DNA from: a virus
Direction: 5' to 3' (one strand)
IMG/VR virus record: IMGVR_UViG_3300020057_000029
Span: 91,224 to 155,223 of that record
DNA: 64,000 bases
In this document: positions 1 to 64,000 of the stretch, one piece after another
Layout of the letters: each line of letters begins with the position of its first letter
Numbering within the stretch: position 1 is the first letter of the stretch
Notes under the pieces: model-generated
Told to the model about the DNA's origin: nothing
The model's database searches: none
The model's input: the letters and a program-made list of their open reading frames with translations, nothing else
Translations under genes and position numbers: made by a program

Positions 1-121
1 CATAGCGCTCAAGATCGTATGTATCATCTTGACTGACAATGAGAGCCCAGCCGGTCTTGGTACTGATATCCAAAGACAGGACTCGTTCTTGTCGATGGGA
101 TTGAGTTCCAGAGAGGGTCAC
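1..121 (-). CDS. RuvC-like Holliday junction resolvase, N-terminus (runs off window edge)
   Basis: Manual translation from GTG at 121 (GTGA overlap with the upstream stop): MTLSGTQSHRQERVLSLDISTKTGWALIV. VLSLDISTKTGWALI matches the RuvC first strand/catalytic Asp pattern. Lies downstream of Rad50/Mre11. Confidence 0.65.
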   Translation of the reverse strand, partial: MTLSGTQSHRQERVLSLDISTKTGWALIVSQDDTYDLERY

Positions 122-393
122 GCGCCGCCTTTTTCCTTAACCATCTCGATCAAATACTTGATTTTAAGTTCGTTTTCCTTGATACCATCAAGATAAGGGC
201 CTTTAAGCTCTTTCAAAAGCTCTTTAGCTTCATCGATCTTTTGGTTGTCGTCCATTGCAGTCTGGATCTCGTCGTTATTTTTAACGAGCTTGGTCAAACG
301 AGCGTTCATGTCCGTTACGCTCATGCCATTCGCTTCTTCAACGAAAGTTGGGTACTTCTTCTCTACTTCACGCTTTGCTTTAAAACTATCCAT
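118..393 (-). CDS. hypothetical coiled-coil protein
   Basis: ORF in a tightly coupled minus-strand operon. Confidence 0.7.
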   Translation of the reverse strand: MDSFKAKREVEKKYPTFVEEANGMSVTDMNARLTKLVKNNDEIQTAMDDNQKIDEAKELLKELKGPYLDGIKENELKIKYLIEMVKEKGGA

Positions 394-589
394 ACAGTAA
401 CTCCTCTATTGTTATATTCTTACCATAAATTTTTTGTAACCTGTCCTTGACAATACAATCCGAACAGAATTTATGCTCAACAGCATTTTCAAGGACAATC
501 TCCGTTTGCCATCCACTATCTTTATCACGGCGATGGACTATTGTTAGGGTTTTATTTCTAACCGGAACTTTCATATATTCAATTTTCAT
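386..589 (-). CDS. hypothetical protein
   Basis: Overlapping start/stop coupling with neighbours. Confidence 0.65.
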   Translation of the reverse strand: MKIEYMKVPVRNKTLTIVHRRDKDSGWQTEIVLENAVEHKFCSDCIVKDRLQKIYGKNITIEELLYG

Positions 590-909
590 ACACCGAAAAT
601 CTCTGGATCGGAATACTTACCATCAGTGCTTCTGAATAGCTCTGCGGTATTTGCTGAAGACACCGCAATGATATCTTGACCAACTACTACAAATTTTAAA
701 ACAGTGTTTTCAAATCCTAGCATTCCCTTAGAAGCTCTAGACGCGATCTTGTTGGTGTCAGTGCCTTTAACTTTTCCCTTGCGGAAATGGCGCGCTAATA
801 CTCTGTAATATTCTCTGCCAATCACCACATAGCTTGGATCTGCATTGTGATTTTCTACCATGGCGGTAGCCTGGCTTTCTATTTCAAGCAAGATCTCTAT
901 GGCTTTCAT
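586..909 (-). CDS. hypothetical protein
   Basis: ATGA coupling, GGAG RBS. Confidence 0.7.
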   Translation of the reverse strand: MKAIEILLEIESQATAMVENHNADPSYVVIGREYYRVLARHFRKGKVKGTDTNKIASRASKGMLGFENTVLKFVVVGQDIIAVSSANTAELFRSTDGKYSDPEIFGV

Positions 910-1244
910 TTTTTCGTATACTCCACCTTTGTCAGCTTCCGAAGAAGCTTGTTGCCTGTTAAATAGTTTAACACAGATTCTAGCATTGCAACAGAAGATA
1001 CATCCATTGATGAAATTTCTTTACCAGAAACGTTCAAGGGAAGAGACTGTCTTACCCACTGACCTTTGGCAAAACTCATTATAGTTTGAATGTCGTAGTA
1101 ATTAATCGAGTGTTCCAGTTCACTAATAGCAAAATGCTTATCAAATATTGCTTTCAAATATCTGAACTTGTCTTCCCCACGAAGATTTGACTCCTTCGTT
1201 AGGTATTCTCGCAAATCACTTTCTATATTTTTTAGATCTGACAT
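906..1244 (-). CDS. hypothetical protein
   Basis: Operon coupling. Confidence 0.7.
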   Translation of the reverse strand: MSDLKNIESDLREYLTKESNLRGEDKFRYLKAIFDKHFAISELEHSINYYDIQTIMSFAKGQWVRQSLPLNVSGKEISSMDVSSVAMLESVLNYLTGNKLLRKLTKVEYTKK

Positions 1245-1254
1245 TTTACCCCCA

Positions 1255-3309
1255 TCAGGCTATGGTGCTAAAAGCCCCATCGCGAATAACTACGATTCTG
1301 TTGCTGACCATTTCCTTAACTTCTTGATTATGGTCAACGATTATAAGTTTCTTACTGGAATTGGAATTCTTCAAAACCTCTAGCGCCATTTCGATCTCCA
1401 CCGGACCCAGTCCAGTGAATGGTTCGTCTAGGATAAAAAAGTTAATTCCTTTCCCAGATACTGATTCTATCAGGTCAATGACGGCTAGGTCAATAGCCAA
1501 ATCCAGAGCAGAGCGCTCGCCGCCTGAAAAAGTTTCGATTGGGATATCTTCTTCGCCATCAGAATGGATTACTGCAGTAACCTCTTCTTTAATAGCGCCT
1601 TTGCCTGTTTCACGAGTTCCTTCCAGCTGAATTGTCGCATTGGCCATGTTTGGTATATTGCGAATAATCCTGGTAGCTTCTTTGCTGATTGTCTCTAGGG
1701 CATCGTCGAAAGAACAGGAAACAAAGATCTTAAGAGCTCGCCTACCCTCTTCTACCATCAGAATCTTTTGAGCCAAATCACTGGTCTGAGCCGTAAGACT
1801 GAATACTTTATCAGCATATCTGGACTCTTGCGCCTCTAGGTCTTTTACTGACTGTTCATACCGCTGTTTAGCAGTATTGAAGCCGGTCATCTTAAAATTA
1901 GCCTGGGTCCAAACAGACTTGTCTAGATCTGATTGTCCGCGTACTAGCTGTTGTTCTTTAGACTGGTTTTCTTGTAATTCGCGTAGCTTAAGGGAAAACT
2001 GGTCAGATACAGTTTTAATCCGACTATTTTCGGCAAAATTGTGCCGCGTCTCTTTCTCTTTCTCAGATGCAATGTGAGCCAAAAGAACTTCTTCTTGATC
2101 TTTTTCTGCCTTAACATTTACGGTTCGCGCCACAGTGTCTGGCAGAATAGCGTTGATCTTAGGCTCTACTTCATTGTTAAGTTCGGTCTCGGCGACTTGC
2201 CCATTTTCGATTTGAGGACGAATTTGTTTAAGTTGCTCAAGCAGGTTAAGCTCTGAAGTCTTGGCGTTTTCTGTAAACCAGCTCTGTTCGCAAGTAGGGC
2301 ATATGGCGTCTCTGATTTTTTTAATCTGTGCAGCTATATTGACAGCATCTTTTTTTAGAGAGAGTCCGATAACGCATTGGTGCTGTAGACTAGATTTCTT
2401 AAGATTTAGAGCCGCTAGCTCCTGCTTAGCCCTGTTCATGCGCTCAATTTCTACCATTCCGGCTTTTTGAATCACATCGCGGATTTCTTGCAATTGTACA
2501 TTATACTGCTCATAATCGGCCTTGCTGTACATTGTAATGCTCAAATCCGGCCTTATCTTGTTGAGCTCTTCTGTCTGAAGTCTTTGAGCGCTCATAAGAG
2601 TGGTCAGCGCCATCTCAGACAGGTTTGAAGCGGTCTTAAGCCTCTCCACAACGTCTGGGTGTACCTCTTGGGCTGGTGGTGTTCCTACCCCTTTTACGGC
2701 GCTCTGAGTAGCGGTTAGACCTTCTGTATTAGAAATCAAGGCCTTGTCCGCAGTTTCTTTTTCTAAAAGCAAGGTTTTAAGTTTCTTATCTATGATTTCA
2801 GCTTTAGATTTAAGATGGCTTAGATTAAGACAATCCATAAGAAATTCATTGGTTTCCTTAGGCGTGAAACTAAGAAAGAATCCGCCTTCTTTCTGGCGCT
2901 TATGACAAATTTTGCGGAATAGTTCACGCGGCATTGCCAAAATGATGTCCAGGTTTTCTTCAGCCAGTTTGCTGTTCCCAGACATGTCTAGACCGGCACC
3001 TTCTATAGAAAGACCCTTAGCCTTGCTTCTGGAGATTTTAATAGGCTTTCCGTCTAAAGAACCTTCCGCCCAAACAGAAATGCCATTCTTTGTCAAACGG
3101 GACTGTAGTTTGCCTGCAGGAATTTTATTGAAGCCAAGGAGGTAGTCCCAGGCGTGAAAAATAGTAGATTTAGCCGCTCCAGATCCGCCTCCGGTATTCT
3201 TGTTGATACCGTCAATTTGAACCAAATTACCAAGGGAGCTAAGCTCAATCGTTTGAGGTTCAACAAAGCGCCCTATGTTTTCCCAGCCAAGTCGATCTAT
3301 AATAAACAT
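1255..3309 (-). CDS. Rad50/SbcC-like (T4 gp46-like) recombination ATPase
   Basis: Walker A-like GSGAAKST, coiled coils, zinc hook CPTC, signature FSGGE, Walker B FILDEPF, H-loop IIVDH. Confidence 0.92.
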   Translation of the reverse strand: MFIIDRLGWENIGRFVEPQTIELSSLGNLVQIDGINKNTGGGSGAAKSTIFHAWDYLLGFNKIPAGKLQSRLTKNGISVWAEGSLDGKPIKISRSKAKGLSIEGAGLDMSGNSKLAEENLDIILAMPRELFRKICHKRQKEGGFFLSFTPKETNEFLMDCLNLSHLKSKAEIIDKKLKTLLLEKETADKALISNTEGLTATQSAVKGVGTPPAQEVHPDVVERLKTASNLSEMALTTLMSAQRLQTEELNKIRPDLSITMYSKADYEQYNVQLQEIRDVIQKAGMVEIERMNRAKQELAALNLKKSSLQHQCVIGLSLKKDAVNIAAQIKKIRDAICPTCEQSWFTENAKTSELNLLEQLKQIRPQIENGQVAETELNNEVEPKINAILPDTVARTVNVKAEKDQEEVLLAHIASEKEKETRHNFAENSRIKTVSDQFSLKLRELQENQSKEQQLVRGQSDLDKSVWTQANFKMTGFNTAKQRYEQSVKDLEAQESRYADKVFSLTAQTSDLAQKILMVEEGRRALKIFVSCSFDDALETISKEATRIIRNIPNMANATIQLEGTRETGKGAIKEEVTAVIHSDGEEDIPIETFSGGERSALDLAIDLAVIDLIESVSGKGINFFILDEPFTGLGPVEIEMALEVLKNSNSSKKLIIVDHNQEVKEMVSNRIVVIRDGAFSTIA

Positions 3310-3558
3310 CTAGTCCTCTCGATAGTCCTTGTTTGATTTCTCATGATTCAGCTCTATGATGTTAGGAACAATTTCTACCGCCCTAGCCTGAACGCCGTTG
3401 TCTACTGTTATCTTAGACCCAGATGAAGGTGCTGACAAGATCTTTTTTGCTTCCTTTTTACAGGTCTTACAAACAATACAGGCAGGTGCTTGTGACACCT
3501 GCCTATGAAATTTCTTGTCAACGTGTCCTTCTGAGCATTGGTATGCAAAGATAGGCAT
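3310..3558 (-). CDS. FmdB-family zinc-ribbon protein
   Basis: MPIFAYQCxxGH...CxxC pattern. Confidence 0.75.
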   Translation of the reverse strand: MPIFAYQCSEGHVDKKFHRQVSQAPACIVCKTCKKEAKKILSAPSSGSKITVDNGVQARAVEIVPNIIELNHEKSNKDYRED

Positions 3559-3563
3559 GTTGA

Positions 3564-4550
3564 TTAGTATCCCTTGATAATCTTGCGTTCGGTCTTATTG
3601 CTGATGCTTTCTTTAACCTTCTGATTGATCTCGAACAATTGTTCAGAAGTCAATCTAGGCTTAACTGGTTCAGAGTTGTAATTACCAAACCAACCTTCTT
3701 TTTCAGATTTCTTCTCTTCTTTGGTATTGATATCTTTAAAGAGAGCTTCGCCATCAACCAGAACCTTGTATCTCAAAGCGTTGGTGTTAACTGGACAATT
3801 ATCTTGCTCGGCAACGATTTGAACAGCCCTTCCCATATAGAAGAATTCAGCCAAAAGCTCATTGCGTGTACCTTCAAGGGATCTGTCACAAGAAGCAGTA
3901 ACAACCCTATCAGCAAGACCTTGATCTACACAGTCTTGACCATCACACCAGTATTCATTCTCGATCAAATCGCGGTACGATTTTAGGGTTAGTTTTCCAC
4001 CAGAACGGCTTACAGCAACTTCGTCCATGCGAGTAACGCGTTTTAGGTAGTAATTATATCGACTGTCCAATTGACCAGGGAATTCACCAGAAAATCCACC
4101 ACGGGCCTTATGACTCATGAGGGTACCGTTTTTTAGAACAAGACGATCACCAAGACCTTGAGCGGTTTGAAAGCCCATGGAAGCGGAGAACACGTTGATA
4201 CTGTGTACGGGACGGTTCATGCTCGAAAGGTTCTCGATAAGCTCAAGACCAGCATCAATTGAGCCACCTGGGCTGTTGATTACGAGGTACAGAGGGTCAC
4301 CAGAAGGCAATCGGGCATCCATAGCTTTAGCGGCTAGGGTTAGCTGGGCTACAACTTCAGAGTCAAATACGTTGTTGATAGTAATACTATTGTCCTTGGT
4401 AAGAATAATAGCGCCTGGGGATGCAGAAACAGAAGCGGAGCTTTTGGCCTCGCTTGAGCTCTGAGCAGATGTCTTGCCAGAAGATTCCGCTGCAAACGAA
4501 ACATTTCCTAGCAATGCAAAAACCAATACGAGTCCAATTAGATTCTTCAT
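3564..4550 (-). CDS. ClpP-like (S14 fold) serine protease with N-terminal signal peptide
   Basis: LYLVINSPGGS, ASMG (catalytic Ser), LMSH (catalytic His); signal peptide MKNLIGLVLVFALLGNVSFA. Confidence 0.85.
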   Translation of the reverse strand: MKNLIGLVLVFALLGNVSFAAESSGKTSAQSSSEAKSSASVSASPGAIILTKDNSITINNVFDSEVVAQLTLAAKAMDARLPSGDPLYLVINSPGGSIDAGLELIENLSSMNRPVHSINVFSASMGFQTAQGLGDRLVLKNGTLMSHKARGGFSGEFPGQLDSRYNYYLKRVTRMDEVAVSRSGGKLTLKSYRDLIENEYWCDGQDCVDQGLADRVVTASCDRSLEGTRNELLAEFFYMGRAVQIVAEQDNCPVNTNALRYKVLVDGEALFKDINTKEEKKSEKEGWFGNYNSEPVKPRLTSEQLFEINQKVKESISNKTERKIIKGY

Positions 4551-4567
4551 TTTCTTCCTTTTCTTCC

Positions 4568-4711
4568 TTATTTTAAAACCAGTTTTCCTGATTTCTGTTT
4601 GTCTTGTTCGCGTCTTAGATTTACAAGATCTTTTGACACGTTTCCGATTGTTTTAGATTTTGACGCAGCATCAGTTAGCTTGCTGCGATTTTTGAAATTT
4701 TTATTTTTCAT
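4568..4711 (-). CDS. small basic hypothetical protein (47 aa, not in ORF track)
   Basis: Manual translation MKNKNFKNRSKLTDAASKSKTIGNVSKDLVNLRREQDKQKSGKLVLK fills the operon gap. Confidence 0.55.
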   Translation of the reverse strand: MKNKNFKNRSKLTDAASKSKTIGNVSKDLVNLRREQDKQKSGKLVLK

Positions 4712-5069
4712 TTTTTTTACTTTCAAACACTATCTTATCATTAAAGTAGATTTTTACAAGAACATCTTTCCAAAAAAGATTTCTTACCCATTTCTCTATT
4801 GCTTCAAGGCGCAAACCTAGAGCTTCTTGATTTCTGGATTCGTCTAGCACTAGACGGTAAGACACAAGAGGATTGTGAGTAACTGGCTCATCTTTATCGG
4901 TTTTTTCGTAAGACAGATCGTATTCGAGTTTCGCCTCCTTAATACCGTCAAATGCTATAAAAGGATAGTTCTTGAGATTTAAAAGCTGAACATCACTGAT
5001 TTTATTGCTTAAAACAGCGAGCCTAGACATCTCTTTTACTTTATCAATGCTGTCCTTTTGATCGTTCAT
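4701..5069 (-). CDS. hypothetical protein
   Basis: ATGA-coupled to the nuclease gene. Confidence 0.75.
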   Translation of the reverse strand: MNDQKDSIDKVKEMSRLAVLSNKISDVQLLNLKNYPFIAFDGIKEAKLEYDLSYEKTDKDEPVTHNPLVSYRLVLDESRNQEALGLRLEAIEKWVRNLFWKDVLVKIYFNDKIVFESKKNEK

Positions 5070-6061
5070 ATAATCGCCAGTTCTTTCAAAAAGTTGACCA
5101 TCGCCTGTTTATCCACCCCTGCAATGGGCTCAAATTGGTCCATCAGGAACTGTTCCAGACTTTTACCGGTCTTACGACTGGCAGGCCTAGATTTATCAGT
5201 TATCTTAGATTTTACACTAGCTTTACCCTTAAGGGAAGCTTTTTGTTTATTGACCCATTCGGATGAACCAATAAGCTCTATGGAAGCCCTGGAACCTTCT
5301 GGAATTACCGGAGAGTTGTCCCCTTCTTTCCATTGATATTCTAGGATCGGAGAACACACTTTAGAAGTGTCAACATATTCTTCTGCCAAAATTAAACCTG
5401 TAGTGTCATCGTGGTCTACGATCCATAGGCCTTTTTCCTCGTTTGCATCTGAAGCAGTATCCCATTTGGCTGTGCCTGGATAGATCACTTGCTGACTCTT
5501 GTTGGTCACGTAACGCTGACGATTATGAATGTGACCGCTGATAAGCAGAGGATAATTCAAAAGCTCTGGATCAACCCCGCCTGGTGCGTACATGCCGCTC
5601 TCAAATCTAGACCCAGAATAAGTGGTGTGAGATACGAGGATTTTGGCTCCACAAGTCTGAAGATGATTGGCAGCCTCTACGAATTTATCATTGTCATGGA
5701 TACAGGGTACGTATCCTATAAAATCGATAGCACTTGCGCTATCGATGATTCTTAAGTTCTTTTTACGAATGCGTTTAAATACGTCCAGGGAGTGGTAAGA
5801 CGCCTCGTTGTTTCCAGGCATGTCGTGATTGCCAACCAGGACTACTACTTCGCAAATGTCTGCTAGATGGTCCAGCCAATGATCCCAAAAATCAAGCACC
5901 TCTAAGCGTACCACCGCATGGGTGTGAAAAAGATCGCCTAGGATTTCTATGCGGTTCACGCTATATTTCATAGCAGTATCGACCACGAATTGCAAGAGCT
6001 TTTCGGCTTCGTCTCGATTTGAAGTTTTAATATGCGGATCGCCTAGGCGCAAAATTTTCAT
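5066..6061 (-). CDS. Mre11/SbcD-like (T4 gp47-like) nuclease
   Basis: Calcineurin-like motifs GDPH, GDLFH, GNHD, SH, GHIH; near Rad50-like gene. Confidence 0.92.
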   Translation of the reverse strand: MKILRLGDPHIKTSNRDEAEKLLQFVVDTAMKYSVNRIEILGDLFHTHAVVRLEVLDFWDHWLDHLADICEVVVLVGNHDMPGNNEASYHSLDVFKRIRKKNLRIIDSASAIDFIGYVPCIHDNDKFVEAANHLQTCGAKILVSHTTYSGSRFESGMYAPGGVDPELLNYPLLISGHIHNRQRYVTNKSQQVIYPGTAKWDTASDANEEKGLWIVDHDDTTGLILAEEYVDTSKVCSPILEYQWKEGDNSPVIPEGSRASIELIGSSEWVNKQKASLKGKASVKSKITDKSRPASRKTGKSLEQFLMDQFEPIAGVDKQAMVNFLKELAII

Positions 6062-6216
6062 TTGATTTCCCTACACTGATCTGATAGCCAAGTAATAAAA
6101 AACGGTCCTATTGTCAACATCTTACATCCACAAGGGCAATCGTTTTCAAAACTAAAATTTTTAAACGTTACAGGTCTAATCAGCCCTGCTTGAAATCTTT
6201 TGACAGTGAAATACAT
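6058..6216 (-). CDS. small Cys-containing hypothetical protein (52 aa, not in ORF track)
   Basis: MYFTVKRFQ...DCPCGCK...REIK; abuts the upstream stop and has an ATGA overlap with Mre11. Confidence 0.55.
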   Translation of the reverse strand: MYFTVKRFQAGLIRPVTFKNFSFENDCPCGCKMLTIGPFFITWLSDQCREIK

Positions 6217-6522
6217 TTATTTTTGATCTTCCACGAATTCTATGTGAGAGGCGTCTACGATAATGAAGTCACCTTCTACAGCAGAACTCTTTAAGGTGTT
6301 CTTAGCCCAAGGACTATTGTGCAACACTTCTTCGCGAATGTAAACAGTAGAACCCTTTTTTAGAATAACAGATACACTGTTTATTGAAGCATCGGCATCG
6401 ACTAAAAGTTTTAATCCAATTACCCGATTCTTTTGGCCAACCATTGCGATACCGTGCCTAATCTCTGACTTGAGAGCTTCTGCTTTGTAGGGTTCTAGGA
6501 TCAACTTGTTGAACGATTTCAT
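6217..6522 (-). CDS. divergent GroES/Cpn10-like co-chaperonin
   Basis: 101 aa; NKLILEP, mobile-loop-like RHGIAMVG, LKKGSTVY (cf. VKVGDIV), FIIVDASHIEFVE (cf. LIMSESDILAIVE); GroEL 2.6 kb away. Confidence 0.55.
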   Translation of the reverse strand: MKSFNKLILEPYKAEALKSEIRHGIAMVGQKNRVIGLKLLVDADASINSVSVILKKGSTVYIREEVLHNSPWAKNTLKSSAVEGDFIIVDASHIEFVEDQK

Positions 6523-7565
6523 AGCTTAACGCCTTTCAATTTAAGAACTTTCCTGTGCATCATAGAAAGATTTTTTGCAGCCGCCAACATACGAGATGTT
6601 TCTTCCTGCTGAATGTATTGGCTTTCTATATCCTGAGTCTCATCTGCGGTATACTGATATACCCCCTGACCTTCTTCGTTCACTGTGGCGTCTGCGCTGA
6701 CAGTAGAGGCGGCGCTCATAAGAGAGGATAGCTCAGAAACCGTCACGTTTTCTTTAGGGATAGTTTTGCCATCTAGCTTGTCCTGCTGAAATGCTCTGTT
6801 TACGGCGCTAGCCAGTTCGACTGGATCATTGATGCCTTGGCGACCACGAATGGTGTGAGCCTTATAGAGAACTCTCTTATCCGAAGGATAAAAATGGAGC
6901 ATTGTCTCTGAATAACTATCGATCATGTTTCCTACCATCCTGCCAATGCACACCGAGCGGAACACTGGAGAGTATTTACCAACATATTTATCGACGCCTG
7001 CTGCCAGTCCCATCGCACAGATATTGACAAAATCTATGAGAGTTAAATGGCCCCTTGGAGTCTTCCTGTAAAACAATTTTGCCCTGTTGATTGCCAAAGG
7101 CATATTGTTCTCGATCAACCTGTTTCGAGCTACGTGTACTCTATTGTACAGCTGTTCGGCACGTTTTGGGAAGGGGCCAAGCCAACTTTTACGAATAAAC
7201 TTTATAAGTTGATAATTGATATCAAACTCTTTTAGTTCTTCTATCTTACTCTCGTCTTTGCTACAGGCTTTGATTATTGGGGTGATTTCTTTGCTGAACA
7301 TGACGGCGCTTTCCCTGAAATAGGGTCTGGCAGATAGGATGTTTTTGTTGGTTACGCAAACTTTTTGTAGAAATTTTTTGTAAACCTGAGTAGACTGTCG
7401 ATATTTGAGAATTGTTTCTTTAAACTTTATCTCAGCATCCATAAGCTCTTCTACCTGTTCTTGCTGAACAGTGCCATCCTTGTTCTTTTCCAAGGCCTTG
7501 GTGATTTCTGCAGCCAGTCTAGACAGTGCTGGATCAAATTCGTGTTGTTTTTTAGGGCTTGCCAT
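6519..7565 (-). CDS. phage sigma70-family RNA polymerase sigma factor (probably late), no region 4.2
   Basis: Region 2 pattern ARNRLIENNMPLAINRAK...GLAAGVDKY...FRSVC; protein ends at region 4.1-like LSMMHRKVLKLK. Confidence 0.82.
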   Translation of the reverse strand: MASPKKQHEFDPALSRLAAEITKALEKNKDGTVQQEQVEELMDAEIKFKETILKYRQSTQVYKKFLQKVCVTNKNILSARPYFRESAVMFSKEITPIIKACSKDESKIEELKEFDINYQLIKFIRKSWLGPFPKRAEQLYNRVHVARNRLIENNMPLAINRAKLFYRKTPRGHLTLIDFVNICAMGLAAGVDKYVGKYSPVFRSVCIGRMVGNMIDSYSETMLHFYPSDKRVLYKAHTIRGRQGINDPVELASAVNRAFQQDKLDGKTIPKENVTVSELSSLMSAASTVSADATVNEEGQGVYQYTADETQDIESQYIQQEETSRMLAAAKNLSMMHRKVLKLKGVKL

Positions 7566-7595
7566 ACCCTGTATATATCACAAGCAGGTGAACAT

Positions 7596-9101
7596 CTACT
7601 TGATTTTGATTCTTTTTATTACAGATCGCGAATTACAATATACTTCCAGTTGCTTATCTAGATGGGCCATCATTATAGGGACATCCATTACGGCATAGCC
7701 CCAAATAGTCGAGAGTGGCTTTGGAGCACACTTATCGGCCCAAGGATTTGAGTGACCATGTCTTACGGAGCGTCCTACGGTTCCCTGAGCAGTTTTGATC
7801 TCGGATGCGCCGCCTACCCAGTTGTGGCAGTGATGTACTGGATAAATATTAGTTCCTGTTGCGATACAGGACGTTCCGATAAGAACCTTGACCTCGTTTT
7901 TATTGAACTTTTCTACACTTTCGGATGGATCAACTTTTTCTAATCCTAACTCCAGAAGACGTTCTTTTTTGGACTCTGAGTGAGCAATTGCGTAGGGAAC
8001 TTTTAAAAGCTTTGATAACATGCTTATCTGTTTTAATTCTTCAACTAGAACAAGGGTTTGCTGTCCATACGCCAACGCAACGGCATTTGACATTTTGGCC
8101 ACAAAAGCACAGATGTTTCGATTGCCTAAAAAATGCTCTCTTTTCATTTCTAGGGCATCATTGGAATGGAAGTTTGGATTAGAAGATTCGAGTTCTACTA
8201 TGTTAAAAACGTGCTCTGCTACGATTTTGCGTTCTTTTGCTAACCAGGTGGGCAGGTCATAGACAATGCGACCAATAATTGACTGAAGAAGTTTTTCAGC
8301 CCCATCGTTACGCGTCTGAGTGCCGGAAAAGAAGTGACGACAAGGTACATCTCCTAGGACACCATGGCAGATATCGTTTAAAGAATCAGCGCCCCATGTG
8401 TGACTCTCATCCACACACATCTGCTGGCGAGTGCTGAAAAACTCCCACTCAACGGTTCCCTGTTTTATATTTGCTAAAGAATCGCCAATTGCGATGGTAA
8501 ACTTTTTACCTATGACCTTTTTGCCATCTCCAAAGCCACCCACTTGGGCCTTGCCAAGGTATTTCTCAAACGAATCAAGGAGTTCGTGAAAAATGCTTTT
8601 GCTGGGCACCACAATTACAGTAGAGAAACCTGTGTTGCGGCAAACATGTAATAGAATCGCAGACTTACCTGCTGACGTACAGAGTTCACAGCTTGAGTGT
8701 GGATCTGCTATCATCTCGTTTTCGGTCACAAGTTGGTGTTCCATACGATCATATGGAAATTTTACCTTCCAGCCAACCGCCTTAGGTGTTGGATATACGA
8801 TGGTATTTTCAACTGTGATATTAAAATCAGCCCTTAAGTAAGGGATAGATCCTGGTCGAATGTATTTTTTACCATCTTCTTCCCAAATAAGAGTGTGGTG
8901 AACGGCTTTTTTAAGCTCTTCAAGCTTAAACGCCCATGCAGCACGATTCTTTTCTTTTAACCATTTCATGTTGTAGTGACGCTTCACCATGTGTTGAGCA
9001 GCAGTGTTTGTATAGCTGAGAACTTCGGTCAGCTTTTCTAGTTCTGCGTCGGTAATAGATTCAATGAATGCCTTTGAAGGCATGGTAATTTTAAGATGCA
9101 T
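7596..9101 (-). CDS. SF2 DExH helicase (UvsW-like)
   Basis: TSAGKS Walker A, VVPS, VDESH, SGT motif III, QGTVGRSVR motif VI. Confidence 0.9.
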   Translation of the reverse strand: MHLKITMPSKAFIESITDAELEKLTEVLSYTNTAAQHMVKRHYNMKWLKEKNRAAWAFKLEELKKAVHHTLIWEEDGKKYIRPGSIPYLRADFNITVENTIVYPTPKAVGWKVKFPYDRMEHQLVTENEMIADPHSSCELCTSAGKSAILLHVCRNTGFSTVIVVPSKSIFHELLDSFEKYLGKAQVGGFGDGKKVIGKKFTIAIGDSLANIKQGTVEWEFFSTRQQMCVDESHTWGADSLNDICHGVLGDVPCRHFFSGTQTRNDGAEKLLQSIIGRIVYDLPTWLAKERKIVAEHVFNIVELESSNPNFHSNDALEMKREHFLGNRNICAFVAKMSNAVALAYGQQTLVLVEELKQISMLSKLLKVPYAIAHSESKKERLLELGLEKVDPSESVEKFNKNEVKVLIGTSCIATGTNIYPVHHCHNWVGGASEIKTAQGTVGRSVRHGHSNPWADKCAPKPLSTIWGYAVMDVPIMMAHLDKQLEVYCNSRSVIKRIKIK

Positions 9102-9134
9102 GTCCTATTATATCAAATTAGCAAAAAATAACAA

Positions 9135-9147
9135 CACGTATGATATA
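9135..9147 (+). promoter_or_regulatory. extended -10-type promoter CACGTATGATATA upstream of groEL
   Basis: Identical 13-mer also at 12398-12410 upstream of the terminase. Confidence 0.6.
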
Positions 9148-9173
9148 GAATATTATCAACCAGGAGATTAACC

Positions 9174-10946
9174 ATGTCATTTCGCAAGGCAAAAAGCGCA
9201 CCTAAAATTTTTGAAGTAAACCCTAGTAGGCTCAGGAATAAGGTTTTAAGCACTATGCACCGTGTTTCCGAAGCGGTTGGCTCAACTATGGGTCCAGGCG
9301 GTAGAAACGTATTGATTGAATCAGACTTTCCAGGTATTCCTAACAAAAACACCAAAGACGGAGTGACTGTTTTTAAGAGCCTTGGTGCTATTGACCCATA
9401 CGAACATCTTATCATAGAACAAGCCCGTGATGTGGCTCAACGTACTGCTACTGAAGCTGGCGATGGTACTACCACGGCAACCGTGCTCGCGTACAATATC
9501 ATCTCTAATTTATTCGAATTCTGTGAAAAAAACAAGAAGTACAGTCCTCAAAAAGCTGCTCGTCGCATCGCTAAAATAACACGCGAACGCCTTGTCCCTT
9601 ATATCAAAGAGCGCAGTATCCCTGTTGGAGTAGACAATCAAGAATTACTCAAAATGGTAGCCAAGGTATCCGCCAATGGCGATGAAGACATGGCGGCTGC
9701 TGTAATTAAGGCCTTTGAAGAAATTGGATACGGAGACGCCTCTCACGTAACAATCCGAGAACTATCAGGCCCTCAAGGCTATAAAGTCGAACGTATCGAC
9801 GGATTCCCCATTCCTGCTGGCTATGAAGAGTCTATTGGCAAATTTCACACTGCCTTTATTAATGACCAAGCAAATCAACGTTGTTTTCTTGAGAACCCCC
9901 TGTTTATCCTGTTTGACGGTCAGGTAAACGATCTCATGGCGTTCCACGATCTTCTAGACGTTCTTGGTAAAAAATACGTAGAAGACGGCGACAGTGATTA
10001 TAAAAACGTTGTAATCGTAGCTCATGGTTTTTCTGAAAACGTGCTCACAAATCTTGCTTTCAACTTCTCAAACCCCTCTACCCTGAACGTTGTGCCCCTG
10101 GTTACCCCAATGGCTCAATTCATCAATAGCCAGCTTCAGTTTCTGCAGGATTTAGCCGCTTTTACCGGCTCTCGCGTATTCGGCATGAAAGATCAGATCA
10201 ATACTGCTACTATTGCCGATTTAGGCGGCAGCATGGAATCTTTTGAGTGCTATCGTTTTCGCTCCACTGTGATTGGTGATCCAGACCCAACCAATATTGA
10301 GGTTCGTGCTGAAGAGCTTAGAATCATGAAAGATCGTTCTGAAAGTCAAGCTGAGAAGATCTTCTTAGAAGAGCGTATTGGTAAGATCACTAACGGTATT
10401 GCTAAATTAACCATTTACGGCGGATCTAACGGCGAGCTCAAAGAAGCGCACGATCGCTGCGAAGACGCGGTATGTGCGGTTCGTTCTGCAATTTCTCACG
10501 GTGCTCTACCAGGTGGATGTCGTATTGCCCTAGACATGACAATGCTGCTTATGACCGAACTAGAAGCAGGTGACCCAGCCCGTGACGTTTTAGTGCCTTC
10601 TTTGTTAAGCCTACATCACAAACTGCTCGACAATGCTGGATATACTCCAGCCGAATCTAAAGAAGTTTTGGAAATCCTTTTGAACGATCCTTCTATCGTA
10701 TATGACATTGAGAATCAGGTTTACGGTGACGCAAAAGAATTAGGCCTGTTCGATGCTACAAAGGCTGTACAAGAGTCCTTGTCAAACGCAGTATCTCTTG
10801 CGAATGTGCTTGGAACAATGGGCGGCTTAGTATGTCATCCTCGTGATGATGTTTTTGAACGGACAGAGGCTAGAGCAGATGCTGACTTTGGCCGTGTAAC
10901 CTCCAACCCAAATGCGTACGTTAATGAAGCTAATAATCGCCCATAA
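9174..10946 (+). CDS. groEL: GroEL-like chaperonin
   Basis: TMGPGGRNV, TKDGVTV, GDGTTTATVLA, RCEDA, PGGC; lacks the GGM tail; AGGAG RBS. Confidence 0.95.
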   Translation: MSFRKAKSAPKIFEVNPSRLRNKVLSTMHRVSEAVGSTMGPGGRNVLIESDFPGIPNKNTKDGVTVFKSLGAIDPYEHLIIEQARDVAQRTATEAGDGTTTATVLAYNIISNLFEFCEKNKKYSPQKAARRIAKITRERLVPYIKERSIPVGVDNQELLKMVAKVSANGDEDMAAAVIKAFEEIGYGDASHVTIRELSGPQGYKVERIDGFPIPAGYEESIGKFHTAFINDQANQRCFLENPLFILFDGQVNDLMAFHDLLDVLGKKYVEDGDSDYKNVVIVAHGFSENVLTNLAFNFSNPSTLNVVPLVTPMAQFINSQLQFLQDLAAFTGSRVFGMKDQINTATIADLGGSMESFECYRFRSTVIGDPDPTNIEVRAEELRIMKDRSESQAEKIFLEERIGKITNGIAKLTIYGGSNGELKEAHDRCEDAVCAVRSAISHGALPGGCRIALDMTMLLMTELEAGDPARDVLVPSLLSLHHKLLDNAGYTPAESKEVLEILLNDPSIVYDIENQVYGDAKELGLFDATKAVQESLSNAVSLANVLGTMGGLVCHPRDDVFERTEARADADFGRVTSNPNAYVNEANNRP

Positions 10947-10961
10947 TGATACAATTGATAA

Positions 10962-12395
10962 ATGAGCAAAAGGACAGACATACAGATAATTAGACAGTAT
11001 GTAGAGAAAAGAGGGTTTTCTCTATTGTCCAATTCTTACAAAAACAGAAAATCTGATCTTGATCTGCACTGCCCTGTTCATGGTAATTTTACCTCTACTT
11101 ATAGCAACATCATACGGACCAGTATATGTCCCAAATGCGGCTATAGTTTTGGTGGTAACAAACAATCTCTGTCTCTGGAACACGTCAGGTTAGAAATAGT
11201 CAAAATGGGCTATGTCCCATTGTTTGACTCCTACAAAAGGGCCAAAGACAAACTGGAGATATCGTGTTCTTCCCATGGCAAATTCTTTGCAAGCTACGAC
11301 GGCTTAAAACAAGGCAAAAGATGTCCAAAATGCAGTCTTATTTCTAAGACAAAAAACAACAGACTTGACATAGAAGAAGTAAAAAATAGAATAACAAAAG
11401 CTGGCTATTTGCCAAAATTTGAGTCTTACAGCGATTCTCAGTCGCTATTAAGCGTTGTGTGCCCTGTTCATGGCCCTTTCAAGGCGTCTTTAGAGAGATT
11501 TATGTATGGATACGGATGTCAAAAATGCTCTAAGGGAAGATCCAAATCTCAAGACGAGATGTTTGATTTTATACACAGTCTGAATGCAGACACTAAAGAA
11601 AATGTCAGAGACGTTATCGGCCCACTAGAGCTAGATGTCTATACGCCGTGCCTGAATTTGGCCATAGAATACTGTGGACTTTATTGGCATTCCGATCTGT
11701 ATAAAAATAGAAATTATCATTTCGACAAAATGACAATGACCAATACTGTAAATATTCGTCTCATAACAATTTTTGAAGATGAGTGGTTAGAACGCAAAGA
11801 TCAGGTAAAAGGATTTCTTCGATCTGTATTGAAAAAGAATAATAGAAAAATCTTTGCTAGAAAAACAAACCTTAAGCAAGTAGGAAAAGCAGAAGCTTGT
11901 AAGTTTCTTGAAGAAAATCATATTCAAGGGTCTTGCGGTCTAGAAGTCGCTTTTGGCTTGTACTGTAGGGATGAGCTTGTAGGCGTAGTCACTGGCAACA
12001 GGCATCACAGGAATATTAAAGCAAATCAGCTAGTGCTCAACAGACTAGCCTTTAAATCAGGCATTAGCGTGACCGGTGGTTCTTCCAAGCTTTTGAGAGC
12101 CCTAATGGAATACTCTAAAAACAATGATTATTCCAAAATAGTTTCTTGGTCTGATAACAGATGGTCCGAAGGCAATGTTTATAAAAAGCTAGGTTTTGAG
12201 TTAGAAGAAGAGTTAGCGCCAGACTATAGCTACGTGAAAAAATCAAAAAGAGTGTCTAAGCAGTCTATGACCAAGAACAAGTTGATTGAGCGGGGTGCCA
12301 TTGGTAATACTGAAAGAGAAATGGCTATCAATCTAGGCTATGGCAGAATTTGGGATTGTGGAAAGAAAAGGTGGGCTTTAAAGTTAAAAAGATGA
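10962..12395 (+). CDS. Hef-like free-standing homing endonuclease (Zn-ribbon repeats + PD-(D/E)xK/Vsr-like nuclease + GNAT/Mom-like C-domain)
   Basis: Three CxxHG...CxxC repeats; ELDVY...LAIEYCGLYWH; LNRLAF...GGSSKLL...SWSDNRWSEGNVYKKLGF; IWDCGK. Confidence 0.8.
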   Translation: MSKRTDIQIIRQYVEKRGFSLLSNSYKNRKSDLDLHCPVHGNFTSTYSNIIRTSICPKCGYSFGGNKQSLSLEHVRLEIVKMGYVPLFDSYKRAKDKLEISCSSHGKFFASYDGLKQGKRCPKCSLISKTKNNRLDIEEVKNRITKAGYLPKFESYSDSQSLLSVVCPVHGPFKASLERFMYGYGCQKCSKGRSKSQDEMFDFIHSLNADTKENVRDVIGPLELDVYTPCLNLAIEYCGLYWHSDLYKNRNYHFDKMTMTNTVNIRLITIFEDEWLERKDQVKGFLRSVLKKNNRKIFARKTNLKQVGKAEACKFLEENHIQGSCGLEVAFGLYCRDELVGVVTGNRHHRNIKANQLVLNRLAFKSGISVTGGSSKLLRALMEYSKNNDYSKIVSWSDNRWSEGNVYKKLGFELEEELAPDYSYVKKSKRVSKQSMTKNKLIERGAIGNTEREMAINLGYGRIWDCGKKRWALKLKR

Positions 12396-12397
12396 AC

Positions 12398-12410
12398 CAC
12401 GTATGATATA
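12398..12410 (+). promoter_or_regulatory. extended -10-type promoter upstream of the terminase
   Basis: CACGTATGATATA, identical to the groEL site. Confidence 0.6.
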
Positions 12411-12504
12411 ACCTAGATAACATCCCTGCTTTCTTTGATCTGATTGGTAAGCTTCAATGATTCATGACGAAAAACCTCTTTTAGAATATCGCAACAAATG
12501 GAGA

Positions 12505-12556
12505 ACGCAATTCCTCCCCATGCCTAATGAGCGGGGTTTCCTTGCGTGAAAATTAA
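12505..12556 (+). mobile_element. IS200/IS605 (IscB-type) transposon end remnant
   Basis: Hairpin ACGCAATTCCTCCCC...GGGGTTTCCTTGCGT; 27/28 nt identical to an inverted copy at 51604-51631; followed by ATGA. Confidence 0.6.
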
Positions 12557-13366
12557 ATGATCAATTTTAAAGACTTACCTCCTGAAGAGAAAAAAGCCTT
12601 AGCGGAAGAAATGTTCAAACCTCTTGAGTCAGCTGACAAACTAAGAGAATGGATCGTATTCTTCTTTGGTCTTGACATGCCAATTGGACATATTGATCCA
12701 GATTCGAATTCCAGTCCAATTGAGGCAATGTGGGAGATCTACTCCTGTATTAAAGAAAATAAAGGTGAAGATAATCCTGGTTACATCATGCTTTCGGCGC
12801 GGGAAGGTTATAAAACGCTTTCTGCCTCCATTCTAGAAACCCTTCTTTTGGTACATTTCAGACTAACCATCGCTCACCTGGCAGCGATTCAGGCCCAGTC
12901 TGCTAAGGCTATTCAGTATATCAATTTCTTTTTCAACAAAATCCAACCTCTTTTGGAAGTATCGGGTTGGTCTAAAACCAGTGAAAACAAGAGTAAGGTA
13001 AGCTTTCGTACAAAAGAAGGCGATGACGCTTACATTCGCGTAATTGTGGCCACGATGGCTGGCGCTAACTGTATAGATCCTGCTATGGTGCTTGATACAG
13101 ACAGGGGCAATATTTCCGCTCAAGAAGTATATGATTTGGTCAGAAACAATGAATGCGTAATGGTCCTGTCTTTTAACCATAAAACAAATGAGTTGGAATA
13201 TAAAGAAGTCACCCACACATTCGACTCTATCAAAACTTTAGTCACGATAGAATTAGAAAATGGGTCAATTATCAAATGTTCTCCTGAACACAGGTTTTAC
13301 ATAGAAGGCAAGGGCTATATGGAGGCCAAGGATTTGACTGAAGAGGATTATTTAAGTGTCAAATAG
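12557..13366 (+). CDS. terL: terminase large subunit N-fragment fused to split-intein N-half
   Basis: Walker A-like SAREGYKT; intein block A CIDPAMVL at 13070, block B IKCSPEHRFY; ends EAKDLTEEDYL then stop. Confidence 0.88.
   Translation: MINFKDLPPEEKKALAEEMFKPLESADKLREWIVFFFGLDMPIGHIDPDSNSSPIEAMWEIYSCIKENKGEDNPGYIMLSAREGYKTLSASILETLLLVHFRLTIAHLAAIQAQSAKAIQYINFFFNKIQPLLEVSGWSKTSENKSKVSFRTKEGDDAYIRVIVATMAGANCIDPAMVLDTDRGNISAQEVYDLVRNNECVMVLSFNHKTNELEYKEVTHTFDSIKTLVTIELENGSIIKCSPEHRFYIEGKGYMEAKDLTEEDYLSVK
13070..13363 (+). mobile_element. split intein N-half (98 aa)
   Basis: Cys1; block B His; typical IntN C-terminal EAKDL motif. Confidence 0.88.
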
Positions 13367-13542
13367 ACCGACAAGACATGACCTAGAGTTTGCGAGGGCG
13401 TCGGTGCGCAAAACAGTCTTGTAAGAAAAAGAGCTTGCTGATCAAAGGCGCTACAGGAAACACAGGGACAGAGATGGCCTTATCTTTAGGGTATGACCGC
13501 ATCTGGGACTGTGGAAAAATAAGATGGGAGATTTTCTTGTGA
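13356..13542 (+). pseudogene. internally deleted Hef-like endonuclease relic between the intein halves
   Basis: 13411-13542 reads KQSCKKKSLLIKGATGNTGTEMALSLGYDRIWDCGKIRWEIFL*, closely matching the C-termini of the 10962 and 28523 genes; probable old start GTG at 13356 with GAGGA RBS. Confidence 0.85.
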
Positions 13543-13652
13543 AAAAAGTAAAGATAAAAAGTATTAAAAGGTCAAACGTAGAGGTTCCAATGTTGGACTT
13601 TACCGTTGCTGATAACCACAACTACTTTGTGGAGCAGGCGCTTACTCACAAT
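13539..13652 (+). mobile_element. split intein C-half (38 aa)
   Basis: Basic N-terminus, block F DFTVADNHNYF, terminal HN followed by Ser+1. Confidence 0.88.
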
Positions 13653-15005
13653 TCTGAGCATACAAACATGATGTTCGTAGACGAAATCGACGTGGTGGCA
13701 AATCCTCAAGCCTATGAAGAGGCTAAGCTCATTCCTGGTTATGCTAAGGGATTACATCCGGTTACCGTGAAGCTATCTACTCGTAAATTTGCATTTGGAC
13801 TCATGCAGAAGGAACTTGACCTGGCTCCAATATCAGGTGATAAGATTCTTAGGTGGAATCTTTTAGATGTTACGGAGCGTTGCCCTGATAGTCGCCATAG
13901 GCCAAATGAGCCAAAAGAAGACCGGTATGTAGCAAAAGCCTTGCCTCTAAAACAGATGAGTGTAGAAGACTACTCAGATCTACAAGATGTGGAAAAGGAC
14001 AAGTTCGACCTCATTCCGCAAGCCCATGCTGGATGCTCCAGTTGCAAACTCTTGCCGGTATGCAAGACCAGGCTAGCAGCTCGTCCAGCCAATGATGTTG
14101 GCGGCTTGTTTAAGCCCGTAGGCGCTGTGATTAACACTTTTAAGAAGACCGGCCCTGATCGCGCAGAGGCACAGCTTCTTTGCTGGAAGCCATCCACTAA
14201 AGGAATGGTGTACCCTCGCTTTGAGTCCACACTCGATACCGGCAACGTGATCAGTCTTGAAAAAGCCTGGGAAACCCTTGTTGGTGATCCTCCTCATAAA
14301 AAGAAGATTTCAGAAGCCGATCTTCTTTGGAAGATGCAGCAGCTTGGAATTGCATTCTACGCTGGAGTGGACTGGGGTTATACTCACGATTTCGTAATCG
14401 TTGTTTTTGCCATAATCCCTAATGGTGAAATATGGATTGTAGACTGTTATTCAATGGCCGGTCTAGAATTTTCTGACATCTTGGAAATCGCTAAAGACTA
14501 TCGCGATAAGTACCGTATGGATAAATGGTGGTGTGACCAGGCTATGCCTGCGAATATCAAATCTTTTAACAAGAACCATATGAAATCTCCTTCTTTCACC
14601 AAAGATGTTATGGGTGGAATTGAATCTTTGCGTTCTAAGATCTTAGATGGTAACAGCAGGCGTTTGCTTAAGGTTTTTAATACGGAAAACTGTGAAAAAG
14701 TAATTACAGCCTTTCAAAAACACCATTTCAAGCTAGACAGTGCGGGTAACCCTTCTCTTATCCCAGATGATACCCCTGGGGTCGCAGATAGCGCCGATGC
14801 TATGCGTTACGTTGGCCAAAACATGTTTCCTATCCGTGGACCCCAGAAACCCAGTATGGCCGCTGACGCTACTGGGAATACTGCTGTAATGGTTCAGAAT
14901 GTCGAAAATTCCGAGCTGATGAAGCAGGAGCTATTAAACAGGTTAGAGGGAACAGCTTTTAAGGGCGGGACGGGCAAAAAAGGTGGGTTTCATTTTAACT
15001 TCTGA
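13539..15005 (+). CDS. terL: split-intein C-half fused to terminase large subunit C-fragment (Walker B + RNase H-like nuclease)
   Basis: GTG at 13539 with GGGAG RBS; IntC KKVKIKSIKR...LDFTVADNHNYF...THN|S; then MFVDEID, AGVDWGY, DSADAMRY. Confidence 0.88.
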   Translation: MKKVKIKSIKRSNVEVPMLDFTVADNHNYFVEQALTHNSEHTNMMFVDEIDVVANPQAYEEAKLIPGYAKGLHPVTVKLSTRKFAFGLMQKELDLAPISGDKILRWNLLDVTERCPDSRHRPNEPKEDRYVAKALPLKQMSVEDYSDLQDVEKDKFDLIPQAHAGCSSCKLLPVCKTRLAARPANDVGGLFKPVGAVINTFKKTGPDRAEAQLLCWKPSTKGMVYPRFESTLDTGNVISLEKAWETLVGDPPHKKKISEADLLWKMQQLGIAFYAGVDWGYTHDFVIVVFAIIPNGEIWIVDCYSMAGLEFSDILEIAKDYRDKYRMDKWWCDQAMPANIKSFNKNHMKSPSFTKDVMGGIESLRSKILDGNSRRLLKVFNTENCEKVITAFQKHHFKLDSAGNPSLIPDDTPGVADSADAMRYVGQNMFPIRGPQKPSMAADATGNTAVMVQNVENSELMKQELLNRLEGTAFKGGTGKKGGFHFNF

Positions 15006-15007
15006 CG

Positions 15008-15015
15008 CAATCTTA
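15008..15015 (+). promoter_or_regulatory. late promoter box YAATCTTW
   Basis: CAATCTTA; recurs upstream of 11 late genes. Confidence 0.7.
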
Positions 15016-15043
15016 ACTGTAATAGCTTATAGGAGGCTTTCGA

Positions 15044-15988
15044 GTGTCTAAATTTAATTTATTATTCTTTCTCAATGCTTACAAAGACGCTGCCTCTACA
15101 AACCAGCCAAATTTCCAGAACTTCAAATGGAGTAGGGAAATCAATGGCCTATCAGCATCAAAGCCTTTAAGTCAAGAATTAAGCCTAGCTCCAGGTGAGT
15201 CTAAGACCGTCTTTGATGGCACCAGAGCTTTGTCCCAGGACGGCAGCACTGTCTACTCTTTGGCCTTAAAAGTCGGCGCATCCTCTATTTATGTTCTTAA
15301 GCACATTTCTGGCACTGCACCTGCTTTTCGTACAGCTCGCAGCTCAGCAGCTGACGCTACAACTCAAATAACAGTGACTCAAAACGGTCCACTATTGATT
15401 TTTACATCGACTGGTGGCACAGCCCTTAGCCTGATCGCTGGCGGCGCTGTGGTTGGCGACTACGTTCGTCTAGGCAGCCTTTTTGATGTCAACAACCAAG
15501 GCGAATGGAAAATATTAGCCTTAACAGCCACCAGTCTTACTGTAAAAAATGATATTGGTGTTGCTCAGGGGCCAATCACTCTTGCTGCTGGTTTTGATGA
15601 TCAGCTTCGTGTTTACGGGGCCTTGGGCGTACAGGTAGATGACACCCTCAATATCACTGGTGGATTTTCAATTATAAGCCGCGATGCTTATAAGATCACT
15701 GCCGTTTCTGACAATCTTGTAGAATTTTCCAGTCTTGAGGTCTTGCCAACAGAAGCAAGTGTGACCACCAATGCTCTAGCTATTTACTCCGCTGCTAAGC
15801 AATTTGTATATTTAGAAACATCTGAAAAGGTTTCTCTAATTATCAACGGGATAGCAACAGGAGATGTTGAACCTTTCTTGGTAGGTAATAAGCCTGGTAT
15901 TTTTGTTAAAACCGCAACAATGTGGTCTTTGGCTATCACAAATCAAAGCACTGATCCAGCATCTGTTTACGTTGCTGCAATTGAATAG
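15044..15988 (+). CDS. putative virion structural protein (beta-rich)
   Basis: AGGAGG RBS, late box, between terminase and portal. Confidence 0.7.
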   Translation: MSKFNLLFFLNAYKDAASTNQPNFQNFKWSREINGLSASKPLSQELSLAPGESKTVFDGTRALSQDGSTVYSLALKVGASSIYVLKHISGTAPAFRTARSSAADATTQITVTQNGPLLIFTSTGGTALSLIAGGAVVGDYVRLGSLFDVNNQGEWKILALTATSLTVKNDIGVAQGPITLAAGFDDQLRVYGALGVQVDDTLNITGGFSIISRDAYKITAVSDNLVEFSSLEVLPTEASVTTNALAIYSAAKQFVYLETSEKVSLIINGIATGDVEPFLVGNKPGIFVKTATMWSLAITNQSTDPASVYVAAIE

Positions 15989-16027
15989 TTTGGTCAAAAG
16001 CGACATGATTACGATATAAGGTAGAAT

Positions 16028-17899
16028 ATGGACAATGACAACAAAACTCCAGACCAAATAGAAGCTGCAATTGTTGCTTTGCAATCTGCTGTAGCCTCAG
16101 TCGATTCTAAAAAGAAGATGTTGTTTACCGTTTCTGATACAGAAGAGGCTACCCTTGCCAAGGGTGGCTATGAAAGCTCTAGCCCCATATCGCCCTTGCT
16201 TGCTGCTATTAAAAGTGCTTCTGGTTCTGCAAGCAGGAAAGCCCCTCGTTTAGCTTTTACTGAAAACCCAGCACCTTCTGACAATTATCTTGGTCTGTTC
16301 AAATCCAAGCGCAGGCTGGTGCCTGATGAGATTTTAAAACAAATTCGCGTAACCGATCACTTGATCGCTGCTATCCTACGTGCTCGCGGCAACATGATGA
16401 GCCTATTTGGCCATCCTCGTAAAAACAGATTTGATATAGGAATGGAAATCGCTATTAAACAGGAGTTTGAAAAAGTCTTTACTCCAGAGCAATTGGCCAA
16501 AGTACGAATGCGTATCAAGAATCTTGAGGCAGTACTCGTCAACTGTGGACACACAGAAGGTCTTGAACAACAAGATAGGACCACATTAGCTGATTTTATA
16601 GATATTCAAGCTCGCAATGGATTGACATTTGGTCGTTTTGCTACTGAGATTATTTATGATCGCGGAGAAGAACCAGGCTCTGATGGTCGTTTTCCATTTT
16701 TCCGGTTTCGCGCTCTAGACGTTGCTACTATTTATCGCGCTGTTCGCAAGGGTGAAATGCTAGGAAACACACTGCGCCTAACCGCAATCAAAGCTCTTCA
16801 GTCCTTGACTGGTGAGAACTTTAAGATTGACTTTGACAGGCTTCAAGAAGACGAATATGCTTGGCTACAGGTAATTGAGGGAACCCCTCGTCAAGCCTTT
16901 ACGCATGATGAGATGATTGTTTACAATCTTTACGATTCTACCGATATCGAACACAATGGCTATCCAGTATCGCCAATGGATACTGCGATCAGTTCTATTA
17001 CTACCCATATTTCTATCGATGCCTATAAAAAGCTCTATTTTCAAAACGGTCGTGCCTCTAAGGGTATGCTTGTGATCAAATCTGATGAAGTAGATCAGGC
17101 TACACTTGACAACATGAAGCTTCAGTTCAACGCTTCTATTAATAGCGTAAGTAATTCTTTCCGTACTCCTATTTTTGGTATTGGAAAAGAAGACCAAGTT
17201 GACTGGTTGGCGATGAATGAGGGCGCTCGTGACGACGACTTCCAGTTCATGTACGATCAGATTGCTCGTAACATTCTTTCTGCTTTCAATATGTCTCCTG
17301 ACGAGCTTCCTGGCTACTCACACCTTTCTCGTGGTACTAACTCGCAGACCCTATCTGAATCAAATAACGAATTCAAGCTTACCGCTGCTCGTGATACTGG
17401 TCTACGTCCTTTAATCTTGAAGTTCCAGACCTTCTTTAACGAAAAGCTTCTTCCTTTGATTGACCCTTTGCTTGCAAAAATTGCAGAGGTTAGGTTCGCT
17501 GGCATTGATGCTCAGTCCAAAGAGCAAGAGTCTACTCGATTACAGCAAGACATGGCTGTACACATGAATTACGACCAGACCTTAAAAGAAGTAGATAAAG
17601 AGCCTATCGGACACACTCTTGGTGGCGAATTCCCTTTTAATGAGCGTTGGCAGATTATTATAGACAAGTACATGAACGTTTCTGAGCTTAGGGCTCAGTT
17701 CTTCAAAGATCCTACTGCTTACGTAGATCCCTTGCTACAATATAAAAGAGATCCCTTTTTTCTACAGAATCTACAATTGTTAGCCCAAGTAAACCCACTT
17801 GCCCTAAAAGCTTTTTATGCGACTAAGCCTTTTGCCCTAGAATTCTTAAAAATGAACATCGAAGACGCCTTAGAAGAAGACGAAAACGTAGGAACCTAA
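16028..17899 (+). CDS. portal protein
   Basis: YFQNGRASKGML, NSFRTPI, DFQFMYDQIARNILSAFNMSPDEL, GLRPL motifs of Twort/SPO1-type portals; position. Confidence 0.88.
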   Translation: MDNDNKTPDQIEAAIVALQSAVASVDSKKKMLFTVSDTEEATLAKGGYESSSPISPLLAAIKSASGSASRKAPRLAFTENPAPSDNYLGLFKSKRRLVPDEILKQIRVTDHLIAAILRARGNMMSLFGHPRKNRFDIGMEIAIKQEFEKVFTPEQLAKVRMRIKNLEAVLVNCGHTEGLEQQDRTTLADFIDIQARNGLTFGRFATEIIYDRGEEPGSDGRFPFFRFRALDVATIYRAVRKGEMLGNTLRLTAIKALQSLTGENFKIDFDRLQEDEYAWLQVIEGTPRQAFTHDEMIVYNLYDSTDIEHNGYPVSPMDTAISSITTHISIDAYKKLYFQNGRASKGMLVIKSDEVDQATLDNMKLQFNASINSVSNSFRTPIFGIGKEDQVDWLAMNEGARDDDFQFMYDQIARNILSAFNMSPDELPGYSHLSRGTNSQTLSESNNEFKLTAARDTGLRPLILKFQTFFNEKLLPLIDPLLAKIAEVRFAGIDAQSKEQESTRLQQDMAVHMNYDQTLKEVDKEPIGHTLGGEFPFNERWQIIIDKYMNVSELRAQFFKDPTAYVDPLLQYKRDPFFLQNLQLLAQVNPLALKAFYATKPFALEFLKMNIEDALEEDENVGT

Positions 17900-17900
17900 T

Positions 17901-18680
17901 ATGAGTGAAATCAATTACAAAGTAAAATACGAACAGATTAAGCTTAAGTTCATGAGCTCCGTAGATATGGCCTTCCGTCTTGGTTATGAAAATGGCCAAA
18001 AAGATTCTCAGACGGAAATGGCTGCTGGACAACAGCAAGCCGCTGAACAACAGGCTCAACAACAATCTAACGCTGAGGCAAATGGTTTTGGTGGCGGCGA
18101 GGGCGATGATTCCGATTCCGATGGAGATGGAATGGGCGATGCTCTTCCTGGTCAATCTGGGATGCCTGGTGAAGGCGACAGTGAAGACCCTAACCAAGAC
18201 CCCAATATGGGCGGTGCTGGACAGCCTGGACAGCCTGGACTAGATGGTTCTGAAGCTGATCCTGAAGCTGCTCCAGTTGATGGTTCTGAGCTGGATTCTC
18301 ACATTTCTCAACTCGAACAGATGACTATGGGAAAATCTGAAGTATCCGTAGAACAGCTCAAGAAATCTTTGATTGGAATCAAACGTTTCAAAGAGGCTCG
18401 CGACCTTCACAAGTCTATGAATGCCATCAAACAGATCGGCAATACCATGAAAAAATCTACAAAAAAACATGCTAAGAAAATGAGCGGTTTAAAACCCACA
18501 TTTAACGTAAACGCTAACAAACAAGCGGCTGCAAATCTTACCGACAAAGATAAAGCGGCAATCAATGGTCAAGAAAAAATCGTAGCAGATATCATGAAAT
18601 CTTGGGATGAACAAGACAAGAAATCTACCAAGAAGATCACTGACATCCTCAATATCGAAGGTTTGACAAAAAAAGAATAA
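17901..18680 (+). CDS. putative head-internal protein (acidic linker, K|S motifs)
   Basis: Follows portal; MGKSE, LKKS, LHKS, MKKS. Confidence 0.6.
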   Translation: MSEINYKVKYEQIKLKFMSSVDMAFRLGYENGQKDSQTEMAAGQQQAAEQQAQQQSNAEANGFGGGEGDDSDSDGDGMGDALPGQSGMPGEGDSEDPNQDPNMGGAGQPGQPGLDGSEADPEAAPVDGSELDSHISQLEQMTMGKSEVSVEQLKKSLIGIKRFKEARDLHKSMNAIKQIGNTMKKSTKKHAKKMSGLKPTFNVNANKQAAANLTDKDKAAINGQEKIVADIMKSWDEQDKKSTKKITDILNIEGLTKKE

Positions 18681-18729
18681 AACCTGCAAATATCTGGATC
18701 AAAGAAAACAGGTCTAAAGGCAATAGGAT

Positions 18730-19488
18730 ATGTTAGGAATAAGCAGTTCTGGTAGAGAACAGATCAATTCAGTTGTAGAGGATCATTTTGATACAATAGC
18801 TCTACATTTAATTGGTGACATTCCTCATCTCAAATACAAAAAACTACTTCTCATTAGCTCGACTAAAAATTACGGGCTTCCTAATCTATTTGTCCAGGCA
18901 ATGGCCAACAGAACTCCTAATCCTATTGAACAGGATGTTCTTAAGAATCTTCTTGTCACTGTGCATGGTTATATCGAAGCGCTCAAAGAAAAGACCAAGA
19001 ATAAAGTGGCTGAGCGTGTGGATGAAATTGTCAAGCGCTCTAAGATCAACAGAGAAAAGGCTCGCAAAGAAGACATTGAAGATGCTGTCCAAGAGGAGCT
19101 TAACAGTGCAAAAGCCCAGCTCAAAGCGATTGTGGAGTCCGAATCTACCAAGCTTCGCAATCTAGGCTCCCTAATGGACATCTCTCACGTAGCAGCATCT
19201 CGTGGTGAGAGTGACCCTTTAGTATTCTTTGTAATAGTAAGAGACGGTAAAACCTGCAAGGAATGTTTACGGCTTCATTTGAACCCAGATGGTAACCCTA
19301 GAGTTTGGAAGCTTTCTGAGCTCAAGCAGGGTTATCACAAACGTGGTGAAGACAACCCATCTGCTTTTGGAGCACATCCACATTGTCGTTGCACCCTGAC
19401 CTATATAACCCAAGGCTTTGGGTTCAAAGAGGGTAAAATTGCTTGGATCGGCGAAAAACATGATGAATTCAATAAGCAAAGAAAATAG
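18730..19488 (+). CDS. MuF/SPP1 gp7-like head morphogenesis protein
   Basis: RDGKTCKEC...HPHCRC. Confidence 0.8.
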   Translation: MLGISSSGREQINSVVEDHFDTIALHLIGDIPHLKYKKLLLISSTKNYGLPNLFVQAMANRTPNPIEQDVLKNLLVTVHGYIEALKEKTKNKVAERVDEIVKRSKINREKARKEDIEDAVQEELNSAKAQLKAIVESESTKLRNLGSLMDISHVAASRGESDPLVFFVIVRDGKTCKECLRLHLNPDGNPRVWKLSELKQGYHKRGEDNPSAFGAHPHCRCTLTYITQGFGFKEGKIAWIGEKHDEFNKQRK

Positions 19489-19776
19489 TTGGCCAATTAT
19501 CGTAGGACCGCACGTAACGGGATCATGATTGTGTTTGCGTTGAAAGCTGTACATACTTTCGCAAAAAGCTTACTTATCCGTTCTTTTACCGTGGGCAGCA
19601 ATCCCGCGATGCTCAATTCGTTAAATATCTCTCTTTTAAATCTGAATTAAAAAATCCCTAAAAATTTTTTGCGAACCATACAGTGTTTCGCAACATAGTC
19701 TAGCGGTTTTTAGCTCTCCACCAATAAATAGCCATTTCAGGGCAACTTGTAGGTTAAGTCTATAGTTATTGCCTTT

Positions 19777-20619
19777 TCATTTCTTTAGCCCAATTTCTTT
19801 CAGTCTTTGTTCTAGATATTCGCCTGCAGTATAGCGTTCTGACAAGCGTACTTCAGGCCTGGCGTGCATAAATAGTGGTGAAGAATACCTAGACTTGTTC
19901 GCTTCTTTGCCAGAAGGGTTTACCACTCTGTGTGTTGTAGATCTTAATTTACCAGCAGTAATTTCCTGTAACTGATCACCAACATTCACCACCACAGTGC
20001 CTGGGTCTATGTCCAACAGATGCCATTTGCCATCCAAGTCTTTGACTGCAAGGCCTGGAGCAGATGCTGCAGGTAGAATGGTGATCAGATTAATATCCTC
20101 ATGAGGAGCCGCTCTTACTGCACCTTTTTCTGCGTCAGAAGGCAGAGGTGGGTAATGTAGCACGCGAAAAAGGGTGTTTGGAGACTCCGTAATCATGCTG
20201 GGCAGCATCAGGTTCTTGCCGGTACGCATTAGGTGTTCTACGTTGATTTGGGAAAGAAGGGTGGAGCCTAGGAGCTCAAGATCTTCAGCCAAATACATTG
20301 TGGACTTGTCGATTCCATTTGGTACGTTCTTGTCGAAGCCTGGACCAAAAAGGTGATAGAATTCTTTCAAATCCTTCACGCTGTAGCCTTTAGCGTTCTC
20401 GCTCTTCATTGGGAAATAGCCAGAAGCCCCGCCATGCTCTGCTTTGAGATCGTGCTTCGTTTCACTGCCGAAAAATTTCTCCCACTGACCATACACTTCG
20501 CTTAAGCGTGAGCCTGAGATTCCATGATTGGTCAGAACGGCAAAGCCAGTCTGTTCGAGGGAGTTATAAAGCTCTTTACGGAAGGTAGGGCTTGCTTTGC
20601 TGATTTTAGCGACTTTCAT
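19777..20619 (-). CDS. 2-oxoglutarate/Fe(II) oxygenase, isopenicillin N synthase-like family
   Basis: GFAVLTNHG, RVLHYPP, HEDINLITIL, NVGDQL, STTHRV, RYS. Confidence 0.92.
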   Translation of the reverse strand: MKVAKISKASPTFRKELYNSLEQTGFAVLTNHGISGSRLSEVYGQWEKFFGSETKHDLKAEHGGASGYFPMKSENAKGYSVKDLKEFYHLFGPGFDKNVPNGIDKSTMYLAEDLELLGSTLLSQINVEHLMRTGKNLMLPSMITESPNTLFRVLHYPPLPSDAEKGAVRAAPHEDINLITILPAASAPGLAVKDLDGKWHLLDIDPGTVVVNVGDQLQEITAGKLRSTTHRVVNPSGKEANKSRYSSPLFMHARPEVRLSERYTAGEYLEQRLKEIGLKK

Positions 20620-20627
20620 ATTGCTCC

Positions 20628-21830
20628 TTATTCGTAATCACGGATTGCTTTAGCTACAGGAAATCTTGGGCGGCGATTGATTCCGAAGCCCTGGTACACT
20701 ACAGTCATCTGCTTACCTTGCCACAGTGAATGGTTTTCAAAACATTGTTTCAAAAAGCCAGTATCACCTTCTAGCTTAGCTTTAAAGTCCACACCTTCTT
20801 TGGTTAGGCAATTAAAAGCACCTACATGCCCATTGAGCTTGCCGCTGCCTTCTTCGATGCCAATGATCTTGAATTCGTCTTCATTGAATTCTTTGAGTTT
20901 TTGAAGATCCATGGAACGCTTTGGTACGTACAAAGCGTTCATGTTACGAATCATAGCTCCTTCGTAGCCTTGTTTACGCATAGTATAGAAGAATTCCAGA
21001 TCAGCTTCAACGCCGTCTGCCACTGTAAAAGTTTGTACAGGTACCAATGGAACCTGGAATGGGACTGTCGAGGCTAAAGTCGCAATGCGCTGGTTTGCTG
21101 GCTGATCGTTGATGATATCGTACACATGATAGTGAACCAACTTCGACTCTTCGCTAGGTTCATCTTTGCGAACAGCGCTTACGATTTTCTCGAAATCATT
21201 CTTGTACATGTGATTGTAAAGCTCGCCATCTAAAACAATGTCGCTTTTCACGTTAGCTTCGATTGTAGCAACGATATGAGGAACAGACTTGATAGGTTTA
21301 CGAGTACGCGACCACAGGGTACATTTGCCGTCCTTAACGATAGCAATGCAGCGAATACCGTCAAACTTTGGCTGCATGAGAGCAGGAAACTTGATCTTTT
21401 TCGACTCTTTAGTGCGAGTGATAATTGGAGGATCGTTTTCATGACCTGGGCGCATGTCATATAAAACATCCAGATAGCTTTGGGCCAACATAGGAAGAGC
21501 GCCACCTTCAATAAGCTCATCTAGTTCGCCAGCCTGAGCTGCTTCCAAGGATTCAACGTAGCCTTTTTTGCGTTGTTTTTCATGTTTTGCTTGAGCTTCA
21601 GCTTCAGCTTGCTGTACAGCAGTGGTTTCATTCTTTTTACCTATATTTTTACCCTCTTTTACATAATCTACAGTTTTCTGTGGACTGTCAGTATTCAGTT
21701 GGCCATATTCAGTTAAAATTTCACCTACAGAGTCTTTATTTCTATCGTGCCATTCCTCTGTCACCTTGATCTTCCAGTACTGAATCGCACCAGTGTTTGT
21801 TTTCTTATAAAGAGTGGTAAAAGTTTTCAT
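20628..21830 (-). CDS. ATP-dependent DNA ligase with WGR-like N-domain
   Basis: QPKFDGIRC, LDGELY, YDI, GYEGAMIR, LQKLK, PRFP. Confidence 0.92.
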   Translation of the reverse strand: MKTFTTLYKKTNTGAIQYWKIKVTEEWHDRNKDSVGEILTEYGQLNTDSPQKTVDYVKEGKNIGKKNETTAVQQAEAEAQAKHEKQRKKGYVESLEAAQAGELDELIEGGALPMLAQSYLDVLYDMRPGHENDPPIITRTKESKKIKFPALMQPKFDGIRCIAIVKDGKCTLWSRTRKPIKSVPHIVATIEANVKSDIVLDGELYNHMYKNDFEKIVSAVRKDEPSEESKLVHYHVYDIINDQPANQRIATLASTVPFQVPLVPVQTFTVADGVEADLEFFYTMRKQGYEGAMIRNMNALYVPKRSMDLQKLKEFNEDEFKIIGIEEGSGKLNGHVGAFNCLTKEGVDFKAKLEGDTGFLKQCFENHSLWQGKQMTVVYQGFGINRRPRFPVAKAIRDYE

Positions 21831-22462
21831 TTCTTGCTTCTATCCCTTTGTGTTTTCTTATAATGATCTTCTTTCCATAATGGCTGAATATTTGTAAAAT
21901 TGCAAGCTATTTTCAAATCTTCTTCTTTTGTCAAATCAAAATTCAATAATGCTATTCTATGGTCTAGCTCCCATTCTTTTCCGTAGTTATCCCAGGTCAT
22001 CTCTGGTTGAAACTGATTGTAAATATAATTCTTGAATTCTTCTATTGAGCACCCTAGATATTTAATACCAACACCGGTCTTGTAATTACCCCTCATAGCC
22101 ATTTTAAACCTAGACCTAACTCGTGTTTTAAGCAAAAAACCAATATCAGTCCTGATTCTTATAGCGTCTCTGGCTACTTGATTTTTTATAATTTCTCTCT
22201 TATTTTTTTCATAATAATCTTTTCTTATCAATAGGATAGACTCTTTATTAGTCTGATAATACTTTTTAGCATTTTCCAGTATTTCTTTTTTCTTATTTTT
22301 GTAGCGTAAGCGAGCATTACTTCTCTTTTTCTCAGGGTTTTGAGAAGCCAATATCAAGTTTTTGTTTTTGACATACCTATCTGATGCATAGCACTTGGTA
22401 CATTTAGGACCGGAGTACCATTTTGGGGCTTCTGTGACTTTGCAAATTATACATTGTTTCAT
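21827..22462 (-). CDS. HNH endonuclease
   Basis: CxxC...CxxC; MTWDNYGKEWELDHRI...NFTNIQPLW; start re-called to MKQC at 22462. Confidence 0.8.
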   Translation of the reverse strand: MKQCIICKVTEAPKWYSGPKCTKCYASDRYVKNKNLILASQNPEKKRSNARLRYKNKKKEILENAKKYYQTNKESILLIRKDYYEKNKREIIKNQVARDAIRIRTDIGFLLKTRVRSRFKMAMRGNYKTGVGIKYLGCSIEEFKNYIYNQFQPEMTWDNYGKEWELDHRIALLNFDLTKEEDLKIACNFTNIQPLWKEDHYKKTQRDRSKK

Positions 22463-22514
22463 ACAGTATAGATTACCATTCTTCTGCTTTTCCCTCAATA
22501 TAAAAAGCAAAAAG

Positions 22515-22838
22515 TCAATCTCTAGGTTTGTACATTCTACAGAAAAACATGTGAAGATCAGGTGCGCTTGTATGTTTAGCTCCACATTGGCATCCGTAGA
22601 AGCTGTTGTTATTCAGTAGAACGTCCAAGTCAACCGGGCTTTCCCATGGAAAAGCTGATCCTTTACCCTGTTCTACGAAGTGAACCTCGTAATTAATCAT
22701 GTATTCGTCACTTTTTTCATAGGCCATCTGTTTGTAAACGCGGTTAAGCATACGAATTAACTTGGGAAATTCCCGAATGGTTTTTGGCCATTCAACTAGG
22801 CTTTCCCCTGCATGTTGGAAAATAAGGCGAATTCTCAT
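22515..22838 (-). CDS. hypothetical protein with CxCG...H..C motif
   Basis: ORF track. Confidence 0.6.
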   Translation of the reverse strand: MRIRLIFQHAGESLVEWPKTIREFPKLIRMLNRVYKQMAYEKSDEYMINYEVHFVEQGKGSAFPWESPVDLDVLLNNNSFYGCQCGAKHTSAPDLHMFFCRMYKPRD

Positions 22839-22842
22839 AGCG

Positions 22843-22850
22843 TAATCTTA
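22843..22850 (+). promoter_or_regulatory. late promoter box
   Basis: TAATCTTA upstream of the M15 peptidase. Confidence 0.6.
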
Positions 22851-22888
22851 ATTGTATACGATATAGATAGTATATACAAGAGGGCCTT

Positions 22889-23518
22889 ATGAAAATAGAC
22901 CAGAAAATGATTGAAAAAGCTATTGAAGCGGTATTGAAGTTTTTCAACAAAGAGATTGCTAAGCCAGTACAGCCAATCGTAGCGACCCCAGTTCCAAAGG
23001 TTGAAGTGGTAAGCGTGACACTTGATGATCTGGGTCCACTTTTGCACCAAGTTGACTGGGCTAATCCGCAATCTAAGATTTCTAAGTATTTTACCGTAAA
23101 CGAGGCTATCCAGTTACGTGAATGGAAGCGTTTGGCCAATGAATCAGATGGTTTAGACGACAAGGTTAAAGAGAATCTATACAGTATTTTTCAAAAGATG
23201 GATACAATCCGCGAATTCCTAGGAAAACCTGTGTACATTCGTTCCGCTTATCGCCCAGGTGAATACAACGTAGCAATTGGTGGGGCTAAACGCTCTGCTC
23301 ATATTGCTGATGCTGAATATGCTGCGGTTGACTTCTGGTGCGATATGGATAGTGATGGCGACAAGGATGGTGAGGATTGTGATCTCATCAAGGTAGCCCT
23401 AATGAACAAGCTTGAGGGATGGGGTCTTCGTATGGAGGATAACGGCAAAGGTGCTAGATGGGTTCATCTAGACAACAAACCTGTGCCTCCAGGTGGCAAC
23501 AGATTTTTTAAACCTTAA
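22889..23518 (+). CDS. peptidase M15A-family Zn peptidase (candidate endolysin)
   Basis: SAYRP..YNVAIGGAKRSAH, AVDF, WVHLD. Confidence 0.85.
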   Translation: MKIDQKMIEKAIEAVLKFFNKEIAKPVQPIVATPVPKVEVVSVTLDDLGPLLHQVDWANPQSKISKYFTVNEAIQLREWKRLANESDGLDDKVKENLYSIFQKMDTIREFLGKPVYIRSAYRPGEYNVAIGGAKRSAHIADAEYAAVDFWCDMDSDGDKDGEDCDLIKVALMNKLEGWGLRMEDNGKGARWVHLDNKPVPPGGNRFFKP

Positions 23519-23542
23519 GCGATTGTAAAGAATAAGACCCAA

Positions 23543-25561
23543 TTATTTTTTTTCAGACTTTTCCATGGTTTTAGGCCTATCGAACTCTTTTAGTTCGTGA
23601 ACGTGTCTTGGGTGTAATACGGCATCATCGTGTTCATTAATACCAAACTTAACATGTTTTCCAGAAAGGATTTTTCCATGTTGTTTGTTTGGCAAATGAT
23701 GCATTTCGCCGGTTGGTTTTTTGGCAAAATATTCACCACCACGAGAGATCACCTTGCCCGTATGAGGGTGCTCGGAATCGATTTTTTCAGACTTTTCCAT
23801 GGTTTTAGGCTTTTTGTAACATTCCTTATCTTCGCCAGTCATCATTGCATCAGAAAATTTCTTGAGCTCTTTTTCGGCTTCAACGCTTTTTTTCAAAATC
23901 ATAGTTTTGCCAAAAGAGTCTATTTCGCTTTTGGTCATGTTGGGCATTCGCTTCTTCATAAATTCTTGAAACTGTTCACGCTTGTCCCATTTAGAATATT
24001 CTTCTTCTGCGCGAATTAACCACTCGGACTTTGTTAGGTTGGGCTTCATTTGTCTGATGCGCTTCAAATTCTTATGAGCAATTTCTTTGGCTGTATAAAC
24101 GGTCTCGGAAGCAGCGCCATGACGAACCTTCTGGCCCATGTGGGACATTCCCATGCCAGCTTTTAGGCCAGGGCTCATTTTATTACCAGCTACCTTGTCG
24201 GATAGAGGTTTGTTAACATTATCCGTTTTCTTCATACTGCCCTTGCCGAACGGCGAACCGATTGCAGCATTAATTGTCGAAGTGCCGTTCGAGGTAGCGG
24301 TATTGCCTAGGCTCTGAGGAGGAGGAGGAGGCGGTGGTGGTGGCGCATCTACTTTGTGCATTTTTTTGTCGAGATGCTCTTTGGCGAGCGCAGCGCCGTC
24401 TGTTAACGCACCAGGCGAGCTCATTCCAGAACCTGCGGTCATCGCTTTTTCCATCTTTTGTTCGCCAGAATCATTTTTTGGCTGTTTTTGCACATTAGCA
24501 GATGGGTTCATTGCTTTACCCAATAGCTTTTTGCGCTTATCAGCCATTCCGGCCTCAAAACGATCATCTTTACGAGCAGATGTATGAGCGGCTTGTAAGT
24601 GAAGCTTCATGCGGTCAAGATGATGAGCTCCAGCTTTATGATCTTTGGTACCCTGAGAATGCTCAAAATGCATTTTAGCAGCTTCTTCATGATCTTTGGT
24701 AGAAAAACCACGATATTCGTGGATGCGCTGATGACTCATCACGTCTTTGCCTGAGCTAGTGCGACCCATGGTGTGACCAGGATCTCTAAAAGGTGTTTTG
24801 CCAAAGGTCTTTGCGCTGGCCTTTGGGGTGCCAATTGAAGCATTGGGTTTCTCGATACCTGCAGCAGATTTGTCAACTGAAGCTGGAGCTTGTGATGTCA
24901 TTTCTTTTTTCATGGGGGTGATTCCTAGCTTATTAGCATGATGATTCGGGTCTTCTGCCTTTTTTACATCGGCGAAAACATCGGACTTAAGAAGTTCAAT
25001 TTCTGCGTAAGGTACTGTTTTAAAAGACTGTTCTGATTTAAAAAAATCGGCGATATTATCGACTTTTTTAGTTTTTTCGGGCATTTCGGGCATTTTTTCA
25101 GCTATAGCCATTTTGTTACAATGGGACTCTGTTATGGTACATTTACGAGCAATAGATCTTGTAATTGTCATACCTTTTTTATCAAGCTTTGCGCCTTCAA
25201 TAGAGAAACCAACTACATTGTGTTCGTTAATACCTCTTTTCTCAGCATCGTATTGAAAAAGACCGGCTACGTGCAGACCAGACTCTGTATGGGTAAAGAG
25301 CTCACCCATAACGTAAACGTAGGGAACCTTGCATTTGTTCCAAAAATAGCGGTGTCTTTCGTTATCACAGTCTTCTAACTTAAAGATTTTCTTAGCTTTT
25401 AAGATCTTTCCAATAATTTGCATTGGGTAGTCTTTTTTATGCTCCCAATTGAAATTTCCGGTTTTGTCTAACGAGGAGATATCCATTCCTGCTACGGAAA
25501 TGATTTCGCCAGAAGAGTCTATGTTTTCAGAAGCTGCTATTCCGTCAATTAGGGTGGACAT
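23543..25561 (-). CDS. prohead (capsid maturation) protease with long low-complexity C-terminal extension
   Basis: IDGIAASENIDSSGEII, NWEH, GFSIEG; extension carries many [LMF]xK[SA] motifs and a poly-Pro tract. Confidence 0.82.
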   Translation of the reverse strand: MSTLIDGIAASENIDSSGEIISVAGMDISSLDKTGNFNWEHKKDYPMQIIGKILKAKKIFKLEDCDNERHRYFWNKCKVPYVYVMGELFTHTESGLHVAGLFQYDAEKRGINEHNVVGFSIEGAKLDKKGMTITRSIARKCTITESHCNKMAIAEKMPEMPEKTKKVDNIADFFKSEQSFKTVPYAEIELLKSDVFADVKKAEDPNHHANKLGITPMKKEMTSQAPASVDKSAAGIEKPNASIGTPKASAKTFGKTPFRDPGHTMGRTSSGKDVMSHQRIHEYRGFSTKDHEEAAKMHFEHSQGTKDHKAGAHHLDRMKLHLQAAHTSARKDDRFEAGMADKRKKLLGKAMNPSANVQKQPKNDSGEQKMEKAMTAGSGMSSPGALTDGAALAKEHLDKKMHKVDAPPPPPPPPPQSLGNTATSNGTSTINAAIGSPFGKGSMKKTDNVNKPLSDKVAGNKMSPGLKAGMGMSHMGQKVRHGAASETVYTAKEIAHKNLKRIRQMKPNLTKSEWLIRAEEEYSKWDKREQFQEFMKKRMPNMTKSEIDSFGKTMILKKSVEAEKELKKFSDAMMTGEDKECYKKPKTMEKSEKIDSEHPHTGKVISRGGEYFAKKPTGEMHHLPNKQHGKILSGKHVKFGINEHDDAVLHPRHVHELKEFDRPKTMEKSEKK

Positions 25562-25566
25562 ATGAT

Positions 25567-25574
25567 TAAGATTA
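25567..25574 (-). promoter_or_regulatory. late promoter box (leaderless protease mRNA)
   Basis: TAATCTTA on the minus strand 5 nt before the ATG. Confidence 0.65.
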
Positions 25575-25735
25575 CCTTAGACATGTCTTATCATGGATAT
25601 CATTAGTTTATTTCAATTGATTTGGCAAGATTTTTCAATTCAACTGCTCGATTTTATACAGTAAAAGTGTTCCGTCTTAATCCTTTTTGTATACAATGAG
25701 TTATCTCATTCCACAAACCCTTAAAGGAGAATAAT

Positions 25736-26194
25736 ATGAAATCGACCAGTAAAGCAGAAGCTCTATTGCGCGACGTAGCTGATCATCTCAGAAAACGTTA
25801 CGCTGGTAGTGCAAGCATTGACACTGTTCGTGAAGCCCGTGATTCCAATGGCTGGCCCATGCTGTTTCTTTCCGATGCCGGAAATGAAGCTGCTGGACAA
25901 CCTGTGATCGCCCTTCGCATTAAAGCAGTTGACGCAGTTTCTAAAGATGTGTTCGGCAACGACCTGATCGCATTTGCCCCTCACAGTCTAGAGATCGCCT
26001 ATGAATTGGATGGTACTGAACCAGAAGCAAGTCAAGCGGATCTTCTAAAAGCCCAATTTGAAGCCATTAAAACCGGTGTAAAAATTCAACAAAAGGCAAT
26101 CGCAGATGGTACCGCAGTAACCGCAGCTAATATGGACGCTGCTGCAGTAGCAGTTGAGATCGAAGATCTTTATTGGCCAACCAAAGGCGTTTAA
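25736..26194 (+). CDS. putative head protein
   Basis: Strong AAGGAG RBS; first gene of the capsid operon; variant box TAATCCTT at 25678. Confidence 0.75.
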   Translation: MKSTSKAEALLRDVADHLRKRYAGSASIDTVREARDSNGWPMLFLSDAGNEAAGQPVIALRIKAVDAVSKDVFGNDLIAFAPHSLEIAYELDGTEPEASQADLLKAQFEAIKTGVKIQQKAIADGTAVTAANMDAAAVAVEIEDLYWPTKGV

Positions 26195-26217
26195 TCGCTT
26201 AATACGGAGGCTAATAT

Positions 26218-26946
26218 ATGTATACAGAACAAGATCTTTCAAAAATGTTAGCGGAAGTGGAAAAAGAATTTGCTGGTGCTCTTGCTAAAGCTGAAGAAGA
26301 AAAATCTTCTCTAGCTAAGTCAGAAACTGCAAATGCCGATGCCGCTACCGAAGAGACTGCCAAAGTTGAAGAGAAATCTGCAACGGCGGAAATCGCTCTC
26401 GCTAAAAACGAAGACGAAGACGAAGATAAAGACGATTGCGATTACGACGACGAGGATCATGAAGAAATAGAGAAAATCTATAAGTCCATGTCCAAATCTG
26501 AACGTAAAGCACACTTGAATGCGCTCGGGAAATGTGGAGAAATGTCAATGAAAAAGTCCGAAAAAGACACTTTAGTTGAAATTGAAACCCCTATTGCTGA
26601 CGCTGGTAAAGAAATCGAACTTCTTAAGTCCGAATTTTCGACTAAACTTGCCGCTTCTGAAGCAAAAAGCGAAGAGTTAAAAAAGAATCTAGATGCCGTG
26701 TCAGAATTTTTGACCAGATTGGTTAAGAAAACTGCACCCCAAGGTAAGGGTATCACTAATCTCGACAGTATCGCCAAAAGCGATGTTGGCGCTGATGAAG
26801 AGAAGCCTTTGTCGAAGAGTGAAATTAGCACTCGTCTAGCTAAAAAAGCCGCTGAACCTACTTTGGCCAAGTCGGATAGAGAGGCTATCAATGCTTTCTA
26901 CCTACAAGGCGCAAATATTAACACTGTAAACCACTTACTCAAGTAA
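26218..26946 (+). CDS. capsid scaffolding protein
   Basis: Acidic coiled coil directly before the capsid gene, with about ten LxK[SAN] motifs. Confidence 0.7.
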   Translation: MYTEQDLSKMLAEVEKEFAGALAKAEEEKSSLAKSETANADAATEETAKVEEKSATAEIALAKNEDEDEDKDDCDYDDEDHEEIEKIYKSMSKSERKAHLNALGKCGEMSMKKSEKDTLVEIETPIADAGKEIELLKSEFSTKLAASEAKSEELKKNLDAVSEFLTRLVKKTAPQGKGITNLDSIAKSDVGADEEKPLSKSEISTRLAKKAAEPTLAKSDREAINAFYLQGANINTVNHLLK

Positions 26947-26977
26947 TTGGTAAAAAGACTTAAATAAGGAGAATAAA

Positions 26978-28363
26978 ATGATCGAACAACTTCAGTCACT
27001 TATGAAAGCTCTTGAGGCCGGTAGTTACAACGCCGCCCCAGGTCAGCTTGCGCAAGGTGCTGCTTTAATGGTGGAAGACCTTTCCCCAGTAATGCAAAAC
27101 GTAACGTTTGACGACAGCCATATCAAACTTCAAAAAATGCTAACTAGCAAAGATGTAAAAGCTACAATGCATCAATTCAACCGTCAACTTGACTATGGAA
27201 TCTTCGGTGGTTCTGCTCAATTTGAAGGCGGCATTGGTGAAGAAGATACCTCGAACTACGTTCGTGCTATCGTTCCCATGGCCTATTACAGCACGACTCG
27301 TCGTGTTTCTGTTGCTGCTAACCTCATCGGTGCTTTCGACGGCGTAAAAGCTGAAGACCGTGCTGCTGCTGACGCTGCAATGAAACTTGCTGGCGATATC
27401 GAATTCGACTGCTTCCGTGGTCAATCCGATTTCTCAAACGCTGGTGTGTTTGACGGTAACCCTCTCGCTGTAGCGAAAGTGCCCAATATGATTGGACTTG
27501 ACCAACAAGTTCGTCAGTCGGACGCTCAACAAAATACGCAAGATCTTATGTTTGCTGAGTACGGCTCAGACCAAACTGTAGTACTCTCTGCTGGTGGCGC
27601 TCTAACCCAGTCCATCATCGAAGATTCCGCAGTTCGTAGCTCTATGAACATGGGTAATGCTGATAAGCTCGTTCTCGATCCTATCAGTCTCTCTGCATAT
27701 AACAAGATCGCCCACGCTAAAGAACGTATCATGCTCGCTGGCTCTGCTCAAGAAGCTTCCGGCGCTCACTTACGTACTCAGTGGACCTCTTCGGCTATCG
27801 TATCACTTGAAGCTTCGCGCTTCTTGAGTGGTAAGACTCGTCCTGCTCGCGCTCGCGCATCAGCTCTCGCTGGTCCCGCTATCGCTGCTGCTGACGCTGG
27901 TGCCGCTGGTTCGCTCTTGGCCGCTGCTGCATACGTATACTATGCTACTGCTGTTAATGAACGTGGCGAAAGTACTCCTGGTGCATCTAGTTCTGTAACC
28001 CCTGCTCTTGCTGGTAACAAGGTCAATGTGACCATTACTGCAGTAGCTGGAGCTAAGTACTACAACTTGTATCGATCTGCCGCTGGTGGAAATGCAGCTT
28101 CTGCAAAATTCATTGGCAAGATTGCACAAGGTTCTGGCAACCCTGTATTCGCGGATCTTGGTAACCGTTCCCCTGGTTCTGTTACTGGTTTCTTGATTCA
28201 AGGTAACACCATGGGTCTTGCTCAGTTGGCTCCATATAGCAAATTGAAATTGGCTGTTAGTGACCTCTCACTTCCTGAGGCACACTTCAGATTCCTTTCT
28301 CTTGCTGTATACCAACCTCGCAAAAACGTTCTGATCGAGAACATTGATGGTCAACTTAGCTAA
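26978..28363 (+). CDS. major capsid protein
   Basis: LMK|AL propeptide site, GAALMVEDL, IEFDCFRG; Twort/SPO1-type layout with Ig/Fn3-like insertion; strong RBS and terminator. Confidence 0.9.
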   Translation: MIEQLQSLMKALEAGSYNAAPGQLAQGAALMVEDLSPVMQNVTFDDSHIKLQKMLTSKDVKATMHQFNRQLDYGIFGGSAQFEGGIGEEDTSNYVRAIVPMAYYSTTRRVSVAANLIGAFDGVKAEDRAAADAAMKLAGDIEFDCFRGQSDFSNAGVFDGNPLAVAKVPNMIGLDQQVRQSDAQQNTQDLMFAEYGSDQTVVLSAGGALTQSIIEDSAVRSSMNMGNADKLVLDPISLSAYNKIAHAKERIMLAGSAQEASGAHLRTQWTSSAIVSLEASRFLSGKTRPARARASALAGPAIAAADAGAAGSLLAAAAYVYYATAVNERGESTPGASSSVTPALAGNKVNVTITAVAGAKYYNLYRSAAGGNAASAKFIGKIAQGSGNPVFADLGNRSPGSVTGFLIQGNTMGLAQLAPYSKLKLAVSDLSLPEAHFRFLSLAVYQPRKNVLIENIDGQLS

Positions 28364-28389
28364 TCAATAGCAATATTAGTTAGTTACGC

Positions 28390-28438
28390 AAAAAAAGAAA
28401 AGCCACTTGTTTAATTACAGGTGGCTTTTTCTTTTTTT
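28390..28438 (+). terminator. rho-independent terminator (probably bidirectional)
   Basis: AAAAGCCACTTGT-loop-ACAGGTGGCTTTT with A and T tracts. Confidence 0.85.
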
Positions 28439-28487
28439 ATTTATGCTAATCTATCTTCTTGCGATTATCTGTTTTTGCTTTTTCATA

Positions 28488-28516
28488 TTGCTTTCTGTAT
28501 CTATTCATAGTACAAT
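28488..28516 (+). promoter_or_regulatory. sigma70-type promoter, leaderless endonuclease mRNA
   Basis: TTGCTT-N17-TACAAT, ATG begins 7 nt downstream. Confidence 0.65.
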
Positions 28517-28522
28517 ACGTAT

Positions 28523-30226
28523 ATGAAGGATAAAATATCAGAACTGTATAAAAAAGGTGTGAAAACATCAGATATAGCCATGGTTCTAAGGAAAACGCCT
28601 CAAAGAATTAATCAAGTGCTGATAGAGCTTGGCTTAAAGCAAAAAACGTTTGACTATTCGCCAAAAATAACTGCTATCATTGCTGAAAGCATTCTTGCTT
28701 TTAATAGAGATGGTCTGACCGTAACTGAAATATCAAAAAGGGTTGATCTAACAACCACTGGAATCAGAAATTTTCTTAAAAAACGTAGTATTTCAACAAA
28801 CGCATCCAAAGAAGACAGGTCTAGGCCTTGTGTTGTTTGTAAATTAGTGTTCACTCCGAAACACTCAGATGGGGTGAAAAAAAACAAATACAAGACTTGC
28901 TCTGTCGAATGTCGCTCTAAGCACGCTAGTGAATACAGAACGAAATATACAAAAGATGATATCGATAAGGTTTTAGAGCTAAAAAAGGCCAATACTGCCA
29001 ATGATGAGATTTGCCTGGCAACAGGGGTAAATATAAATAAGATCAAAGAGGTGATCAAAGAAAATGCCTTGTTTTTGGACCCAAAAGTGGCTCAAAAGAA
29101 TGCTTATGAAGCTAAGCTAAAAAAGAATACTCGTTCTATGGAAGAGATGCGAGCTTATTACGGAAAAATAGCCGTATCAGAAGAAAGTCTTGAAAAAACA
29201 AAAACAATTCTTTTGGAAAGGGGTTTTGAATATATAGATGGTTTTGAGGGCAAAAGCAATCCTTTTAAAATCAAATGTCTAGTCTGCAATAATATCAGAA
29301 CTACACATAGGATAAACAATGTGGTCAAAAACGCCTGTATGTTCTGTTCTGGATGTAAAAAAACTTCCAAAGCCGAAATAGAAATTGGGGCATGGGTAAA
29401 CTCTTTAAAGATAAAGGCTGAAAAATTCAAGTTTGAATACCGAAAAGATGGTGGCGAAATAGATGTTTTTGTTCCCCTTGTAAAGGTGGGAATAGAATAC
29501 TGTGGTCTTTATTGGCATAACGAAAATAGCCCAACCTCAAGAGGGGTGGATTATCATTTCAACAAAATGAAAAAGGCTAACAAAGAAGGTATTCGCCTAA
29601 TAACCATTTTCGAAGACGAATGGCTCAATAAAAAAGATCAAATTAAAGGATTTTTACGATCTGTTCTTAATAAAAATGAAATAAGGCTTTTTGCCAGAAA
29701 AACAGATTTGAGAGAGGTGCCTAAAAAAGAGGCCTCTCTTTTCTTAGAGGAAAATCATATCCAGGGTTCTTCTCAAATCGAATCGGCTTTTGGCCTTTAT
29801 TACAACGAAGAGCTTGTTGGTATTGTAACTGGCAACAAACATCACAGACAGGGAATGAAAAATCAATTCATACTGAATCGATTGGCCTTTAAAACAAACG
29901 TAAGTGTGGCTGGTGGTTCGTCTCGGCTTCTTAAGGCGCTAATTGGTTATGCTAAAAAGAATGGCTATTTAAAACTAGTCTCGTGGTCAGACAATAGGTG
30001 GTCCGAAGGTAATGTTTACGAAAAACTAGGGTTTGTATTGGAAGAAACCCTTGGCCCAGACTATTCTTACGTAGTTGGCCAAAAAAGAATCTCCAAGCAA
30101 TCTTGTACCAAGGAAAACTTGCTCAAAAAAGGAGCCATTGGTAACACAGAAAAAGAAATGGCCCTCAGTTTAGGATATAGCAGAATATGGGATTGTGGCA
30201 AAAAACGCTGGACCTTCGCCTTGTAG
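28523..30226 (+). CDS. Hef-like homing endonuclease, second copy (HTH/Zn-finger N-terminus)
   Basis: EIDVF...GIEYCGLYWH; C-terminal half highly similar to the 10962 gene. Confidence 0.8.
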   Translation: MKDKISELYKKGVKTSDIAMVLRKTPQRINQVLIELGLKQKTFDYSPKITAIIAESILAFNRDGLTVTEISKRVDLTTTGIRNFLKKRSISTNASKEDRSRPCVVCKLVFTPKHSDGVKKNKYKTCSVECRSKHASEYRTKYTKDDIDKVLELKKANTANDEICLATGVNINKIKEVIKENALFLDPKVAQKNAYEAKLKKNTRSMEEMRAYYGKIAVSEESLEKTKTILLERGFEYIDGFEGKSNPFKIKCLVCNNIRTTHRINNVVKNACMFCSGCKKTSKAEIEIGAWVNSLKIKAEKFKFEYRKDGGEIDVFVPLVKVGIEYCGLYWHNENSPTSRGVDYHFNKMKKANKEGIRLITIFEDEWLNKKDQIKGFLRSVLNKNEIRLFARKTDLREVPKKEASLFLEENHIQGSSQIESAFGLYYNEELVGIVTGNKHHRQGMKNQFILNRLAFKTNVSVAGGSSRLLKALIGYAKKNGYLKLVSWSDNRWSEGNVYEKLGFVLEETLGPDYSYVVGQKRISKQSCTKENLLKKGAIGNTEKEMALSLGYSRIWDCGKKRWTFAL

Positions 30227-30244
30227 CCATGATATAATCCTGTT

Positions 30245-30925
30245 ATGAGAATAGACGCAATTTCAGACACACACCGCAAGCATGAACATTTTTCACTAAA
30301 AGGTGGAGATGTTTTGGTTTGTAGCGGTGACATATGTTCTCGCGGATCGCTAGATGAAGCTATAGATTTTCTTACTTGGTTCGAAGTTCAGCCATATAGG
30401 TACAAAATACTTGTTCCTGGCAATCATGACTGGGTGTTCGAGAGGAATCCTTCTTTAATGGATGCTGAGTGTGATATTCGCAATATAATTTTACTAAATG
30501 ACTCAGGAATTGTCTTAGAAGGCGTAAGATTTTGGGGTTCCCCAGTCCAACCTAGATTTTGTGATTGGGCCTTTAACCGAGATCGTGGAGCGGATATTAA
30601 AAAACACTGGGATCTCATACCTGTAGATACCGATGTTTTGATCACTCATGGGCCTCCTGCTGGTATTTTGGACTATGTTGCTCACGGCGGGTCTGTAGGC
30701 TGTCACGATCTTTTGAATAAGATCATGAGAACTGATGTAAAACTTCATATTTTCGGCCACATACATATGGGTCGTGGTACCATGAAAGTTGGAAACAAGT
30801 TGTTTGTAAACGCAGCAAGTTTAAATGAACAATATCAGCCAGTTGAAGGCGTTCCTCACAAGATAAAGCTGCTAAAAAGTGGCGAATTTAAGGTTCTATC
30901 CCAAAGAGCAAAGCAATCTTTATAG
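30245..30925 (+). CDS. calcineurin-like metallophosphoesterase (MPPED/239FB-like)
   Basis: SDTH, GD, PGNHD, THGPP, FGHIH. Confidence 0.9.
   Translation: MRIDAISDTHRKHEHFSLKGGDVLVCSGDICSRGSLDEAIDFLTWFEVQPYRYKILVPGNHDWVFERNPSLMDAECDIRNIILLNDSGIVLEGVRFWGSPVQPRFCDWAFNRDRGADIKKHWDLIPVDTDVLITHGPPAGILDYVAHGGSVGCHDLLNKIMRTDVKLHIFGHIHMGRGTMKVGNKLFVNAASLNEQYQPVEGVPHKIKLLKSGEFKVLSQRAKQSL
30914..30921 (+). promoter_or_regulatory. late promoter box
   Basis: CAATCTTT upstream of the 30978 gene. Confidence 0.55.
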
Positions 30926-30977
30926 AGTACATGTCACTGGCATTTTGCTAGTGTCTATTCTTTTAAGGAGAATTGTC

Positions 30978-31256
30978 ATGGCCCTAAGTAAACGAACCAA
31001 AGATATTATGATCGTAGCAATGGCTGATAAAAAAGCCGCTAACGAACTTGCCGATGCAGTAGCTGCTGGCAGTAACCCCCAGGCTACTTCTGTCGCTGCT
31101 CTCGGAGCTCTTGCTGACGTAGGCTTTGTAGACGTAGCAGATGTCGGTCCAGCGGACTTAGCATTAGCTGCTGATGTTGACGCTAGGATTAGCAGTGTTC
31201 AGGGTAAAATCGATGCCGTTATCGCTGCTCTAAAAGCAGCTGGATTGATGGCTTAA
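30978..31256 (+). CDS. small head-fibre/decoration-like protein
   Basis: Start re-called to ATG 30978 (AAGGAG RBS); C-terminus KIDAVIAALKAAGLMA typical of head-fibre trimerisation ends. Confidence 0.65.
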   Translation: MALSKRTKDIMIVAMADKKAANELADAVAAGSNPQATSVAALGALADVGFVDVADVGPADLALAADVDARISSVQGKIDAVIAALKAAGLMA

Positions 31257-31345
31257 TTTAACTCATCTATCTAAAGATTGGGAACCACTACCTCTTTTAC
31301 GAGAGGCGCGAGAATTCTTGATTTTCAAAACGTATTATCGCTAGA

Positions 31346-31382
31346 GCCAGGGCAAGAAGCTTAAACAGCTGACTTCCCTGGC
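31346..31382. terminator. hairpin between convergent genes
   Basis: GCCAGGG...AAG.AGCT-loop-AGCT..CTT-CCCTGGC. Confidence 0.5.
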
Positions 31383-32008
31383 TAGTTTTTTGTCAATTTT
31401 TCCGCCAGATCACGAAGCTGTTCTTGAACACCTTCAACGCTACGTTCAGCGTCGATGAGCTCGACTTTCACTCCAGTTTGCTCAATATATTTCATAAAAC
31501 TTTGATATACGAGCTCTTGAAAACCAGGGCCTTTTGCTTCAATGGCATCAACAAACCCATTGCGTTTGCCACGACGTGCAAGAGCAGTTTCGGGAGCCAA
31601 TGACAAGAAAACCACCGCGTCAGGAAGCTTAGTGTGTTTAACAACAACATTCATGTAGAATTCTTGAGTAAACTCAGGATTTACGTTATGGTCAGTGTAT
31701 GCCAAATGAGATAGCCATCCACGATCACTTACGATAAAATCATACTTATCTGCCACAGTGGCATAGAAACGCTGGTTTTCATTGCGCATTGCAGCAAATA
31801 CATACTCCATCGATCTGCCGTCCATGCCAGCAGCTGGGTCCAAAATAAGCTTGCGTAGAGCTACGCATACTGGAATATGAGGACTGCCCACTTCTCTAGT
31901 GTCCAGAACTCTATAGCCACGTTCTTTTAGCTGATCGATAAAATAGGCCCAAGCAGTAGTTTTGCCAGAACCGTCAATTCCTTCAAATTCAATAACTCTT
32001 GCGTTCAT
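31382..32008 (-). CDS. tmk: thymidylate (dTMP) kinase
   Basis: FEGIDGSGKTT, TREVG, SDR, LAY. Confidence 0.93.
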   Translation of the reverse strand: MNARVIEFEGIDGSGKTTAWAYFIDQLKERGYRVLDTREVGSPHIPVCVALRKLILDPAAGMDGRSMEYVFAAMRNENQRFYATVADKYDFIVSDRGWLSHLAYTDHNVNPEFTQEFYMNVVVKHTKLPDAVVFLSLAPETALARRGKRNGFVDAIEAKGPGFQELVYQSFMKYIEQTGVKVELIDAERSVEGVQEQLRDLAEKLTKN

Positions 32009-32068
32009 TTTTTTGTTCTCCTAAGTACTTGAAAATATGATATAATTATATTAATAAACTGGTTGTTC

Positions 32069-32076
32069 CAATCTTA
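32069..32076 (+). promoter_or_regulatory. late promoter box
   Basis: CAATCTTA at the start of the neck/cargo operon. Confidence 0.7.
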
Positions 32077-32106
32077 AGAATATAGCTTACCCTATCTGGA
32101 GTCAAA

Positions 32107-32496
32107 ATGTCTAGACTTTCTGTTAAAATCATCAAAAATTATTACAACAACAATATGTTTGCATATGCGAATGAATGGATCATTCGTGCTAATGAGCCAA
32201 ATCTCCTTTATTTTCAGCTAGTTGACTTAGACAATGATAGCCTGCGCTATATGCCCTCTGTCCCAACTCTGGTATATATGAAGCTTCTTTCGATTGATAG
32301 CGCCGATGTCATCATGGCACCTGCAAGCCTGGCTGACCCGCTAGACACCTCTATTTGGAAAATTAGCTTAGGTGCCAGCCAGATTCCCAAAAGCGGCAAC
32401 GTGGCCTTCCAGATCTCTGAAAATGGCGTTATTCGCACGTTCAGCATCCTAAACGGGATCAGCGTAGAGTATCCTGGAAATGATGGGTCGTGCTAA
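32107..32496 (+). CDS. putative virion protein
   Basis: GGAG RBS, late box. Confidence 0.7.
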   Translation: MSRLSVKIIKNYYNNNMFAYANEWIIRANEPNLLYFQLVDLDNDSLRYMPSVPTLVYMKLLSIDSADVIMAPASLADPLDTSIWKISLGASQIPKSGNVAFQISENGVIRTFSILNGISVEYPGNDGSC

Positions 32497-33324
32497 ATGT
32501 TTTTCCCTCAAAGTAAATCTCCACAAACCGCAATATACCCAGTTCACTGCAAAGAGGCTTCTGGATTATTGCGCCGTTGCGAACCCTTTTTGACTCCAAC
32601 CCAATTGAAGAATCGGTTTTTGCTGGGCATTCCCTTAAAATTCGCCAACGACGATGTCTTAACGGACGAGATCCTAAAAGACCGTATTCATTTGGCAATG
32701 AACGAAGTAGAGCTTCTTTTGAATATTACCATTACCAGAGAAGCCTTTCAAGACAAGCTTCCTTTTGACTATCAGCTCTACAAAGCGTATATTAATCTAG
32801 TGTCAGAAAAAGGACCAATTATTAGTATTGAAAGTCTTGCTATCACAAGCGCTGACTTCAATAATATTTTCACAATTCCACCTGATTGGATCGAAACTTC
32901 AAATTTTTCAAAACGTCTTGTTAACGTGATCCCTCTATTGGCTGCCTATGGCGTAAACACCGTTCAGGGTGCAGTCGGAAATGCCGGTATAGCTTTTTTG
33001 GCCGTGATGGGTGGTTTGAGCTGGGTTCCTGCTTATTGGCAAATCAATTATACCGCAGGTCTTTCTAACAAAGAAGGTCAGGTGCCAGTACCAGTAAACG
33101 AGCTTATTGGGGTAGTAGCTGCTCTAAACACCCTTAGTCTTATCGCGCCTTCAAATATCTATAATAGCCAATCGCTATCTCAAGATGGCATCTCACAGTC
33201 TTCGTCTGGTCTTGGACCTCGTTTGTACGAACTGAGAATTTCTGAACTTGAGAGAAAAAAAGAAGAGCTAACCAGAAAGCTCAAGGCTATCTTTTTCAGC
33301 AGGATAATATTCGGGAACATATAA
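32497..33324 (+). CDS. neck / head-tail adaptor protein
   Basis: RFLLGIPL, INYTAG, SQSLSQDGISQS pattern of myovirus adaptors; position. Confidence 0.65.
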   Translation: MFFPQSKSPQTAIYPVHCKEASGLLRRCEPFLTPTQLKNRFLLGIPLKFANDDVLTDEILKDRIHLAMNEVELLLNITITREAFQDKLPFDYQLYKAYINLVSEKGPIISIESLAITSADFNNIFTIPPDWIETSNFSKRLVNVIPLLAAYGVNTVQGAVGNAGIAFLAVMGGLSWVPAYWQINYTAGLSNKEGQVPVPVNELIGVVAALNTLSLIAPSNIYNSQSLSQDGISQSSSGLGPRLYELRISELERKKEELTRKLKAIFFSRIIFGNI

Positions 33325-34370
33325 TGGGTTTAAGTAAATTTTTGCTACAATCTATGTCAGAGCACAAGGATAAGGTCAAAGGGCCTCATTTCCTGTTTTC
33401 TGCAGAGAACCCTCGTTTTCCGCAAAAAACTACGCTAAGCCACGAAGACGTTGTAAAACATCTAAAAGGTGCGGGTTTTGATGCGCACGAAGTGAATGGT
33501 CATTATGGATCTCCCGAGCGCAGCATTGCTGTTTATGGCGTGAGTAAGGTTCAGGGAGAAGAGCTTCACGACATGGCTTCCCGTTTAGGTCAAGATAGCT
33601 CTATTTATTCCAATGGTAAACAGCACGAAATGCGCTTTCATCATGGAGAAAATGCTGGCAAAGCCCATTATGGAGAAGGCACTAAGTGGCATTTGCAAAA
33701 GCCAGCAGACTATTTTACCACCCTTCCTGGCGGACATCACCATTTTACCCATGATTTCAAATTTGACACCTTACACCCAGCGGGCCAGTTACACAATGTT
33801 CACGAGATGCTTGGTAAGCAAGTTTCTGCAGAGCACAAAACCGCTCAAGAAGCTGTTGCTTCGCCTTTAAACCAAAAACTTGAGAGTGATCATGACACCA
33901 ATATGAAAGGTATCAAGGATGGTCTTAAGGACGACATAAAGAAAAACGAACAAGAGCGTATAAAACTTGTTCATTTTTCCTCTCAAGGCGATCTAAAACA
34001 TATTGACCCTAATTTCAAACAAACTGGGGTAGACGCTGGAAAAAAGGGCAGAGATACTTTTCATCCTCACTCATTCTATTACGTAGAGGGCACTGAACCT
34101 GAACAGATCGTTGTGAGTCAAAGCCGTCACAAATATAAGACCAGCATAAACCCTGCTGAAAAACCTGTATACGATCTCGGTCATGATCCAAAAGGTGTGG
34201 TCGATGAAGCAATTAAGGAAAACCAGGGCGTTTTAAACATGGACATGGTTCATGAAAAATTAAAAGATGCTGGGTTTCACGGATTTAGAAACTCAAAACA
34301 CCCTAGTCTATCTAATGTGGTCGGAATGTATCATCCTTTGGCAGTGGAGCATCATGAACAAATCAGATAA
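33324..34370 (+). CDS. two-domain putative head cargo (DUF3293-like N-domain + possible ART-fold domain)
   Basis: FSAENP...GHYGSPERS...LGQDS; then KLVHFS...SFYY...GFHGF. Confidence 0.5.
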   Translation: MGLSKFLLQSMSEHKDKVKGPHFLFSAENPRFPQKTTLSHEDVVKHLKGAGFDAHEVNGHYGSPERSIAVYGVSKVQGEELHDMASRLGQDSSIYSNGKQHEMRFHHGENAGKAHYGEGTKWHLQKPADYFTTLPGGHHHFTHDFKFDTLHPAGQLHNVHEMLGKQVSAEHKTAQEAVASPLNQKLESDHDTNMKGIKDGLKDDIKKNEQERIKLVHFSSQGDLKHIDPNFKQTGVDAGKKGRDTFHPHSFYYVEGTEPEQIVVSQSRHKYKTSINPAEKPVYDLGHDPKGVVDEAIKENQGVLNMDMVHEKLKDAGFHGFRNSKHPSLSNVVGMYHPLAVEHHEQIR

Positions 34371-35442
34371 AACAGAAAATTTGGGTCAGGGCGTACACGA
34401 AGGGTATCAGCAACGCGCTAAACAGGGCGGCGATGTTCTGTTCCATGTAAAGCTTAAGGGTAGAACTTATCTTACGAACGACATACCTCTTCACATGTCC
34501 TTGAAGGTGTTTTCCAACAAGGATGAAATGGACCTAGCTGAAATTAAAGCCAAGGTTAAAGAGTTTGACATCAAGGCTCCAGATCCTAAAAATCTTAAAT
34601 TTAAAACAACTATTTTTACCTCAGAAAATGATGGTAAAGAATATTTCATGCTTTTGTGTGAAGGTTGTCCTGATAATTATGAAAAATTCTACCATTCTTT
34701 TGGCAACAAAGGAACTCGTTATAAAAATTTCATGTCCCATGTGACCATTGACAAGCTATTGTACGATGCGATCAATGAAGACGGCGTAAAAGCTGAAGAG
34801 ATCGAATTTAGCCCTCTCACTGTTGAGCATGGTGCTGACAATACTGTGCATATTTTTGAAGACAGTCTAGAAAAGTCTGAAGAGCTTCTTGAAAAAGGCA
34901 GTATGAAGCATTTAGCTTCTGCTTTGATTATGAGCACGGCCCTTGCTGGCGGATCTCACACTGCTCATGCTCCTAAAACACCATCTGCAATCCATCAAGA
35001 ACCTGAATACACACCAGCAAGAATGCTTGCTAGTATTTCTGATGTAGAAAGCTCTGGCGGAAAAGATACTAAACACGAAGCTCTTCCTGAGGGCGGGATA
35101 CATCGTGGTGAAAAAGCTTATGGAAAATACGGACTAACACCTGTTGTTATACGCGAAACAATACATATGCACAAAGACCTTGCGACAAAACATAAAAAAG
35201 CCTTAAACCTGCGTGGACAAGACATGTCTAACTATATGCAAGACAACCCTGAATTAGAAGACACGATTGCTCAGAAGCATTTACAAAGACTTGAACATCA
35301 TTTTGGTCCAAAACCAGACGTTCTGGGCTATGCGTGGTTACAGGGAATTACTGGGACAAACAAGGCTCTGAAAACAAAAGAAGATATTAAAAGTCATTGG
35401 CATGTCAAAAAAATTAGAGATGCCTATCTAAGGGGTAAGTAA
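34354..35442 (+). CDS. 2H phosphodiesterase (Acb1-like) fused to lysozyme/lytic transglycosylase-like domain
   Basis: HMSL (34492) and HVTI (34738) 82 aa apart; ISDVESSGG...AYGKYGL; start re-called to 34354 (GGAG RBS). Confidence 0.65.
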   Translation: MNKSDKTENLGQGVHEGYQQRAKQGGDVLFHVKLKGRTYLTNDIPLHMSLKVFSNKDEMDLAEIKAKVKEFDIKAPDPKNLKFKTTIFTSENDGKEYFMLLCEGCPDNYEKFYHSFGNKGTRYKNFMSHVTIDKLLYDAINEDGVKAEEIEFSPLTVEHGADNTVHIFEDSLEKSEELLEKGSMKHLASALIMSTALAGGSHTAHAPKTPSAIHQEPEYTPARMLASISDVESSGGKDTKHEALPEGGIHRGEKAYGKYGLTPVVIRETIHMHKDLATKHKKALNLRGQDMSNYMQDNPELEDTIAQKHLQRLEHHFGPKPDVLGYAWLQGITGTNKALKTKEDIKSHWHVKKIRDAYLRGK

Positions 35443-35948
35443 TGGATATTAAAGCTGATGAAATATTGAGCGTAGAAGAAGCTGGAATGCTGGACAAACA
35501 TCCTGTAAAAATGCTTCGCACAAAAGGTGGGTTTTGGATTGCCGTAGGTAGGCCAAAAGGAAAGCACAAGGATGAGGCGATTGGGGCAGGCAGTCACCCT
35601 GCTATCGTAAGGTACAACCTCGAAAAACAGTATCCAGCCTTTGAACCTGCCCTTATGAAGAGCGAAATGTTCAATGACTCTGCTATCGTAGATAAACATT
35701 CCCATTTTCTTTCTGATGAATTGCGTAAATCTGGTTACGATGTTTACTCCGTTCAAGACGGCAAAGAAATAGAATTTCACGTAACCAAGCTCAATGCCTA
35801 TGTTGCTACCGTAAAAGGCCAGCTACAGTCAGATGCGTTGGTTTTTAAAGTATTAGAAATGCCTAAAGAATTTACCAGAGCTATTGCTGGAGCGGCAACC
35901 GAAAAAGCCCTATCTTGTAATACGCCCAAAATCCGCATCGAGAAATAA
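35442..35948 (+). CDS. hypothetical virion-associated protein
   Basis: Operon coupling; LMKSE. Confidence 0.7.
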   Translation: MDIKADEILSVEEAGMLDKHPVKMLRTKGGFWIAVGRPKGKHKDEAIGAGSHPAIVRYNLEKQYPAFEPALMKSEMFNDSAIVDKHSHFLSDELRKSGYDVYSVQDGKEIEFHVTKLNAYVATVKGQLQSDALVFKVLEMPKEFTRAIAGAATEKALSCNTPKIRIEK

Positions 35949-35949
35949 T

Positions 35950-36324
35950 ATGAGCGTAAAGATCTTTTATTCTAAAAAAATCGCTACTTACGATCCAGAT
36001 AAGCCCTTGCAGCATCAGTTGAAAGGTTGCAAAAAGGTCGTAATAGAATACGAACCTAAAGATTCTTCCATCGATAGGTTTATTGATGAAATTGAACAAC
36101 TTTGTGATAAAAACAATAGCACTGTCTTAAACATAAATTTGGTTCATAACGACTTTATAGCTGGTGCTAAGTTAAAAAAACGCGTAAAAAAATTAGAAAC
36201 AAATACCTCTGTAAACACGCTTATAAAAATGATGGCGTCTGGGTATTCAGAAACAGATAAGAAACTGGAGCAAATTGCTTCTATCTGTACAGAGGGTGAC
36301 TGCAATGGCAAAGAGAAAGCCTAA
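35950..36324 (+). CDS. hypothetical protein
   Basis: Start re-called to ATG 35950. Confidence 0.65.
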   Translation: MSVKIFYSKKIATYDPDKPLQHQLKGCKKVVIEYEPKDSSIDRFIDEIEQLCDKNNSTVLNINLVHNDFIAGAKLKKRVKKLETNTSVNTLIKMMASGYSETDKKLEQIASICTEGDCNGKEKA

Positions 36325-37249
36325 CGGAATTCAGGCAGATACTATCAATCGATATAGCCCGTTTACTCAACTCTCTTTTGATTTGAAGAGACAGGATGTT
36401 TTCGTTACCAGTTTTGCTATTGATTTCTTGCATTACAAGGCTATGCCTAGCCCTATAGGCAAAAAAGATAGAGGCGACTATCGCCGCCAAGATGGCGTAG
36501 ATACGATCACGTCTAATGGTATGATTTATAAATGCTCTGGTGTTTTCTCAGCCACAATGGTGGATAATGAGCGTAAACAGAGAAAAGGCGACATCGGCAC
36601 TTTAGACCCTTCGACTGGTAGAATCATCATGCCTCGTTTTTACAACAAAGACGGTACCAAAGGCAACTTGGCAGATGGCAAACGTATCTATTTGGCACCA
36701 GGAGATCGGCTTTACATAGCAGATCCAGTTGCTGACGTGAAAGTAGAAAATTACCAGGAAATGGACTATGAGCCTGGAATCGACAATGAAGCAAAATTTG
36801 CCATTGTGGAACTAGCGCTTCCTATTGTGGATAGCCGAAACATCGAATATACAGAAAATGTAGATTTTTCAATCACTTGCGATGGAAACGTCCGATGGCT
36901 TGATAGTGGAAAAAATCCTGGTATTGATCCAACTACTGGAAAGGGTAGGATTTATTCAATTCGCTACCGATACAAGGCTTATTGGTATGTAACCATGATA
37001 CCAAAAGAAGTTCGGGTGACCAATGTTACTACGGATGGCATTAGATCTCCCGAAAGAATGGCTTATCATGCGGTTATCACTCGGGAATATATGTATCATA
37101 ATCAGAACAAGGGTGATGCTGTAAACCAGCTTGAGTCTAAAGATCCCAAAAGGGCTCAAAGCGAACCAGTTCGGTCGATTACTCCAAATAAGTTTGTTGT
37201 ACCCGTAGACATGAGCGCTATTGGCGAAGAAAATAGCGACGAAGACTAA
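36305..37249 (+). CDS. putative head-closure/neck protein
   Basis: Start ATG 36305 (GAGG RBS); position; YSIRY motif. Confidence 0.55.
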   Translation: MAKRKPNGIQADTINRYSPFTQLSFDLKRQDVFVTSFAIDFLHYKAMPSPIGKKDRGDYRRQDGVDTITSNGMIYKCSGVFSATMVDNERKQRKGDIGTLDPSTGRIIMPRFYNKDGTKGNLADGKRIYLAPGDRLYIADPVADVKVENYQEMDYEPGIDNEAKFAIVELALPIVDSRNIEYTENVDFSITCDGNVRWLDSGKNPGIDPTTGKGRIYSIRYRYKAYWYVTMIPKEVRVTNVTTDGIRSPERMAYHAVITREYMYHNQNKGDAVNQLESKDPKRAQSEPVRSITPNKFVVPVDMSAIGEENSDED

Positions 37250-37254
37250 TCTTT
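37247..37254 (+). promoter_or_regulatory. late promoter box
   Basis: TAATCTTT. Confidence 0.65.
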
Positions 37255-37287
37255 AATGTGAACTAAGTATAAGGAATCAAATCATTT

Positions 37288-37737
37288 ATGGCAGCTAAAA
37301 ATATCAGAAATGTACAAGGCAAAAAAGTAGAAGATGTTCCTGTAATCGCGAACAATATCTACAACAATGCTGCGGGTGCTCAAAAAAATGCTGAAGTGGG
37401 CAGATTTCTTGTCCCATTAAACATTGATGGATCAACTTATACCACAGATGCCACCACCGCCCGCAGACTTCCTTCTAAGGGTCGCAACGTCGCTGTGTAC
37501 AACAACAGTGGGGTTGTTCACTCTATAACTGCTGGCGATAGAGATGTTGCTGCCATGGTGGCGCTCGCGATAGGCGTTGTGGACAATGCCACCAGACGTG
37601 TAGGTATTGCTTGTCCTCCAAACGCATGGACTTATGTTGCTCTGTACGAACAACAAGATGTAATTTCCGACAATGCAGCTCTTCTTGTATATCTAATCGA
37701 AGACGACACTTTTATCAAACAAGAAGCTTCCAGATAA
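37288..37737 (+). CDS. putative virion protein
   Basis: AAGGA RBS, late box. Confidence 0.7.
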   Translation: MAAKNIRNVQGKKVEDVPVIANNIYNNAAGAQKNAEVGRFLVPLNIDGSTYTTDATTARRLPSKGRNVAVYNNSGVVHSITAGDRDVAAMVALAIGVVDNATRRVGIACPPNAWTYVALYEQQDVISDNAALLVYLIEDDTFIKQEASR

Positions 37738-37746
37738 GGGGATTCA

Positions 37747-38880
37747 ATGTCTTTCGGCAACTCCTTTCTTAAAAAAGCGTTAGGCGAAGATTTTTTTGAA
37801 TCTTTGCAAAAAGTTGAGCTTTATAAGCAAGGCACTCGCACGACCGTAGATCCAGAGGAAATTGCCACGGCCCTTCAGATTGTACCAAGAACCTTGATGG
37901 CGTTTTTGGTGAACACTCTTTCTCCTTTAAAGGTAGGAGACAACAAAAGAATTCAGCTCCCTCTTCAAGAATCTGGCGTATTCCTCAATGCCACCAAGCT
38001 GGAGCGCGACGTTTATATTGGCAATATTGAGCAAGCCGGTAAGATTGTGACTGAGTATAAATTCAGATCCATTCCAGGGATTGGACTTATTATCATGTCA
38101 GCTTACGAGCTCTATGATATTAATAAGTTGATAGAGCCTCCAAAAGTGGAGGAAGACGTTGCCTCCAAAGTGCAACATATGATCAATGAACGTCTTGCTA
38201 TACATGATATAGTTGGTCAGGTGGTCGATAAGACTATGGCTGAACGTGAAGCGCTAAACAAGCTCATGCTCATGAAACTGACCAATGAGCTCAATGCTAC
38301 TAGGGAAGAATTAGAACGTGAAAGAGTAAGGCTTGCTGGCTGTGCCGTTGCTGCTCATGGTGGTGTAAAGCCTGGAGAACTCCAACCTGGTGACTACGGA
38401 CACTCTGCATCTTTGGACGATGTTCTACATCTTCGTGAAAAAAACGAGAAGTTTAAAAAAGACATTGCTAACGTGGCCAGAGTTTTTTCGGAAGATCCTG
38501 CTTCTAAAAGCGATGAGTATTTACGCGGCTTGGCCAACGGAATTGCTGTTGTTGATGCTACCATAAATGATAAGGAACCAGAATTCGTGGATGCACCCAA
38601 AAAAGGCTCTCAAAAACTAAAAAACTTTGTAGAGCGCCGAAAACAGCCTCAAGAATTTTCTATTCAAATGGCCAAAGGTGAGCAAGTTGATTGCCCTGAT
38701 TGTGGCAAAAACATCTTTGATGGCACTGTATTTTCTGGCTGTATTTGCTTTGGCGATGATCGCGAGCGCAAGGTTTTTGTTAGGAAAAGTGATACCGGAA
38801 TCAATGTGCGTTTCTCTAAAGGCTTTGATCCTGAAAATATCGAAATGCTTCTAGATATTCTTAGGAGAAAACATGGATAA
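37747..38880 (+). CDS. hypothetical protein with coiled coil and C-terminal Zn ribbon
   Basis: CPDCG...CIC; LKKA, MAKG. Confidence 0.7.
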   Translation: MSFGNSFLKKALGEDFFESLQKVELYKQGTRTTVDPEEIATALQIVPRTLMAFLVNTLSPLKVGDNKRIQLPLQESGVFLNATKLERDVYIGNIEQAGKIVTEYKFRSIPGIGLIIMSAYELYDINKLIEPPKVEEDVASKVQHMINERLAIHDIVGQVVDKTMAEREALNKLMLMKLTNELNATREELERERVRLAGCAVAAHGGVKPGELQPGDYGHSASLDDVLHLREKNEKFKKDIANVARVFSEDPASKSDEYLRGLANGIAVVDATINDKEPEFVDAPKKGSQKLKNFVERRKQPQEFSIQMAKGEQVDCPDCGKNIFDGTVFSGCICFGDDRERKVFVRKSDTGINVRFSKGFDPENIEMLLDILRRKHG

Positions 38881-40549
38881 TATATTTTTAGCAATGGACG
38901 CAGATAACGCAGGAAGAATGGTCGGAAGAGCCGTTCTTGCTAACGATGTTGCTGCTCTTACCGAAGTAAGCTCCAGAATCGATCTGGGACAAGAAATCAT
39001 CGCCAGGTGGGTTCAAGAACAGGGCGGAAAAAAGATTTCTGCTGGAGGAGATGAGTTCACAGCCCAGATGCCGCCTGGTTCTATTGAAACGATTGAAGAA
39101 CTTCGGAAGGACTATCAATTTGCTACGAATCTAACAATGACCGTTGGCGTAGGCAAAGATTTGTCCCAAGCTGGCAAGTCTCTTATGGCCGGAAAACTAC
39201 GTGGTAAAAATATCGTAGTGATATTCGATGAAACCGTTGATTCTGAATTGCAGTCCGCACATCTACATGCTGGAGACGGAACTGGATCGGAAGAAGAAAA
39301 CAAGCTAGACGAAGCGTATCTTAGCGATGGTCAACAAAACGAGCAGGGAGAGGACGCCGCCAATGATGGTCAGGGCGAATTCTCTGATGGTAAAAATCAT
39401 GATAGCGAAGCCAATCGTGAGGCAAAGGGCGATGATGTTGGGCCTGGTTCTACTGAAGAAAGCCCAGGAGAGGGCGTTGAGCCTACCGCTACAGATCAAC
39501 AAGCTGAACAAAATGATCAACAAGCACAATTTAACACAGATGGTGAAGAGCCTGGTCCAACCGACCCAAAAGCTCAATCCAATCCCAAAACCGAAGGTGC
39601 GGAAAAGCTAGAGGAAAAATCTATGAACGATAAATCTAACGGAAACAGTGTAAAACCAAAAAACAAGGAGATCGTAAATGAAGGCTCTAAAGAAAAAGAT
39701 CCAAAAGCAGGTCAAGAAAATGTTGACAAGCTTAAAGAAAAAATTGATGAAGCCAGCCCCGAAAGCCAAAGCCAAGAAAAAGATGTAATGGAAAATATTG
39801 ACGATGCAGATCTTGCAACTGGCCATGCCGATGGAAAAGGGGTGGATGACAAAGACTCCGACCAAACTCCTGGTGACATGGGCCTAGGCGATGAAGCAGA
39901 AGCTGGGGCTGAAGAAGGTGTTGATCCTCAAGATCCTAGTGCTTCTGAAGAAGAAGGCGAAGAAGATCTTAATCCAGATCAGCTTCCTGGCGAAGACAAA
40001 GAAGACCCTGACTACAAAGAAGTTCTTGGTGACGCGATTGCCTCTGAACAAGAAAACATTCAAAAAGAAAAAGTCGTACAGATGGTAGCTGAAGCCCTAG
40101 AAGTCTTCAAAAGTCAGCGCCATATTTTGGAACGAGCTAAAGAACAAGCCCCTGAGCTCTATAACGGCTCGATCAAAATGCTTCGCGCAATGATTGAAAT
40201 GTCAAAATTGCTTGGTTTTGGCGATGGGCTAGAAGATCCTGAACACGATGCTCAGCAAAATGGCGCTGACTCCCTGTTTGGCAATGACGAAGACATGCCT
40301 GCCGATGACGAAGATATGCTTGCCGATGACGAAGATATGCTTGCCGATGACAAACCTTTCTTGGATGGTTCTGATTCTGAAGAAGGTGCGGAAGATAAAG
40401 AGAAGCCTGCTAGCAAACCTGAATTTCCTCCTAAGAAAGATGGTAAATCTGCTAAACCCGACGTTTCACCAGACGCTAAAGGAAAACCTAGTTTCCCCCC
40501 TAAAAAACCAGAAGGAAAACCTGCTGGAAAAAAGCCAGCGGGGCAATAG
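38873..40549 (+). CDS. mCpol (minimal Cas10/GGDD-type) nucleotide cyclase domain protein with long acidic tail
   Basis: FLAMDADNAG, ND, ISAGGDEF, TVGVG, AGKLRGKN within the first ~118 aa. Confidence 0.75.
   Translation: MDNIFLAMDADNAGRMVGRAVLANDVAALTEVSSRIDLGQEIIARWVQEQGGKKISAGGDEFTAQMPPGSIETIEELRKDYQFATNLTMTVGVGKDLSQAGKSLMAGKLRGKNIVVIFDETVDSELQSAHLHAGDGTGSEEENKLDEAYLSDGQQNEQGEDAANDGQGEFSDGKNHDSEANREAKGDDVGPGSTEESPGEGVEPTATDQQAEQNDQQAQFNTDGEEPGPTDPKAQSNPKTEGAEKLEEKSMNDKSNGNSVKPKNKEIVNEGSKEKDPKAGQENVDKLKEKIDEASPESQSQEKDVMENIDDADLATGHADGKGVDDKDSDQTPGDMGLGDEAEAGAEEGVDPQDPSASEEEGEEDLNPDQLPGEDKEDPDYKEVLGDAIASEQENIQKEKVVQMVAEALEVFKSQRHILERAKEQAPELYNGSIKMLRAMIEMSKLLGFGDGLEDPEHDAQQNGADSLFGNDEDMPADDEDMLADDEDMLADDKPFLDGSDSEEGAEDKEKPASKPEFPPKKDGKSAKPDVSPDAKGKPSFPPKKPEGKPAGKKPAGQ
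40284..40351 (+). repeat. 21-bp coding tandem repeat x3 (DDEDM[PL]A)
   Basis: gatgacgaagatatgcttgcc units. Confidence 0.85.
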
Positions 40550-40562
40550 GTAGCCCCATTGG
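40513..40562 (+). other. programmed -1 ribosomal frameshift signal
   Basis: AGGA SD-like, in-phase A_AAA_AAG at 40528-40534, stem GGGGC/GCCCC 5 nt downstream; -1 frame open to 40761. Confidence 0.72.
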
Positions 40563-40744
40563 AAAACTACCGACCAAGCAAACCACCTCTCACGTAGCGC
40601 GTGAAACGTTGCCACCTGGAGCGATTAACGCTAAAGGGCAGCAAAAGGTTATCGACCCTGTTACTGGTAAAACCAGATTTATAGACAGGAAAGCCGGTGT
40701 AGTAATGAGTTCCACCGGAGTCCCTGTAAAATCGGGAGGCGTGA

Positions 40745-41497
40745 ATGGCTCTCAAAATTAACTTAGATCTTGATAAGATAGCGGATCATTTCAAGGAGCT
40801 AGCCTACGAAGTAAAACAAGATTTAGAAAAAGGCGTTGGCAGCTTAGCTGCAATGACCCATGCTAGAGTTGCTGAGATAGCCAGTAGCGAATTGAATTCT
40901 TCTAGAAAAGAGTTTCAAGAATCTCTTGGTTTTGAAGAGATATCTCCTGGCGTTTGGGTTGTAAGCGTAGATGAAAAAGGTCTATGGGTAGAAGAAGGTA
41001 TTAAGCCTAATACGGATATGAAGGAAGGCCTTCTACGAGAAGGCGCAAAAACATCGAAGGATGGCTATAAGTACAAGTCGATTCCTTTTGATCACGGCAA
41101 AGCTCCTTCGCAGATGACACCCTATGCTAAAACGCTAGTAAGTCAGATCCGATATGTTTTAAAAAAAGAAGGTATTTCTTTTAAGAAGATTGAGAATGGT
41201 CCTAATGGGAATCCTAGGCTTGGTAAATTACACAAGCTAGACATTGATTCTATGCCACCAACCTCTCGGGCAAACACTGGAGCTCTACAGGGCCTAACGA
41301 TCTATCAAAGCAAAAATGCGGCTGGCAATGTTAGACGAGACATAATGACTTTTAGAACGGTTAGTGACGGTCCTAAGGGTCAAGGTAAATGGATTCACCC
41401 TGGAATGCAGGCTAAGAAGTTTTTAGACAGAGCAGCAGAATGGGCTTTAAAAGAATGGGAAGAAAAAATTCTTCCAGAGATATTAAAGAAATATTAA
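40745..41497 (+). CDS. neck/tail completion protein (HK97 gp10-like)
   Basis: MTFRTVSD...WIHPG motif; position. Confidence 0.65.
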   Translation: MALKINLDLDKIADHFKELAYEVKQDLEKGVGSLAAMTHARVAEIASSELNSSRKEFQESLGFEEISPGVWVVSVDEKGLWVEEGIKPNTDMKEGLLREGAKTSKDGYKYKSIPFDHGKAPSQMTPYAKTLVSQIRYVLKKEGISFKKIENGPNGNPRLGKLHKLDIDSMPPTSRANTGALQGLTIYQSKNAAGNVRRDIMTFRTVSDGPKGQGKWIHPGMQAKKFLDRAAEWALKEWEEKILPEILKKY

Positions 41498-41498
41498 T

Positions 41499-42503
41499 AT
41501 GGGTATTTTTCAAGCAGATGTAGTTATCAAGACAATCGTGGAGCTCGCGTTCGATGACGTGCGCAAAAACGATTGGTTGGTTGATGATATTTTGTCTGAT
41601 TGCGTAGTAAACCCTTATTTAAAAGACAAGTATGGTCAATCCCAGATAGACGCGTGCAAGGAATGGTTAAAAAACAACCAGGTAGACGTTGCTCTTGGTT
41701 ATCTAGAAAATAACAAGCTTCCTCTAATAACGATCATTCTTGGGGCAAGCCAGGAGAAAGAAGGCATGAAATCCATGGCCGATCTTTCTACTGAAAGCAA
41801 GATTCTCTTGCCAAATGAGATTGGCAAACCGATCCCTTTTGTAATAAAACCATTTGTACCCGCTGGGTATGATCAGAATACTGGTATCGTTTCTTTGCCT
41901 CAGTCCGTTATAGATAAGGATTCTATTGCAGAAGGTATGATCCTGGTAAATCCAGAAAATGGCACGGGGTATATCATACAAGAAATTGTTCCAGAAGGTG
42001 TGCGTATCGAAGCTGGTATGGAAATTGATGCTACCCAGCTTGCAGTTGTACCCCAGTATCAATACTATGTCGCCAGAATAGAACATTCTTTTTTTCAAGA
42101 ATCACATACGATCAAGTGTACTGCGCACGGAAATGCTCAAGTATGTCTCTGGATGTGGGGTATAGTAAAATACGCCCTAATGCGCTACCGTGAAGGTCTT
42201 TTGGAAGCCAATGGCTTTTCTGAGAGTGTTCTTTCTAGCGGCGATTTGGCCCCAGACCCCCTGTTTCCTGGAGAGGGTGGCGAATTAGCATGGAGCCGAG
42301 CCATAGGCCTGACTGGACAAGTCGAGAATACATGGATCAAATCTCCACATCGTGTGATTGAAAAGATATCCTTAAAAGAGCTTACTCCAGGCGAAGCTCC
42401 TGGTTTTAGAGGCGGAATCAAGATTTTGAGCAATTTAGATTCTCCAGATTTTTTAGATAACAACTCCGAATGCTGGACAACTGTTGACGAAAATGAGGAA
42501 TAA
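41499..42503 (+). CDS. tail terminator-like protein
   Basis: LPLITIILG..E; position before the sheath. Confidence 0.5.
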   Translation: MGIFQADVVIKTIVELAFDDVRKNDWLVDDILSDCVVNPYLKDKYGQSQIDACKEWLKNNQVDVALGYLENNKLPLITIILGASQEKEGMKSMADLSTESKILLPNEIGKPIPFVIKPFVPAGYDQNTGIVSLPQSVIDKDSIAEGMILVNPENGTGYIIQEIVPEGVRIEAGMEIDATQLAVVPQYQYYVARIEHSFFQESHTIKCTAHGNAQVCLWMWGIVKYALMRYREGLLEANGFSESVLSSGDLAPDPLFPGEGGELAWSRAIGLTGQVENTWIKSPHRVIEKISLKELTPGEAPGFRGGIKILSNLDSPDFLDNNSECWTTVDENEE

Positions 42504-42566
42504 CTCAGGTTGTAAAAATAAACCCTAATAAATTCATGGGATTATCTCGTTAAACAAGATCCCACG

Positions 42567-42574
42567 TAATCTTA
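42567..42574 (+). promoter_or_regulatory. late promoter box
   Basis: TAATCTTA. Confidence 0.7.
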
Positions 42575-42601
42575 GAGTATATAAGAGTATTACAAGAGGC
42601 A

Positions 42602-43108
42602 ATGATGAAACACTACACCGCAAAACAAGTAGCTCTAGAAGTCTTGAAAAAAGCAGACGAATGTCTTAAGAAGTCTGAAATGCTCAAGAAAGAGCATGTT
42701 GAAAAAGACGCCACTCCTCCAAACGGTGTTAGAGCCCAAATAGCTCCTGAAAAGAATCCTAAAGAAAAGAAGGAAGAAAAAGGAACTGATCCTACTGGGA
42801 TGGCGGACTATGATGACAAGCGTTTAAAAAAATCCGAAGGTTTTTCTGGTTTAGCTAAGTTTTTAGAAGATAAAAAATCAAAACGTATGTCTAAAGGCGA
42901 AACCGGACATGAAAAAGGAATAAATACTTCTACTGATCCTTCGCAAAAAAGCAAGGTAATGATGGGAACCAGTAAAGCTGGATCTAGCTTACCAGGCGCT
43001 TCAAACAGCCCTGCTAAAAAAATAGCAGACGAAAATGAGGCTAAAGGCAAACACAAACAGGTGCTTGGCGAAATGAAGCAAATGCCTAAACCAAAGTTGC
43101 CGGTGTAG
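42602..43108 (+). CDS. putative head-internal low-complexity protein
   Basis: LKKA, LKKS x2, MSKG motifs. Confidence 0.6.
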   Translation: MMKHYTAKQVALEVLKKADECLKKSEMLKKEHVEKDATPPNGVRAQIAPEKNPKEKKEEKGTDPTGMADYDDKRLKKSEGFSGLAKFLEDKKSKRMSKGETGHEKGINTSTDPSQKSKVMMGTSKAGSSLPGASNSPAKKIADENEAKGKHKQVLGEMKQMPKPKLPV

Positions 43109-43110
43109 TT

Positions 43111-43392
43111 ATGGCAAAAAACCGCGATTACAAAGAAGATCCCCAAAATATGAGTATGCAAGAGGCTAGAGCGGCAAGGTTGGCCATGGCCAAACCTAAA
43201 GCGCCCAAAGAGCTCTCAGAATCTCAAAAACGTGAAGCTTTCCGTCTTCATTGGGCAAAAGAAAAGGCAAGTTACGGAAAAACAAGAGATCTAGAAGAAA
43301 TTCTCTGGCTGCATCTTAAGGCTACAAAGATGGATTCCCCAGAAAAATTTGACGATGGTTTAAAACATTTTGGACTTAAAAAAGAAGAGTAA
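43111..43392 (+). CDS. hypothetical protein (pre-sheath)
   Basis: Operon context. Confidence 0.7.
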   Translation: MAKNRDYKEDPQNMSMQEARAARLAMAKPKAPKELSESQKREAFRLHWAKEKASYGKTRDLEEILWLHLKATKMDSPEKFDDGLKHFGLKKEE

Positions 43393-43404
43393 GAGGAGAC
43401 ACCC

Positions 43405-45561
43405 ATGGCTCAAAGATTAGTAACTAGTTTCGTAAATACAAATGTACCTGGCGCTTACCCCAATCAAAGCGTTATTAGCAAGCCAGTAGGCTTTGCTTCT
43501 TCTGGTAACATCGTTATCATTGGAGAAGCTGATGGTGGTGACAACTTCGCTAACGTGGATCTGAAGAAGAATTTCTTTGGTCCTAGTCAAGCGGCAAAAG
43601 TTGCCCAACAGTACATCCGTGGATCTCTTGTAGACGCCATGAATGCACTTGCTGGACCTTCTGCTGATCCAGAAATTGTTGGATCTGCAAATCGTATTTA
43701 TATCTTAAAAACCAACTCTGGAAGCCAGGCTTCTGCCTTGGTTGATACCGATTATGGCACACTGAAGGATAAAAACTGGGGCTTGGATGGTAATAAATAC
43801 AATTTCAAAGTAACCCAAGTGGCAGCAGAGGCCGCTCCAGAAATTTCTGGTATTACAATCGTTACTTTTGGAGCCACCTTGAACGGTGCTTCTTTCAGTC
43901 TCCGCCAAAATGGTGGTGCTGCTGTTGTAATTGCTCTTAGCGGAATCGCTGGTGACCATGCGGACCAGGCCACTTTGATCATTGAACTTAACAGTTTGCT
44001 TCCTATTGGTGTCACTGCCTCTGCTGGCGCTGCTATTAATAGTATCAAGCTTGCTATGGCCGTAGATGCTGCTGCTAACCGTAAGGGTTGGGCTAAATCT
44101 CTTGAGCTTATCGATTCCACCCCAGGCGATCTCGCTGCTCTTGGACACGATGAAAACTTAATCGTTTCCGCTCAAGAAGCTGAAATTGAACTTTCCATTG
44201 CTCGCGCCGATACGAATCTAAGCGAAGTATGGGATATCGATGCTGAAGTTGCCTTTCAAATTGGATATCTTGGCACAACCGCTACTATGACCATAAATCA
44301 ATCGGCTAAGACCCTAACCACTACCGTAACAGGTGGTGCTGGTAGTAACTTGAGCTTAAGTCTGGCGAACTTTGCAACCCTTGGAAATTTGTCTGCTTTC
44401 ATTGCTACTCAACCTGGATACTCTGCTGCTATTCCGGCTGCATCATTGCAATTGGCACCTTCTTCCTTGGACGCTGTTACTGCAATCGGTATCGGCGCAA
44501 GTGTTGCTGGTGACATGCCTGGACGTGTAAAACGCGGTCTCTATGATTTCAAAGTATCTGTTGGTCAATCTCGCGCTCTTGCTTTTACTGCAATTGCCCA
44601 AGCTGGCCTGCCTGATGCTTCTGCTACCGCCTACTTAGCAGGTGGTCTAAAGGGCGCAACTACGGCTGCTCAAGTTGCCGCTGCTATCGCAAAGCTTTCT
44701 GGTCTATCTGTGAACATTATTGTTCCCCTGTTTTCCCGCGACGCTAGTGCCGATATCGCTGACGCTTTAACTGACAGTGCTTCAACCTATACAATTGATG
44801 CTATTCACGCTCTTGTGAAAACTCATTGCTTGACCTATTCAACCCCTAAACTTAAGAAACATCGCTCTGCAGTGCTTTCTTTCTGGGGCACCTTTGCTCA
44901 GGCCCAACAAAAAGCTCAACAGTTGGCCCAATACCGTTGTGCCATGACCATGCAACGTGCTACTCAAGTTAGCTCTACTACAAACCAAAGTGAAGTTTTC
45001 TTGCCCTGGATGAATGCGGTAATCGCAGCTGGAATGCAAGCTGGTGGTTTTTATAAAGCTATTGTCAATAAGCTTGCTAACGTGATTAGCTTTGAAGATC
45101 CTGCTGGATTTGATTCTGGTGACCCAGACGATAACAGCACTGCACTCGACGCTGGCCTGATGTTCTTGACTCAAGAAGACAATGATGGCCCTCGTTGGGT
45201 TTCTGACCAAACCACCTATGGTTTTGATACGAACTTTGTATACAACAGCTTCCAAGCGGTATACTTGTCCGATTCTCTAACCTTAGACCTTGCCTCTAGC
45301 TTTCAAAAAGCTTTTACTGGCAAAAACGTAGCAGATATCGATGCAGGTGCCGCTCGCGGATTCTTGCACCAGAAGATGGCTGAATACAAGCGTCTAAAAA
45401 TGATTGCTTCCAGTGTTGATGCTCCCTTGGGCTTCAAAAACGAAAATGTTGTAGTTGCCCCCCCAGAACTCGATATCGCTGTTGAAGTAAAACTCGCTAC
45501 TGCGATTTACTTTATACCAATTGATGTGAGTTTCTCGCAAGTAATTCAGACATCGGCTTAA
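43405..45561 (+). CDS. contractile tail sheath protein
   Basis: PGAY, IIGEADGG, NWG, DQTTY, FIPI; 718 aa; AGGAG RBS. Confidence 0.9.
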   Translation: MAQRLVTSFVNTNVPGAYPNQSVISKPVGFASSGNIVIIGEADGGDNFANVDLKKNFFGPSQAAKVAQQYIRGSLVDAMNALAGPSADPEIVGSANRIYILKTNSGSQASALVDTDYGTLKDKNWGLDGNKYNFKVTQVAAEAAPEISGITIVTFGATLNGASFSLRQNGGAAVVIALSGIAGDHADQATLIIELNSLLPIGVTASAGAAINSIKLAMAVDAAANRKGWAKSLELIDSTPGDLAALGHDENLIVSAQEAEIELSIARADTNLSEVWDIDAEVAFQIGYLGTTATMTINQSAKTLTTTVTGGAGSNLSLSLANFATLGNLSAFIATQPGYSAAIPAASLQLAPSSLDAVTAIGIGASVAGDMPGRVKRGLYDFKVSVGQSRALAFTAIAQAGLPDASATAYLAGGLKGATTAAQVAAAIAKLSGLSVNIIVPLFSRDASADIADALTDSASTYTIDAIHALVKTHCLTYSTPKLKKHRSAVLSFWGTFAQAQQKAQQLAQYRCAMTMQRATQVSSTTNQSEVFLPWMNAVIAAGMQAGGFYKAIVNKLANVISFEDPAGFDSGDPDDNSTALDAGLMFLTQEDNDGPRWVSDQTTYGFDTNFVYNSFQAVYLSDSLTLDLASSFQKAFTGKNVADIDAGAARGFLHQKMAEYKRLKMIASSVDAPLGFKNENVVVAPPELDIAVEVKLATAIYFIPIDVSFSQVIQTSA

Positions 45562-45584
45562 TAGATTAAAGAAGGAGAACACTT

Positions 45585-46031
45585 ATGAGTAAGGTAGTAG
45601 TAGGCGGACGTGCCAAAGTTTATATAGATAACCAGCTAGTTGGTATCTTTGAATCCTGTACGATATCCAATACCACAGGAACAGAGCCTATCCACTTGCT
45701 TGGGCGATACAGTCCAGACGAAATCGCGATCATTTCCCAAGAAGCAGTGAACATAAACTGTGCGGGTTTTCGCGTAGTTGGCTCTGGCAAACATACATTG
45801 CCCAAGGCACCAAAAGTTCAAGATCTTTTGAATTTTGAACCTTTTACGATAGTGATCACTGACCGTCAAACCGGTGTGACCCTGGAAACCGTTCTTGGTG
45901 TAGTACCTACCAGCAACAATAGCAACTATAATGCCAAGGCTACCAGCCGCGTAAATATTAGTTATGTTGGAATTCTGAACAGTGATGAGTCCGGCGCTCA
46001 AGATGAAGCTGGTGCTGTTAGTCTTCCTTAA
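45585..46031 (+). CDS. tail tube protein
   Basis: Follows sheath; EPIHLLG...EI; 148 aa. Confidence 0.85.
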   Translation: MSKVVVGGRAKVYIDNQLVGIFESCTISNTTGTEPIHLLGRYSPDEIAIISQEAVNINCAGFRVVGSGKHTLPKAPKVQDLLNFEPFTIVITDRQTGVTLETVLGVVPTSNNSNYNAKATSRVNISYVGILNSDESGAQDEAGAVSLP

Positions 46032-46056
46032 CAAAAACAAATAGTCAAACAGAAAC

Positions 46057-46078
46057 AGGGCCGAAAGGCCCTTTTTTT
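46057..46078 (+). terminator. rho-independent terminator
   Basis: AGGGCC-GAAA-GGCCCT-T6. Confidence 0.9.
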
Positions 46079-46142
46079 ATTTTAAAAATGAGGTTATCTT
46101 GACCTCCTGCCCACGCCTAAAATCATAGATTTTATTAGCAAG

Positions 46143-46150
46143 CAATCTTA
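46143..46150 (+). promoter_or_regulatory. late promoter box
   Basis: CAATCTTA. Confidence 0.65.
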
Positions 46151-46161
46151 AAAGTAACACT

Positions 46162-46509
46162 ATGGCCACACAAACTAAAGATACCACGTCAGCAGCGTCC
46201 CAAGTCGCTTTAGACGCTATTACGGCGGCAGCAAATGCTAAATTCATAGCAGAGGCTGATGCTATAATACTTGACAGGGAAGCTCTAGGTCAAAAATTTG
46301 TAAAGCTTACCCTAACGCCTGATGCTAATATAGCCGATATTATAGAATATTATCGTGGATTTGGATATGCTATTGCTCCCCCAAAAGCAACTGGGTGGCA
46401 AGCAGGTCAGCCAGCTCAGCTTTTTGGGTGGCTATGGGAAGCCTATTGGAATCAAAACATCGCATTGATCGATTATGATTCAAGAACCGTGATTATTTCC
46501 TGGAAATAG
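46162..46509 (+). CDS. hypothetical late protein
   Basis: Late box upstream. Confidence 0.7.
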   Translation: MATQTKDTTSAASQVALDAITAAANAKFIAEADAIILDREALGQKFVKLTLTPDANIADIIEYYRGFGYAIAPPKATGWQAGQPAQLFGWLWEAYWNQNIALIDYDSRTVIISWK

Positions 46510-46520
46510 GGGTAAGCGCC

Positions 46521-46528
46521 TAATCTTT
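46521..46528 (+). promoter_or_regulatory. late promoter box
   Basis: TAATCTTT. Confidence 0.6.
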
Positions 46529-46587
46529 GTATTGTACGCATGGGCGTACAATCGTATTGCGTAAGCATACATTGGCAAAGGTGACGC

Positions 46588-47529
46588 ATGGCTATTGAAC
46601 AAAAATGGCTCTCTGTACCGCCTCGACTTTTTACAGTCGATGGCAGTAGCTTAGGGATAATTACATTGGCTAACGCTAAGGGCTTTAAGGTAAAGCAATT
46701 AGTTGTCATTTCTGCCGTATCTCTCCCAGATTTAAGACTACAGGTTAAAAGAGTCATCTCTGACAATCAGCTGATTGTAGGTCCAATACCTACTAGGGCT
46801 GGCGAATCTCTTTTGACCAAAAGGTCTGATCTGTCTGCCTACACTGTATCTTTAGGCGCATTTGTATACGCAGAAGAGCAAGAAAAAGCCAAACTAAAAC
46901 CTGATGATATTTGGCAGGCCGTATACGACCAAGAACCCACTGTTGCTGTCAGAACAGTTGGTGTTGACCAATTTGGTCGATATTATGAGACTGACAACCC
47001 TCTTCCAGTTAGATTGTCGGATGGCTCCATCAATATTGGTACCGTCAATGCTGAACTAGAGGTTCAGCTAAGCCACTTAGACAATTCACCAAATCCAGGC
47101 GATGTTCATGATTCTATTAGGATTGGTGGCGCTAGCGGGAATGAACTAGAGGTTCTAGACGACAAGTCTATCAATGTTCACGTTCTTGACACTCCTGTTG
47201 CCAATTCTGGCCTGTCTTGGTCCTACAATGAGGTTTCAGCTATCCCATCGGGCGTAGAAACGACTATCATCACTGTTTTGGGCGCTCCTGTCCAAAAGAG
47301 AATTCAGAAGATAGAGGTGTCAGGAGAGAACGTAGCCGAGATACGTGTAAAAATTGATGGTAGCACCATGTCCAAAAAAAGGCTATGGCACACTAGATTT
47401 GACACAACGTTTGATTTTGAACAATTTGCCAATGGCGTCAAGCTGTTAGCGGGCCAAACACTTACTGTCACCGTGTTACATGGGCGATCTTCTGCAGGAG
47501 ATTTTGAGACAACTGTTTGGTATTTATAA
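46588..47529 (+). CDS. putative fibre/decoration protein
   Basis: NPLPV motif and C-terminal beta-sandwich shared with the 47790 gene. Confidence 0.6.
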   Translation: MAIEQKWLSVPPRLFTVDGSSLGIITLANAKGFKVKQLVVISAVSLPDLRLQVKRVISDNQLIVGPIPTRAGESLLTKRSDLSAYTVSLGAFVYAEEQEKAKLKPDDIWQAVYDQEPTVAVRTVGVDQFGRYYETDNPLPVRLSDGSINIGTVNAELEVQLSHLDNSPNPGDVHDSIRIGGASGNELEVLDDKSINVHVLDTPVANSGLSWSYNEVSAIPSGVETTIITVLGAPVQKRIQKIEVSGENVAEIRVKIDGSTMSKKRLWHTRFDTTFDFEQFANGVKLLAGQTLTVTVLHGRSSAGDFETTVWYL

Positions 47530-47557
47530 GCTTTTTCAACTATAACAAGACACATCA

Positions 47558-47565
47558 CAATCTTT
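47558..47565 (+). promoter_or_regulatory. late promoter box
   Basis: CAATCTTT. Confidence 0.6.
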
Positions 47566-47581
47566 AGAGCAAGGAACAGGC

Positions 47582-47776
47582 ATGAACAAAAATCTAGAAA
47601 TCAAAAAAAGACAAGTAGAAATTTTACGAGTACAAGCAGCTAAAGCTGAGCAAGAACTCAAAATAGAAGAAGCTCATGACCAAATCGAACGTCTTAAAAA
47701 TGCCATGAAGGTTCAAGACGAGAGAGTTTTACAACTTGAAAAAGAACTTGAAGAGCTTAACAAAAGTTCTCAATAA
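47582..47776 (+). CDS. small coiled-coil protein
   Basis: Heptad pattern. Confidence 0.7.
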   Translation: MNKNLEIKKRQVEILRVQAAKAEQELKIEEAHDQIERLKNAMKVQDERVLQLEKELEELNKSSQ

Positions 47777-47789
47777 CGGGAGATAAGAG

Positions 47790-48557
47790 ATGCCAACAGA
47801 TTATAAAAGTGGTTTGCCAGTACGTACAGAATCGGATGGCGCTGATGAACGCTTACACGTAAAAATAGTAGACGGTACTAATCCTGCGGTCAACCAAATG
47901 ACCGTAGATAGTGATCAAAACGCCCACGCAGAAATGCATGGTAATGATCCTTTGGGAGTAGATAGGGTAGTTAGAACTTCCGAATTAGGGGCTTTAACTC
48001 CTGATGGCGTATATGATGCGTCTGATAATACTAAGCCTGGAAACTCTGGTCTTATTGCAAGTGTCAGGGACGCTTCTCCCAGCGATACCACCCAAACACA
48101 GCGAGTTACTGCTGTAACAAATAGCACCAAGCGATTGCTTGACGTTTCCATGCATGATGAAAATGGGGATGCTTTTAGCGCATCTAATCCATTGCCCGTA
48201 ACCAGTGTAGATTCTGAAGGTGACGAGGTAAATGATTATGTTACAGCAACAGTAGCAAAAGATGCCACTTCAGATCACGACTATACTGTTACTGTGGCTA
48301 AAACCCTTAAGCTAAGCCAAATTTGGGCTAGCGCTTCTGGAAAAATGAAAATTGAGGTAAAGGTTGAAACTGCTGTAGCTAGCGGAACCTTTCTGACTAA
48401 ATTTGTTGGTTTCAACTCTACTGCCAATACAAATGTAAACATAGATATTAAGGAAAATATAGCAGTTGCTGCCGGAGTAAGGGTTAGGATTACAAAAACC
48501 AACCTAGACAACCAGCCACAGGATTTGTACAGCACAATTTCTGGACATGAGATTTAA
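47790..48557 (+). CDS. putative fibre/decoration protein
   Basis: NPLPV motif, beta-rich. Confidence 0.6.
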   Translation: MPTDYKSGLPVRTESDGADERLHVKIVDGTNPAVNQMTVDSDQNAHAEMHGNDPLGVDRVVRTSELGALTPDGVYDASDNTKPGNSGLIASVRDASPSDTTQTQRVTAVTNSTKRLLDVSMHDENGDAFSASNPLPVTSVDSEGDEVNDYVTATVAKDATSDHDYTVTVAKTLKLSQIWASASGKMKIEVKVETAVASGTFLTKFVGFNSTANTNVNIDIKENIAVAAGVRVRITKTNLDNQPQDLYSTISGHEI

Positions 48558-48616
48558 TAATTAACTTAAATTAAGGTAGGGGGATCGGGAATAACATCTC
48601 CATTCCCCTTAATTTT

Positions 48617-49030
48617 ATGCCAGATCTGACAGGGAAAGAAGCATCGCAATCAATCAAAATCACTGGCGCGGATAGCGCTGGTGCGGAAACTAATTATGTT
48701 GGCGCTGCTGAAAATGGAAATTTAAAAACTACAGACGGCTTATCTGGAGGCGGGATACAGGGCTCTTTAATACTTACAACGGCTAATACCGCCTATGAAG
48801 CCAAGGTTGGGGGGTCTCCTCTTGCAAATAGAAAAAGTTTAGTCATTACGGCCATAGATGCAAATATGTTTTGGGGATATACTAACGGAGTAACAACTAG
48901 CAACGGACAGCCTCTTCAAAAGGGCAGAAGTATAATTTTCTCCATCGACCCAACAACAGCGAACACCTTCAAGATATGGGTGGTGTGCGGAAGTTCTGGA
49001 AAACAAATTAATGTTGCGGAGTCTCCGTAA
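48617..49030 (+). CDS. putative virion beta-sandwich protein
   Basis: G/S/T-rich, NRKSL motif. Confidence 0.6.
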   Translation: MPDLTGKEASQSIKITGADSAGAETNYVGAAENGNLKTTDGLSGGGIQGSLILTTANTAYEAKVGGSPLANRKSLVITAIDANMFWGYTNGVTTSNGQPLQKGRSIIFSIDPTTANTFKIWVVCGSSGKQINVAESP

Positions 49031-49617
49031 TGCCTAAAAGTTCACAGATAGGCATAACGGACGTTGCCAGCTCTATTCCGTTCGACAATTCTACTAATGG
49101 CTTTGCAGCTACAGACGTACAAACCGCTATTGAAGAAGTTAGAACTTCTTTTAATGGGAAGGGTTATCAGCTAACTTTCGTTGCAAACGGAACCGCAACA
49201 AATACCTGGTTGAGTCAAGAAGACGCGAACGTACCGTCTAGTGCAAGTCCTGCAATGGTAGCCTATAAATCAAGATTAGTAGGAATAACATTTGTCAACA
49301 ACAATGTCAATGTGAATACGATAATAAGAATAGCTATATCTAATAAGGCCACCACGAATAATACAATAAATAGGGCTTACAAATGGACCTTGGATAATGT
49401 CAGGACGGCATCGAAAACAGATGACCAATTAGGATTCACGTTGGAGGCTGGAGATAAGGTTGGAGTTTATATGGAAGACACTGGCGGTAACCCTTCGGAC
49501 GTGGTTATTGTAATGCATTTTATTGTTACAGATGCGACTTCTCAATCTATAACAGGAAACCATAGTGGTAATTTTTCTAGTGGTGGTTTTCCTGCTCTTA
49601 CAGAAATCTTTACTTAG
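49030..49617 (+). CDS. putative virion protein
   Basis: ATDVQTAIEEV fibre-type motif. Confidence 0.6.
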   Translation: MPKSSQIGITDVASSIPFDNSTNGFAATDVQTAIEEVRTSFNGKGYQLTFVANGTATNTWLSQEDANVPSSASPAMVAYKSRLVGITFVNNNVNVNTIIRIAISNKATTNNTINRAYKWTLDNVRTASKTDDQLGFTLEAGDKVGVYMEDTGGNPSDVVIVMHFIVTDATSQSITGNHSGNFSSGGFPALTEIFT

Positions 49618-49626
49618 GGAACCATT

Positions 49627-50424
49627 ATGATCAAGTATATAAAGAATGCTACACAAAATACAATAACCTATCTAGGACAAGATATTTTTACCGGATCTTA
49701 TTATGAGATACCTGCTGCTAAAGAATTAGCACTATCTAACAACTCAGCTTTATTGACAGATATCGCTAATGGCATCGCAGTAATATCAAAAACAGATGAT
49801 AGCAGTGGAAACATAACGGATATTTCTACTGCTATAAATTATCTTAAAAACATAGATTCTTCTCAAAGAGACTCGGATGGAGCAGTTCTTTCTAGGGCAA
49901 AAATAACCACAACAGGATGGCATTACCAGATTCAAGGTGTTGAATTTGAAACCAGCAAATTAGACTCATTGCACTCTAAAAAAGCTGATAATTCTGATTA
50001 TGGTTTTACTGTTATGAAGTTCCATGAATTGATAAGTGGTGTGGAAACAGAAATCACTGGTAACAATTTAAACCAACAATATCTTGATGCAAATTGTATT
50101 AAAACCCTTATGGATTGGGAAACAAATTATGATATCGAAATACTTGGCGGTATGCTAAAACAAGCAACAGCAACTACCGAGGACATAAGATTGTGGGTAA
50201 TAGGCGTTCCAGATGTTCCAGAAGCATATGGGGGATCAAAATCTTTTGTTACAAACGTTAATTTAAAATATCTAGATGGTACCGGAGTAAAAGTTGACGG
50301 TAAAACTGCAAAATATTTAACATATAGTGCTCAAAATCATACGAGCAAGATTAGACTTATTTTTAGGCACCCAGTGGGATGCAATCATAAGCTTTTGATG
50401 ATTTTTGAACTTTTCAAGGCGTAG
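49627..50424 (+). CDS. putative virion protein
   Basis: Operon context. Confidence 0.6.
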   Translation: MIKYIKNATQNTITYLGQDIFTGSYYEIPAAKELALSNNSALLTDIANGIAVISKTDDSSGNITDISTAINYLKNIDSSQRDSDGAVLSRAKITTTGWHYQIQGVEFETSKLDSLHSKKADNSDYGFTVMKFHELISGVETEITGNNLNQQYLDANCIKTLMDWETNYDIEILGGMLKQATATTEDIRLWVIGVPDVPEAYGGSKSFVTNVNLKYLDGTGVKVDGKTAKYLTYSAQNHTSKIRLIFRHPVGCNHKLLMIFELFKA

Positions 50425-50426
50425 CC

Positions 50427-50933
50427 ATGCAAAAACTCATTGTGGGTTTTAGCAAACCAAAATCAAGATACGCTATTGGTAGTTACCTTATAAGGGCCGC
50501 AGAGCGATCTTCCTATTCACACGTTTTCTTGCGATGGTATTCCAACAGTCTAGAACGTGACATGGTGTACCAAGCTAGTCATGGAATGGTGCATTTTGTT
50601 TCTGGAGAAAGATTTGATAGAGATGCGGAAACCGTCACGTCTTACGAGGTTGACCTAGCGGAAGAAGAGCTGAGAGAGGTTGTAAAAAAATGCGTAGATC
50701 TAGCTGGTACAAAATACGGAACACTGGCCCTGATAGGTATGGCCTTTGAGAGAGTCACTGGAATCAAGAGTCCTTTCAGAGATAGGGATAGAACTTTTGT
50801 GTGCAGTGAGCTCGTCGGTGAAGTTCTCAGGCAAACCGGTATAGCAGATGTGGCAATAGACTTAGAACTTGCAGGGCCTAAAAAACTAGAATCTGCAATT
50901 GCTTCTATTTCAAGGTTTCGCTATCGTAGCTGA
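50427..50933 (+). CDS. permuted papain-like (YiiX/YaeF, NlpC/P60) amidase
   Basis: YSHV precedes GTKYG and FVCSELV. Confidence 0.8.
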   Translation: MQKLIVGFSKPKSRYAIGSYLIRAAERSSYSHVFLRWYSNSLERDMVYQASHGMVHFVSGERFDRDAETVTSYEVDLAEEELREVVKKCVDLAGTKYGTLALIGMAFERVTGIKSPFRDRDRTFVCSELVGEVLRQTGIADVAIDLELAGPKKLESAIASISRFRYRS

Positions 50934-51307
50934 CCAGCACCCCATACGGCGGCACCTGTAACTACAACGCCTAGGCCAAACATAACCCAACTATTTTTAG
51001 CCTGAAGAGAATCGATTTTATTCAAACGGTCCTCCAACCTGTAAGTAGTGTTCATCCAGAGCTCTAAACGTTCATTTGATTTAGACAGGGCTAGGTCTTT
51101 GAGCTCAATAGATCTGTTTAGTAGCGCTACCTGTTGGGTAGCGATCTCAAGATCCTGCTTCATCTCGCCTACCTTTATGTGACATTCTTTTGAATAGGCT
51201 CTGCGTCCATCCGGCAATGTTTCAATATCGGTCTTGAAATTACATTCAGCAAAAGCGGTGGTGGAAATCATACACATTGCCAAAATCATAGTTAATAGTT
51301 TTTTCAC
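50921..51307 (-). CDS. exported coiled-coil protein with C-terminal TM helix (lysis/spanin-like candidate)
   Basis: Signal peptide ending AFA; C-terminal WVMFGLGVVVTGAAVWG. Confidence 0.65.
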   Translation of the reverse strand: MKKLLTMILAMCMISTTAFAECNFKTDIETLPDGRRAYSKECHIKVGEMKQDLEIATQQVALLNRSIELKDLALSKSNERLELWMNTTYRLEDRLNKIDSLQAKNSWVMFGLGVVVTGAAVWGAGQLR

Positions 51308-51585
51308 GATTTATTCCAATCTTCGCCAACCGTAGGCTTATTTTTACTTAAAGCTGCGGCTTGTTTGCGGAGCTCTTCTGCAGCAGCACTGGCAGCGGCT
51401 TGCTCCTGTGCCAATTCCTTGTCTTTCTGTTCAGTTTCGATTGCGATCTTGCGACTATCATTTACAAGCAAATCGATCAATACTGACCTAAACTTGTAAG
51501 CAACTATAGCCAATCCCAATGGAACGACCAATAGCCAAAATGCTAGTCGATTGTTTCGCCACAAAGATTTTAGTTTTTCATCCAT
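51304..51585 (-). CDS. N-terminal TM + coiled-coil protein (i-spanin-like candidate)
   Basis: FWLLVVPLGLAIVAY then coiled coil. Confidence 0.6.
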   Translation of the reverse strand: MDEKLKSLWRNNRLAFWLLVVPLGLAIVAYKFRSVLIDLLVNDSRKIAIETEQKDKELAQEQAAASAAAEELRKQAAALSKNKPTVGEDWNKS

Positions 51586-51607
51586 TTTATCCCCAAACTT
51601 TCTTCAT

Positions 51608-51652
51608 CTAATTTTCACGCAAGGAAACCCCCTTTAGGGAGGGGTTATTTAC
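51608..51652 (-). mobile_element. collapsed IS200/IS605 (IscB-type) element: two ends fused, 45 bp
   Basis: GTAAATAACCCCTCCCTAAAGGGGGTTTCCTTGCGTGAAAATTAG followed by ATGAA. Confidence 0.6.
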
Positions 51653-51939
51653 TTTAAGTCCAATTCTTTCTCATCGTTAGATTCATCTGTATCAGCAAGG
51701 GCTGTTGGTTCTGTTGGGGTTTCTTTGCCCATTACAGCACTTACTGTCCTAACTATGTGTTCTACGCCGTTTGCAGCGAAAAACGAGATGGTAGTGCCTT
51801 TAAGCAGGTCTACGAACTGATTTCCATCCAAATAGCCTTTTACTCGAAAAACAATTCCCACGGCAAAAAGAGCCAGCATTAGCAAGAACTTACGGAATCC
51901 GAAAATTAGATTAAAGATTTCAGCTACTTTCTGTTTCAC
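51649..51939 (-). CDS. holin-like membrane protein
   Basis: RKFLLMLALFAVGIVF TM segment, second hydrophobic segment, charged tail. Confidence 0.55.
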   Translation of the reverse strand: MKQKVAEIFNLIFGFRKFLLMLALFAVGIVFRVKGYLDGNQFVDLLKGTTISFFAANGVEHIVRTVSAVMGKETPTEPTALADTDESNDEKELDLK

Positions 51940-51975
51940 AATGATCCCTCTATTGGCTTATATCACATAATGCTG

Positions 51976-51983
51976 TAATCTTA
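51976..51983 (+). promoter_or_regulatory. late promoter box
   Basis: TAATCTTA. Confidence 0.65.
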
Positions 51984-52005
51984 TAATACAAATGGAGATA
52001 TTCTT

Positions 52006-52377
52006 GTGATTAACGAAACAAACAGTTTGGTGACTCTGGCTGGCCTGGTCATTACCCTTGGTACAGCCCTTTTAACGATCATGAAGGTCAACAGGACTGT
52101 AAAAAAGGATAAAGAAGAGCAAGAGGCCAAGATTCTGCAGCAAGCCAAGGAAGAGGATGAGCTTATTCGTACACAGTTTGAGGCCAAAATCTATTCTCAA
52201 GAGCAAAAACTTGAGAATCTTAGAGAGTCATTTGTTAAGGATATCGAGCACTTGCGCGAAAATCATAGTGGTCAAATCTCTAATTTAGGTGAAAAAATTG
52301 AACAATTGCGAGATGAGCTTCGTACTCAACATGGTCAAATGGTCGTACTGCTCAGCAAATTAATAGACAATCGTTAA
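52006..52377 (+). CDS. TM + coiled-coil protein
   Basis: LVTLAGLVITLGTALLTI; GGAG RBS. Confidence 0.7.
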   Translation: MINETNSLVTLAGLVITLGTALLTIMKVNRTVKKDKEEQEAKILQQAKEEDELIRTQFEAKIYSQEQKLENLRESFVKDIEHLRENHSGQISNLGEKIEQLRDELRTQHGQMVVLLSKLIDNR

Positions 52378-52616
52378 AGACACTTACAAGAATCGTGCAT
52401 TAGCTTTTGGAAGTTTTTGTTTTCTAGGGCTGTTTTCTTATTCCAGTACTTTTTACCCTTCAAAAAGATCAGTTTACACTGCTTATCGCAGAATTGCATT
52501 TTAGTGCCTTTCATCTTGCTTATGAAATGCCCCCCATGGCCTTCTACGACCGTGAACAAAGGGCCTATACAGCGTTTACAGCGGTCGCAGATGTCTTTAC
52601 CTAGCTTATGCGCCAT
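52374..52616 (-). CDS. small Zn-finger protein
   Basis: CDRC...FCDKQC. Confidence 0.55.
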   Translation of the reverse strand: MAHKLGKDICDRCKRCIGPLFTVVEGHGGHFISKMKGTKMQFCDKQCKLIFLKGKKYWNKKTALENKNFQKLMHDSCKCL

Positions 52617-52697
52617 ATCAGTGTCCAGCCCGTCTGTGGCGATTATAGAGATCCACAGAGCTAGACGGCCACCTAAGAAGCATTTCGTCTAAGACAC

Positions 52698-52991
52698 TCA
52701 TCCTTTTCTCAGCACAAAACCAGCTTCTTCAGCTTCTTTTTTAGCAAGAACTGTGCCGCCGCGTTCGCCTTCAAGGGCTGTACGTTTATAGTCGATATGC
52801 TTGAAATACACAAAGCCGCCCTTTGGCACCTCGATCTTATACACAACACTAGTTTCAGGATCTTGGAACATTGCTCCAACACCTAAGGCTTGCATTGCAG
52901 CCTCAAGATGTTCACGCACAGTGTTAGTTTCTTTCTGCTTTGCTTCCAAATCTTTGGCTAGAGTCAAAAATGTCTGTTGTTCATTGGTCAT
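52698..52991 (-). CDS. hypothetical protein
   Basis: ORF coupling. Confidence 0.7.
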   Translation of the reverse strand: MTNEQQTFLTLAKDLEAKQKETNTVREHLEAAMQALGVGAMFQDPETSVVYKIEVPKGGFVYFKHIDYKRTALEGERGGTVLAKKEAEEAGFVLRKG

Positions 52992-53242
52992 TAGCTTACC
53001 CTCTGTTTTTTTCTGCTGTTATATGAAAATAAAAACTTCCTAAACACCCCAAAATGTAAGGTGTCGTGATCAGTATTCTCAGGCTTGCACATCTCAGCAA
53101 CTGCCTGATCAAGCTGAGTAGCGTCGAATTTGAATTCCTGTAAACAAATCTTTATCACATTTTTGAAGCTACCATGGAATACCGCTTTAACGCCTACCAC
53201 CAAGGTCCATTCACCATTATCGCTATTGATCAATTCGTACAT
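52991..53242 (-). CDS. hypothetical protein
   Basis: GGAG RBS, promoter upstream. Confidence 0.7.
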   Translation of the reverse strand: MYELINSDNGEWTLVVGVKAVFHGSFKNVIKICLQEFKFDATQLDQAVAEMCKPENTDHDTLHFGVFRKFLFSYNSRKKQRVS

Positions 53243-53259
53243 AAATTCTCCATAAAATA

Positions 53260-53288
53260 AGTATCTCCTATTTTTTATTACTAGTCAA
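53260..53288 (-). promoter_or_regulatory. sigma70-type promoter
   Basis: TTGACT-N17-GATACT. Confidence 0.55.
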
Positions 53289-53348
53289 GCACTATGAGCC
53301 AAAAAGAAGCGTAATGATTTCAATAACTTACATAATAAATTAAAAAAA

Positions 53349-53382
53349 TTTGTATTTTCTTTGTATTTTCTTTGTATTTTTC
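53349..53382 (+). repeat. 11-bp tandem repeat TTTGTATTTTC x3 in an AT-rich intergenic region
   Basis: Direct reading. Confidence 0.85.
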
Positions 53383-53608
53383 TTGTTTTGTATGATATTC
53401 ACTACGCAGTAGTACTAAGTTTAGGTAAGTTCCATACAGCTTCGCTGCATAGCTAAATTATAGCTAATTAAATAACCAAAAGCCATACTTCGTTCAAAAA
53501 ACAATGTTGATTAAAACAGTATGAATTGATCTTACTTTTGGTGCAAAACTTTTATATATAAAATCATCAAAGACCTGATAAGTATACTGGGTAGACAAAA
53601 AGGTAAAT

Positions 53609-54130
53609 ATGGCAAAAAAAGTAAAAAAAGCAGAACGAGCAGATATCAAGATTGAAGGCAATATTTCTGTCTGGACTTTTCGCATGGAAGGCTTGATTCA
53701 CGGTACTTATGCCGGACAATTCAGGTTCCGTTGTGTTTTGGCTCCTACTCAAAGAATATCGGCCAATGCTAAATATCGAGCCATGCTTGGTGCTAATCCA
53801 ACATTGGCGGGCGAACATGAATCCGCCTTGGCCTATGCTTTAACACAGCTCGAAGTTCGCGTAATTGAAGCACCCCCGTTCTGGACTGCGACTGTACCAA
53901 AGTCAGGAGAAGCTGGCGATTTAGAAGATGACAATATTATCATGGCAGCTTTAGATGCCGCAATTGCTTCAGAAGTAATGTACCGCGACAGTCTGGCAAA
54001 TCGCAAAGAAGAGGCTATCAAAAAATCACGTAAAGCTGCTGACAAACTTTTAGAAGAAGAAGAAGTAGAGAAAAAAGCCGAAGAGGATGAAGATGAAGAT
54101 CAGGATGAAGAGACTGTTGATAAATCCTGA
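53609..54130 (+). CDS. putative tail assembly chaperone
   Basis: G.F.FR...LEVRVIEAPPFW...D.NII pattern typical of myovirus tail chaperones. Confidence 0.5.
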   Translation: MAKKVKKAERADIKIEGNISVWTFRMEGLIHGTYAGQFRFRCVLAPTQRISANAKYRAMLGANPTLAGEHESALAYALTQLEVRVIEAPPFWTATVPKSGEAGDLEDDNIIMAALDAAIASEVMYRDSLANRKEEAIKKSRKAADKLLEEEEVEKKAEEDEDEDQDEETVDKS

Positions 54131-54332
54131 AAAGTTTCTGCACATCATGTGTAGAGATACGGCTTGGCGTGTTCACGTAGGTGTACCAAAAACCGCTCGT
54201 TTGCGTACCTGTATGCAAGATCCACATACAGGAAACATTGTTTTGTTTATCGAGGACGATTCCTTTCCAGAAATTGACGCCCATTCTGAAGTAGCCCCAA
54301 TTCTTGAAACTGAATTTCGTAAAATCGTATGA
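54087..54332 (+). CDS. hypothetical protein
   Basis: ORF track; ATGA coupling downstream. Confidence 0.55.
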   Translation: MKMKIRMKRLLINPEKFLHIMCRDTAWRVHVGVPKTARLRTCMQDPHTGNIVLFIEDDSFPEIDAHSEVAPILETEFRKIV

Positions 54333-54814
54333 TAGATTTTAATGAGTTCTTAGGAACATTGCAGGCAGAAGCCTTGTCGGATAAATTTCAGCCCACCCAA
54401 ACATCGGTCTGGGAGAGCATTTGTCGCCAATATTCTAAGAAGTTTTTTACTCCACTACATGTCGTTCTGAAGATGGACCCAGAGTTTGTCGTGCGTCAGA
54501 ACTATGCTGATCAAATGGATGAAGCTAATTTCGACGACCATCTTGAGAATTTTATTGACCTGCTCAAACATCTAGAAGATCCTGAATACGATGCTGATAC
54601 TGAGAAGGATTTGAAAAATTTTATTGCTCAAGCCGAGGCCGAAGAAGAAGATCGCAAATCCAAAGGTTTGCCTCTTAGCTCAATCTTTCGCAAGGGCCAT
54701 AAGATCAGCAAGGTTAAAAAGAAGGCTGAAAAAGTTGTTCAGCAGGAAGTTGATCAACCCAAGTCTGGCAGTATTGACCTTTCGCACCTTGGCGATGACG
54801 AAAATGAACGCTAA
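54329..54814 (+). CDS. hypothetical (possible second tail chaperone)
   Basis: ICRQYSKKFFTPL; acidic. Confidence 0.5.
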   Translation: MIDFNEFLGTLQAEALSDKFQPTQTSVWESICRQYSKKFFTPLHVVLKMDPEFVVRQNYADQMDEANFDDHLENFIDLLKHLEDPEYDADTEKDLKNFIAQAEAEEEDRKSKGLPLSSIFRKGHKISKVKKKAEKVVQQEVDQPKSGSIDLSHLGDDENER

Positions 54815-54844
54815 CAGCCCTTGGATTACTGATTGCGTAGCGCT

Positions 54845-55054
54845 TTATCCCAATTTCTTTTTGGCTCCATAATAAAATACTGGATGCGATCCGTCAAGAT
54901 ATTCTTCTTGAGCATCAGGTCTGTGAATCTCTAGGTGGCCCCTGACAAGGTTAAAGATGTCACCCCATTGACAGTCATGATCGTCCACGAGTTCATCCAG
55001 CACCGTTTCCAGGCTTAACAAGGTATCGCCAAGTCTCTTTTTCTTTTTGCTCAT
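54845..55054 (-). CDS. hypothetical protein
   Basis: Early-region small gene. Confidence 0.65.
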   Translation of the reverse strand: MSKKKKRLGDTLLSLETVLDELVDDHDCQWGDIFNLVRGHLEIHRPDAQEEYLDGSHPVFYYGAKKKLG

Positions 55055-55079
55055 CTAGTTTTCCTTCCAAGCTCCTACT

Positions 55080-55430
55080 TTAGGGATCTGTTGATAGATT
55101 CGTATTGAACTGTTCAAAATGGTTAAGCAATTCGTTTACGGCCAATGCCTGATCAAGAAGAAGTCTTTTGAAATCAAAATTTTTAATTTCATTGACAAGC
55201 TTTAAGCGCATTCTTTCTTCTATCATCTCTTTTGTGAGAGGTTCAATTCGACCAAGAGACCCATAACCATGCTTGTCAAAAGTGGTTTCGTATCCGTTGA
55301 TATTGGCTACTACAATTTTGCCAGTGGGGGTGATCTTTTCTACAATACCAATCGTCCAATCACCTCTGTTGGAGATGGCAACTTTGTTGCCTTTGTTTAA
55401 ACTCTTAAGGAATTCTCCGTGATTTTTCAT
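55080..55430 (-). CDS. hypothetical (SH3-like barrel)
   Basis: LNKGNKVAI...VEKITPTGKIVV. Confidence 0.65.
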   Translation of the reverse strand: MKNHGEFLKSLNKGNKVAISNRGDWTIGIVEKITPTGKIVVANINGYETTFDKHGYGSLGRIEPLTKEMIEERMRLKLVNEIKNFDFKRLLLDQALAVNELLNHFEQFNTNLSTDP

Positions 55431-55966
55431 GCCGCCTCCGGCAATTCACTTTTGGTTTCAGGCTTAATATACTCGCCGACTGATCCACCGCCACTCTCTT
55501 TAAAGTAATAAAGTGTTTGACCCAATTCATTGGCCATCTTTTGAGCTTTAGCACGCGTTTCGGCACGATCAAAAGATCCTTCGGTAAACTCTTCCTCAAG
55601 ATAAAGAACATCCTTGAACACTTTCCCAGACATATAGACATCCTCATAGATCATTGACTTAGAAATAATCACACGGCTAGAGTAGGTGTTGCGCAAATCT
55701 ACTTCTGTATCTTTGAACATATCGTTAGCATTGGAATGCCAGGGGCCTTTAAGATCAATCGTTGAGCCATCATCAAGCTGAAAGCTCAACAGGGAACCGC
55801 CAAAACCTTTGCTGTTAGGATCACCAGATACGTATATGTTGTCAGCAGCAAATTTACCGACCTTCTCCAGCCATATATTACCAGATCTACCAATATGCTT
55901 GCGATAGACGTTTGCCACAGCTTCACCCTGTCCAGATTTCATTTGTATCCTAATTCTATAGTCCAT
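55427..55966 (-). CDS. hypothetical phage protein
   Basis: GFGG...LKGPWHSN; AGGAG RBS. Confidence 0.7.
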   Translation of the reverse strand: MDYRIRIQMKSGQGEAVANVYRKHIGRSGNIWLEKVGKFAADNIYVSGDPNSKGFGGSLLSFQLDDGSTIDLKGPWHSNANDMFKDTEVDLRNTYSSRVIISKSMIYEDVYMSGKVFKDVLYLEEEFTEGSFDRAETRAKAQKMANELGQTLYYFKESGGGSVGEYIKPETKSELPEAA

Positions 55967-55975
55967 ATTCGCTCC

Positions 55976-56503
55976 TTAAATTTTTTTATCGGCCAAAATA
56001 GTATCAGTCAGGATTGCCCCAGTCAGGTCAGCCCCAGTCAGGTTTGCCCTAATCAGGTTTGCCCCAAACAGGTTTGCCTTGGTCAGGTCAACCCAAGTCA
56101 GGTTTGCCTCGAACAGGTCAGCCTGAGACAGGTCAGCCTGAAACAGGTTTACCCAATACAGGTTTGCCCTAGTCAGGTTTGCCTTAGACAGGTCAACCCC
56201 AGACAGGTTTACCCAATACAGGATTGCCCCAAACAGGTTTGCCCCAGACAGGTTTGCTCCAGACAGGTTTGCTCCAGACAGGTTTGCTCCGCGTAGGTTT
56301 GCCACAATCAGGTTTGCCCTGAACAGGTCAGCCCCAATCAGGTCAGCCCTAGTCAGGTTTGCCCCAGACAGGCTTGCCCCAGACAGGTCAGCCCCAGACA
56401 GGTCAGCCCCAATCAGGTCAGCCTTTTCCCCACCTTCTTCACCTTTTAAAAACATAACATGTAGTTTAAGGATATTATCTAAAATTTGCTTATCCATATT
56501 CAT
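55976..56503 (-). CDS. pentapeptide repeat protein
   Basis: A[DN]LXX repeats. Confidence 0.92.
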   Translation of the reverse strand: MNMDKQILDNILKLHVMFLKGEEGGEKADLIGADLSGADLSGASLSGANLTRADLIGADLFRANLIVANLRGANLSGANLSGANLSGANLFGAILYWVNLSGVDLSKANLTRANLYWVNLFQADLSQADLFEANLTWVDLTKANLFGANLIRANLTGADLTGAILTDTILADKKI

Positions 56504-56506
56504 CTC

Positions 56507-57094
56507 TTAAATTTTCTTATCGGCTAAAATAGTACTAGTCAGGTCAACCCTAGTCAGGTCAACCCCAGACAGGTCAGCCCCAGAAAGGTTTGCCCCAGAC
56601 AGGAAAGCCCCAGAAAGGTTTGCTAAAGTCAGGTCAGCCCCAGACAGGTTTGCCCCGCGAAGGTCAGCCCCAGTCAGGTTTGCCCCGGTCAGGTTTGCCC
56701 CGTAAAGGTCAGCCCAAGCCAGGTTTGCCTGAGACAGGTTTGCCAAAGCCAGGAAGGCCCCAGACAGGACAGTCCTGAACAGGTCAGCCTTAGTCAGGTT
56801 TGCCTCAGACAGGTCAGCCCCAGACAGGTAGGCCCCAGACAGGTTTGCCCCAGACAGGTCAACCCCAGACAGGAAAGTCCTAATCAGGTTTGCCCCGCGA
56901 AGGTTTGCCCTGTAAAGGCTTGCCCCGTAAAGGTTTGCCCTAGACAGGTTTGCTAAAGACAGGTTTGCTAAAGACAGGTTTGCCAAAGACAGGTTTGCCC
57001 CAGACAGGTTTGCCCTTTCCCCACCTTCTTCACCTTTTAAAAACATAGCATGTAGCTTAAGGATGTTATCTAAAATTTGCTTTTCCATATTCAT
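56507..57094 (-). CDS. pentapeptide repeat protein
   Basis: A[DN]LXX repeats. Confidence 0.92.
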   Translation of the reverse strand: MNMEKQILDNILKLHAMFLKGEEGGERANLSGANLSLANLSLANLSLANLSRANLYGASLYRANLRGANLIRTFLSGVDLSGANLSGAYLSGADLSEANLTKADLFRTVLSGAFLALANLSQANLAWADLYGANLTGANLTGADLRGANLSGADLTLANLSGAFLSGANLSGADLSGVDLTRVDLTSTILADKKI

Positions 57095-57107
57095 CTCTTA
57101 AATTTTT

Positions 57108-57356
57108 TTATCGGCCAAAAATAGTATCAGTCAGGTTTGCCCCAGTCAGGTCAACCCCAGACAGGTCAGCCTTAGACAGGTTTGCCCAAGCCAGGTTTGC
57201 CCCAGCCAGGTAAGCCCCAGAAAGGTTTGCTAAAGTCAGGTCAGCCCCAGTCAGGTCAACCCCAGACAGGTTTGCCCTTTCCCCACTTTCTCCACCTTTT
57301 AAAAATATAGCGTGTAGTTTAAGGATGTTATCTAAAATTTGCTTTTCCATAGTCAC
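57108..57356 (-). CDS. short pentapeptide repeat protein
   Basis: Same N-cap; tail shifted relative to the ILADKKI end of paralogues. Confidence 0.85.
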
Positions 57357-57394
57357 CTATTAAAATTTTACCAAGGCATGTTAAGAGCAATAGC

Positions 57395-57544
57395 TTATGC
57401 AATCAACACTTCTCGGGCTTTTTCGTAAACAGTATGAGAGAAGAAGGTATGCCCATCAACTTGCACATTGTAAATGCCATTCTCGCGTACTACGGCTAGT
57501 TCGGTACCATTAGGAAGAATCATCTTGAACATTACGGTTTTCAT
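57395..57544 (-). CDS. small hypothetical protein (49 aa, not in ORF track)
   Basis: MKTVMFKMILPNGTELAVVRENG...VLIA*. Confidence 0.55.
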   Translation of the reverse strand: MKTVMFKMILPNGTELAVVRENGIYNVQVDGHTFFSHTVYEKAREVLIA

Positions 57545-57729
57545 TAGTTACTCACTTTCGCTTTTAGGTTTTTGACATCTGAATTTGCCTTGGCTTGTCT
57601 TTCCATACATATCTCTTTATAAAGCCCTTCAAATTGCCCTATCTTGTCTTTACAGTCAGCCATGCTGGCCTGTCTGCGTTCAAAGGCACCTTTGCGGCGT
57701 ATATTTTTATTCAATCGTGCTCTGCTCAT
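57544..57729 (-). CDS. small basic protein
   Basis: AAGGA RBS. Confidence 0.6.
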   Translation of the reverse strand: MSRARLNKNIRRKGAFERRQASMADCKDKIGQFEGLYKEICMERQAKANSDVKNLKAKVSN

Positions 57730-58023
57730 CTATTCCTTTTTGTACTTTGAATAACTGTTTAAGGTCAATTTGCTTATGCGGTCAACCAAACCATAGGCAT
57801 CTTTCAAGGCTAGTTTTTTCGCTCTTTCAAAGCGCATAGGACCAAGCACCGTAGTGGCCTTGTCGAATACGTGAGCGCAGTAGTTTTCATTGCCAGCATA
57901 ATTAGTCAAACACTGGATAAGCTTGCCATCAATCAAGAAAAAACGCTTTCGAGAATCTGCTGCTGCAAAAGCTTTTTTAAAGGATACGGCCTCTCCATTT
58001 AGCAACATTGCTTTCTTAGCCAT
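57730..58023 (-). CDS. hypothetical protein
   Basis: Start re-called to MAKK at 58023. Confidence 0.65.
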   Translation of the reverse strand: MAKKAMLLNGEAVSFKKAFAAADSRKRFFLIDGKLIQCLTNYAGNENYCAHVFDKATTVLGPMRFERAKKLALKDAYGLVDRISKLTLNSYSKYKKE

Positions 58024-58207
58024 TTCTCGCCCTTTGTTCGTTTGCTTCATCAGCAATTTTAATTAACTGATCTAGGGCAATGGTGATGGCATCACTCTTG
58101 CTCCCACCAAAAGACGTTTGTACAATAACCACATCTTTTGCCGTAAAATCTACAGTTATGGTTGTTAAAGCGCCTTTGTGTCTAAAATTAAAAATTGAGT
58201 TTTCCAT
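58016..58207 (-). CDS. hypothetical protein
   Basis: GAGG RBS. Confidence 0.6.
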   Translation of the reverse strand: MENSIFNFRHKGALTTITVDFTAKDVVIVQTSFGGSKSDAITIALDQLIKIADEANEQRARNG

Positions 58208-58386
58208 TAATATTCCTCGTCAGCTTCTTCTTCCATTTCGTAGTCAAGGCTTTCAGGTTCGTCATCCAGGGCTTCAAGCTCTTCTTTAGCAGCTTCTAGA
58301 ACATCACGATCCATCATTTCCTTATCATCGGAATCAGTTTTAACTTCCAGCCTCAAAACCACTTTTACTTTTATCTTTTTTAACAT
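58207..58386 (-). CDS. small highly acidic protein (59 aa, not in ORF track)
   Basis: MLKKIKVKVVLRLEVKTDSDDKEMMDRDVLEAAKEELEALDDEPESLDYEMEEEADEEY*. Confidence 0.6.
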   Translation of the reverse strand: MLKKIKVKVVLRLEVKTDSDDKEMMDRDVLEAAKEELEALDDEPESLDYEMEEEADEEY

Positions 58387-58493
58387 ACTATTCCCCTTTT
58401 TTAAAATCCAGGTAGGCCATTACAATGCCACCAATTACTGTCCACCATATTATCAGAAAAAACACTCCTATCATAGCCAGGCACAGAAAAAGC

Positions 58494-59096
58494 TTAAAAA
58501 GGTATCGGCGTGCTTTGTTCGGCTTCATAACGCGCTCTTTCATTCCAAATCTTATAATTCACAATCTCAGAAATATGGCCTTTTGAAATACCATACATTT
58601 GAGAAATCCTACTATAAGGTATACCATCTTTGCTTAATGCTCTGATATCTTCCGCAATCGCAAAGGTCAATACTGCGTTACGAATAGGGCTATGGCCTAG
58701 TTCATTAATGGCGTGCAAAGTGTTTTCTTTACATTCGATCTGCTCAAGATTGTCCCTGTGATTGTTGGCTTTATTGCCATCCTTATGATTTACAACCATT
58801 TTGCAATCCAACTCTCCCACAAACTTCTGAAAAACCATGCGGTGAACTCGTAGCTTTTTGCGTGTGCTACGACCTTTCTTTTGGATGCGCAGATTGAGAA
58901 CCCTATAGCCATCACCATTTGCTATGTCACAATTACGAACCTCCCCATTGGGCAACAGACTGATGCCGTTTGTATTGGCTCTCGTAAAAACTTCACCGCT
59001 TTCAGTCACGGTAAAACGCTCATCTGCCAGTACCGCCCGAATCAAAGCATCGTTTTTAGCAGTCAGTCTATGAGTCTTGCTTTTGTAATTTATCAT
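58494..59096 (-). CDS. HNH homing endonuclease with C-terminal HTH
   Basis: RVHRMV...VNHKDGNKANNHRDNLE...EN..HA. Confidence 0.88.
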   Translation of the reverse strand: MINYKSKTHRLTAKNDALIRAVLADERFTVTESGEVFTRANTNGISLLPNGEVRNCDIANGDGYRVLNLRIQKKGRSTRKKLRVHRMVFQKFVGELDCKMVVNHKDGNKANNHRDNLEQIECKENTLHAINELGHSPIRNAVLTFAIAEDIRALSKDGIPYSRISQMYGISKGHISEIVNYKIWNERARYEAEQSTPIPF

Positions 59097-59163
59097 TTCC
59101 GACCCTTTTCTACAACCAAATGTTTTACATCCCACATAGACGTATTGTCAATATACATTCGCT

Positions 59164-59487
59164 TCATGATTCGTCCAAGTCTGTTTCTAACATTTCGTCA
59201 ACCTGACTAGCCCGTGACAAGTACGATTCAGAACTCTTTCTATGGATGCTTTCCATATCTTCGGATGCATCCTGCATTGCCTGTACCGTCAATCTTAGGA
59301 AAGCATCGCATCCATAACTGTGCATCATTTTCTGCAAGATGCCCCTATCCGTTGTGATATTTTTCTGAAGGCTTTGTAGCCGCTCACTAATAGAAAGCGC
59401 ATCCCTCGCCGCCTTTTCCGCCCATGCCTCCCGCGCCGCCTCTTTCCTTATTGGCTCGGGGTAGCCGCCATGTTTAGGTTTTTTCAT
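59164..59487 (-). CDS. hypothetical protein
   Basis: Start re-called to MKKPK at 59487, downstream of the sigma54-like promoter. Confidence 0.55.
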   Translation of the reverse strand: MKKPKHGGYPEPIRKEAAREAWAEKAARDALSISERLQSLQKNITTDRGILQKMMHSYGCDAFLRLTVQAMQDASEDMESIHRKSSESYLSRASQVDEMLETDLDES

Positions 59488-59513
59488 ATTGTTTTCTCTC
59501 ATATATGGAGTAT

Positions 59514-59592
59514 TGCAGGATTAGTGCCACTCTCAACTACTTAATTTCATTAAGAGGGCCTGTTTTTAAATCGAGTATCTTTTGATCAATCG
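59514..59592 (-). promoter_or_regulatory. sigma54-type (-24/-12) promoter with IHF-like site and upstream activator-like box
   Basis: TGGCACTAATCCTGCA; TAATTTCATTAAG; CTTTTGATCAATCG, all shared with 62807-62897. Confidence 0.65.
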
Positions 59593-59610
59593 CCTATTTC
59601 TTGGCCTTTG

Positions 59611-59916
59611 CTATACGAACATAGGGAAGTTTTCATCAAAGCTATCTTCTGTTATTTGCATTCCAAACTCATTGTAAATTGCATCCTCAGAGGCTATGGT
59701 AGCCATGGATCGTAGCTCTTTACCTATAGGACTAAGCATAATGCGCTTAGTAGCAGATTCAATTGAAGTGGAATGCTCAACCATACTATCAAGCACTGCT
59801 TGCCGCTTGCCGTCAAGCTTTAGATTGCCATCAATCAAATTCAGCACTGCATTCTTTAAGTTACGCTTTACAGCTTGTATCTGTTGATCGCTAGTTAAAT
59901 CATTCCACTTTTTCAT
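59611..59916 (-). CDS. hypothetical protein
   Basis: Start re-called to MKKW at 59916 (AGGAG RBS). Confidence 0.65.
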   Translation of the reverse strand: MKKWNDLTSDQQIQAVKRNLKNAVLNLIDGNLKLDGKRQAVLDSMVEHSTSIESATKRIMLSPIGKELRSMATIASEDAIYNEFGMQITEDSFDENFPMFV

Positions 59917-59944
59917 AAAATTCACTCCTAAGTATTGTATTTGA

Positions 59945-60616
59945 TTAGTGATAAAACAAGGCACCAGGCGCAATATTTCCATCCATGTTTAGGATTAGAG
60001 CAAAAGGCCCATGACCACTTTGAGCATAGGCTATGCTGAATTTTTTTACGCCTCTTCGCATACTCTTCGACCCACTTTTGGTTACAATGCCATGGTTGCC
60101 ATCATTGTTGATCAGTTTAGTACCATCAACACTAAGGATAGAACCATCATCACTTGCCATGCTAAAGCCTGTATGGCCATCACGCTCAATAACAATAAAG
60201 CCAGTGCAAGTGATTTTATAGTTTTTGTTAAGGAACAGCGATTGAATAGACGTGGGCAAAATGTTATTGGGTTGTCCTCCTGCTACGCTAGGTTGATTAA
60301 ATCCACTTTTGTTAAGAAAGGCATACTTAGTACCAGTCAATACCAATACACCCTGCCCAGCATTGTATCCAGGGCTAGAACTAGACAGCCATTGTCCGCT
60401 AGCAACTTCCCTTACAGAACAGCTAAGTCCAGAAGATAGCGCATTTTTCCCTTGGCTTAATCGGTATTTATTTTCCACATCCACAAGGTTTTGTACATTT
60501 TCACAAGGTTCGGTTACTGTTACCGTGTCTTTTACCACTACGGTTTTAGTTCTTTTGCCACATCCTGTAAACGCGATACTGGCCCAAATTGCAATTGCTA
60601 CATAGATTAGTTTCAT
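59945..60616 (-). CDS. lipoprotein with PA14-like domain
   Basis: Lipobox FTGC; SDDGSILSVDG..LINNDGNH. Confidence 0.8.
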   Translation of the reverse strand: MKLIYVAIAIWASIAFTGCGKRTKTVVVKDTVTVTEPCENVQNLVDVENKYRLSQGKNALSSGLSCSVREVASGQWLSSSSPGYNAGQGVLVLTGTKYAFLNKSGFNQPSVAGGQPNNILPTSIQSLFLNKNYKITCTGFIVIERDGHTGFSMASDDGSILSVDGTKLINNDGNHGIVTKSGSKSMRRGVKKFSIAYAQSGHGPFALILNMDGNIAPGALFYH

Positions 60617-60650
60617 ATATTTCCCTTTAATTAATTGTTAAGAATTACTT

Positions 60651-60899
60651 TTAATACTTGTTCTTTTTCTCATACATTGCCCACAAAACATCTTGCAGTT
60701 TCTTAAATTCCTCCTCTGCCCTATTGTAATTTTCTATCAATTCCTGACTGACTTCGATGCAGCATTCCGCGATATCTTCTTCATTAAAATAGTAGCAATC
60801 TTTTAACTCTTGCTCTGTCTCAAGATGGATTCGCCATGTATCATTTTTATTCAATCGTACTTTTACGCTTGTCGCCTCATTAGTCTTAGAAGTGTTCAT
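60651..60899 (-). CDS. acidic hypothetical protein
   Basis: ORF track. Confidence 0.6.
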   Translation of the reverse strand: MNTSKTNEATSVKVRLNKNDTWRIHLETEQELKDCYYFNEEDIAECCIEVSQELIENYNRAEEEFKKLQDVLWAMYEKKNKY

Positions 60900-61200
60900 T
60901 TTTCCCCTTCAAAGCCCTATCCAACGCTTTTACCAAAGCAGCATCACGAGCAGCCTTAGCGGCATCTCTCGCAGCGCCCCACGCCTTTGCCGCTGCTATT
61001 ACGTCGCGTGCTTGAATGTTTTTATCTCCAGCTTTTTCATTGCACATTTCCTTCCACTTAGCTTTATCTATCACCGCCGCCCTTTCCCATTCTCTCACCT
61101 CTTTATGCGCCACCCACGCAGCGCCCCACGCCATACCCGCTGCCACTACGGTTACTACTGCTATTCCCATACATATACCGTCAAGTTCTGATTTTTTCAT
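60886..61200 (-). CDS. membrane-anchored hypothetical protein with Ala-rich repeats
   Basis: Start re-called to 61200. Confidence 0.55.
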   Translation of the reverse strand: MKKSELDGICMGIAVVTVVAAGMAWGAAWVAHKEVREWERAAVIDKAKWKEMCNEKAGDKNIQARDVIAAAKAWGAARDAAKAARDAALVKALDRALKGKNEHF

Positions 61201-61775
61201 CGCACGTCCTTCGTTTCGATTCCAGTTATAATCATTTCGCGTAACTTGATCTCTTGTGCGTCCCACGCAGAATCCCACGCAGCACCACGAATATCACTCG
61301 CAACAATCCTCGCGGCAGCCCTCGCAGCATCATTCGCAGCAGCACGAATATCACTCGCAACCCACACAACAGCCCACACGGCAGCCCTCGCAGCAGCAAA
61401 CTCAGCATCCCACACCGCAGAACTCACCTTCATCGCAGTATTCCACAAAGCAGCCCTCGCAGAATCCCTCGCAGCATCCAATTCGGCATTAGTTGCGTTT
61501 CCATTTGCGTAGGCTTCTGCTACGTCAAGCGCCTTTATACTTCGTTCGTCATGCATTAGATGCTGCACTTGTCTCGCGCACCCTACTGCATAAAGGCGCA
61601 TAAACTTCTCAGAGAAAAACTCCTGGTGCATTAAGAGCCAGAGCCGGTCAGGAAAAGGACATTCTTTTACATTTAAAATATCCAGCGCGTTACCGGTCCA
61701 GTTTTCCGGCAAATATTTGACCGGATCGTGACAAGGCTTTAGTGCGCGCAAGTCTTCTAGTGTGAATTGTTTCAT
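61197..61775 (-). CDS. Imm5-like / AAWDAA-repeat helical protein
   Basis: LRALKPC...DRLW...CARQV...DERS...AEAYANG + A/W/D repeats. Confidence 0.7.
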   Translation of the reverse strand: MKQFTLEDLRALKPCHDPVKYLPENWTGNALDILNVKECPFPDRLWLLMHQEFFSEKFMRLYAVGCARQVQHLMHDERSIKALDVAEAYANGNATNAELDAARDSARAALWNTAMKVSSAVWDAEFAAARAAVWAVVWVASDIRAAANDAARAAARIVASDIRGAAWDSAWDAQEIKLREMIITGIETKDVR

Positions 61776-61805
61776 AGCTTCTTTCTCCTAAAAATCATTA
61801 TTGTG

Positions 61806-62783
61806 CTAGGCCGCCTTTTTTTCAGGCATAATTTCAGCGATAGAAAAGTATTGCTGAAATTGTCCGCTTTCTTCATGAATAAACATGAAAGTTTTTTCAG
61901 GCATCTTCTCTTGATATTCCCGCAAAATTGCTTCTGGTGTACCTTCCCGCGTAGGCTTGCCTTCAAAGTACCCCCCTCTACCGTCTACCATGCCGCCAAT
62001 GAAAGTTTCAAGGCGTTCAATCTTGCCCTCGTTTTCCAAATCGGTAGCGGCAGCGCGTTCAATTGCCTGTTTAGGATTGTTAGCGTAGGTATCGGCAAAG
62101 TTTAATTTGCAGTGTTCGTCAAAGCATCCACAATTAGTGCCCAACATTCCGAGGTCTTCAACATGCCTGAAATTGTAGACATAGCCATCATCATTGCTAT
62201 CCAACATTCCGCATTCATCGCATCTTGTGGTATCGTCCTCAAAACCATAGTCCTCTACATTTGCAACTTCCTCGAATTGCTCATGGTGATACCCAAGCAA
62301 GCGCATAACACTGTAATAATTCCAGCCTTCCTTAACTAGAACATTTTTGTCCTCTTGAGCGTGTTCGCCTACTTGCGAAATGCCATATTCTCCATTGTTA
62401 ATAATTTCTTGCGCTTGATCTTTAGTGATGCGCTTGACGATCTTATTGGTAGGCTTAAGCGTGCCCTTATCCTGAAGGGTTACAAAGCCGATATAAACCG
62501 TAGAAAACTCTTGCTTATCGCCGCAAAACATTTTAGGTTTCACGATCTTTTCCACCATATCCATAGCATGGGTTACCTGTGTATGTTTGGAATATTCCTT
62601 AACCTCAAAGGTTAACGCTTTTTCGCCAACGCGTAGGCCAAGCTTTTCCGCCAACGCTTTTAGCTCGGGTAGACCTGCGCTATCATCAACCAATTCGGGC
62701 AGAACTTCAAACTTGGTAGAACAAGAAGAGAACTTTGCACCGTCAGATTCATAAGGACTATGGAATTTAATCAATCGTTTCAT
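61806..62783 (-). CDS. acidic hypothetical protein with Zn ribbon
   Basis: CDECG...CGC; GAGG RBS; first gene after the sigma54-like promoter. Confidence 0.75.
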   Translation of the reverse strand: MKRLIKFHSPYESDGAKFSSCSTKFEVLPELVDDSAGLPELKALAEKLGLRVGEKALTFEVKEYSKHTQVTHAMDMVEKIVKPKMFCGDKQEFSTVYIGFVTLQDKGTLKPTNKIVKRITKDQAQEIINNGEYGISQVGEHAQEDKNVLVKEGWNYYSVMRLLGYHHEQFEEVANVEDYGFEDDTTRCDECGMLDSNDDGYVYNFRHVEDLGMLGTNCGCFDEHCKLNFADTYANNPKQAIERAAATDLENEGKIERLETFIGGMVDGRGGYFEGKPTREGTPEAILREYQEKMPEKTFMFIHEESGQFQQYFSIAEIMPEKKAA

Positions 62784-62806
62784 TTATCACCTCTTATTAA
62801 GTATAA

Positions 62807-62897
62807 TGCACTGGTTATGCCAAAAGTTAAAAGCCTAATTTCATTAAGTTAACCAATTTCATCAAGGCTTCAATCCTGTAGAACTTTTGGTCAATCG
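62807..62897 (-). promoter_or_regulatory. sigma54-type promoter with IHF-like site and upstream activator-like box
   Basis: TGGCATAACCAGTGCA; TAATTTCATTAAG; CTTTTGGTCAATCG. Confidence 0.65.
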
Positions 62898-62905
62898 TAC
62901 AATGC

Positions 62906-63424
62906 TTATTCGATCTTAGCCTTATCGGCCAAAATAGTACCAGACAGGCTTGCCCCAGACAGGTCAGCCTTAGACAGGCTTGCCCCAGACAGGTCAGCCC
63001 AAGACAGGTTTGCTTTGGTCAGGTCAGCCCTGGTCAGGTCAGACCCGTAAAGGCTTGCCCTAGAAAGGTCAGCCCTAGTCAGGTCAGCCCCGTAAAGGCT
63101 TGCCCTAGAAAGGTCAACCCCAGACAGGTCAGCCTCAGACAGGTCAGCCTCAGACAGGTCAGCCCCAGTCAGGTTTGCCTTAGACAGGTTTGCCCCGAAC
63201 AGGCTTGCCCCAGTCAGGAAAGCCCCGAACAGGCTTGCCCCGAACAGGTTTGCCCCAGTCAGGTTTGCCCTAGTCAGGTCAGCCTCAGACAGGTTTGCCC
63301 CACGAAGGTCAGCCTCAGACAGGTTTGCCTCAGTCAGGTTTGCCCTTTCCCCAGCCTTTTCATCTTTTAAAAATATAGCATGCAGCTTAAGGATGTTATC
63401 TAAAATTTGCTTTTCCATATTCAC
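62906..63424 (-). CDS. pentapeptide repeat protein
   Basis: Same N-cap [13 protein letters not shown]; A[DN]LXX repeats. Confidence 0.92.
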   Translation of the reverse strand: MNMEKQILDNILKLHAIFLKDEKAGERANLTEANLSEADLRGANLSEADLTRANLTGANLFGASLFGAFLTGASLFGANLSKANLTGADLSEADLSEADLSGVDLSRASLYGADLTRADLSRASLYGSDLTRADLTKANLSWADLSGASLSKADLSGASLSGTILADKAKIE

Positions 63425-63613
63425 CTAATTTTGTTTTTGTTTGTTCAATTGTTTTTCTATTTTATCTGTCAGAGTATCGCATTTATGCCCCATGCGTTCA
63501 TCAAAATCAACTTCTTCTTCTATTTCTCTATCACCAACATAGGGCAAGGCTTTTAATAGCAAACTCACCTCTTTAACTGTCAAATTCAATTTTATAGTTT
63601 TAACGGTCTTCAT
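63425..63613 (-). CDS. hypothetical protein
   Basis: GAGG RBS. Confidence 0.6.
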   Translation of the reverse strand: MKTVKTIKLNLTVKEVSLLLKALPYVGDREIEEEVDFDERMGHKCDTLTDKIEKQLNKQKQN

Positions 63614-63622
63614 ACATTCACC

Positions 63623-64000
63623 TCAAATTTGCTTTTTAAAAATATCTGCACAGGTTTTAATGAAATTACCATACATTTCAACTTGTTTTTCTGTATAACC
63701 TTCTTCTCTGCCTATTTCTTTAAAGTTTTCAAGCCAAAAAGAAATAGTATTTTTGTGACAGCCTATAGCAATTTCATTTAATCCGAAAAAATAAGCAGTG
63801 TGTTTTTCAAACTGAAAACTTAAAATTTCCTTATCGGCCAAAATAGTACCAGACAAGTCAGCCCCAGACAGGTCAGCCCCAGACAGGATAGCCCCAGACA
63901 GGTCAGCCCCAGACAGGATAGCCCCAGACAGGATAGCCCCAGACAGGTCAGCCCCAGTCAGGTTTGTCCAAGACAGGTCAGCCCTAGTCAGGTTTGCCCT
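63623..64000 (-). CDS. pentapeptide repeat protein with extra C-terminal domain (5' end outside window)
   Basis: Frame open from 64000; repeats, then ILADKE...[13 protein letters not shown]. Confidence 0.85.

Follow-up and report, generated by a model that had tools for sequence, protein, structure and literature searches.

Results

Two co-oriented half-genes at the terL locus

The window, a 64,000-nucleotide stretch of DNA, is part of an uncultured 155-kb relative of Myxococcus phage Mx1. Within it, the gene for the terminase large subunit (TerL) is carried by two separate, co-oriented open reading frames (ORFs), which retain their original order at one locus and bear one intein part each (Table 1). 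The genome (linear contig, CheckV 96%) has no other terL, and the structural genes around this one are intact and syntenic. Gene 1 closes with a TAG stop at 13364-13366. Gene 1, the endonuclease-gene remnant that follows it and gene 2 use three different reading frames, and three-frame translation revealed stops in every frame across the gap. Since each frame contains several different stop codons, read-through or frameshifting into a contiguous intein could be ruled out. We also looked in the spacer for a hairpin like those that Dassa and colleagues described upstream of endonuclease genes, but its predicted RNA fold was no better than that of shuffled sequences (z -0.44), and promoters and terminators were no more frequent in the spacer than expected by chance.

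Table 1 Features of the terL locus (positions within the window)
Feature	Position	Strand	Description
Intact free-standing endonuclease-like gene	10962..12395	+	477 aa; between chaperonin gene and terL
Gene 1 (N-half)	12557-13366	+	ORF, 269 aa
terL N-extein	12557..13069	+	171 aa, bears Walker A
IntN	13070..13366	+	98 aa, Cys1 at 13070; closing TAG stop included
Spacer separating half-genes	13367..13523	+	157 nt; stops in all three frames
Endonuclease-gene remnant	13387..13542	+	last 51 codons, TGA end; phrog_3339 match
Gene 2 (C-half)	13524-15005	+	ORF, 493 aa counted from ATG 13524
IntC	13524..13652	+	43 aa from ATG 13524 or 38 aa from GTG 13539
terL C-extein	13653..15005	+	450 aa from Ser+1; Walker B, C-terminal RNaseH-like nuclease

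Gene 2 has more than one candidate start codon, and the choice among them sets the length of IntC. The GTG at 13539 has a GGGAG located 8 nt upstream and overlaps the TGA of the remnant (GTGA); the GGGAG, which lies within the remnant, is the Shine-Dalgarno site for the C-half. The 38-aa IntC of the original prediction holds if this GTG is used and gives way to 43 aa if translation begins at the upstream ATG; the HN|S ending stands in both cases. A public gene call (P0008, 471 aa) begins instead at ATG 13590, which would leave an IntC of 21 aa without its pairing strand. As the segment preceding this codon, KKVKIKSI, is conserved in other C-halves, with I11 and I14 invariant, ATG 13590 is an unlikely start.

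The insertion separates the Walker A and Walker B motifs of a large terminase

Using tblastn, N-extein residues 2-171 were found to align to contiguous TerLs encoded by 15 uncultured, intein-less IMG/VR relatives and by Mx1, stopping exactly at the junction; in all of these, the codon for N-extein residue 171 is directly followed by that for C-extein residue 1. This confirms the predicted splice junction, AGAN|SEHTN, which had been proposed from the letters of the window. Across 44 TerLs, N170 and H173 do not vary, and S171 is conserved in at least 90%. The Walker A motif is deviant (SAREGYKT, 12794-12817), with S79, R81, K85 and T86 invariant in the same 44 proteins. The Walker B motif, MMFVDE, lies at 13668-13685, and the insertion site falls six residues before it.

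The C-extein matches PF17289 (Terminase_6C) and PHROG TerL families, and the Mx1 homologue is annotated as TerL, while comparison of the exteins with PDB sequences returned nothing significant. To place the site in a fold we used an AlphaFold 2 (AF2) model (pLDDT 84) of a contiguous relative, L007, which is about 65% identical to the window protein and stands in for its spliced product. The top structural matches of this model are full-length large terminases, including D6E TerL (E 5.6e-14), T4 gp17 (2.4e-12) and the HK97 large terminase. In the model, S79, R81, K85 and T86 fall where a P-loop would be expected to run from strand into helix, and the insertion site sits in the turn between a core beta-strand (156-163) and the Walker B strand (176-180). 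Together, the ORFs, the motifs and the co-linear intein-less TerLs bear out the proposal that a split intein fractures the large terminase into two genes between Walker A and Walker B.

The two halves make up a complete class-1 intein

The Cys1 codon (TGT, 13070-13072) follows immediately after N-extein residue 171. Block B of IntN reads S-P-E-H (13280-13291, IntN positions 71-74, with the His at position 74), and so has Ser where most inteins have Thr (TxxH). In IntC, block F is represented by D25 and H32 and block G by H42-N43; the intein ends in T-H-N and is followed by Ser+1 at 13653. IntN scored 28.9 bits against TIGR01445 (intein_Nterm; cut-off 24.5), and the coordinates of the 98-aa IntN, its first Cys and its block B His agree with those first proposed. 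PF14890 scored 37.9 bits on the genomic stretch, above its cut-off, but fell below the Pfam gathering threshold on each half-protein alone; IntC matches positions 121-155 of this profile. Among PDB sequences, IntN residues 7-97 matched the NrdJ-1 split intein (8ubs) with E 7e-9 and roughly 29% identity, as counted from the HMMER midline, and nothing significant was found for IntC. At the level of sequence, then, the intein profile matches are far beyond chance and the intein is complete, with the class-1 splicing residues all present.

The two parts also look like halves of one domain. IntN has a net charge of -9 and the IntC segment before block F a complementary charge of +4. When joined, IntN and IntC (141 aa) align end to end with the contiguous mini-inteins P0219 (141 aa) and P0009 (137 aa), and the break between them coincides with the loop at which P0117, P0183 and P0014 have inserts, the endonuclease-insertion region.

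The split recurs in independent metagenomes

Independent datasets (Logan, JGI and ENA) contain further halves. There are two more N-halves (P0002 and P0003), with IntNs of 99 aa that end at the same intein position as that of the window, and, the window's own protein excluded, ten more full-length C-halves and one fragment. These other C-halves open with an IntC of 42-45 aa. One of the N-halves, P0003, shares its longest contig size (5372 nt) and its source (Logan) with the C-half P0137, which probably places both on a single contig. Over IntC and the start of the C-extein, P0114 and the window are 80% identical, and the gene 1 protein cluster is present on 5 contigs. At the DNA level, a pattern for ATMAGANC had no match in IMG/VR and 49 in JGI contigs, all of them chance matches lacking TerL similarity; a word search with IntC residues 1-50 recovered only the window's own protein.

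The alleles have diverged considerably: their IntNs are 40-47% identical overall and their exteins have drifted to 48% identity. Even so, the residues expected of a splicing intein have been kept. Cys1 is also found in P0002, P0003 and P0004, and the block B His is retained in the alleles (CSKEH, CSPEH). In ten aligned C-halves, D25, F26, V28, N31, H32, N33, Y34, F35, L40, T41, H42, N43 and S44 are invariant. Conservation across three N-halves and ten C-halves extends to every catalytic position: Cys1, the block B His, the Asp and His of block F, the penultimate His, the terminal Asn and Ser+1. The charge of IntC varies; the window, P0114 and P0137 have a basic IntC, and P0011, P0191, P0201, P0210-P0212 and P0217 an acidic one. 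Overall, LAGLIDADG-bearing, mini, split and empty alleles were all found at this one TerL site.

The spacer holds the tail of an endonuclease gene

The original prediction drew on fractured phage genes in which split inteins flank a free-standing endonuclease. At this locus, all that lies between the halves of such a gene is its final 51 codons, and an intact paralogue is found upstream of terL. The remnant matches the C-terminal end of phrog_3339 ('homing endonuclease', E 6.9e-9) and, as protein, is 52% identical to residues 424-475 of the intact ORF (10962-12395). At the DNA level we found no identity between the two, and we therefore rejected the idea that the remnant is a recent copy of this ORF. 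Another endonuclease-tail remnant was seen in L118, in an uninformative context.

The intact ORF matches phrog_559 (E 1.1e-101) and phrog_3339 (E 1.5e-90), and the PHROG families of both ORF and remnant are labelled homing or HNH endonuclease; a search of PDB sequences with the ORF gave nothing significant. It is absent from the position between chaperonin and terL in the 11 relatives that have a complete chaperonin gene upstream of terL. Alignment of a 30-sequence profile to E. coli Vsr by hhalign, at a probability of 7% and E 0.005, set the invariant D36, E47, W53 and H54 against Vsr D51, F62, W68 and H69. EDxHD/Vsr-like homing endonucleases such as I-Bth0305I and Hef, which are free-standing, mobile in phages and equipped with an N-terminal DNA-binding region, have Glu at the position of Vsr F62 (PMC3239194). 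Their other hallmarks are equivalents of the Vsr catalytic residues Asp51, His69 and Asp97; by the same low-probability (7%) alignment, the D, E and W-H pattern of the ORF family would map onto D51, F62 and W68-H69. The accessory domains differ. The N-terminal modules of the family are CapR/DUF723 zinc ribbons, whereas those of I-Bth0305I and Hef are NUMOD/HTH, and the window ORF, unlike I-Bth0305I and Hef, has a domain of GNAT/Mom-like fold after the nuclease core, at its C-terminus. We conclude that the spacer remnant is probably the tail of a Vsr-like homing-endonuclease gene that split the element.

Discussion

Relation to known split inteins

A terminase fractured by a split intein is not new: fractured genes with split inteins, terminase included, have been known since the work of Dassa, London, Stoddard, Schueler-Furman & Pietrokovski in 2009 (PMC2677866), and the window locus is a clean new example. 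The inteins in that set have IntNs of 88-105 aa and IntCs of 33-54 aa, split at the endonuclease-insertion loop, with halves of complementary charge and an associated family of Vsr-like free-standing endonucleases (PMC2677866). Like those loci, the window has two co-oriented adjacent phage genes, the same split loop and complementary charge. In step III of the model put forward by these authors the endonuclease gene is lost, and one of the loci that they described, gp41-7, has none (PMC2677866). As in gp41-7, no full endonuclease gene lies between the halves in the window, implying that an intervening gene is typical of fractured genes but not obligatory.

There are also differences. The one terminase locus in the 2009 set has an atypical split with a 122-aa C part, whereas the terL of the window has the canonical split. 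In addition, at the window locus the endonuclease gene has been caught half-way through its loss, its 51-codon tail overlapping the start of the C-half, and the intact endonuclease carries an extra C-terminal GNAT/Mom-like domain relative to those of the earlier loci. NrdJ-1 (PDB 8ubs, 9omb), the best sequence match of IntN among solved structures, likewise comes from a fractured phage gene, but its extein is a ribonucleotide reductase and not a terminase; since identity is low, cross-reactivity with NrdJ-1 is not predictable.

The characterised split inteins of large terminases, GOS-TerL, AceL-TerL and the consensus Cat-TerL, are split atypically, with an IntN of 25-37 aa, an IntC of 104-115 aa and Cys+1 (review PMC11766414). 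What they share with the window is a natural split intein that rebuilds a phage large terminase. Given its canonical split (98 + 38/43 aa) and Ser+1, the window intein falls outside this group. The decaying endonuclease gene is a third feature that sets it apart from characterised TerL inteins. The contiguous TerL inteins P0010, P0031, P0219 and P0009 from public metagenomes have the same site (GAN|C...HN|S.H) and a homologous HINT domain; unlike the window intein, however, they are single polypeptides of the cis-splicing type, and the large ones bear an in-frame LAGLIDADG domain in place of a free-standing Vsr-like gene.

How the locus is best explained

Several readings of this locus can be weighed against each other. 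Homing endonucleases can fracture genes whose products, such as the split NrdA of phage Aeh1, go on to work as non-covalent complexes (cited in PMC2677866), and the intein halves might by analogy serve as a dimerisation module that holds together a two-chain TerL. This seems to us very unlikely. The residues required only for splicing are invariant across alleles whose IntNs are as little as 40-47% identical, which would not be expected of a mere docking module, and a non-covalent assembly would leave a 141-aa HINT domain beside the ATPase's Walker B strand.

We give less credence still to an artefact of assembly or sequencing, or to a dead allele, in which misassembly or a defective genome produced the stop, the frames and the gap, and the real phage has a contiguous mini-intein or an intact terL. 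The contig is indeed metagenome-assembled (IMG/VR), and the DNA pattern search revealed no other copy of the allele in IMG/VR or JGI contigs. Nonetheless, the gap is not random, being a recognisable homing-endonuclease tail in the third frame; N-halves with the same stop position and C-halves with an IntC of 42-45 aa occur in Logan, JGI and ENA; and both the presence of the gene 1 protein cluster on five contigs and the intact, syntenic flanking genes speak against this explanation. Least credible is a real split intein whose splicing is no longer efficient, leaving the phage at low fitness or complemented by co-infecting relatives: selfish elements can last for a while though harmful, block B has Ser for Thr and it is uncertain where translation of the C-half begins, but terL is essential and single-copy, and the same split has been kept in lineages with exteins diverged to 48% identity, implying long survival under selection.

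In our judgement it is highly probable that this is a genuine fractured terL, in which a mini-intein invaded by an endonuclease gene is now split and would be spliced in trans to yield full-length TerL. The grounds are the co-linearity with intein-less TerLs, the full set of class-1 residues, the recurrence of the split and the placement of the site in the AF2 model. The events leading to this arrangement may have begun with an ancestral class-1 mini-intein in the TerL ATPase core at ...GAN|S.H..., before MMFVDE. A free-standing Vsr-like homing-endonuclease gene would then have invaded the mini-intein at the usual endonuclease-insertion loop, generating a split intein, and a later deletion would have removed about 1.3 kb of the endonuclease gene. 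The last 51 codons were probably kept because the downstream half-gene has its ribosome-binding site and start within them.

Two proteins would now be made from the locus: N-extein-IntN (269 aa), bearing Walker A, and IntC-C-extein (about 488-493 aa), bearing Walker B and the nuclease. Pairing between the acidic IntN and the N-terminal strand of IntC, which is basic, is predicted to complete the HINT fold. An N-S acyl shift at Cys1, trans-esterification to Ser+1, cyclisation of Asn43 and an O-N shift could then follow, and the spliced product would be a full-length TerL of 621 aa and about 70 kDa with the native sequence AGANSEHTN.

We also offer, tentatively, a more specific two-part reading, which we regard as possible rather than likely when both parts are taken together. 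Endonuclease-gene loss may have been frozen part-way at this locus, the tail being kept because it has become the translation-initiation region of the essential C-half (the GGGAG and the GTGA overlap). In addition, two natural lineages of canonically split inteins may share the TerL site, differing in the sign of their IntC charge and perhaps forming mutually orthogonal Ser+1 pairs in the same extein context.

Implications

For protein engineering, the locus points to a small group of inteins with a canonical split (98 + 38-43 aa, Cys1 and Ser+1). Because they are distant from NrdJ-1 and fall into two charge classes, the TerL split inteins are candidate orthogonal ligation pairs, and it is plausible that the window intein could serve as a new orthogonal tool intein. 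The locus leaves the understanding of how split inteins work unchanged. In evolutionary terms, the endonuclease-loss step that Dassa and colleagues proposed is caught midway here, and a single TerL site documents the whole intein life cycle, from LAGLIDADG-bearing through mini and split to empty alleles. For the biology of the phage, it would mean that an Mx1-like phage needs protein trans-splicing to make its only packaging motor.

A terminase gene divided by a predicted split intein

The gene for the terminase large subunit (terL) is divided between two half-genes that lie in different frames, 157 nt apart. The first ends in an IntN segment that begins with Cys, and the second opens with an IntC segment that closes on T-H-N ahead of a Ser. 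IntN scores above the cut-off for TIGR01445 intein_Nterm (28.9 bits, cut-off 24.5), and PF14890, which also exceeds its cut-off on the genomic stretch (37.9 bits), is matched by IntN over positions 4-94 and by IntC over positions 121-155. Of the solved structures, that of NrdJ-1, a naturally split intein, gives IntN its best match (8ubs, E 7e-9). When joined by script, the two segments form a sequence of 141 aa that can be aligned over its full length with contiguous mini-inteins that occupy the same TerL site in two public proteins, P0219 (141 aa, within a 765-aa TerL) and P0009 (137 aa). In the intein alignment, the break falls in the loop that holds inserts in three other public proteins (P0117, P0183 and P0014) and is, on this basis, the canonical site of endonuclease insertion and splitting.

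Coordinates and diagnostic features of the fractured terminase locus (window positions)
Feature	Position	Length	Remarks
Chaperonin gene, Cpn60/GroEL type	9174-10946		directly upstream of packaging genes
Endonuclease-like ORF	10962-12395	477 aa	free-standing paralogue of the remnant
Gene 1 (N-extein and IntN)	12557-13366, +	269 aa	
Walker A	12794-12817		gene 1; SAREGYKT
Cys1	13070		first residue of IntN
Block B			S-P-E-H; His is IntN position 74
Endonuclease tail	13387-13539	51 codons	third frame; open frame between the half-genes
Gene 2 (IntC and C-extein)	13524-15005, +	493 aa	counted from first ATG
Candidate start ATG	13524	43-aa IntC	weak ribosome-binding site
Candidate start GTG	13539	38-aa IntC	GGGAG 8 nt upstream
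Candidate start ATG	13590	21-aa IntC	public gene call P0008; AGAGG 5 nt upstream
Block F			Asp25 and His32 of IntC
Block G			penultimate His42, terminal Asn43 of IntC
Ser+1	13653		+1 nucleophile
Walker B	13668-13685		gene 2; MMFVDE
Nuclease			gene 2; PF17289 match
Further endonuclease-like paralogue	28523-30226		

The 98-aa IntN of the original prediction, with its leading Cys and block B His, was thus borne out by the ORFs and the TIGR01445 and PF14890 matches. The fractured arrangement itself is confirmed, and its interpretation as a natural split intein is supported by the agreement of anatomy, site and profile matches, with splicing predicted from sequence.

With exteins and intein halves run as four separate tblastn queries, 15/15 relatives and Myxococcus phage Mx1 showed a single unbroken terL in which the codon for N-extein residue 171 is directly followed by that for C-extein residue 1; none of these phages had an intein at the site. 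The junctions in these phages read G(A/M)N followed by S(A/E/L)H, so that the excision product first proposed, ...VATMAGAN-SEHTNMMFVDEID..., holds with an exact junction. All members of a 44-sequence TerL alignment have N170 and H173, and at least 90% keep S171. Since contiguous TerLs keep Ser at the junction, Ser+1 is the native TerL residue.

Among the public proteins retrieved, 126 are empty at this site, at least 20 TerLs carry inteins of 383-417 aa (with LAGLIDADG domains in both of the two scanned), and five have mini-inteins of 137-198 aa. Seven residues farther downstream, at the Walker B strand itself, is a second insertion site (...HTN.M followed by C.DE, Cys+1) with at least 14 inteins (in P0012, P0016, P0017, P0022, P0033, P0052 and others); P0052 resembles a split C-half at this second site, with a zinc-ribbon-like N-terminal extension.

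The source is a linear IMG/VR viral contig of 155,223 bp (CheckV, 96% complete), of which the window covers bases 91224-155223. In its packaging and head genes it is similar to Mx1 (TerL identity 33-35%). The gene order chaperonin, terL, 314-aa gene and portal is common to about 15 uncultured relatives, and the chaperonin (69-76% identity) is kept in every relative whose locus extends that far. The same phage has a second intein outside the window (contig G000:C1, about 79,800-84,600, minus strand; L074:1815-6575), which is contiguous, contains a LAGLIDADG domain and resides in a 1586-aa DnaE-type DNA polymerase III alpha subunit (PHP, pol3 alpha, finger and HHH domains).

An endonuclease remnant precedes the C-half gene

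Other genes of the window carry AGGAG about 7 nt before their start, and one of them starts with GTG. Several C-halves conserve the residues ahead of Met23 (I11 and I14 are invariant, and KKVKIKSI recurs in P0114 and P0137), and in P0114 a Met stands where the window has its GTG. A start at 13539 or 13524 is favoured by these comparisons, which makes the 38-aa IntC proposed earlier reasonable.

The gap between the half-genes holds a feature that the original prediction overlooked. Its open frame hits phrog_3339 'homing endonuclease' at the C-terminal end (E 6.9e-9) and shares 52% identity with residues 424-475 of the upstream 477-aa ORF, with no similarity to that ORF at the DNA level; the remnant is therefore an old, separate copy rather than a recent duplication. 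The TGA of the remnant overlaps the GTG (GTGA) and GGGAG lies within its last codons, which suggests that the endonuclease tail survived by becoming the initiation region of the C-half gene. On other phage contigs (L117:32-274 and L118:3001-3114), intergenic DNA likewise contains short pieces from the C-terminal end of this endonuclease family, and such decayed tails therefore seem to be common.

The intact paralogue (phrog_559, E 1e-101; phrog_3339, E 1.5e-90) is missing from this position in relatives. Its conserved core places invariant D36, E47, W53 and H54 onto D51, F62, W68 and H69 of E. coli Vsr, and Glu at Vsr Phe62 is the hallmark given for the Vsr-like homing family (Dassa et al. 2009, PMC2677866). 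Membership of that family is likely rather than proven, because the hhalign probability is only 7%. The C-terminal 180 residues are modelled as a GNAT/Mom-like fold (pLDDT 95; best Foldseek match Mu Mom, 8bv8; VIA Z 14.6, rmsd 2.6 over 135 residues) ending in an invariant IWDCGKKRW. The layout of three CapR/DUF723-type zinc-ribbon repeats, Vsr-like core and GNAT/Mom-like domain is unusual, and the gene is widespread, with 44 loci in IMG/VR phages.

Related split pairs and comparison with known systems

Logan, JGI and ENA assemblies supplied two further N-halves, P0002 (269 aa) and P0003 (277 aa), each with a 99-aa IntN and the same end position. Identity to the window is 81% and 48%, respectively, in the N-extein and 45% and 47% in IntN. 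Also from these assemblies are ten further full-length C-halves of 492-522 aa, together with a fragment, in which IntCs of up to 45 aa lead to HN and then SEH. P0114, which begins MGIPFMKKVKIKSI, is 80% identical to the window over IntC and the beginning of the C-extein. The longest contig reported for the C-half P0137 matches that of the N-half P0003 (5372 nt, Logan). The intein parts have diverged more rapidly than the exteins, with catalytic residues fixed throughout. By these comparisons, the split locus is not a one-off and is very unlikely to be an artefact.

The split IntCs form two groups, one basic (window, P0114 and P0137) and the other acidic. The acidic C-halves (P0011, P0191, P0201, P0210, P0211, P0212, P0217 and P0086; IntC net -5 to -8, opposite to the window's basic IntC strand) share the TerL site, and no N-half partners for them were found among the proteins retrieved. 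In the window, an acidic IntN (net -9) faces a basic IntC strand before block F (KKVKIKSIKR, net +4), a complementarity of charge likewise seen in the split inteins of Dassa et al. (PMC2677866).

Dassa et al. (2009, PMC2677866) defined the class of fractured genes: they occur mostly in phages, are interrupted by a split intein, and have a free-standing endonuclease gene of the GIY-YIG or Vsr-like type lying between the two halves. A terminase locus is among those listed there; its split is atypical, and its C part measures 122 aa. Another locus, gp41-7, has lost its endonuclease gene, which is step III of the Dassa model (PMC2677866). Terminases are a frequent intein target (PMC4760082), and the characterised split terminase inteins GOS-TerL and AceL-TerL have an atypical split and Cys+1 (PMC11766414). 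The literature searched, of incomplete coverage, gave no description of a canonically split TerL intein with Ser+1. Fractured terminases being already known, what sets this locus apart, judged from sequence, is that its endonuclease gene is decaying, that a terminase is split canonically with Ser+1, and that related natural pairs form a family.

The break separates the ATPase motifs

An AlphaFold2 model of the contiguous TerL of the relative L007 (616 aa; 44-sequence alignment; mean pLDDT 84) has full-length large terminases as its first Foldseek matches (D6E, 5.6e-14; T4 gp17, 2.4e-12; HK97, 8.4e-11). In this model, strand 74-79 leads into invariant S79/R81/K85/T86 and a helix in the Walker A region, strand 156-163 is followed by a short turn (166-169) holding G168/N170, and the Walker B strand (176-180) ends in invariant D180-E181. 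The model and invariant residues thus place Walker A in gene 1, and Walker B and the nuclease in gene 2, which upholds the proposed break between the two motifs. Because neither half-gene encodes a complete ATPase and no other terL was found in the genome, we infer that packaging depends on the joining of the TerL halves.

Follow-up and report, generated by a model that had tools for sequence, protein, structure and literature searches.

What are a predicted cyclic-nucleotide synthase, a 2H phosphodiesterase and a possible ART-fold domain doing among the structural genes of a phage? The locus lies in a 64,000-nucleotide stretch of viral DNA (the window) from an uncultured, Mx1-like myovirus related to Myxococcus phage Mx1, which is the sole cultured relative. 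The initial annotation placed all three domains among late head/neck genes, and the flanking genes agree: the putative cargo genes and the mCpol gene sit in the head-to-tail block, between the capsid and sheath genes. No strong plus-strand terminator is found between 28430 and the sheath gene. The gene order, including 33324-34370, 34354-35442 and the mCpol gene, recurs in some 40 related viral contigs as well as Mx1. The equivalent slot of Mx1 is occupied by a 1479-residue polyvalent protein (GNAT, ART-PolyVal, NUDIX and transglycosylase-like domains), followed by a kinase-like protein. About 40 loci share the arrangement of the genes from 36275 to 38880, and Mx1 shares part of it; the first of these genes has a weak match to phrog_1004, a virion structural protein. 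The features are:

26978: start of the major capsid protein gene
33324-34370, plus strand: two-domain putative cargo protein, 348 residues
33357-33761 (residues 12-146): SAM-lyase-like domain of this protein, by fold match
33951-34367 (residues 210-348): ART-like fold, also by fold match, separated from the SAM-lyase-like domain by a disordered linker
34354-35442, plus strand: 2H phosphoesterase, disordered linker and lytic transglycosylase
34423-34860 (residues 24-169): 2H domain, with HMS at 34492-34500 and HVT at 34738-34746
34873-34881: KSE in the linker, which also holds a hydrophobic segment
35005-35439 (residues 218-362): lytic transglycosylase domain
35442-35948, plus strand: conserved structural-block protein of 168 residues, with an MMKSE-type site at residues 73-75 (35658-35666)
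36275-37249, 37288-37737 and 37747-38880, plus strand: three conserved structural-block genes separating the cargo slot from the mCpol gene
43405: start of the tail sheath gene

The AF2 model of 33324-34370 (pLDDT 80) contains two domains. Residues 12-146 share the fold of T3 SAM lyase (Foldseek probability 1.0 for 8bb1; VIA Z 9.1 for 7ock) and share 35% identity with part of Mx1 WNM70344. No Pfam family, PF23780 (SAM lyase) included, matches the protein itself, and PF23780 is annotated on several of its homologs. Unlike the T3 enzyme, the phage domain has a fusion partner: an ART-like domain here, and 2H or GNAT domains in relatives. This N-terminal half had been missed in the initial annotation. 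The structural matches of residues 210-348 are all ART-fold proteins, with Z scores of 5-7 overall: MbcT (7.0), ParT (6.2), diphtheria toxin (5.8) and PARPs. His217, Ser219, Tyr253 and Glu260 are invariant in the alignment of relatives; catalytic sets of ART enzymes are of the H-Y-E or R-S-E kind. No sequence link to solved structures is detected, and profile comparison gives none to the ART-PolyVal domain of Mx1. The "possible ART-fold domain" of the earlier reading therefore holds at fold level only, and we refer to it as ART-like.

The likely start of the adjacent gene, 34354, coincides with the one assigned previously. The first domain of its product (AF2 model, pLDDT 84) has no Pfam match. 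Its H47-M-S49 and H129-V-T131 motifs are invariant in 21 relatives, and rotavirus VP3 2',5'-PDE aligns with residues 25-169 over 130 positions (Z 9.3, rmsd 3.5 Å), which bears out the original 2H phosphodiesterase call; CPDase, Usb1 and LigT give Z scores of 8-9. The nearest solved structures are viral 2H phosphodiesterases, a group including T4 Acb1, rotavirus VP3 and the poxvirus cGAMP PDE (10.1101/2025.08.21.671373), with which the domain shares the 2H fold and two invariant HxS/T motifs. It differs from them in its fusion to a lytic transglycosylase, and Acb1 ranks low (7t27; Foldseek E 0.06, absent from the best 50 VIA matches). No sequence link to Acb1, VP3, the poxvirus enzyme or other solved structures is detected, and the subgroup is seen at the level of fold.

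Residues 218-362 have the goose-lysozyme-like fold of family 1 lytic transglycosylases (SLT) and match Cj0843 (Z 12.3) and Slt70 (Z 11.5). A VESSGG motif is conserved in those relatives that have the transglycosylase domain, and its Glu falls 13 residues into the aligned range, matching E478 of Slt70. The C-terminal half of the protein shares 30% identity with the Mx1 polyvalent protein (residues 1078-1210). Between the two domains, the KSE marks the start of a low-pLDDT stretch (residues 171-213), and the hydrophobic stretch precedes the transglycosylase. Among relatives, the transglycosylase carries one or another of several N-terminal heads, of which 2H is one. The likelier endolysin is a separate SLT protein of 142 residues, encoded at another place in the genome. 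SLT-type domains with a catalytic Glu-Ser motif are also found among the virion genes of T7 (gp16) and cyanophage A4 (gp28) (PMC12002296); those are podovirus core proteins, whereas the present domain belongs to a myovirus and is joined to a cytoplasmic-type enzyme.

The third protein is encoded downstream, again among conserved structural-block genes:

38873-39247 (residues 1-125), plus strand: mCpol domain, with DxD at residues 9-11 and GGDEF at residues 58-62 (39044-39058)
39248-40549, plus strand: remainder of the mCpol protein, comprising a linker (residues 126-383), a helical segment (residues 384-448, 40022-40216) and a Lys/Pro-rich tail
40528-40534, plus strand: A_AAA_AAG heptamer, probable -1 frameshift site
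40547-40549: TAG stop of the mCpol gene
40504-40761, plus strand: open -1 frame, encoding a 70-residue extension that runs to 40761 and overlaps the next gene's start at 40745

PF18182 matches residues 5-118 with 37.5 bits (41.2 bits in a six-frame scan), above its curated cut-off of 26.4 bits. A family profile aligns with the solved Panoptes OptS structures (9mnr, 9nwn) over the whole domain (E 1.6e-10), and OptS residues Asp6, Asp57 and Ser30 correspond to phage Asp9, Asp60 and Ser33, all invariant in an alignment of 20 relatives. At 50% identity the family falls into at least 756 clusters, and the domain is near-universal and highly conserved in related structural-block proteins. Among 177 members the loop reads GGDE in 160, GGDQ in 13 and AGDE in one, with no motif in three (GGD[EQ] in 173/177). 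The mCpol-type cyclase named in the initial annotation is therefore confirmed and, from its residues, appears active. Catalytic death of either enzyme had been singled out as evidence against the original proposal; the 2H and mCpol catalytic centers both look intact.

Compared with OptS of Panoptes (KpOptS; PMC12657218, PMC12657230), the phage domain has the same single palm of about 120 residues, both catalytic Asp residues and the adenine-favoring Ser. It differs in lying within a late structural block, in its fusion to a tail of about 430 residues, in its frameshift-recoded 3' end and in its literal GGDEF loop, which the Panoptes paper describes as nearly absent from the Kp and Vn OptS proteins. 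Its neighbors are conserved structural-block genes, and the phage-genome scans described below recognize no 2TM-beta (OptE) or CARF-TM partner of the kind found in Panoptes. We found no report of a phage mCpol in the literature searched. The acidic, low-complexity linker varies in length among relatives. BLASTP aligns nothing but the helical segment with the Mx1 ortholog (36% identity), and relatives without mCpol also keep this segment. In the Mx1 ortholog the active site is degenerate, and one clade of three related phages lacks the mCpol domain yet retains the remainder of the protein, indicating that the conserved core of the protein is not the cyclase.

The 70-residue extension is probably reached by -1 frameshifting, judged from heptamer and reading frame. 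Across related loci, 17 carry it in frame, 14 at -1 and seven at +1, and it is the best-conserved segment of the protein (59% mean column identity). Each of the 13 distinct -1 genes has a phased X_XXY_YYZ heptamer 6-30 nt before the stop; the background rate is 0.08 per 20 codons. Most relatives have an SD-like GGAGG 9-12 nt upstream of the heptamer. A hairpin directly after the slip site is not significant (z -0.97 versus shuffles). Programmed -1 frameshifts are known from dnaX, the phage tail chaperones G/GT and T7 gene 10, and A_AAA_AAG is the dnaX heptamer. The phage gene shares with these the phased heptamer and a conserved C-terminal extension in the -1 frame; it belongs to a different family, with an mCpol head, and in some relatives the tail is reached in the +1 frame. 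Recoding of the 3' end is newly described here and would be a new conserved frameshift outside tail-chaperone and capsid genes.

These properties raise the possibility that the mCpol head serves the phage itself, its product or a nucleotide-binding module controlling assembly, DNA-end handling or ejection while the basic tail anchors at the portal, neck or DNA end. The conserved position between neck-region genes across a deep clade, the conserved tail and a frameshift dosing typical of virion genes would all fit. So would the lack of a receptor domain: scans of the phage genome for PF18153, SAVED and CARF gave no match, with the reservation that the PF18153 and SAVED controls matched in no genome. 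We consider this reading quite unlikely. The loss of the domain in three phages and of catalytic residues in Mx1, with the rest of the protein kept, indicates that the cyclase is dispensable for the core role, and the intact GGDEF cyclase in the Mx1 head gene cluster fits a replaceable cargo function.

Evidence bearing on packaging comes from a short motif, [LM]xKSE, which is concentrated in two proteins encoded upstream (11 of the 25 genomic KSE sites):

23543-25561, minus strand: prohead protease, with an HK97/S78-like domain at residues 1-175 (25037-25561) and a long C-terminal extension
26218-26946, plus strand: acidic, scaffold-like protein encoded immediately before the major capsid gene

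The protease has Atlas structure matches to Peptidase_S78 clusters (TM 0.64-0.76) and 36% identity to the "putative prohead protease" of Mx1; its C-terminal extension contains five KSE sites versus 0.54 expected from composition. The scaffold-like protein has six versus 0.43 expected, with no enrichment of other K/S/E orders, and its Mx1 counterpart has three. In the product of 35442-35948, a gene found in nearly all related loci, KSE is found at the equivalent alignment position in all 36 homologs. Here and in relatives the motif lies within interdomain linkers of the cargo proteins. The Mx1 polyvalent protein carries it at positions 309, 608 and 1253, and the four close relatives with N-terminal extensions have it just before the mCpol domain. 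Such placement at domain junctions suggests capsid packaging and processing. "Protease tags" had been proposed for several genes of the locus; they are present in the linker of 34354-35442 and in 35442-35948, and absent from the mCpol protein and 33324-34370. That these two proteins lack KSE in this phage counts against their packaging; the relatives' versions have it. As a simple sequence rule, the motif could predict capsid cargo in Mx1-like phages.

Taken together, 33324-34370, 34354-35442 and the mCpol protein look like late-made, virion-delivered enzymes. We infer this from the conserved structural-block placement, the synteny with the Mx1 polyvalent protein, the KSE shared with protease and scaffold, the transglycosylase fusion alongside a separate likely endolysin, and a frameshift typical of virion genes. 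In the reading to which we give a probability of roughly 0.55, enzymes of the late operon are packed in the capsid, where the prohead protease cleaves them at [LM]xKSE, and accompany the DNA into the host, the mCpol tail being dosed by frameshifting. The variable cargo slot would supply the SAM-lyase-like/ART-like protein and the 2H-transglycosylase fusion, which would enter the capsid, be cleaved there and reach the host like P1 Dar proteins, T4 Alt and Aravind-type polyvalent proteins. The transglycosylase may open the cell wall, the 2H domain may destroy signals of the host (cyclic or 2'-5' oligonucleotides) or 2',3'-cyclic RNA ends, and the SAM-lyase-like and ART-like domains may counteract restriction that depends on SAM and modify targets in the host. 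The mCpol domain would form the N-terminal head of a structural-block protein, followed by the acidic spacer, the helical segment and the 70-residue tail, which -1 ribosomal frameshifting would add to only a fraction of molecules. Its product, presumably an adenine-based cyclic oligonucleotide, would interfere with host nucleotide signaling.

The same genes could instead encode late enzymes that stay out of the virion and work in the cytoplasm or periplasm of the producing cell, for example to quiet cyclic-nucleotide abortive infection until lysis, with an exported transglycosylase aiding lysis. Late co-transcription is equally compatible with this, and the hydrophobic segment that precedes the transglycosylase might reflect export within the infected cell. 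It is nevertheless unlikely, given the KSE common to protease and scaffold-like protein and invariant in neighbors, the homology of the slot to the Mx1 polyvalent protein, the standalone SLT gene and a frameshift-dosed tail that points to assembly stoichiometry.

Packaged delivery places the locus beside phage polyvalent proteins (PMC5512222), P1 Dar proteins and T4 Alt, whose effector enzymes are likewise encoded among virion genes and are predicted or known to be packed and injected. Two unrelated effector domains share one polypeptide, as in polyvalent proteins, in both the SAM-lyase-like/ART-like and the 2H-SLT protein. Iyer, Burroughs, Anand, de Souza and Aravind (2017; PMC5512222) listed 2H, ART, transglycosylase and GGDEF domains and proposed interference with host nucleotide signaling. 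Since packaged 2H and GGDEF domains were thereby predicted, the "new system" of the initial annotation is overstated. The present locus differs from theirs in that its domains are distributed among several smaller genes, cutting is proposed to occur at KSE by the prohead protease rather than by a built-in metallopeptidase, and the cyclase is an mCpol, unmentioned in that paper, on a separate conserved protein.

Known phage counters to cyclic-nucleotide immunity destroy or sequester signals, and a conserved, apparently active synthase of the Panoptes/Cas10 lineage would add signal writing. It is a long shot that a large phage family injects a frameshift-dosed, virion-borne mCpol whose cyclic oligoadenylate mimics a guard's "all is well" decoy (e.g., Panoptes) or jams CARF/SAVED-type sensors. 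If it does, viruses write bacterial immune second messengers, besides erasing or sponging them, and the phage mCpol offers a direct test of whether a viral cyclase copy can silence guards that monitor a decoy nucleotide. Mx1 is cultivable and known to resist an M. xanthus CBASS/type III CRISPR island (PMC11506125), so several predictions are testable, although its own mCpol is degenerate.

The specific proposal made initially was that writer and eraser form one system: the injected 2H enzyme erases immune signals and the phage mCpol, as an antitoxin mimic, replenishes the Panoptes decoy, keeping the membrane effector silent. Full-length homology to OptS with the catalytic Asp residues and adenine-favoring Ser retained is in line with this, and 2H enzymes such as Acb1 do trigger Panoptes (PMC12657230; 10.1101/2025.08.21.671373). 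We nonetheless find it very unlikely. A cyclase and a phosphodiesterase acting on one molecule would work against each other to no effect unless they differed in specificity, no phage mCpol has been reported in the literature searched, the PF18153, SAVED and CARF scans of the phage genome match no effector or receptor, and an mCpol that is near-universal in its family and the best-conserved domain of its structural-block protein does not resemble a patchy counter-defense gene. The expected co-occurrence is seen in part: 2H and mCpol stand together in 19 of the 27 distinct loci with both slots readable. The association is not obligate, judging from gene content, since mCpol persists with no 2H in the slot in at least four independent lineages (L011/19, L030/32 with L041, L039 and L042/43) and 2H itself is swappable. 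Joint absence traces to a single event (L034/37/38), in which the whole cargo slot is gone.

Pfam and OptS profile matches, sequence motifs and structural matches confirm the initial annotation that an mCpol cyclase, a 2H phosphoesterase and a possible ART-fold domain lie together among the late genes. The genes for the portal, major capsid protein and tail sheath are recognisable:

16028: portal
26978: major capsid protein
43405: tail sheath

Between the capsid and sheath genes is a run of plus-strand genes, often overlapping, which contains the mCpol, 2H and ART-like proteins. The sole strong plus-strand terminator (28397-28430) follows the capsid gene. Given this arrangement, the genes of the block are assigned as late genes co-oriented with the virion genes, with which they are probably co-transcribed. 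A 567-aa HNH/homing-endonuclease-like gene (28523-30226; phrog_3339, E 2e-90) sits directly after the capsid gene and terminator, followed by a metallophosphoesterase-like gene and a minus-strand thymidylate-kinase-like gene; all three interrupt the structural block.

Residues 5-118 of the mCpol protein (38873-40549) match the Pfam mCpol family above the curated cut-off, and a profile built from 20 relatives aligns end to end with OptS, the Panoptes cyclase of solved structure (E 1.6e-10). According to the Panoptes paper, OptS D6 and D57 are catalytic and S30 favours adenine. Phage residues D9, D60 and S33 align with OptS D6, D57 and S30, and all are invariant in the alignment of relatives. 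The GGDEF-type loop reads GGDE in 160 of the 177 collected family members, GGDQ in 13 and AGDE in one, with none in the other three. Purifying selection acts on the cyclase head, and the likely substrate of the head is ATP, for which we infer a preference. The family is large, with at least 756 cluster representatives found at E up to 0.001 in an exhaustive search; nearly all of the best 150 of these 756 are 350-990 aa long and carry the domain at or near the N-terminus. No report of a phage-encoded mCpol was found in the literature searched.

Downstream of the head, the protein continues with an acidic low-complexity spacer of variable length and a conserved helical segment (aa 384-448), after which comes the tail. 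Beyond the TAG stop codon (40547-40549) the -1 frame encodes a further stretch of 70 aa, and the same stretch forms the in-frame C-terminus of the mCpol protein in some relatives and, weakly, in Mx1 (E 0.01 to the Myxococcus phage Mx1 ortholog). This tail is the best-conserved segment, with 59% mean column identity, and a profile search with it returned no match. Of 38 related loci, 17 carry it in frame, 14 have it in the -1 frame and seven in the +1 frame. The window carries A_AAA_AAG, the dnaX heptamer, phased to the zero frame 13 nt upstream of the stop. A phased X_XXY_YYZ heptamer occurs 6-30 nt before the stop in all 13 distinct -1-class genes (CCCAAA[AG] in 12 of them) and in none of five +1-class genes, against a background of 0.08 per 20 codons. 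Most slippery sites are preceded by a Shine-Dalgarno-like GGAGG 9-12 nt upstream; a downstream hairpin is not significant. We read the 3' end of the gene as a putative programmed -1 frameshift that would produce a short and a long isoform. A quick tree places the -1 state as basal, with tail fusions arising several times. In the +1-class genes (L003, L014, L030/L032, L031/L036 and L039) the tail follows a conserved '..CC CCA CAG..' with AGGAGG upstream, and in four of the five distinct genes the tail frame contains an ATG some 20 codons upstream; candidate routes to the tail are a -2 shift, a +1 shift or separate initiation.

Three related contigs, forming one clade, lack the mCpol head and keep the remainder of the protein, and the Mx1 ortholog (33963-35369 of that genome) has an mCpol-like head that has lost its catalytic residues. 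Since the head is lost or degenerate while the rest stays, the C-terminal part is the conserved core and the cyclase a losable head. An Atlas search with the C-terminal part was uninformative. Mx1 also has a gene for a GGDEF-domain protein of 243 aa (17173-17904), its motif intact, between its prohead protease and scaffold-like genes; in this single case, the GGDEF cyclase may replace the degenerate mCpol. In many relatives (including P0004-P0015, L034, L037 and L038) the spacer holds four to eight repeats of a DDCxYC / CxxC motif, possibly metal-binding, the place of which is taken in the window's protein by a Cys-free acidic low-complexity region.

The predicted model of the 34354-35442 product (pLDDT 84) contains two domains joined by a disordered linker. 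Residues 25-169 superimpose onto the rotavirus VP3 2',5'-phosphodiesterase with a Z of 9.3 (rmsd 3.5 Å, 130 aligned) and onto CPDase, Usb1 and LigT with Z of 8-9, and both HxS/T motifs are invariant in 21 relatives. Acb1 is a weak structural match. Membership of the 2H superfamily is therefore established, but the more specific Acb1-type label is not. The second domain (residues 218-362) resembles the transglycosylases Cj0843 (Z 12.3) and Slt70 (Z 11.5), and this half shares 30% identity with residues 1078-1210 of the Mx1 polyvalent protein. Pfam gave no match for the 2H, transglycosylase, SAM-lyase-like or ART-like parts, and profile searches of solved-structure sequences returned either no matches or spurious PPR matches. 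We discounted the fused transglycosylase as the endolysin, since a standalone SLT-domain ORF of 142 aa outside the window (G000:C1:43248-43553, minus strand; 69 bits) is more likely to have this role. The part of the linker after its KSE site (34882-35004) includes a hydrophobic stretch of about 17 residues just before the transglycosylase, which could be a membrane or signal-anchor segment.

The N-terminal half of the neighbouring protein (33324-34370) is T3-SAM-lyase-like (Z 9.1). Its C-terminal half matches ART-fold proteins (MbcT, ParT, NatT, diphtheria toxin, PARPs and Tpt1) with Z of 5-7, a range that also includes its sole match outside these proteins, a domain of a cyanophage A4 pre-ejectosome protein. 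At these scores the suggested ART fold is reasonable but unproven. A profile comparison with the ART-PolyVal domain of Mx1 was negative. One homolog has a PF18760 match, but this falls in an additional inserted domain and does not identify the ART-like domain. The SAM-lyase-like domain occurs in relatives as a fusion with 2H-transglycosylase, GNAT or other domains.

Gene order is shared by about 40 related viral loci: a homolog of the 32497 gene, a variable slot, homologs of the 35442, 35884, 36275, 37288 and 37747 genes, the mCpol protein, and homologs of the 40745 and 41499 genes. Some loci have nothing in the slot and others up to 4.5 kb; when filled, it usually encodes a transglycosylase whose N-terminal head varies. 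The Mx1 slot holds a 1479-aa polyvalent protein (GNAT, ART-PolyVal, NUDIX and transglycosylase-like) and a PI3/4-kinase-like protein. The first slot gene in L026, L017 and L029 encodes about 330 aa, matches REase_MTES_1575 (PF18741) weakly at a score under the cut-off, and would be another alternative cargo.

This arrangement bears on the proposal that cyclase and phosphoesterase act as one coupled writer and eraser module. Among 27 distinct loci with both positions readable, 19 encode both enzymes, five have mCpol without 2H, three have neither and none has 2H alone. The three loci with neither form one clade without the whole slot, and 2H-less loci fall in at least four lineages of the quick tree. 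In related phages the two enzymes thus often occur together but need not do so, a pattern for which the ancestral presence of both largely accounts, and the coupled module is not supported. In more distant mCpol proteins the N-terminal extensions match no Pfam domain and do not resemble the 2H or SAM-lyase-like domains; a direct fusion of 2H to mCpol was thus not found. The further proposal, that the phage mCpol replenishes a Panoptes decoy, may hold, since the base-specifying residue is a Ser, as expected for an adenine product; the analysis gave it no specific support. No GGDEF domain and no receptor or effector domain for cyclic nucleotides (Cap15-type, SAVED or CARF) was found in the phage genome; the controls of these scans were weak, and the Cap15-type (PF18153) and SAVED ones matched in no genome.

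The KSE tripeptide, in the context [LM]-x(0,1)-K-S-E, occurs 25 times genome-wide, with five copies in the prohead protease and six in the scaffold-like protein; the counts expected from composition are 0.5 and 0.4, and other orders of K, S and E are not enriched. The protease is assigned by structural matches to Peptidase_S78 clusters (TM 0.64-0.76) and similarity to the Mx1 protease, and its first KSE is located just where the protease domain ends. One site marks the start of the disordered 2H/transglycosylase linker, another in 35442-35948 is invariant in 36 of 36 homologs, and 42602-43108 has two. In relatives, KSE lies in the linker of SAM-lyase/ART proteins, ahead of the 2H domain where that protein is N-terminally extended, and just ahead of the mCpol domain in four close relatives with N-terminal extensions. 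The Mx1 sites are in the scaffold-like protein and at positions 309, 608 and 1253 of the polyvalent protein, the last three lying between domains. Within the window phage, the mCpol protein and the 33324-34370 product have no KSE; the latter has KNE at the equivalent position. Prohead proteases of T4 and phiKZ cleave with Glu at P1, and the KSE pattern fits a site of this kind; the cargo would hence reside in the capsid. The view of the 33324-40761 proteins as virion-delivered effectors is partly supported, without the writer-eraser coupling.

Iyer et al. 2017 (PMC5512222) reported that phages encode polyvalent proteins among their virion genes, predicted their packaging and listed 2H, ART, transglycosylase and GGDEF domains; 2H enzymes were proposed to degrade host defence nucleotides and cyclases to interfere with host nucleotide signalling. 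The general idea of packaged effector enzymes is therefore already known. What appears new is mCpol as a putative packaged effector family, its place on a conserved, apparently frameshifted structural-block protein, and the candidate KSE rule.

The window, which contains no tRNAs, covers the final 64 kb of an IMG/VR viral contig of 155 kb with an estimated completeness of 96%. The major capsid protein (26978-28363) shares 54% identity with its counterpart in Mx1, the sole cultured relative. In searches of isolated phages, this protein alone linked the window to Mx1, and the stretch itself, the mCpol protein and the 70-aa tail had no DNA or protein match. The only genome matches are to MAG bins assigned to a bog Deltaproteobacterium and to a Flavobacteriaceae bacterium. 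Two contigs encoding mCpol-protein relatives (L048 and L050) belong to the bin of a Stordalen-type bog 'Deltaproteobacteria' MAG, which hints weakly at a host and is in line with the myxobacterial host of Mx1.

Follow-up and report, generated by a model that had tools for sequence, protein, structure and literature searches.

An OptS-like mCpol domain on a probably frameshifted carrier, encoded among the late genes of large Mx1-like phages

Introduction

Why would a large phage keep, among its structural genes, an enzyme of the kind that bacteria use to guard themselves? Elsewhere, the mCpol (minimal CRISPR polymerase) domain is known from cellular defence alone (PMC12657218), and studies so far have dealt with it only as the synthase of a bacterial guard system, in which it makes decoy nucleotides. 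In Panoptes, type I mCpol/OptS produces 2',3'-c-di-AMP and related dinucleotides and type II produces cA3 (PMC12657218, PMC12657230, PMC13577387). No phage-encoded mCpol is described in the literature that we searched on mCpol and Panoptes. The gene considered here lies in a window of 64,000 nucleotides (positions 91,224 to 155,223 of IMG/VR record IMGVR_UViG_3300020057_000029), which belongs to a 155-kb, 96%-complete genome. From its sequence, this genome is that of a large uncultured phage, kin of Myxococcus phage Mx1; its MCP is 54% identical to that of Mx1, the nearest cultured relative. A sequence-only reading of the window had proposed that the open reading frame at 38873-40549 encodes an mCpol cyclase with a literal GGDEF motif on a long acidic scaffold. 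The frame is present as proposed, between two conserved genes:

37747..38880, + strand: upstream neighbour g37747, 377 aa, conserved, with a Cys-rich ribbon-like C-terminal end
38873..40549, + strand: mCpol open reading frame in the 0 frame, 558 aa, comprising domain, acidic linker, helix block and tail; TAG stop at 40547-40549
40745..41497, + strand: downstream neighbour g40745, 250 aa, conserved, its start overlapping the end of the extension described below

Identity of the N-terminal domain

38873..39322, + strand: N-terminal domain, aa 1-150, with the mCpol palm core at aa 5-118 and two family-specific helices

The first 118 residues or so had been assigned to mCpol, and Pfam agrees. The full length of the PF18182 (mCpol) profile (1-114/114) aligns to aa 5-118, with 37.5 bits and an E-value of 3.4e-9, above its gathering cut-off of 26.4 bits. 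When the N-terminal 126 aa are taken by themselves the score is 41.7 bits, and a six-frame search of the genome gives 41.2 bits at this locus. In the comparison of HMM scores that had been suggested as a check, the GGDEF family PF00990 does not match the protein at E<=1, nor anything in the 155-kb genome at E<=0.1, and positive controls were matched in nine genomes. The family profile (A2) aligns end to end with solved mCpol structures (9NWN, E 1.3e-15; 9MNR, E 5.7e-15) versus an E-value of 0.9 for the diguanylate cyclase DosC. As the profile reaches solved mCpol structures at E 1e-15, the match is, at the level of sequence profiles, far beyond chance.

The fold points in the same direction. 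An AF2 model of the domain (pLDDT 95.3) was compared by Foldseek with known structures, among which the OptS/mCpol references are KpOptS (PDB 9MNR, 9PD0) and mCpol 9NWN. The top six matches are all OptS/mCpol, with TM 0.86-0.88 and an rmsd of 1.4-2.4 A, and GGDEF and class III cyclases reach TM of about 0.5-0.57. Like Panoptes OptS, the phage domain is a palm fold of roughly 115 aa, at 27% identity, with the catalytic Asp pair and the base-contacting Ser. In agreement with the earlier assignment of the palm, we place the domain of aa 1-150 in the mCpol (Panoptes OptS-like) family, and regard its membership as almost certain. What the family adds directly behind the palm are the two helices at aa 120-148, closing with a conserved K-L-x-E-A-Y-L.

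Active site

38897..38905, + strand: first metal-binding motif D9-A-D11; D9 aligns to KpOptS Asp6 in the 9NWN alignment
39044..39058, + strand: hairpin motif G58-G59-D60-E61-F62; D60 aligns to KpOptS Asp57

The active-site residues of KpOptS are Asp6 and Asp57 (PMC12657218), and its S30 contacts the base (PMC12657218, PMC12657230). Both catalytic Asp motifs of the phage protein, D9-x-D11 and G58-G59-D60-E61, are intact as had been claimed, and they are nearly invariant in the family of 177: D9 is kept in 175 members, D11 and D60 in 176 each, E61 in 163, and G59, K108 and G111 in all 177. Ser33, which aligns to the base-contacting Ser30 of KpOptS, is kept in 161/177. By alignment, every known catalytic feature of mCpol is present in residues 1-150, and the hairpin is a perfect GGDE in the phage protein versus A-A-D-G in KpOptS.

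The literal G-G-D-E-F at aa 58-62 could be taken for the mark of a canonical diguanylate cyclase making c-di-GMP, the more so as GGDEF domains are the next-best structural neighbours of the model. The motif does stand at 39044-39058, but it lacks the diagnostic weight given to it: F62 occurs in only 19/177 family members (11%) and the consensus is GGDEG, so that on these counts the literal GGDEF is incidental. We also compared by eye the segment behind strand 1 with the guanine-binding helix of diguanylate cyclases, F-K-x-x-N-D...G-H...G-D. This helix is absent, in line with the earlier observation; the residues after D11, N-A-G-R-M-V-G-R-A-V-L-A-N-D, align to the mCpol helix instead. Together with the missing PF00990 match, the E-value of 0.9 for DosC against 1e-15 for mCpol, and TM of about 0.55 against 0.87, the F62 counts lead us to reject the canonical diguanylate cyclase, which now appears extremely improbable. 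HMM scores, profile and fold all agree on this point with the sequence-only reading.

The mCpol enzyme is likely to be active, judging from its active site. Like OptS, the phage palm has no regulatory domain, so constitutive activity would be expected, and the protein may work, in the manner of OptS, as a homodimer that forms a pocket for two ATP. The product would probably be a cyclic di- or oligo-adenylate, since Ser33 is conserved at the position that contacts the base in KpOptS.

Genomic setting and distribution

The stop of g37747 overlaps the mCpol start (ATGGATAA) and the start of g40745 overlaps the end of the extension, so the gene is joined to both neighbours. Terminase, portal, MCP, sheath and tube genes lie around it. 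Promoter- and terminator-like sites within the block are no commoner than in shuffled sequence, and the gene would be transcribed together with the late structural genes. The neighbour g37747 stands upstream of mCpol in 20 of 21 loci and matched no family in Pfam, PHROGs, PADLOC or the ESM Atlas. In PHROGs and PADLOC, neither the mCpol protein nor its two neighbours found a match, with the exception of phrog_16819 for g40745, a family annotated as of unknown function. A weak ESM Atlas lead makes it possible that g40745 is an HK97-gp10-like neck protein.

The gene is not an isolated oddity, a point that had been overlooked. Thirty-eight close homologues were found, on contigs of up to 172 kb, and homologues at E<=1e-30 form 457 clusters. 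The order g37747-mCpol-g40745-g41499-sheath is kept in nearly all of 21 loci. On this synteny, a large clade of Mx1-like myoviruses (roughly 155-172 kb) shares mCpol as one of the core genes of its head-completion/neck module. For cultured phages, 50,697 phage records were searched by tblastn with the complete protein and with its N-domain, and gave no match even at E<=1. Extra N-terminal segments are present in 22 relatives, including one tandem double mCpol and one with a GNAT domain. Fusion with the upstream gene was considered for these segments and rejected; apart from these two cases, they also carry no Pfam domain.

Could the gene be the remnant of a captured host Panoptes system, carried as a moron or defence cargo? 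The confinement of mCpol to cellular defence elsewhere would favour such an origin. In a Panoptes system the synthase is accompanied by an operonic effector with a 2TM-beta, CARF or SAVED sensor. The absence of an adjacent TM or CARF effector had been noted before and holds on closer inspection: none of the neighbours, which are conserved structural-module genes, has a TM segment, and searches for a SAVED or Cap15-type sensor, both without a positive control, found none in the 96%-complete genome. Nor was a nucleotide sensor, a sponge or a Pfam-detectable phosphodiesterase found there. One candidate of the last kind, g34267, has H-M-S-L and H-V-T-I 82 aa apart, as a 2H phosphodiesterase might; this assignment was unsupported by Pfam, by PF13563 genome-wide and by a PDB sequence search. 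In addition to the missing effector, the captured remnant is contradicted by a place in the structural operon that does not change over the hundreds of clusters of the clade, by the family's own helices, carrier and recoding signal, and by a GC content that matches the surroundings. We reject it on these grounds, its probability being very slight. Unlike OptS, the phage mCpol is a core gene in a virion module, without a 2TM-beta, CARF-TM or SAVED partner, and it adds to the palm two helices, an acidic carrier of 400 aa that includes a helix block, and a recoded C-terminal extension.

The carrier region

39323..39997, + strand: acidic linker of low complexity, aa 151-375, Cys-free, 29% D+E, net charge -46
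39998..40228, + strand: three-helix block, aa 376-452, conserved, present in 145/177 relatives
40229..40546, + strand: C-terminal tail, aa 453-558, with acidic D/E-M-L-A-D-D repeats followed by basic F-P-P-K-K / P-x-G-K

The remainder of the protein had been described as about 440 aa of acidic disorder with one helical block, and both parts of this description stand. The whole 558-aa protein has a pI of 4.2 and a net charge of -76, and the single helical block is conserved. In many relatives, repeated H-x-H-T-D-D-C-x-Y-C motifs take the place of the acidic linker. Compared at the sequence level, the architecture is fixed: mCpol domain, variable acidic linker, three-helix block, tail. In one relative (L010), which is a natural in-frame fusion with the extension, the AF2 model shows the helix block at a pLDDT of about 90. 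The C-terminal module of this model has no informative match in BFVD or PDB, and no known virion-targeting domain came out of the comparisons with these two collections as similar to the helix block or the extension. HMM searches for the two parts bring up no second copy in the 155-kb genome, by which a shared targeting module is ruled out.

The recoding site

40512..40516, + strand: weak SD-like AAGGA, 11 nt 5' of the slippery heptamer
40528..40534, + strand: slippery heptamer A_AAA_AAG, in register for -1; 0-frame codons GGA AAA AAG
40535..40562, + strand: hairpin 3' of the heptamer, core GGGGC/GCCCC at 40540-40557, loop containing the UAG stop; -15.9 kcal/mol (z -3.1)
40534..40761, + strand: extension in the -1 frame, 75 codons and TAA, basic (pI 10.7), extension HMM E 1e-36

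The end of the 0-frame open reading frame is probably not the only end of the protein, which had escaped the earlier reading. The heptamer stands 12 nt ahead of the 0-frame TAG; we estimate the chance of an in-register heptamer at about 1 in 512 per codon. As read from the sequence, the conserved recoding site leads from the tail into a conserved basic extension of 75 aa. The predicted -1 product is 629 aa long, with the transframe junction ...P-A-G-K-K/A-S-G-A-I-G..., and gene callers leave the extension stretch uncalled.

Of 22 loci, 19 keep the extension downstream, with 47-68% identity across loci. It lies at -1 in 13 loci, 12 of which have an in-register heptamer, and in most -1 loci its conserved start precedes the first in-frame start codon. 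It is fused in frame in four loci (L003, L006, L007 and L010) and in 19/177 representatives, and it lies at +1 (a +1/-2 arrangement) in two loci of the initial set and four further loci. The heptamers of relatives include C_CCA_AAG and C_CCA_AAA. SD-like words 9-15 nt upstream of the heptamer were found in eight of the ten -1 loci compared, and five of these ten have GGAGG or GAGGG at 9-13 nt. A hairpin follows the heptamer in all ten loci compared, in most of them after 5-7 nt. Covariation between loci gives the hairpin little support, the RNAalifold consensus having three pairs only, and the site has no Rfam match. A sequencing error as the cause of the frame change is rejected because the arrangement recurs, with different heptamers, in 13 independent loci.

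The heptamer is identical to that of E. coli dnaX (tau/gamma), where one gene likewise gives two protein lengths; the SD-like word, about 10 nt ahead of it, and the predicted hairpin, about 5 nt behind it, may correspond to the dnaX stimulators. In contrast to dnaX, where the shift truncates, the phage shift would lengthen the protein by 75 aa; its SD-like word is weak, and relatives use other heptamers, in-frame fusion or +1/-2. The frameshift is very probably real, with a dnaX-like -1 signal. The mCpol protein is probably made in two lengths, a fraction of ribosomes bypassing the annotated stop to add the conserved tail. The helix block and the extension could serve as a carrier or anchor and set the copy number of the enzyme on the virion or on an assembly structure.

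Possible roles of the protein

In our best overall explanation, which we hold at about even chances, an active mCpol cyclase is mounted on a frameshifted carrier, counter-defence being its most likely use. Two forms of one protein, short and long, are also a hallmark of phage assembly chaperones. The protein might thus be a factor or chaperone for assembly of the head-tail junction, its two isoforms building or measuring a structure in a ratio set by the frameshift, and nucleotide binding or hydrolysis by the palm serving only as the motor or timer of assembly, any signal molecule being irrelevant. The position between neck genes, fixed in all loci, the scaffold-like succession of a long disordered acidic segment and a helix block, and the failure to find a sensor or effector in the genome would fit this morphogenetic role. 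As in lambda gpG/gpGT, a conserved frameshift in a phage late gene would yield short and C-terminally extended forms, and the type of recoding varies among relatives while the two-product outcome is kept. However, the mCpol gene stands with the neck genes, ahead of the sheath gene, and not between tube and tape measure, the place of G/GT-type chaperones, and its product has an enzyme domain and no sequence or fold similarity to gpG/gpGT. Over 177 divergent members, the cyclase active site is conserved in full at 90-100%, down to the base-contacting Ser and the K-x-R-G-K-N phosphate motif; a purely structural role would need no such conservation and is disfavoured. Moreover, Mx1 assembles without an mCpol gene. 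We consider a morphogenetic role unlikely.

An alternative to assembly is delivery with the particle. T4 Alt and the internal proteins, which are processed by the prohead protease and packaged in the virion, are also products of late genes in the structural region. We searched for the putative cleavage motif of the scaffold, [LIMVF]-x-K|[SGNA]-[ED]. The scaffold (26218-26946) has nine copies of it, and the protease homologue (23543-25561, - strand) seven. In the mCpol family the motif is enriched (140 versus 81+-9), and in 22/177 relatives it falls exactly at the domain boundary, just after the E-A-Y-L helix, between the enzyme domain and the rest as in the Alt type. The phage's own mCpol protein has no copy. 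The idea of a capsid cargo is thus without direct support for this copy, which also differs from Alt in that no N-terminal targeting sequence was recognised, and packaging is hypothetical throughout the family. We put virion association of the mCpol protein at a little below even.

The carrier may instead only localise an unpackaged enzyme that signals late in the infected cell, steering the phage programme (lysis timing, superinfection exclusion) or host physiology. Co-transcription with late genes, to which the start/stop overlaps and the lack of excess internal promoter- or terminator-like sites point, is consistent with this, as is the lack of protease sites in this copy. The head module of Mx1 contains another palm-domain cyclase, the 'nucleotide cyclase' WNM70324.1, likewise among late head genes, which suggests that Mx1-like phages repeatedly keep cyclases there. 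That protein is of the GGDEF type (PF00990, 38 bits; BLASTP to the mCpol protein, E 0.03), and it differs from the phage mCpol in being a 243-aa protein encoded between protease and MCP, without carrier or frameshift. Against late signalling, no phage-encoded receptor for the signal was found in the genome, and the conserved recoded anchor and the putative protease site at the boundary (22/177) better fit a particle-associated protein. Late signalling appears as improbable to us as the morphogenetic role.

Returning to a cyclase on a frameshifted carrier, anchoring by the carrier and late transcription, if both hold, would mean that the enzyme acts either at entry, from the particle, or at a late stage inside the infected cell. 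Its nucleotide could keep guard-type effectors (Panoptes 2TM-beta, CARF-TM) silenced, or it could jam other nucleotide-sensing immunity. Counter-defence as the purpose of the phage mCpol is a tentative proposal, with somewhat more against than for it. The most detailed version, a particle-associated mCpol on a frameshift-controlled anchor, freed by protease in some lineages and supplying either the 'all is well' decoy that guards monitor or a jamming analogue, is rather unlikely when taken as a whole.

At present, an mCpol with an intact active site appears as a core late gene in hundreds of related large phages. With the recoding site comes a probable phage frameshift that is well conserved and falls outside the paradigm of the tail chaperones, and three interchangeable solutions (-1, +1/-2 and fused) would lead to the same two products. 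If the decoy reading is true, it would give the first virion-borne cyclic-nucleotide synthase and the first case of a virus countering immunity by inhibitory signals (guards), and the phage could employ sponges or phosphodiesterases and yet leave the guard untriggered. More generally, the phage may itself make immune-type nucleotides; if the enzyme is active, bacterial viruses write such signals, besides erasing or sponging them.

Identity of the mCpol domain

The ORF and motif first read from the sequence were found again: 38873-40549 (plus strand) encodes 558 aa, with G-G-D-E-F at residues 58-62 (39044-39058). The assignment to mCpol rather than GGDEF is borne out by the Pfam models. PF18182 scores 37.5 bits (cut-off 26.4) and aligns over aa 5-118 along its full length (profile positions 1-114 of 114), the second-ranked model, Cas10 palm2, is sub-threshold, and the GGDEF model is absent even at E<=1. 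When all six frames of the 155,223-bp genome were searched, the mCpol model matched at a single site (41.2 bits) and the GGDEF model nowhere at E<=0.1, the latter being positive in nine control genomes. A profile (A2) built from 18 N-domains of the window and related loci aligns end to end with both Panoptes synthases that have been examined by experiment (9NWN and 9MNR/9PD0), with E about 1e-15, against only 0.9 for the top diguanylate cyclase. The AlphaFold2 model of the N-domain, made with the A2 alignment, has a pLDDT of 95.3. The top six Foldseek hits in the PDB are all chains of OptS, the Panoptes mCpol synthase, or mCpol (TM on target 0.86-0.88, rmsd 1.4-2.4 A, 27% identity). Lower in the ranking, with TM about 0.5 or less, come class III cyclases, GGDEF domains and Cas10 palms. 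Family-wide, two helices (aa 120-148) are appended to the 120-aa core and end in a conserved K-L-x-E-A-Y-L.

The active-site acids of KpOptS are Asp6 and Asp57, and its S30 contacts the base and shapes the product (PMC12657218, PMC12657230). These residues align with D9, D60 and S33 of the window protein. Among 177 family representatives, D9 is conserved in 175, D11 and D60 in 176 each, G59, K108 and G111 in all 177, and S33 in 161. The N-terminal domain is therefore a bona fide mCpol kept under selection for catalysis. Two other readings, a canonical diguanylate cyclase and a captured defence remnant, were considered and rejected. F62 occurs in only 19 of the 177 and the family consensus is GGDEG, so that the literal GGDEF is a coincidence of the window sublineage. 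One of the representatives noted as P0108/P0010 is a tandem double mCpol and another carries a GNAT acetyltransferase domain (PF00583, 39 bits) as an N-terminal fusion to its mCpol domain; about 20 further representatives have N-terminal extensions without known domain.

Genome context and conservation of the locus

The window genome is that of a large myovirus, with a CheckV completeness estimate of 96% for the IMG/VR record. Its landmarks are:

9174-10946, GroEL-like chaperonin
13524-15005, terminase
16028-17899, portal
23543-25561, minus strand, prohead-protease homologue (36% identity to the N-terminus of the Mx1 protease)
26218-26946, plus strand, scaffold homologue
26978-28363, major capsid protein (54% identity to Myxococcus phage Mx1)
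43405-45561, tail sheath; a tube gene is also present

Head genes precede the mCpol gene and the sheath follows it; the start of mCpol and the stop of the gene before it overlap. The product of the gene after it may, as a lead only, be a neck protein of HK97-gp10-like type. Promoter- and terminator-like sites are no more frequent within the gene block than in shuffled sequence. Directly 3' of the capsid gene, the ORF 28523-30226 (plus strand) is homing/HNH-endonuclease-like (phrog_3339, E 2e-90), its C-terminal part being Mom/GNAT-like, and a second CapR plus Mom-like ORF (10962-12395, plus strand) follows the chaperonin.

We found 38 close homologues (N-domain identity 54-72%) on contigs of up to 172 kb. 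A library of 1.8 billion representatives contains 457 clusters at E<=1e-30; of the best 150, almost all are long proteins with the mCpol domain N-terminal. The order g37747, mCpol, g40745, g41499 (window genes named by start coordinate), sheath recurs with hardly an exception in 21 related viral loci. The mCpol gene is a core gene of this virion module. One rival explanation for the protein is a morphogenetic role. No cultured phage in the phage records searched has the gene. Mx1 differs in carrying, in place of the mCpol gene, a gene for a small cyclase of GGDEF type at another position of its head module. This protein, WNM70324.1 (9174-9905 of the Mx1 locus L022; 243 aa, PF00990 38 bits, N-G-G-D-E-F), is encoded between the capsid gene and the gene of the 1239-aa prohead protease; it is a second palm cyclase, unrelated to mCpol, that this phage group has retained among its late genes.

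The sequence-only reading had seen no effector next to the gene. Within the limits of the models used this holds genome-wide, because TM segments are absent from the mCpol neighbours and searches of the genome for SAVED, Cap15-type, GGDEF and 2H domains detected none. The gene g34267 (34267-35442, plus strand, 391 aa) encodes H-M-S-L and H-V-T-I 82 aa apart, a 2H-phosphoesterase-like spacing, and two L-E-K|S/G sites. Pfam, a genome-wide search with PF13563 and a PDB sequence search returned nothing for a 2H reading; as an idea, this gene could be a candidate Acb1-like eraser.

The acidic carrier

The acidic remainder with one helical block was also read correctly: the protein has a pI of 4.2 and a net charge of -76, and its 225-aa linker is 29% D+E. 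The family alignment has four conserved parts, namely the N-domain, a short G-D-M-G-L segment, the helix block (145 of 177 representatives) and the extreme C-terminus, separated by variable acidic linkers (median family net charge -54). About half of the relatives carry a linker motif H-x-H-T-D-D-C-x-Y-C in 2-7 copies; the window copy has no cysteine anywhere. Tandem units (2-7) are seen in P0002, P0003, P0007, P0010, P0012, P0026, P0031, P0033 and P0034 (family alignment A1, columns ~330-540). They resemble metal-binding knuckles, and at least one CxxC is present in 83 of 177 members.

Probable recoding at the mCpol stop

Three homologues have an extra C-terminal segment that matches a small ORF in another frame, 3' of the window stop. 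The 0-frame GGA AAA AAG provides an in-register A_AAA_AAG heptamer at 40528-40534, 12 nt 5' of the TAG. The -1 frame is open to 40761 and adds 75 residues (pI 10.7), giving a 629-aa frameshift product. This extension peptide is encoded downstream of mCpol in 19 of 22 loci, at -1 in 13, fused in-frame in four and at +1 in two. An in-register heptamer (C_CCA_AAG, C_CCA_AAA, A_AAA_AAG or A_AAA_AAA) lies a few codons 5' of the stop in 12 of the 13 -1 loci, and in most of them the conserved extension start I-G-K-L-P-T-K-x-T-T-x-H-V-A-R precedes the first start codon of its frame. Of 10 loci of the -1 class, eight have an SD-like word 9-15 nt 5' of the heptamer and all 10 a hairpin that begins no more than 7 nt 3' of it, with weak covariation in the alignment; the window hairpin has -15.9 kcal/mol (z -3.1). 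The window site has the form of the dnaX cassette, with the classic A_AAA_AAG heptamer, and no Rfam model matches it. Judged from these sequence signals, recoding at the mCpol stop is very probable. The architecture predicts two products.

Four further loci, whose proteins end in P-Q-Q or P-Q-L, are all of +1 type, and gene callers left their extension stretch empty. In the +1 subclade (L001, L020, L023-L026) the extension is at +1 in 6 of 6 loci. The 0-frame ends in A-A-P-Q-E-G-A-A-x-x-P-Q-Q-stop, encoded with an invariant CCCCA-CAR-CWS-TRA-GCC, and AGGAGG, GGAGGG or GGGGG lies exactly 23 nt 5' of the stop. Here the shift would be +1, at the stop, or -2, by slippage of tRNA-Pro.

The C-terminal module was modelled on L010, a natural relative with an in-frame extension. 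The three-helix block (pLDDT about 90) is followed by a disordered spacer and then by a small beta-hairpin unit in the extension (pLDDT up to 92); block and unit make no mutual contact. This model has no informative match in BFVD or the PDB, and the rest of the genome contains no paralogue of either part.

Protease-type motifs

A scan for the prohead-protease type motif [LIMVF]-x-K|[SGNA]-[ED] found its highest density in the genome in the scaffold homologue (nine copies in 242 aa); the protease homologue has seven copies, g42602 four, g34267 three and g37747 two. It is probably the cleavage motif of the protease. The gene g42602 (42602-43108, plus strand, 168 aa), lysine-rich and of low complexity, lies between a terminator-like gene and the sheath, and is poorly conserved (3 of 21 loci). 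Across the mCpol family the motif is enriched (140 observed, 81+-9 in shuffled sequences), and in 22 of 177 representatives it piles up directly after the E-A-Y-L helix closing the mCpol domain (E-A-Y-L-E-K|S-E and similar). Enrichment and pile-up at this boundary suggest that in some lineages proteolysis within the prohead may release the enzyme from its carrier. The window copy, with no copies of the motif, gives no such support. A further rival explanation is late intracellular signalling without packaging.

Proposed role

The mCpol domain family was already known. The literature searched, including the Panoptes papers and a jumbo-phage survey, contains no description of a phage-borne, carrier-fused and recoded mCpol in a structural operon. 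New for the window copy are the A_AAA_AAG site variant and the absence of protease sites and Cys motifs; at the family level, the statistics over 177 representatives and the agreement of all six loci of the +1/-2 subclade; and in relatives, the accumulation of protease-type motifs at the boundary of the domain. Family membership and active-site conservation are established. We infer that the domain would be a constitutive cyclase like OptS, which also has no regulatory domain; with the base-contacting Ser conserved, an adenylate-based product is probable. Helix block and extension would anchor a defined fraction of the molecules to the virion or to an assembly structure. The purpose would be counter-defence, in its most attractive form the supply of an inhibitory decoy nucleotide that is monitored by Panoptes-type guards.
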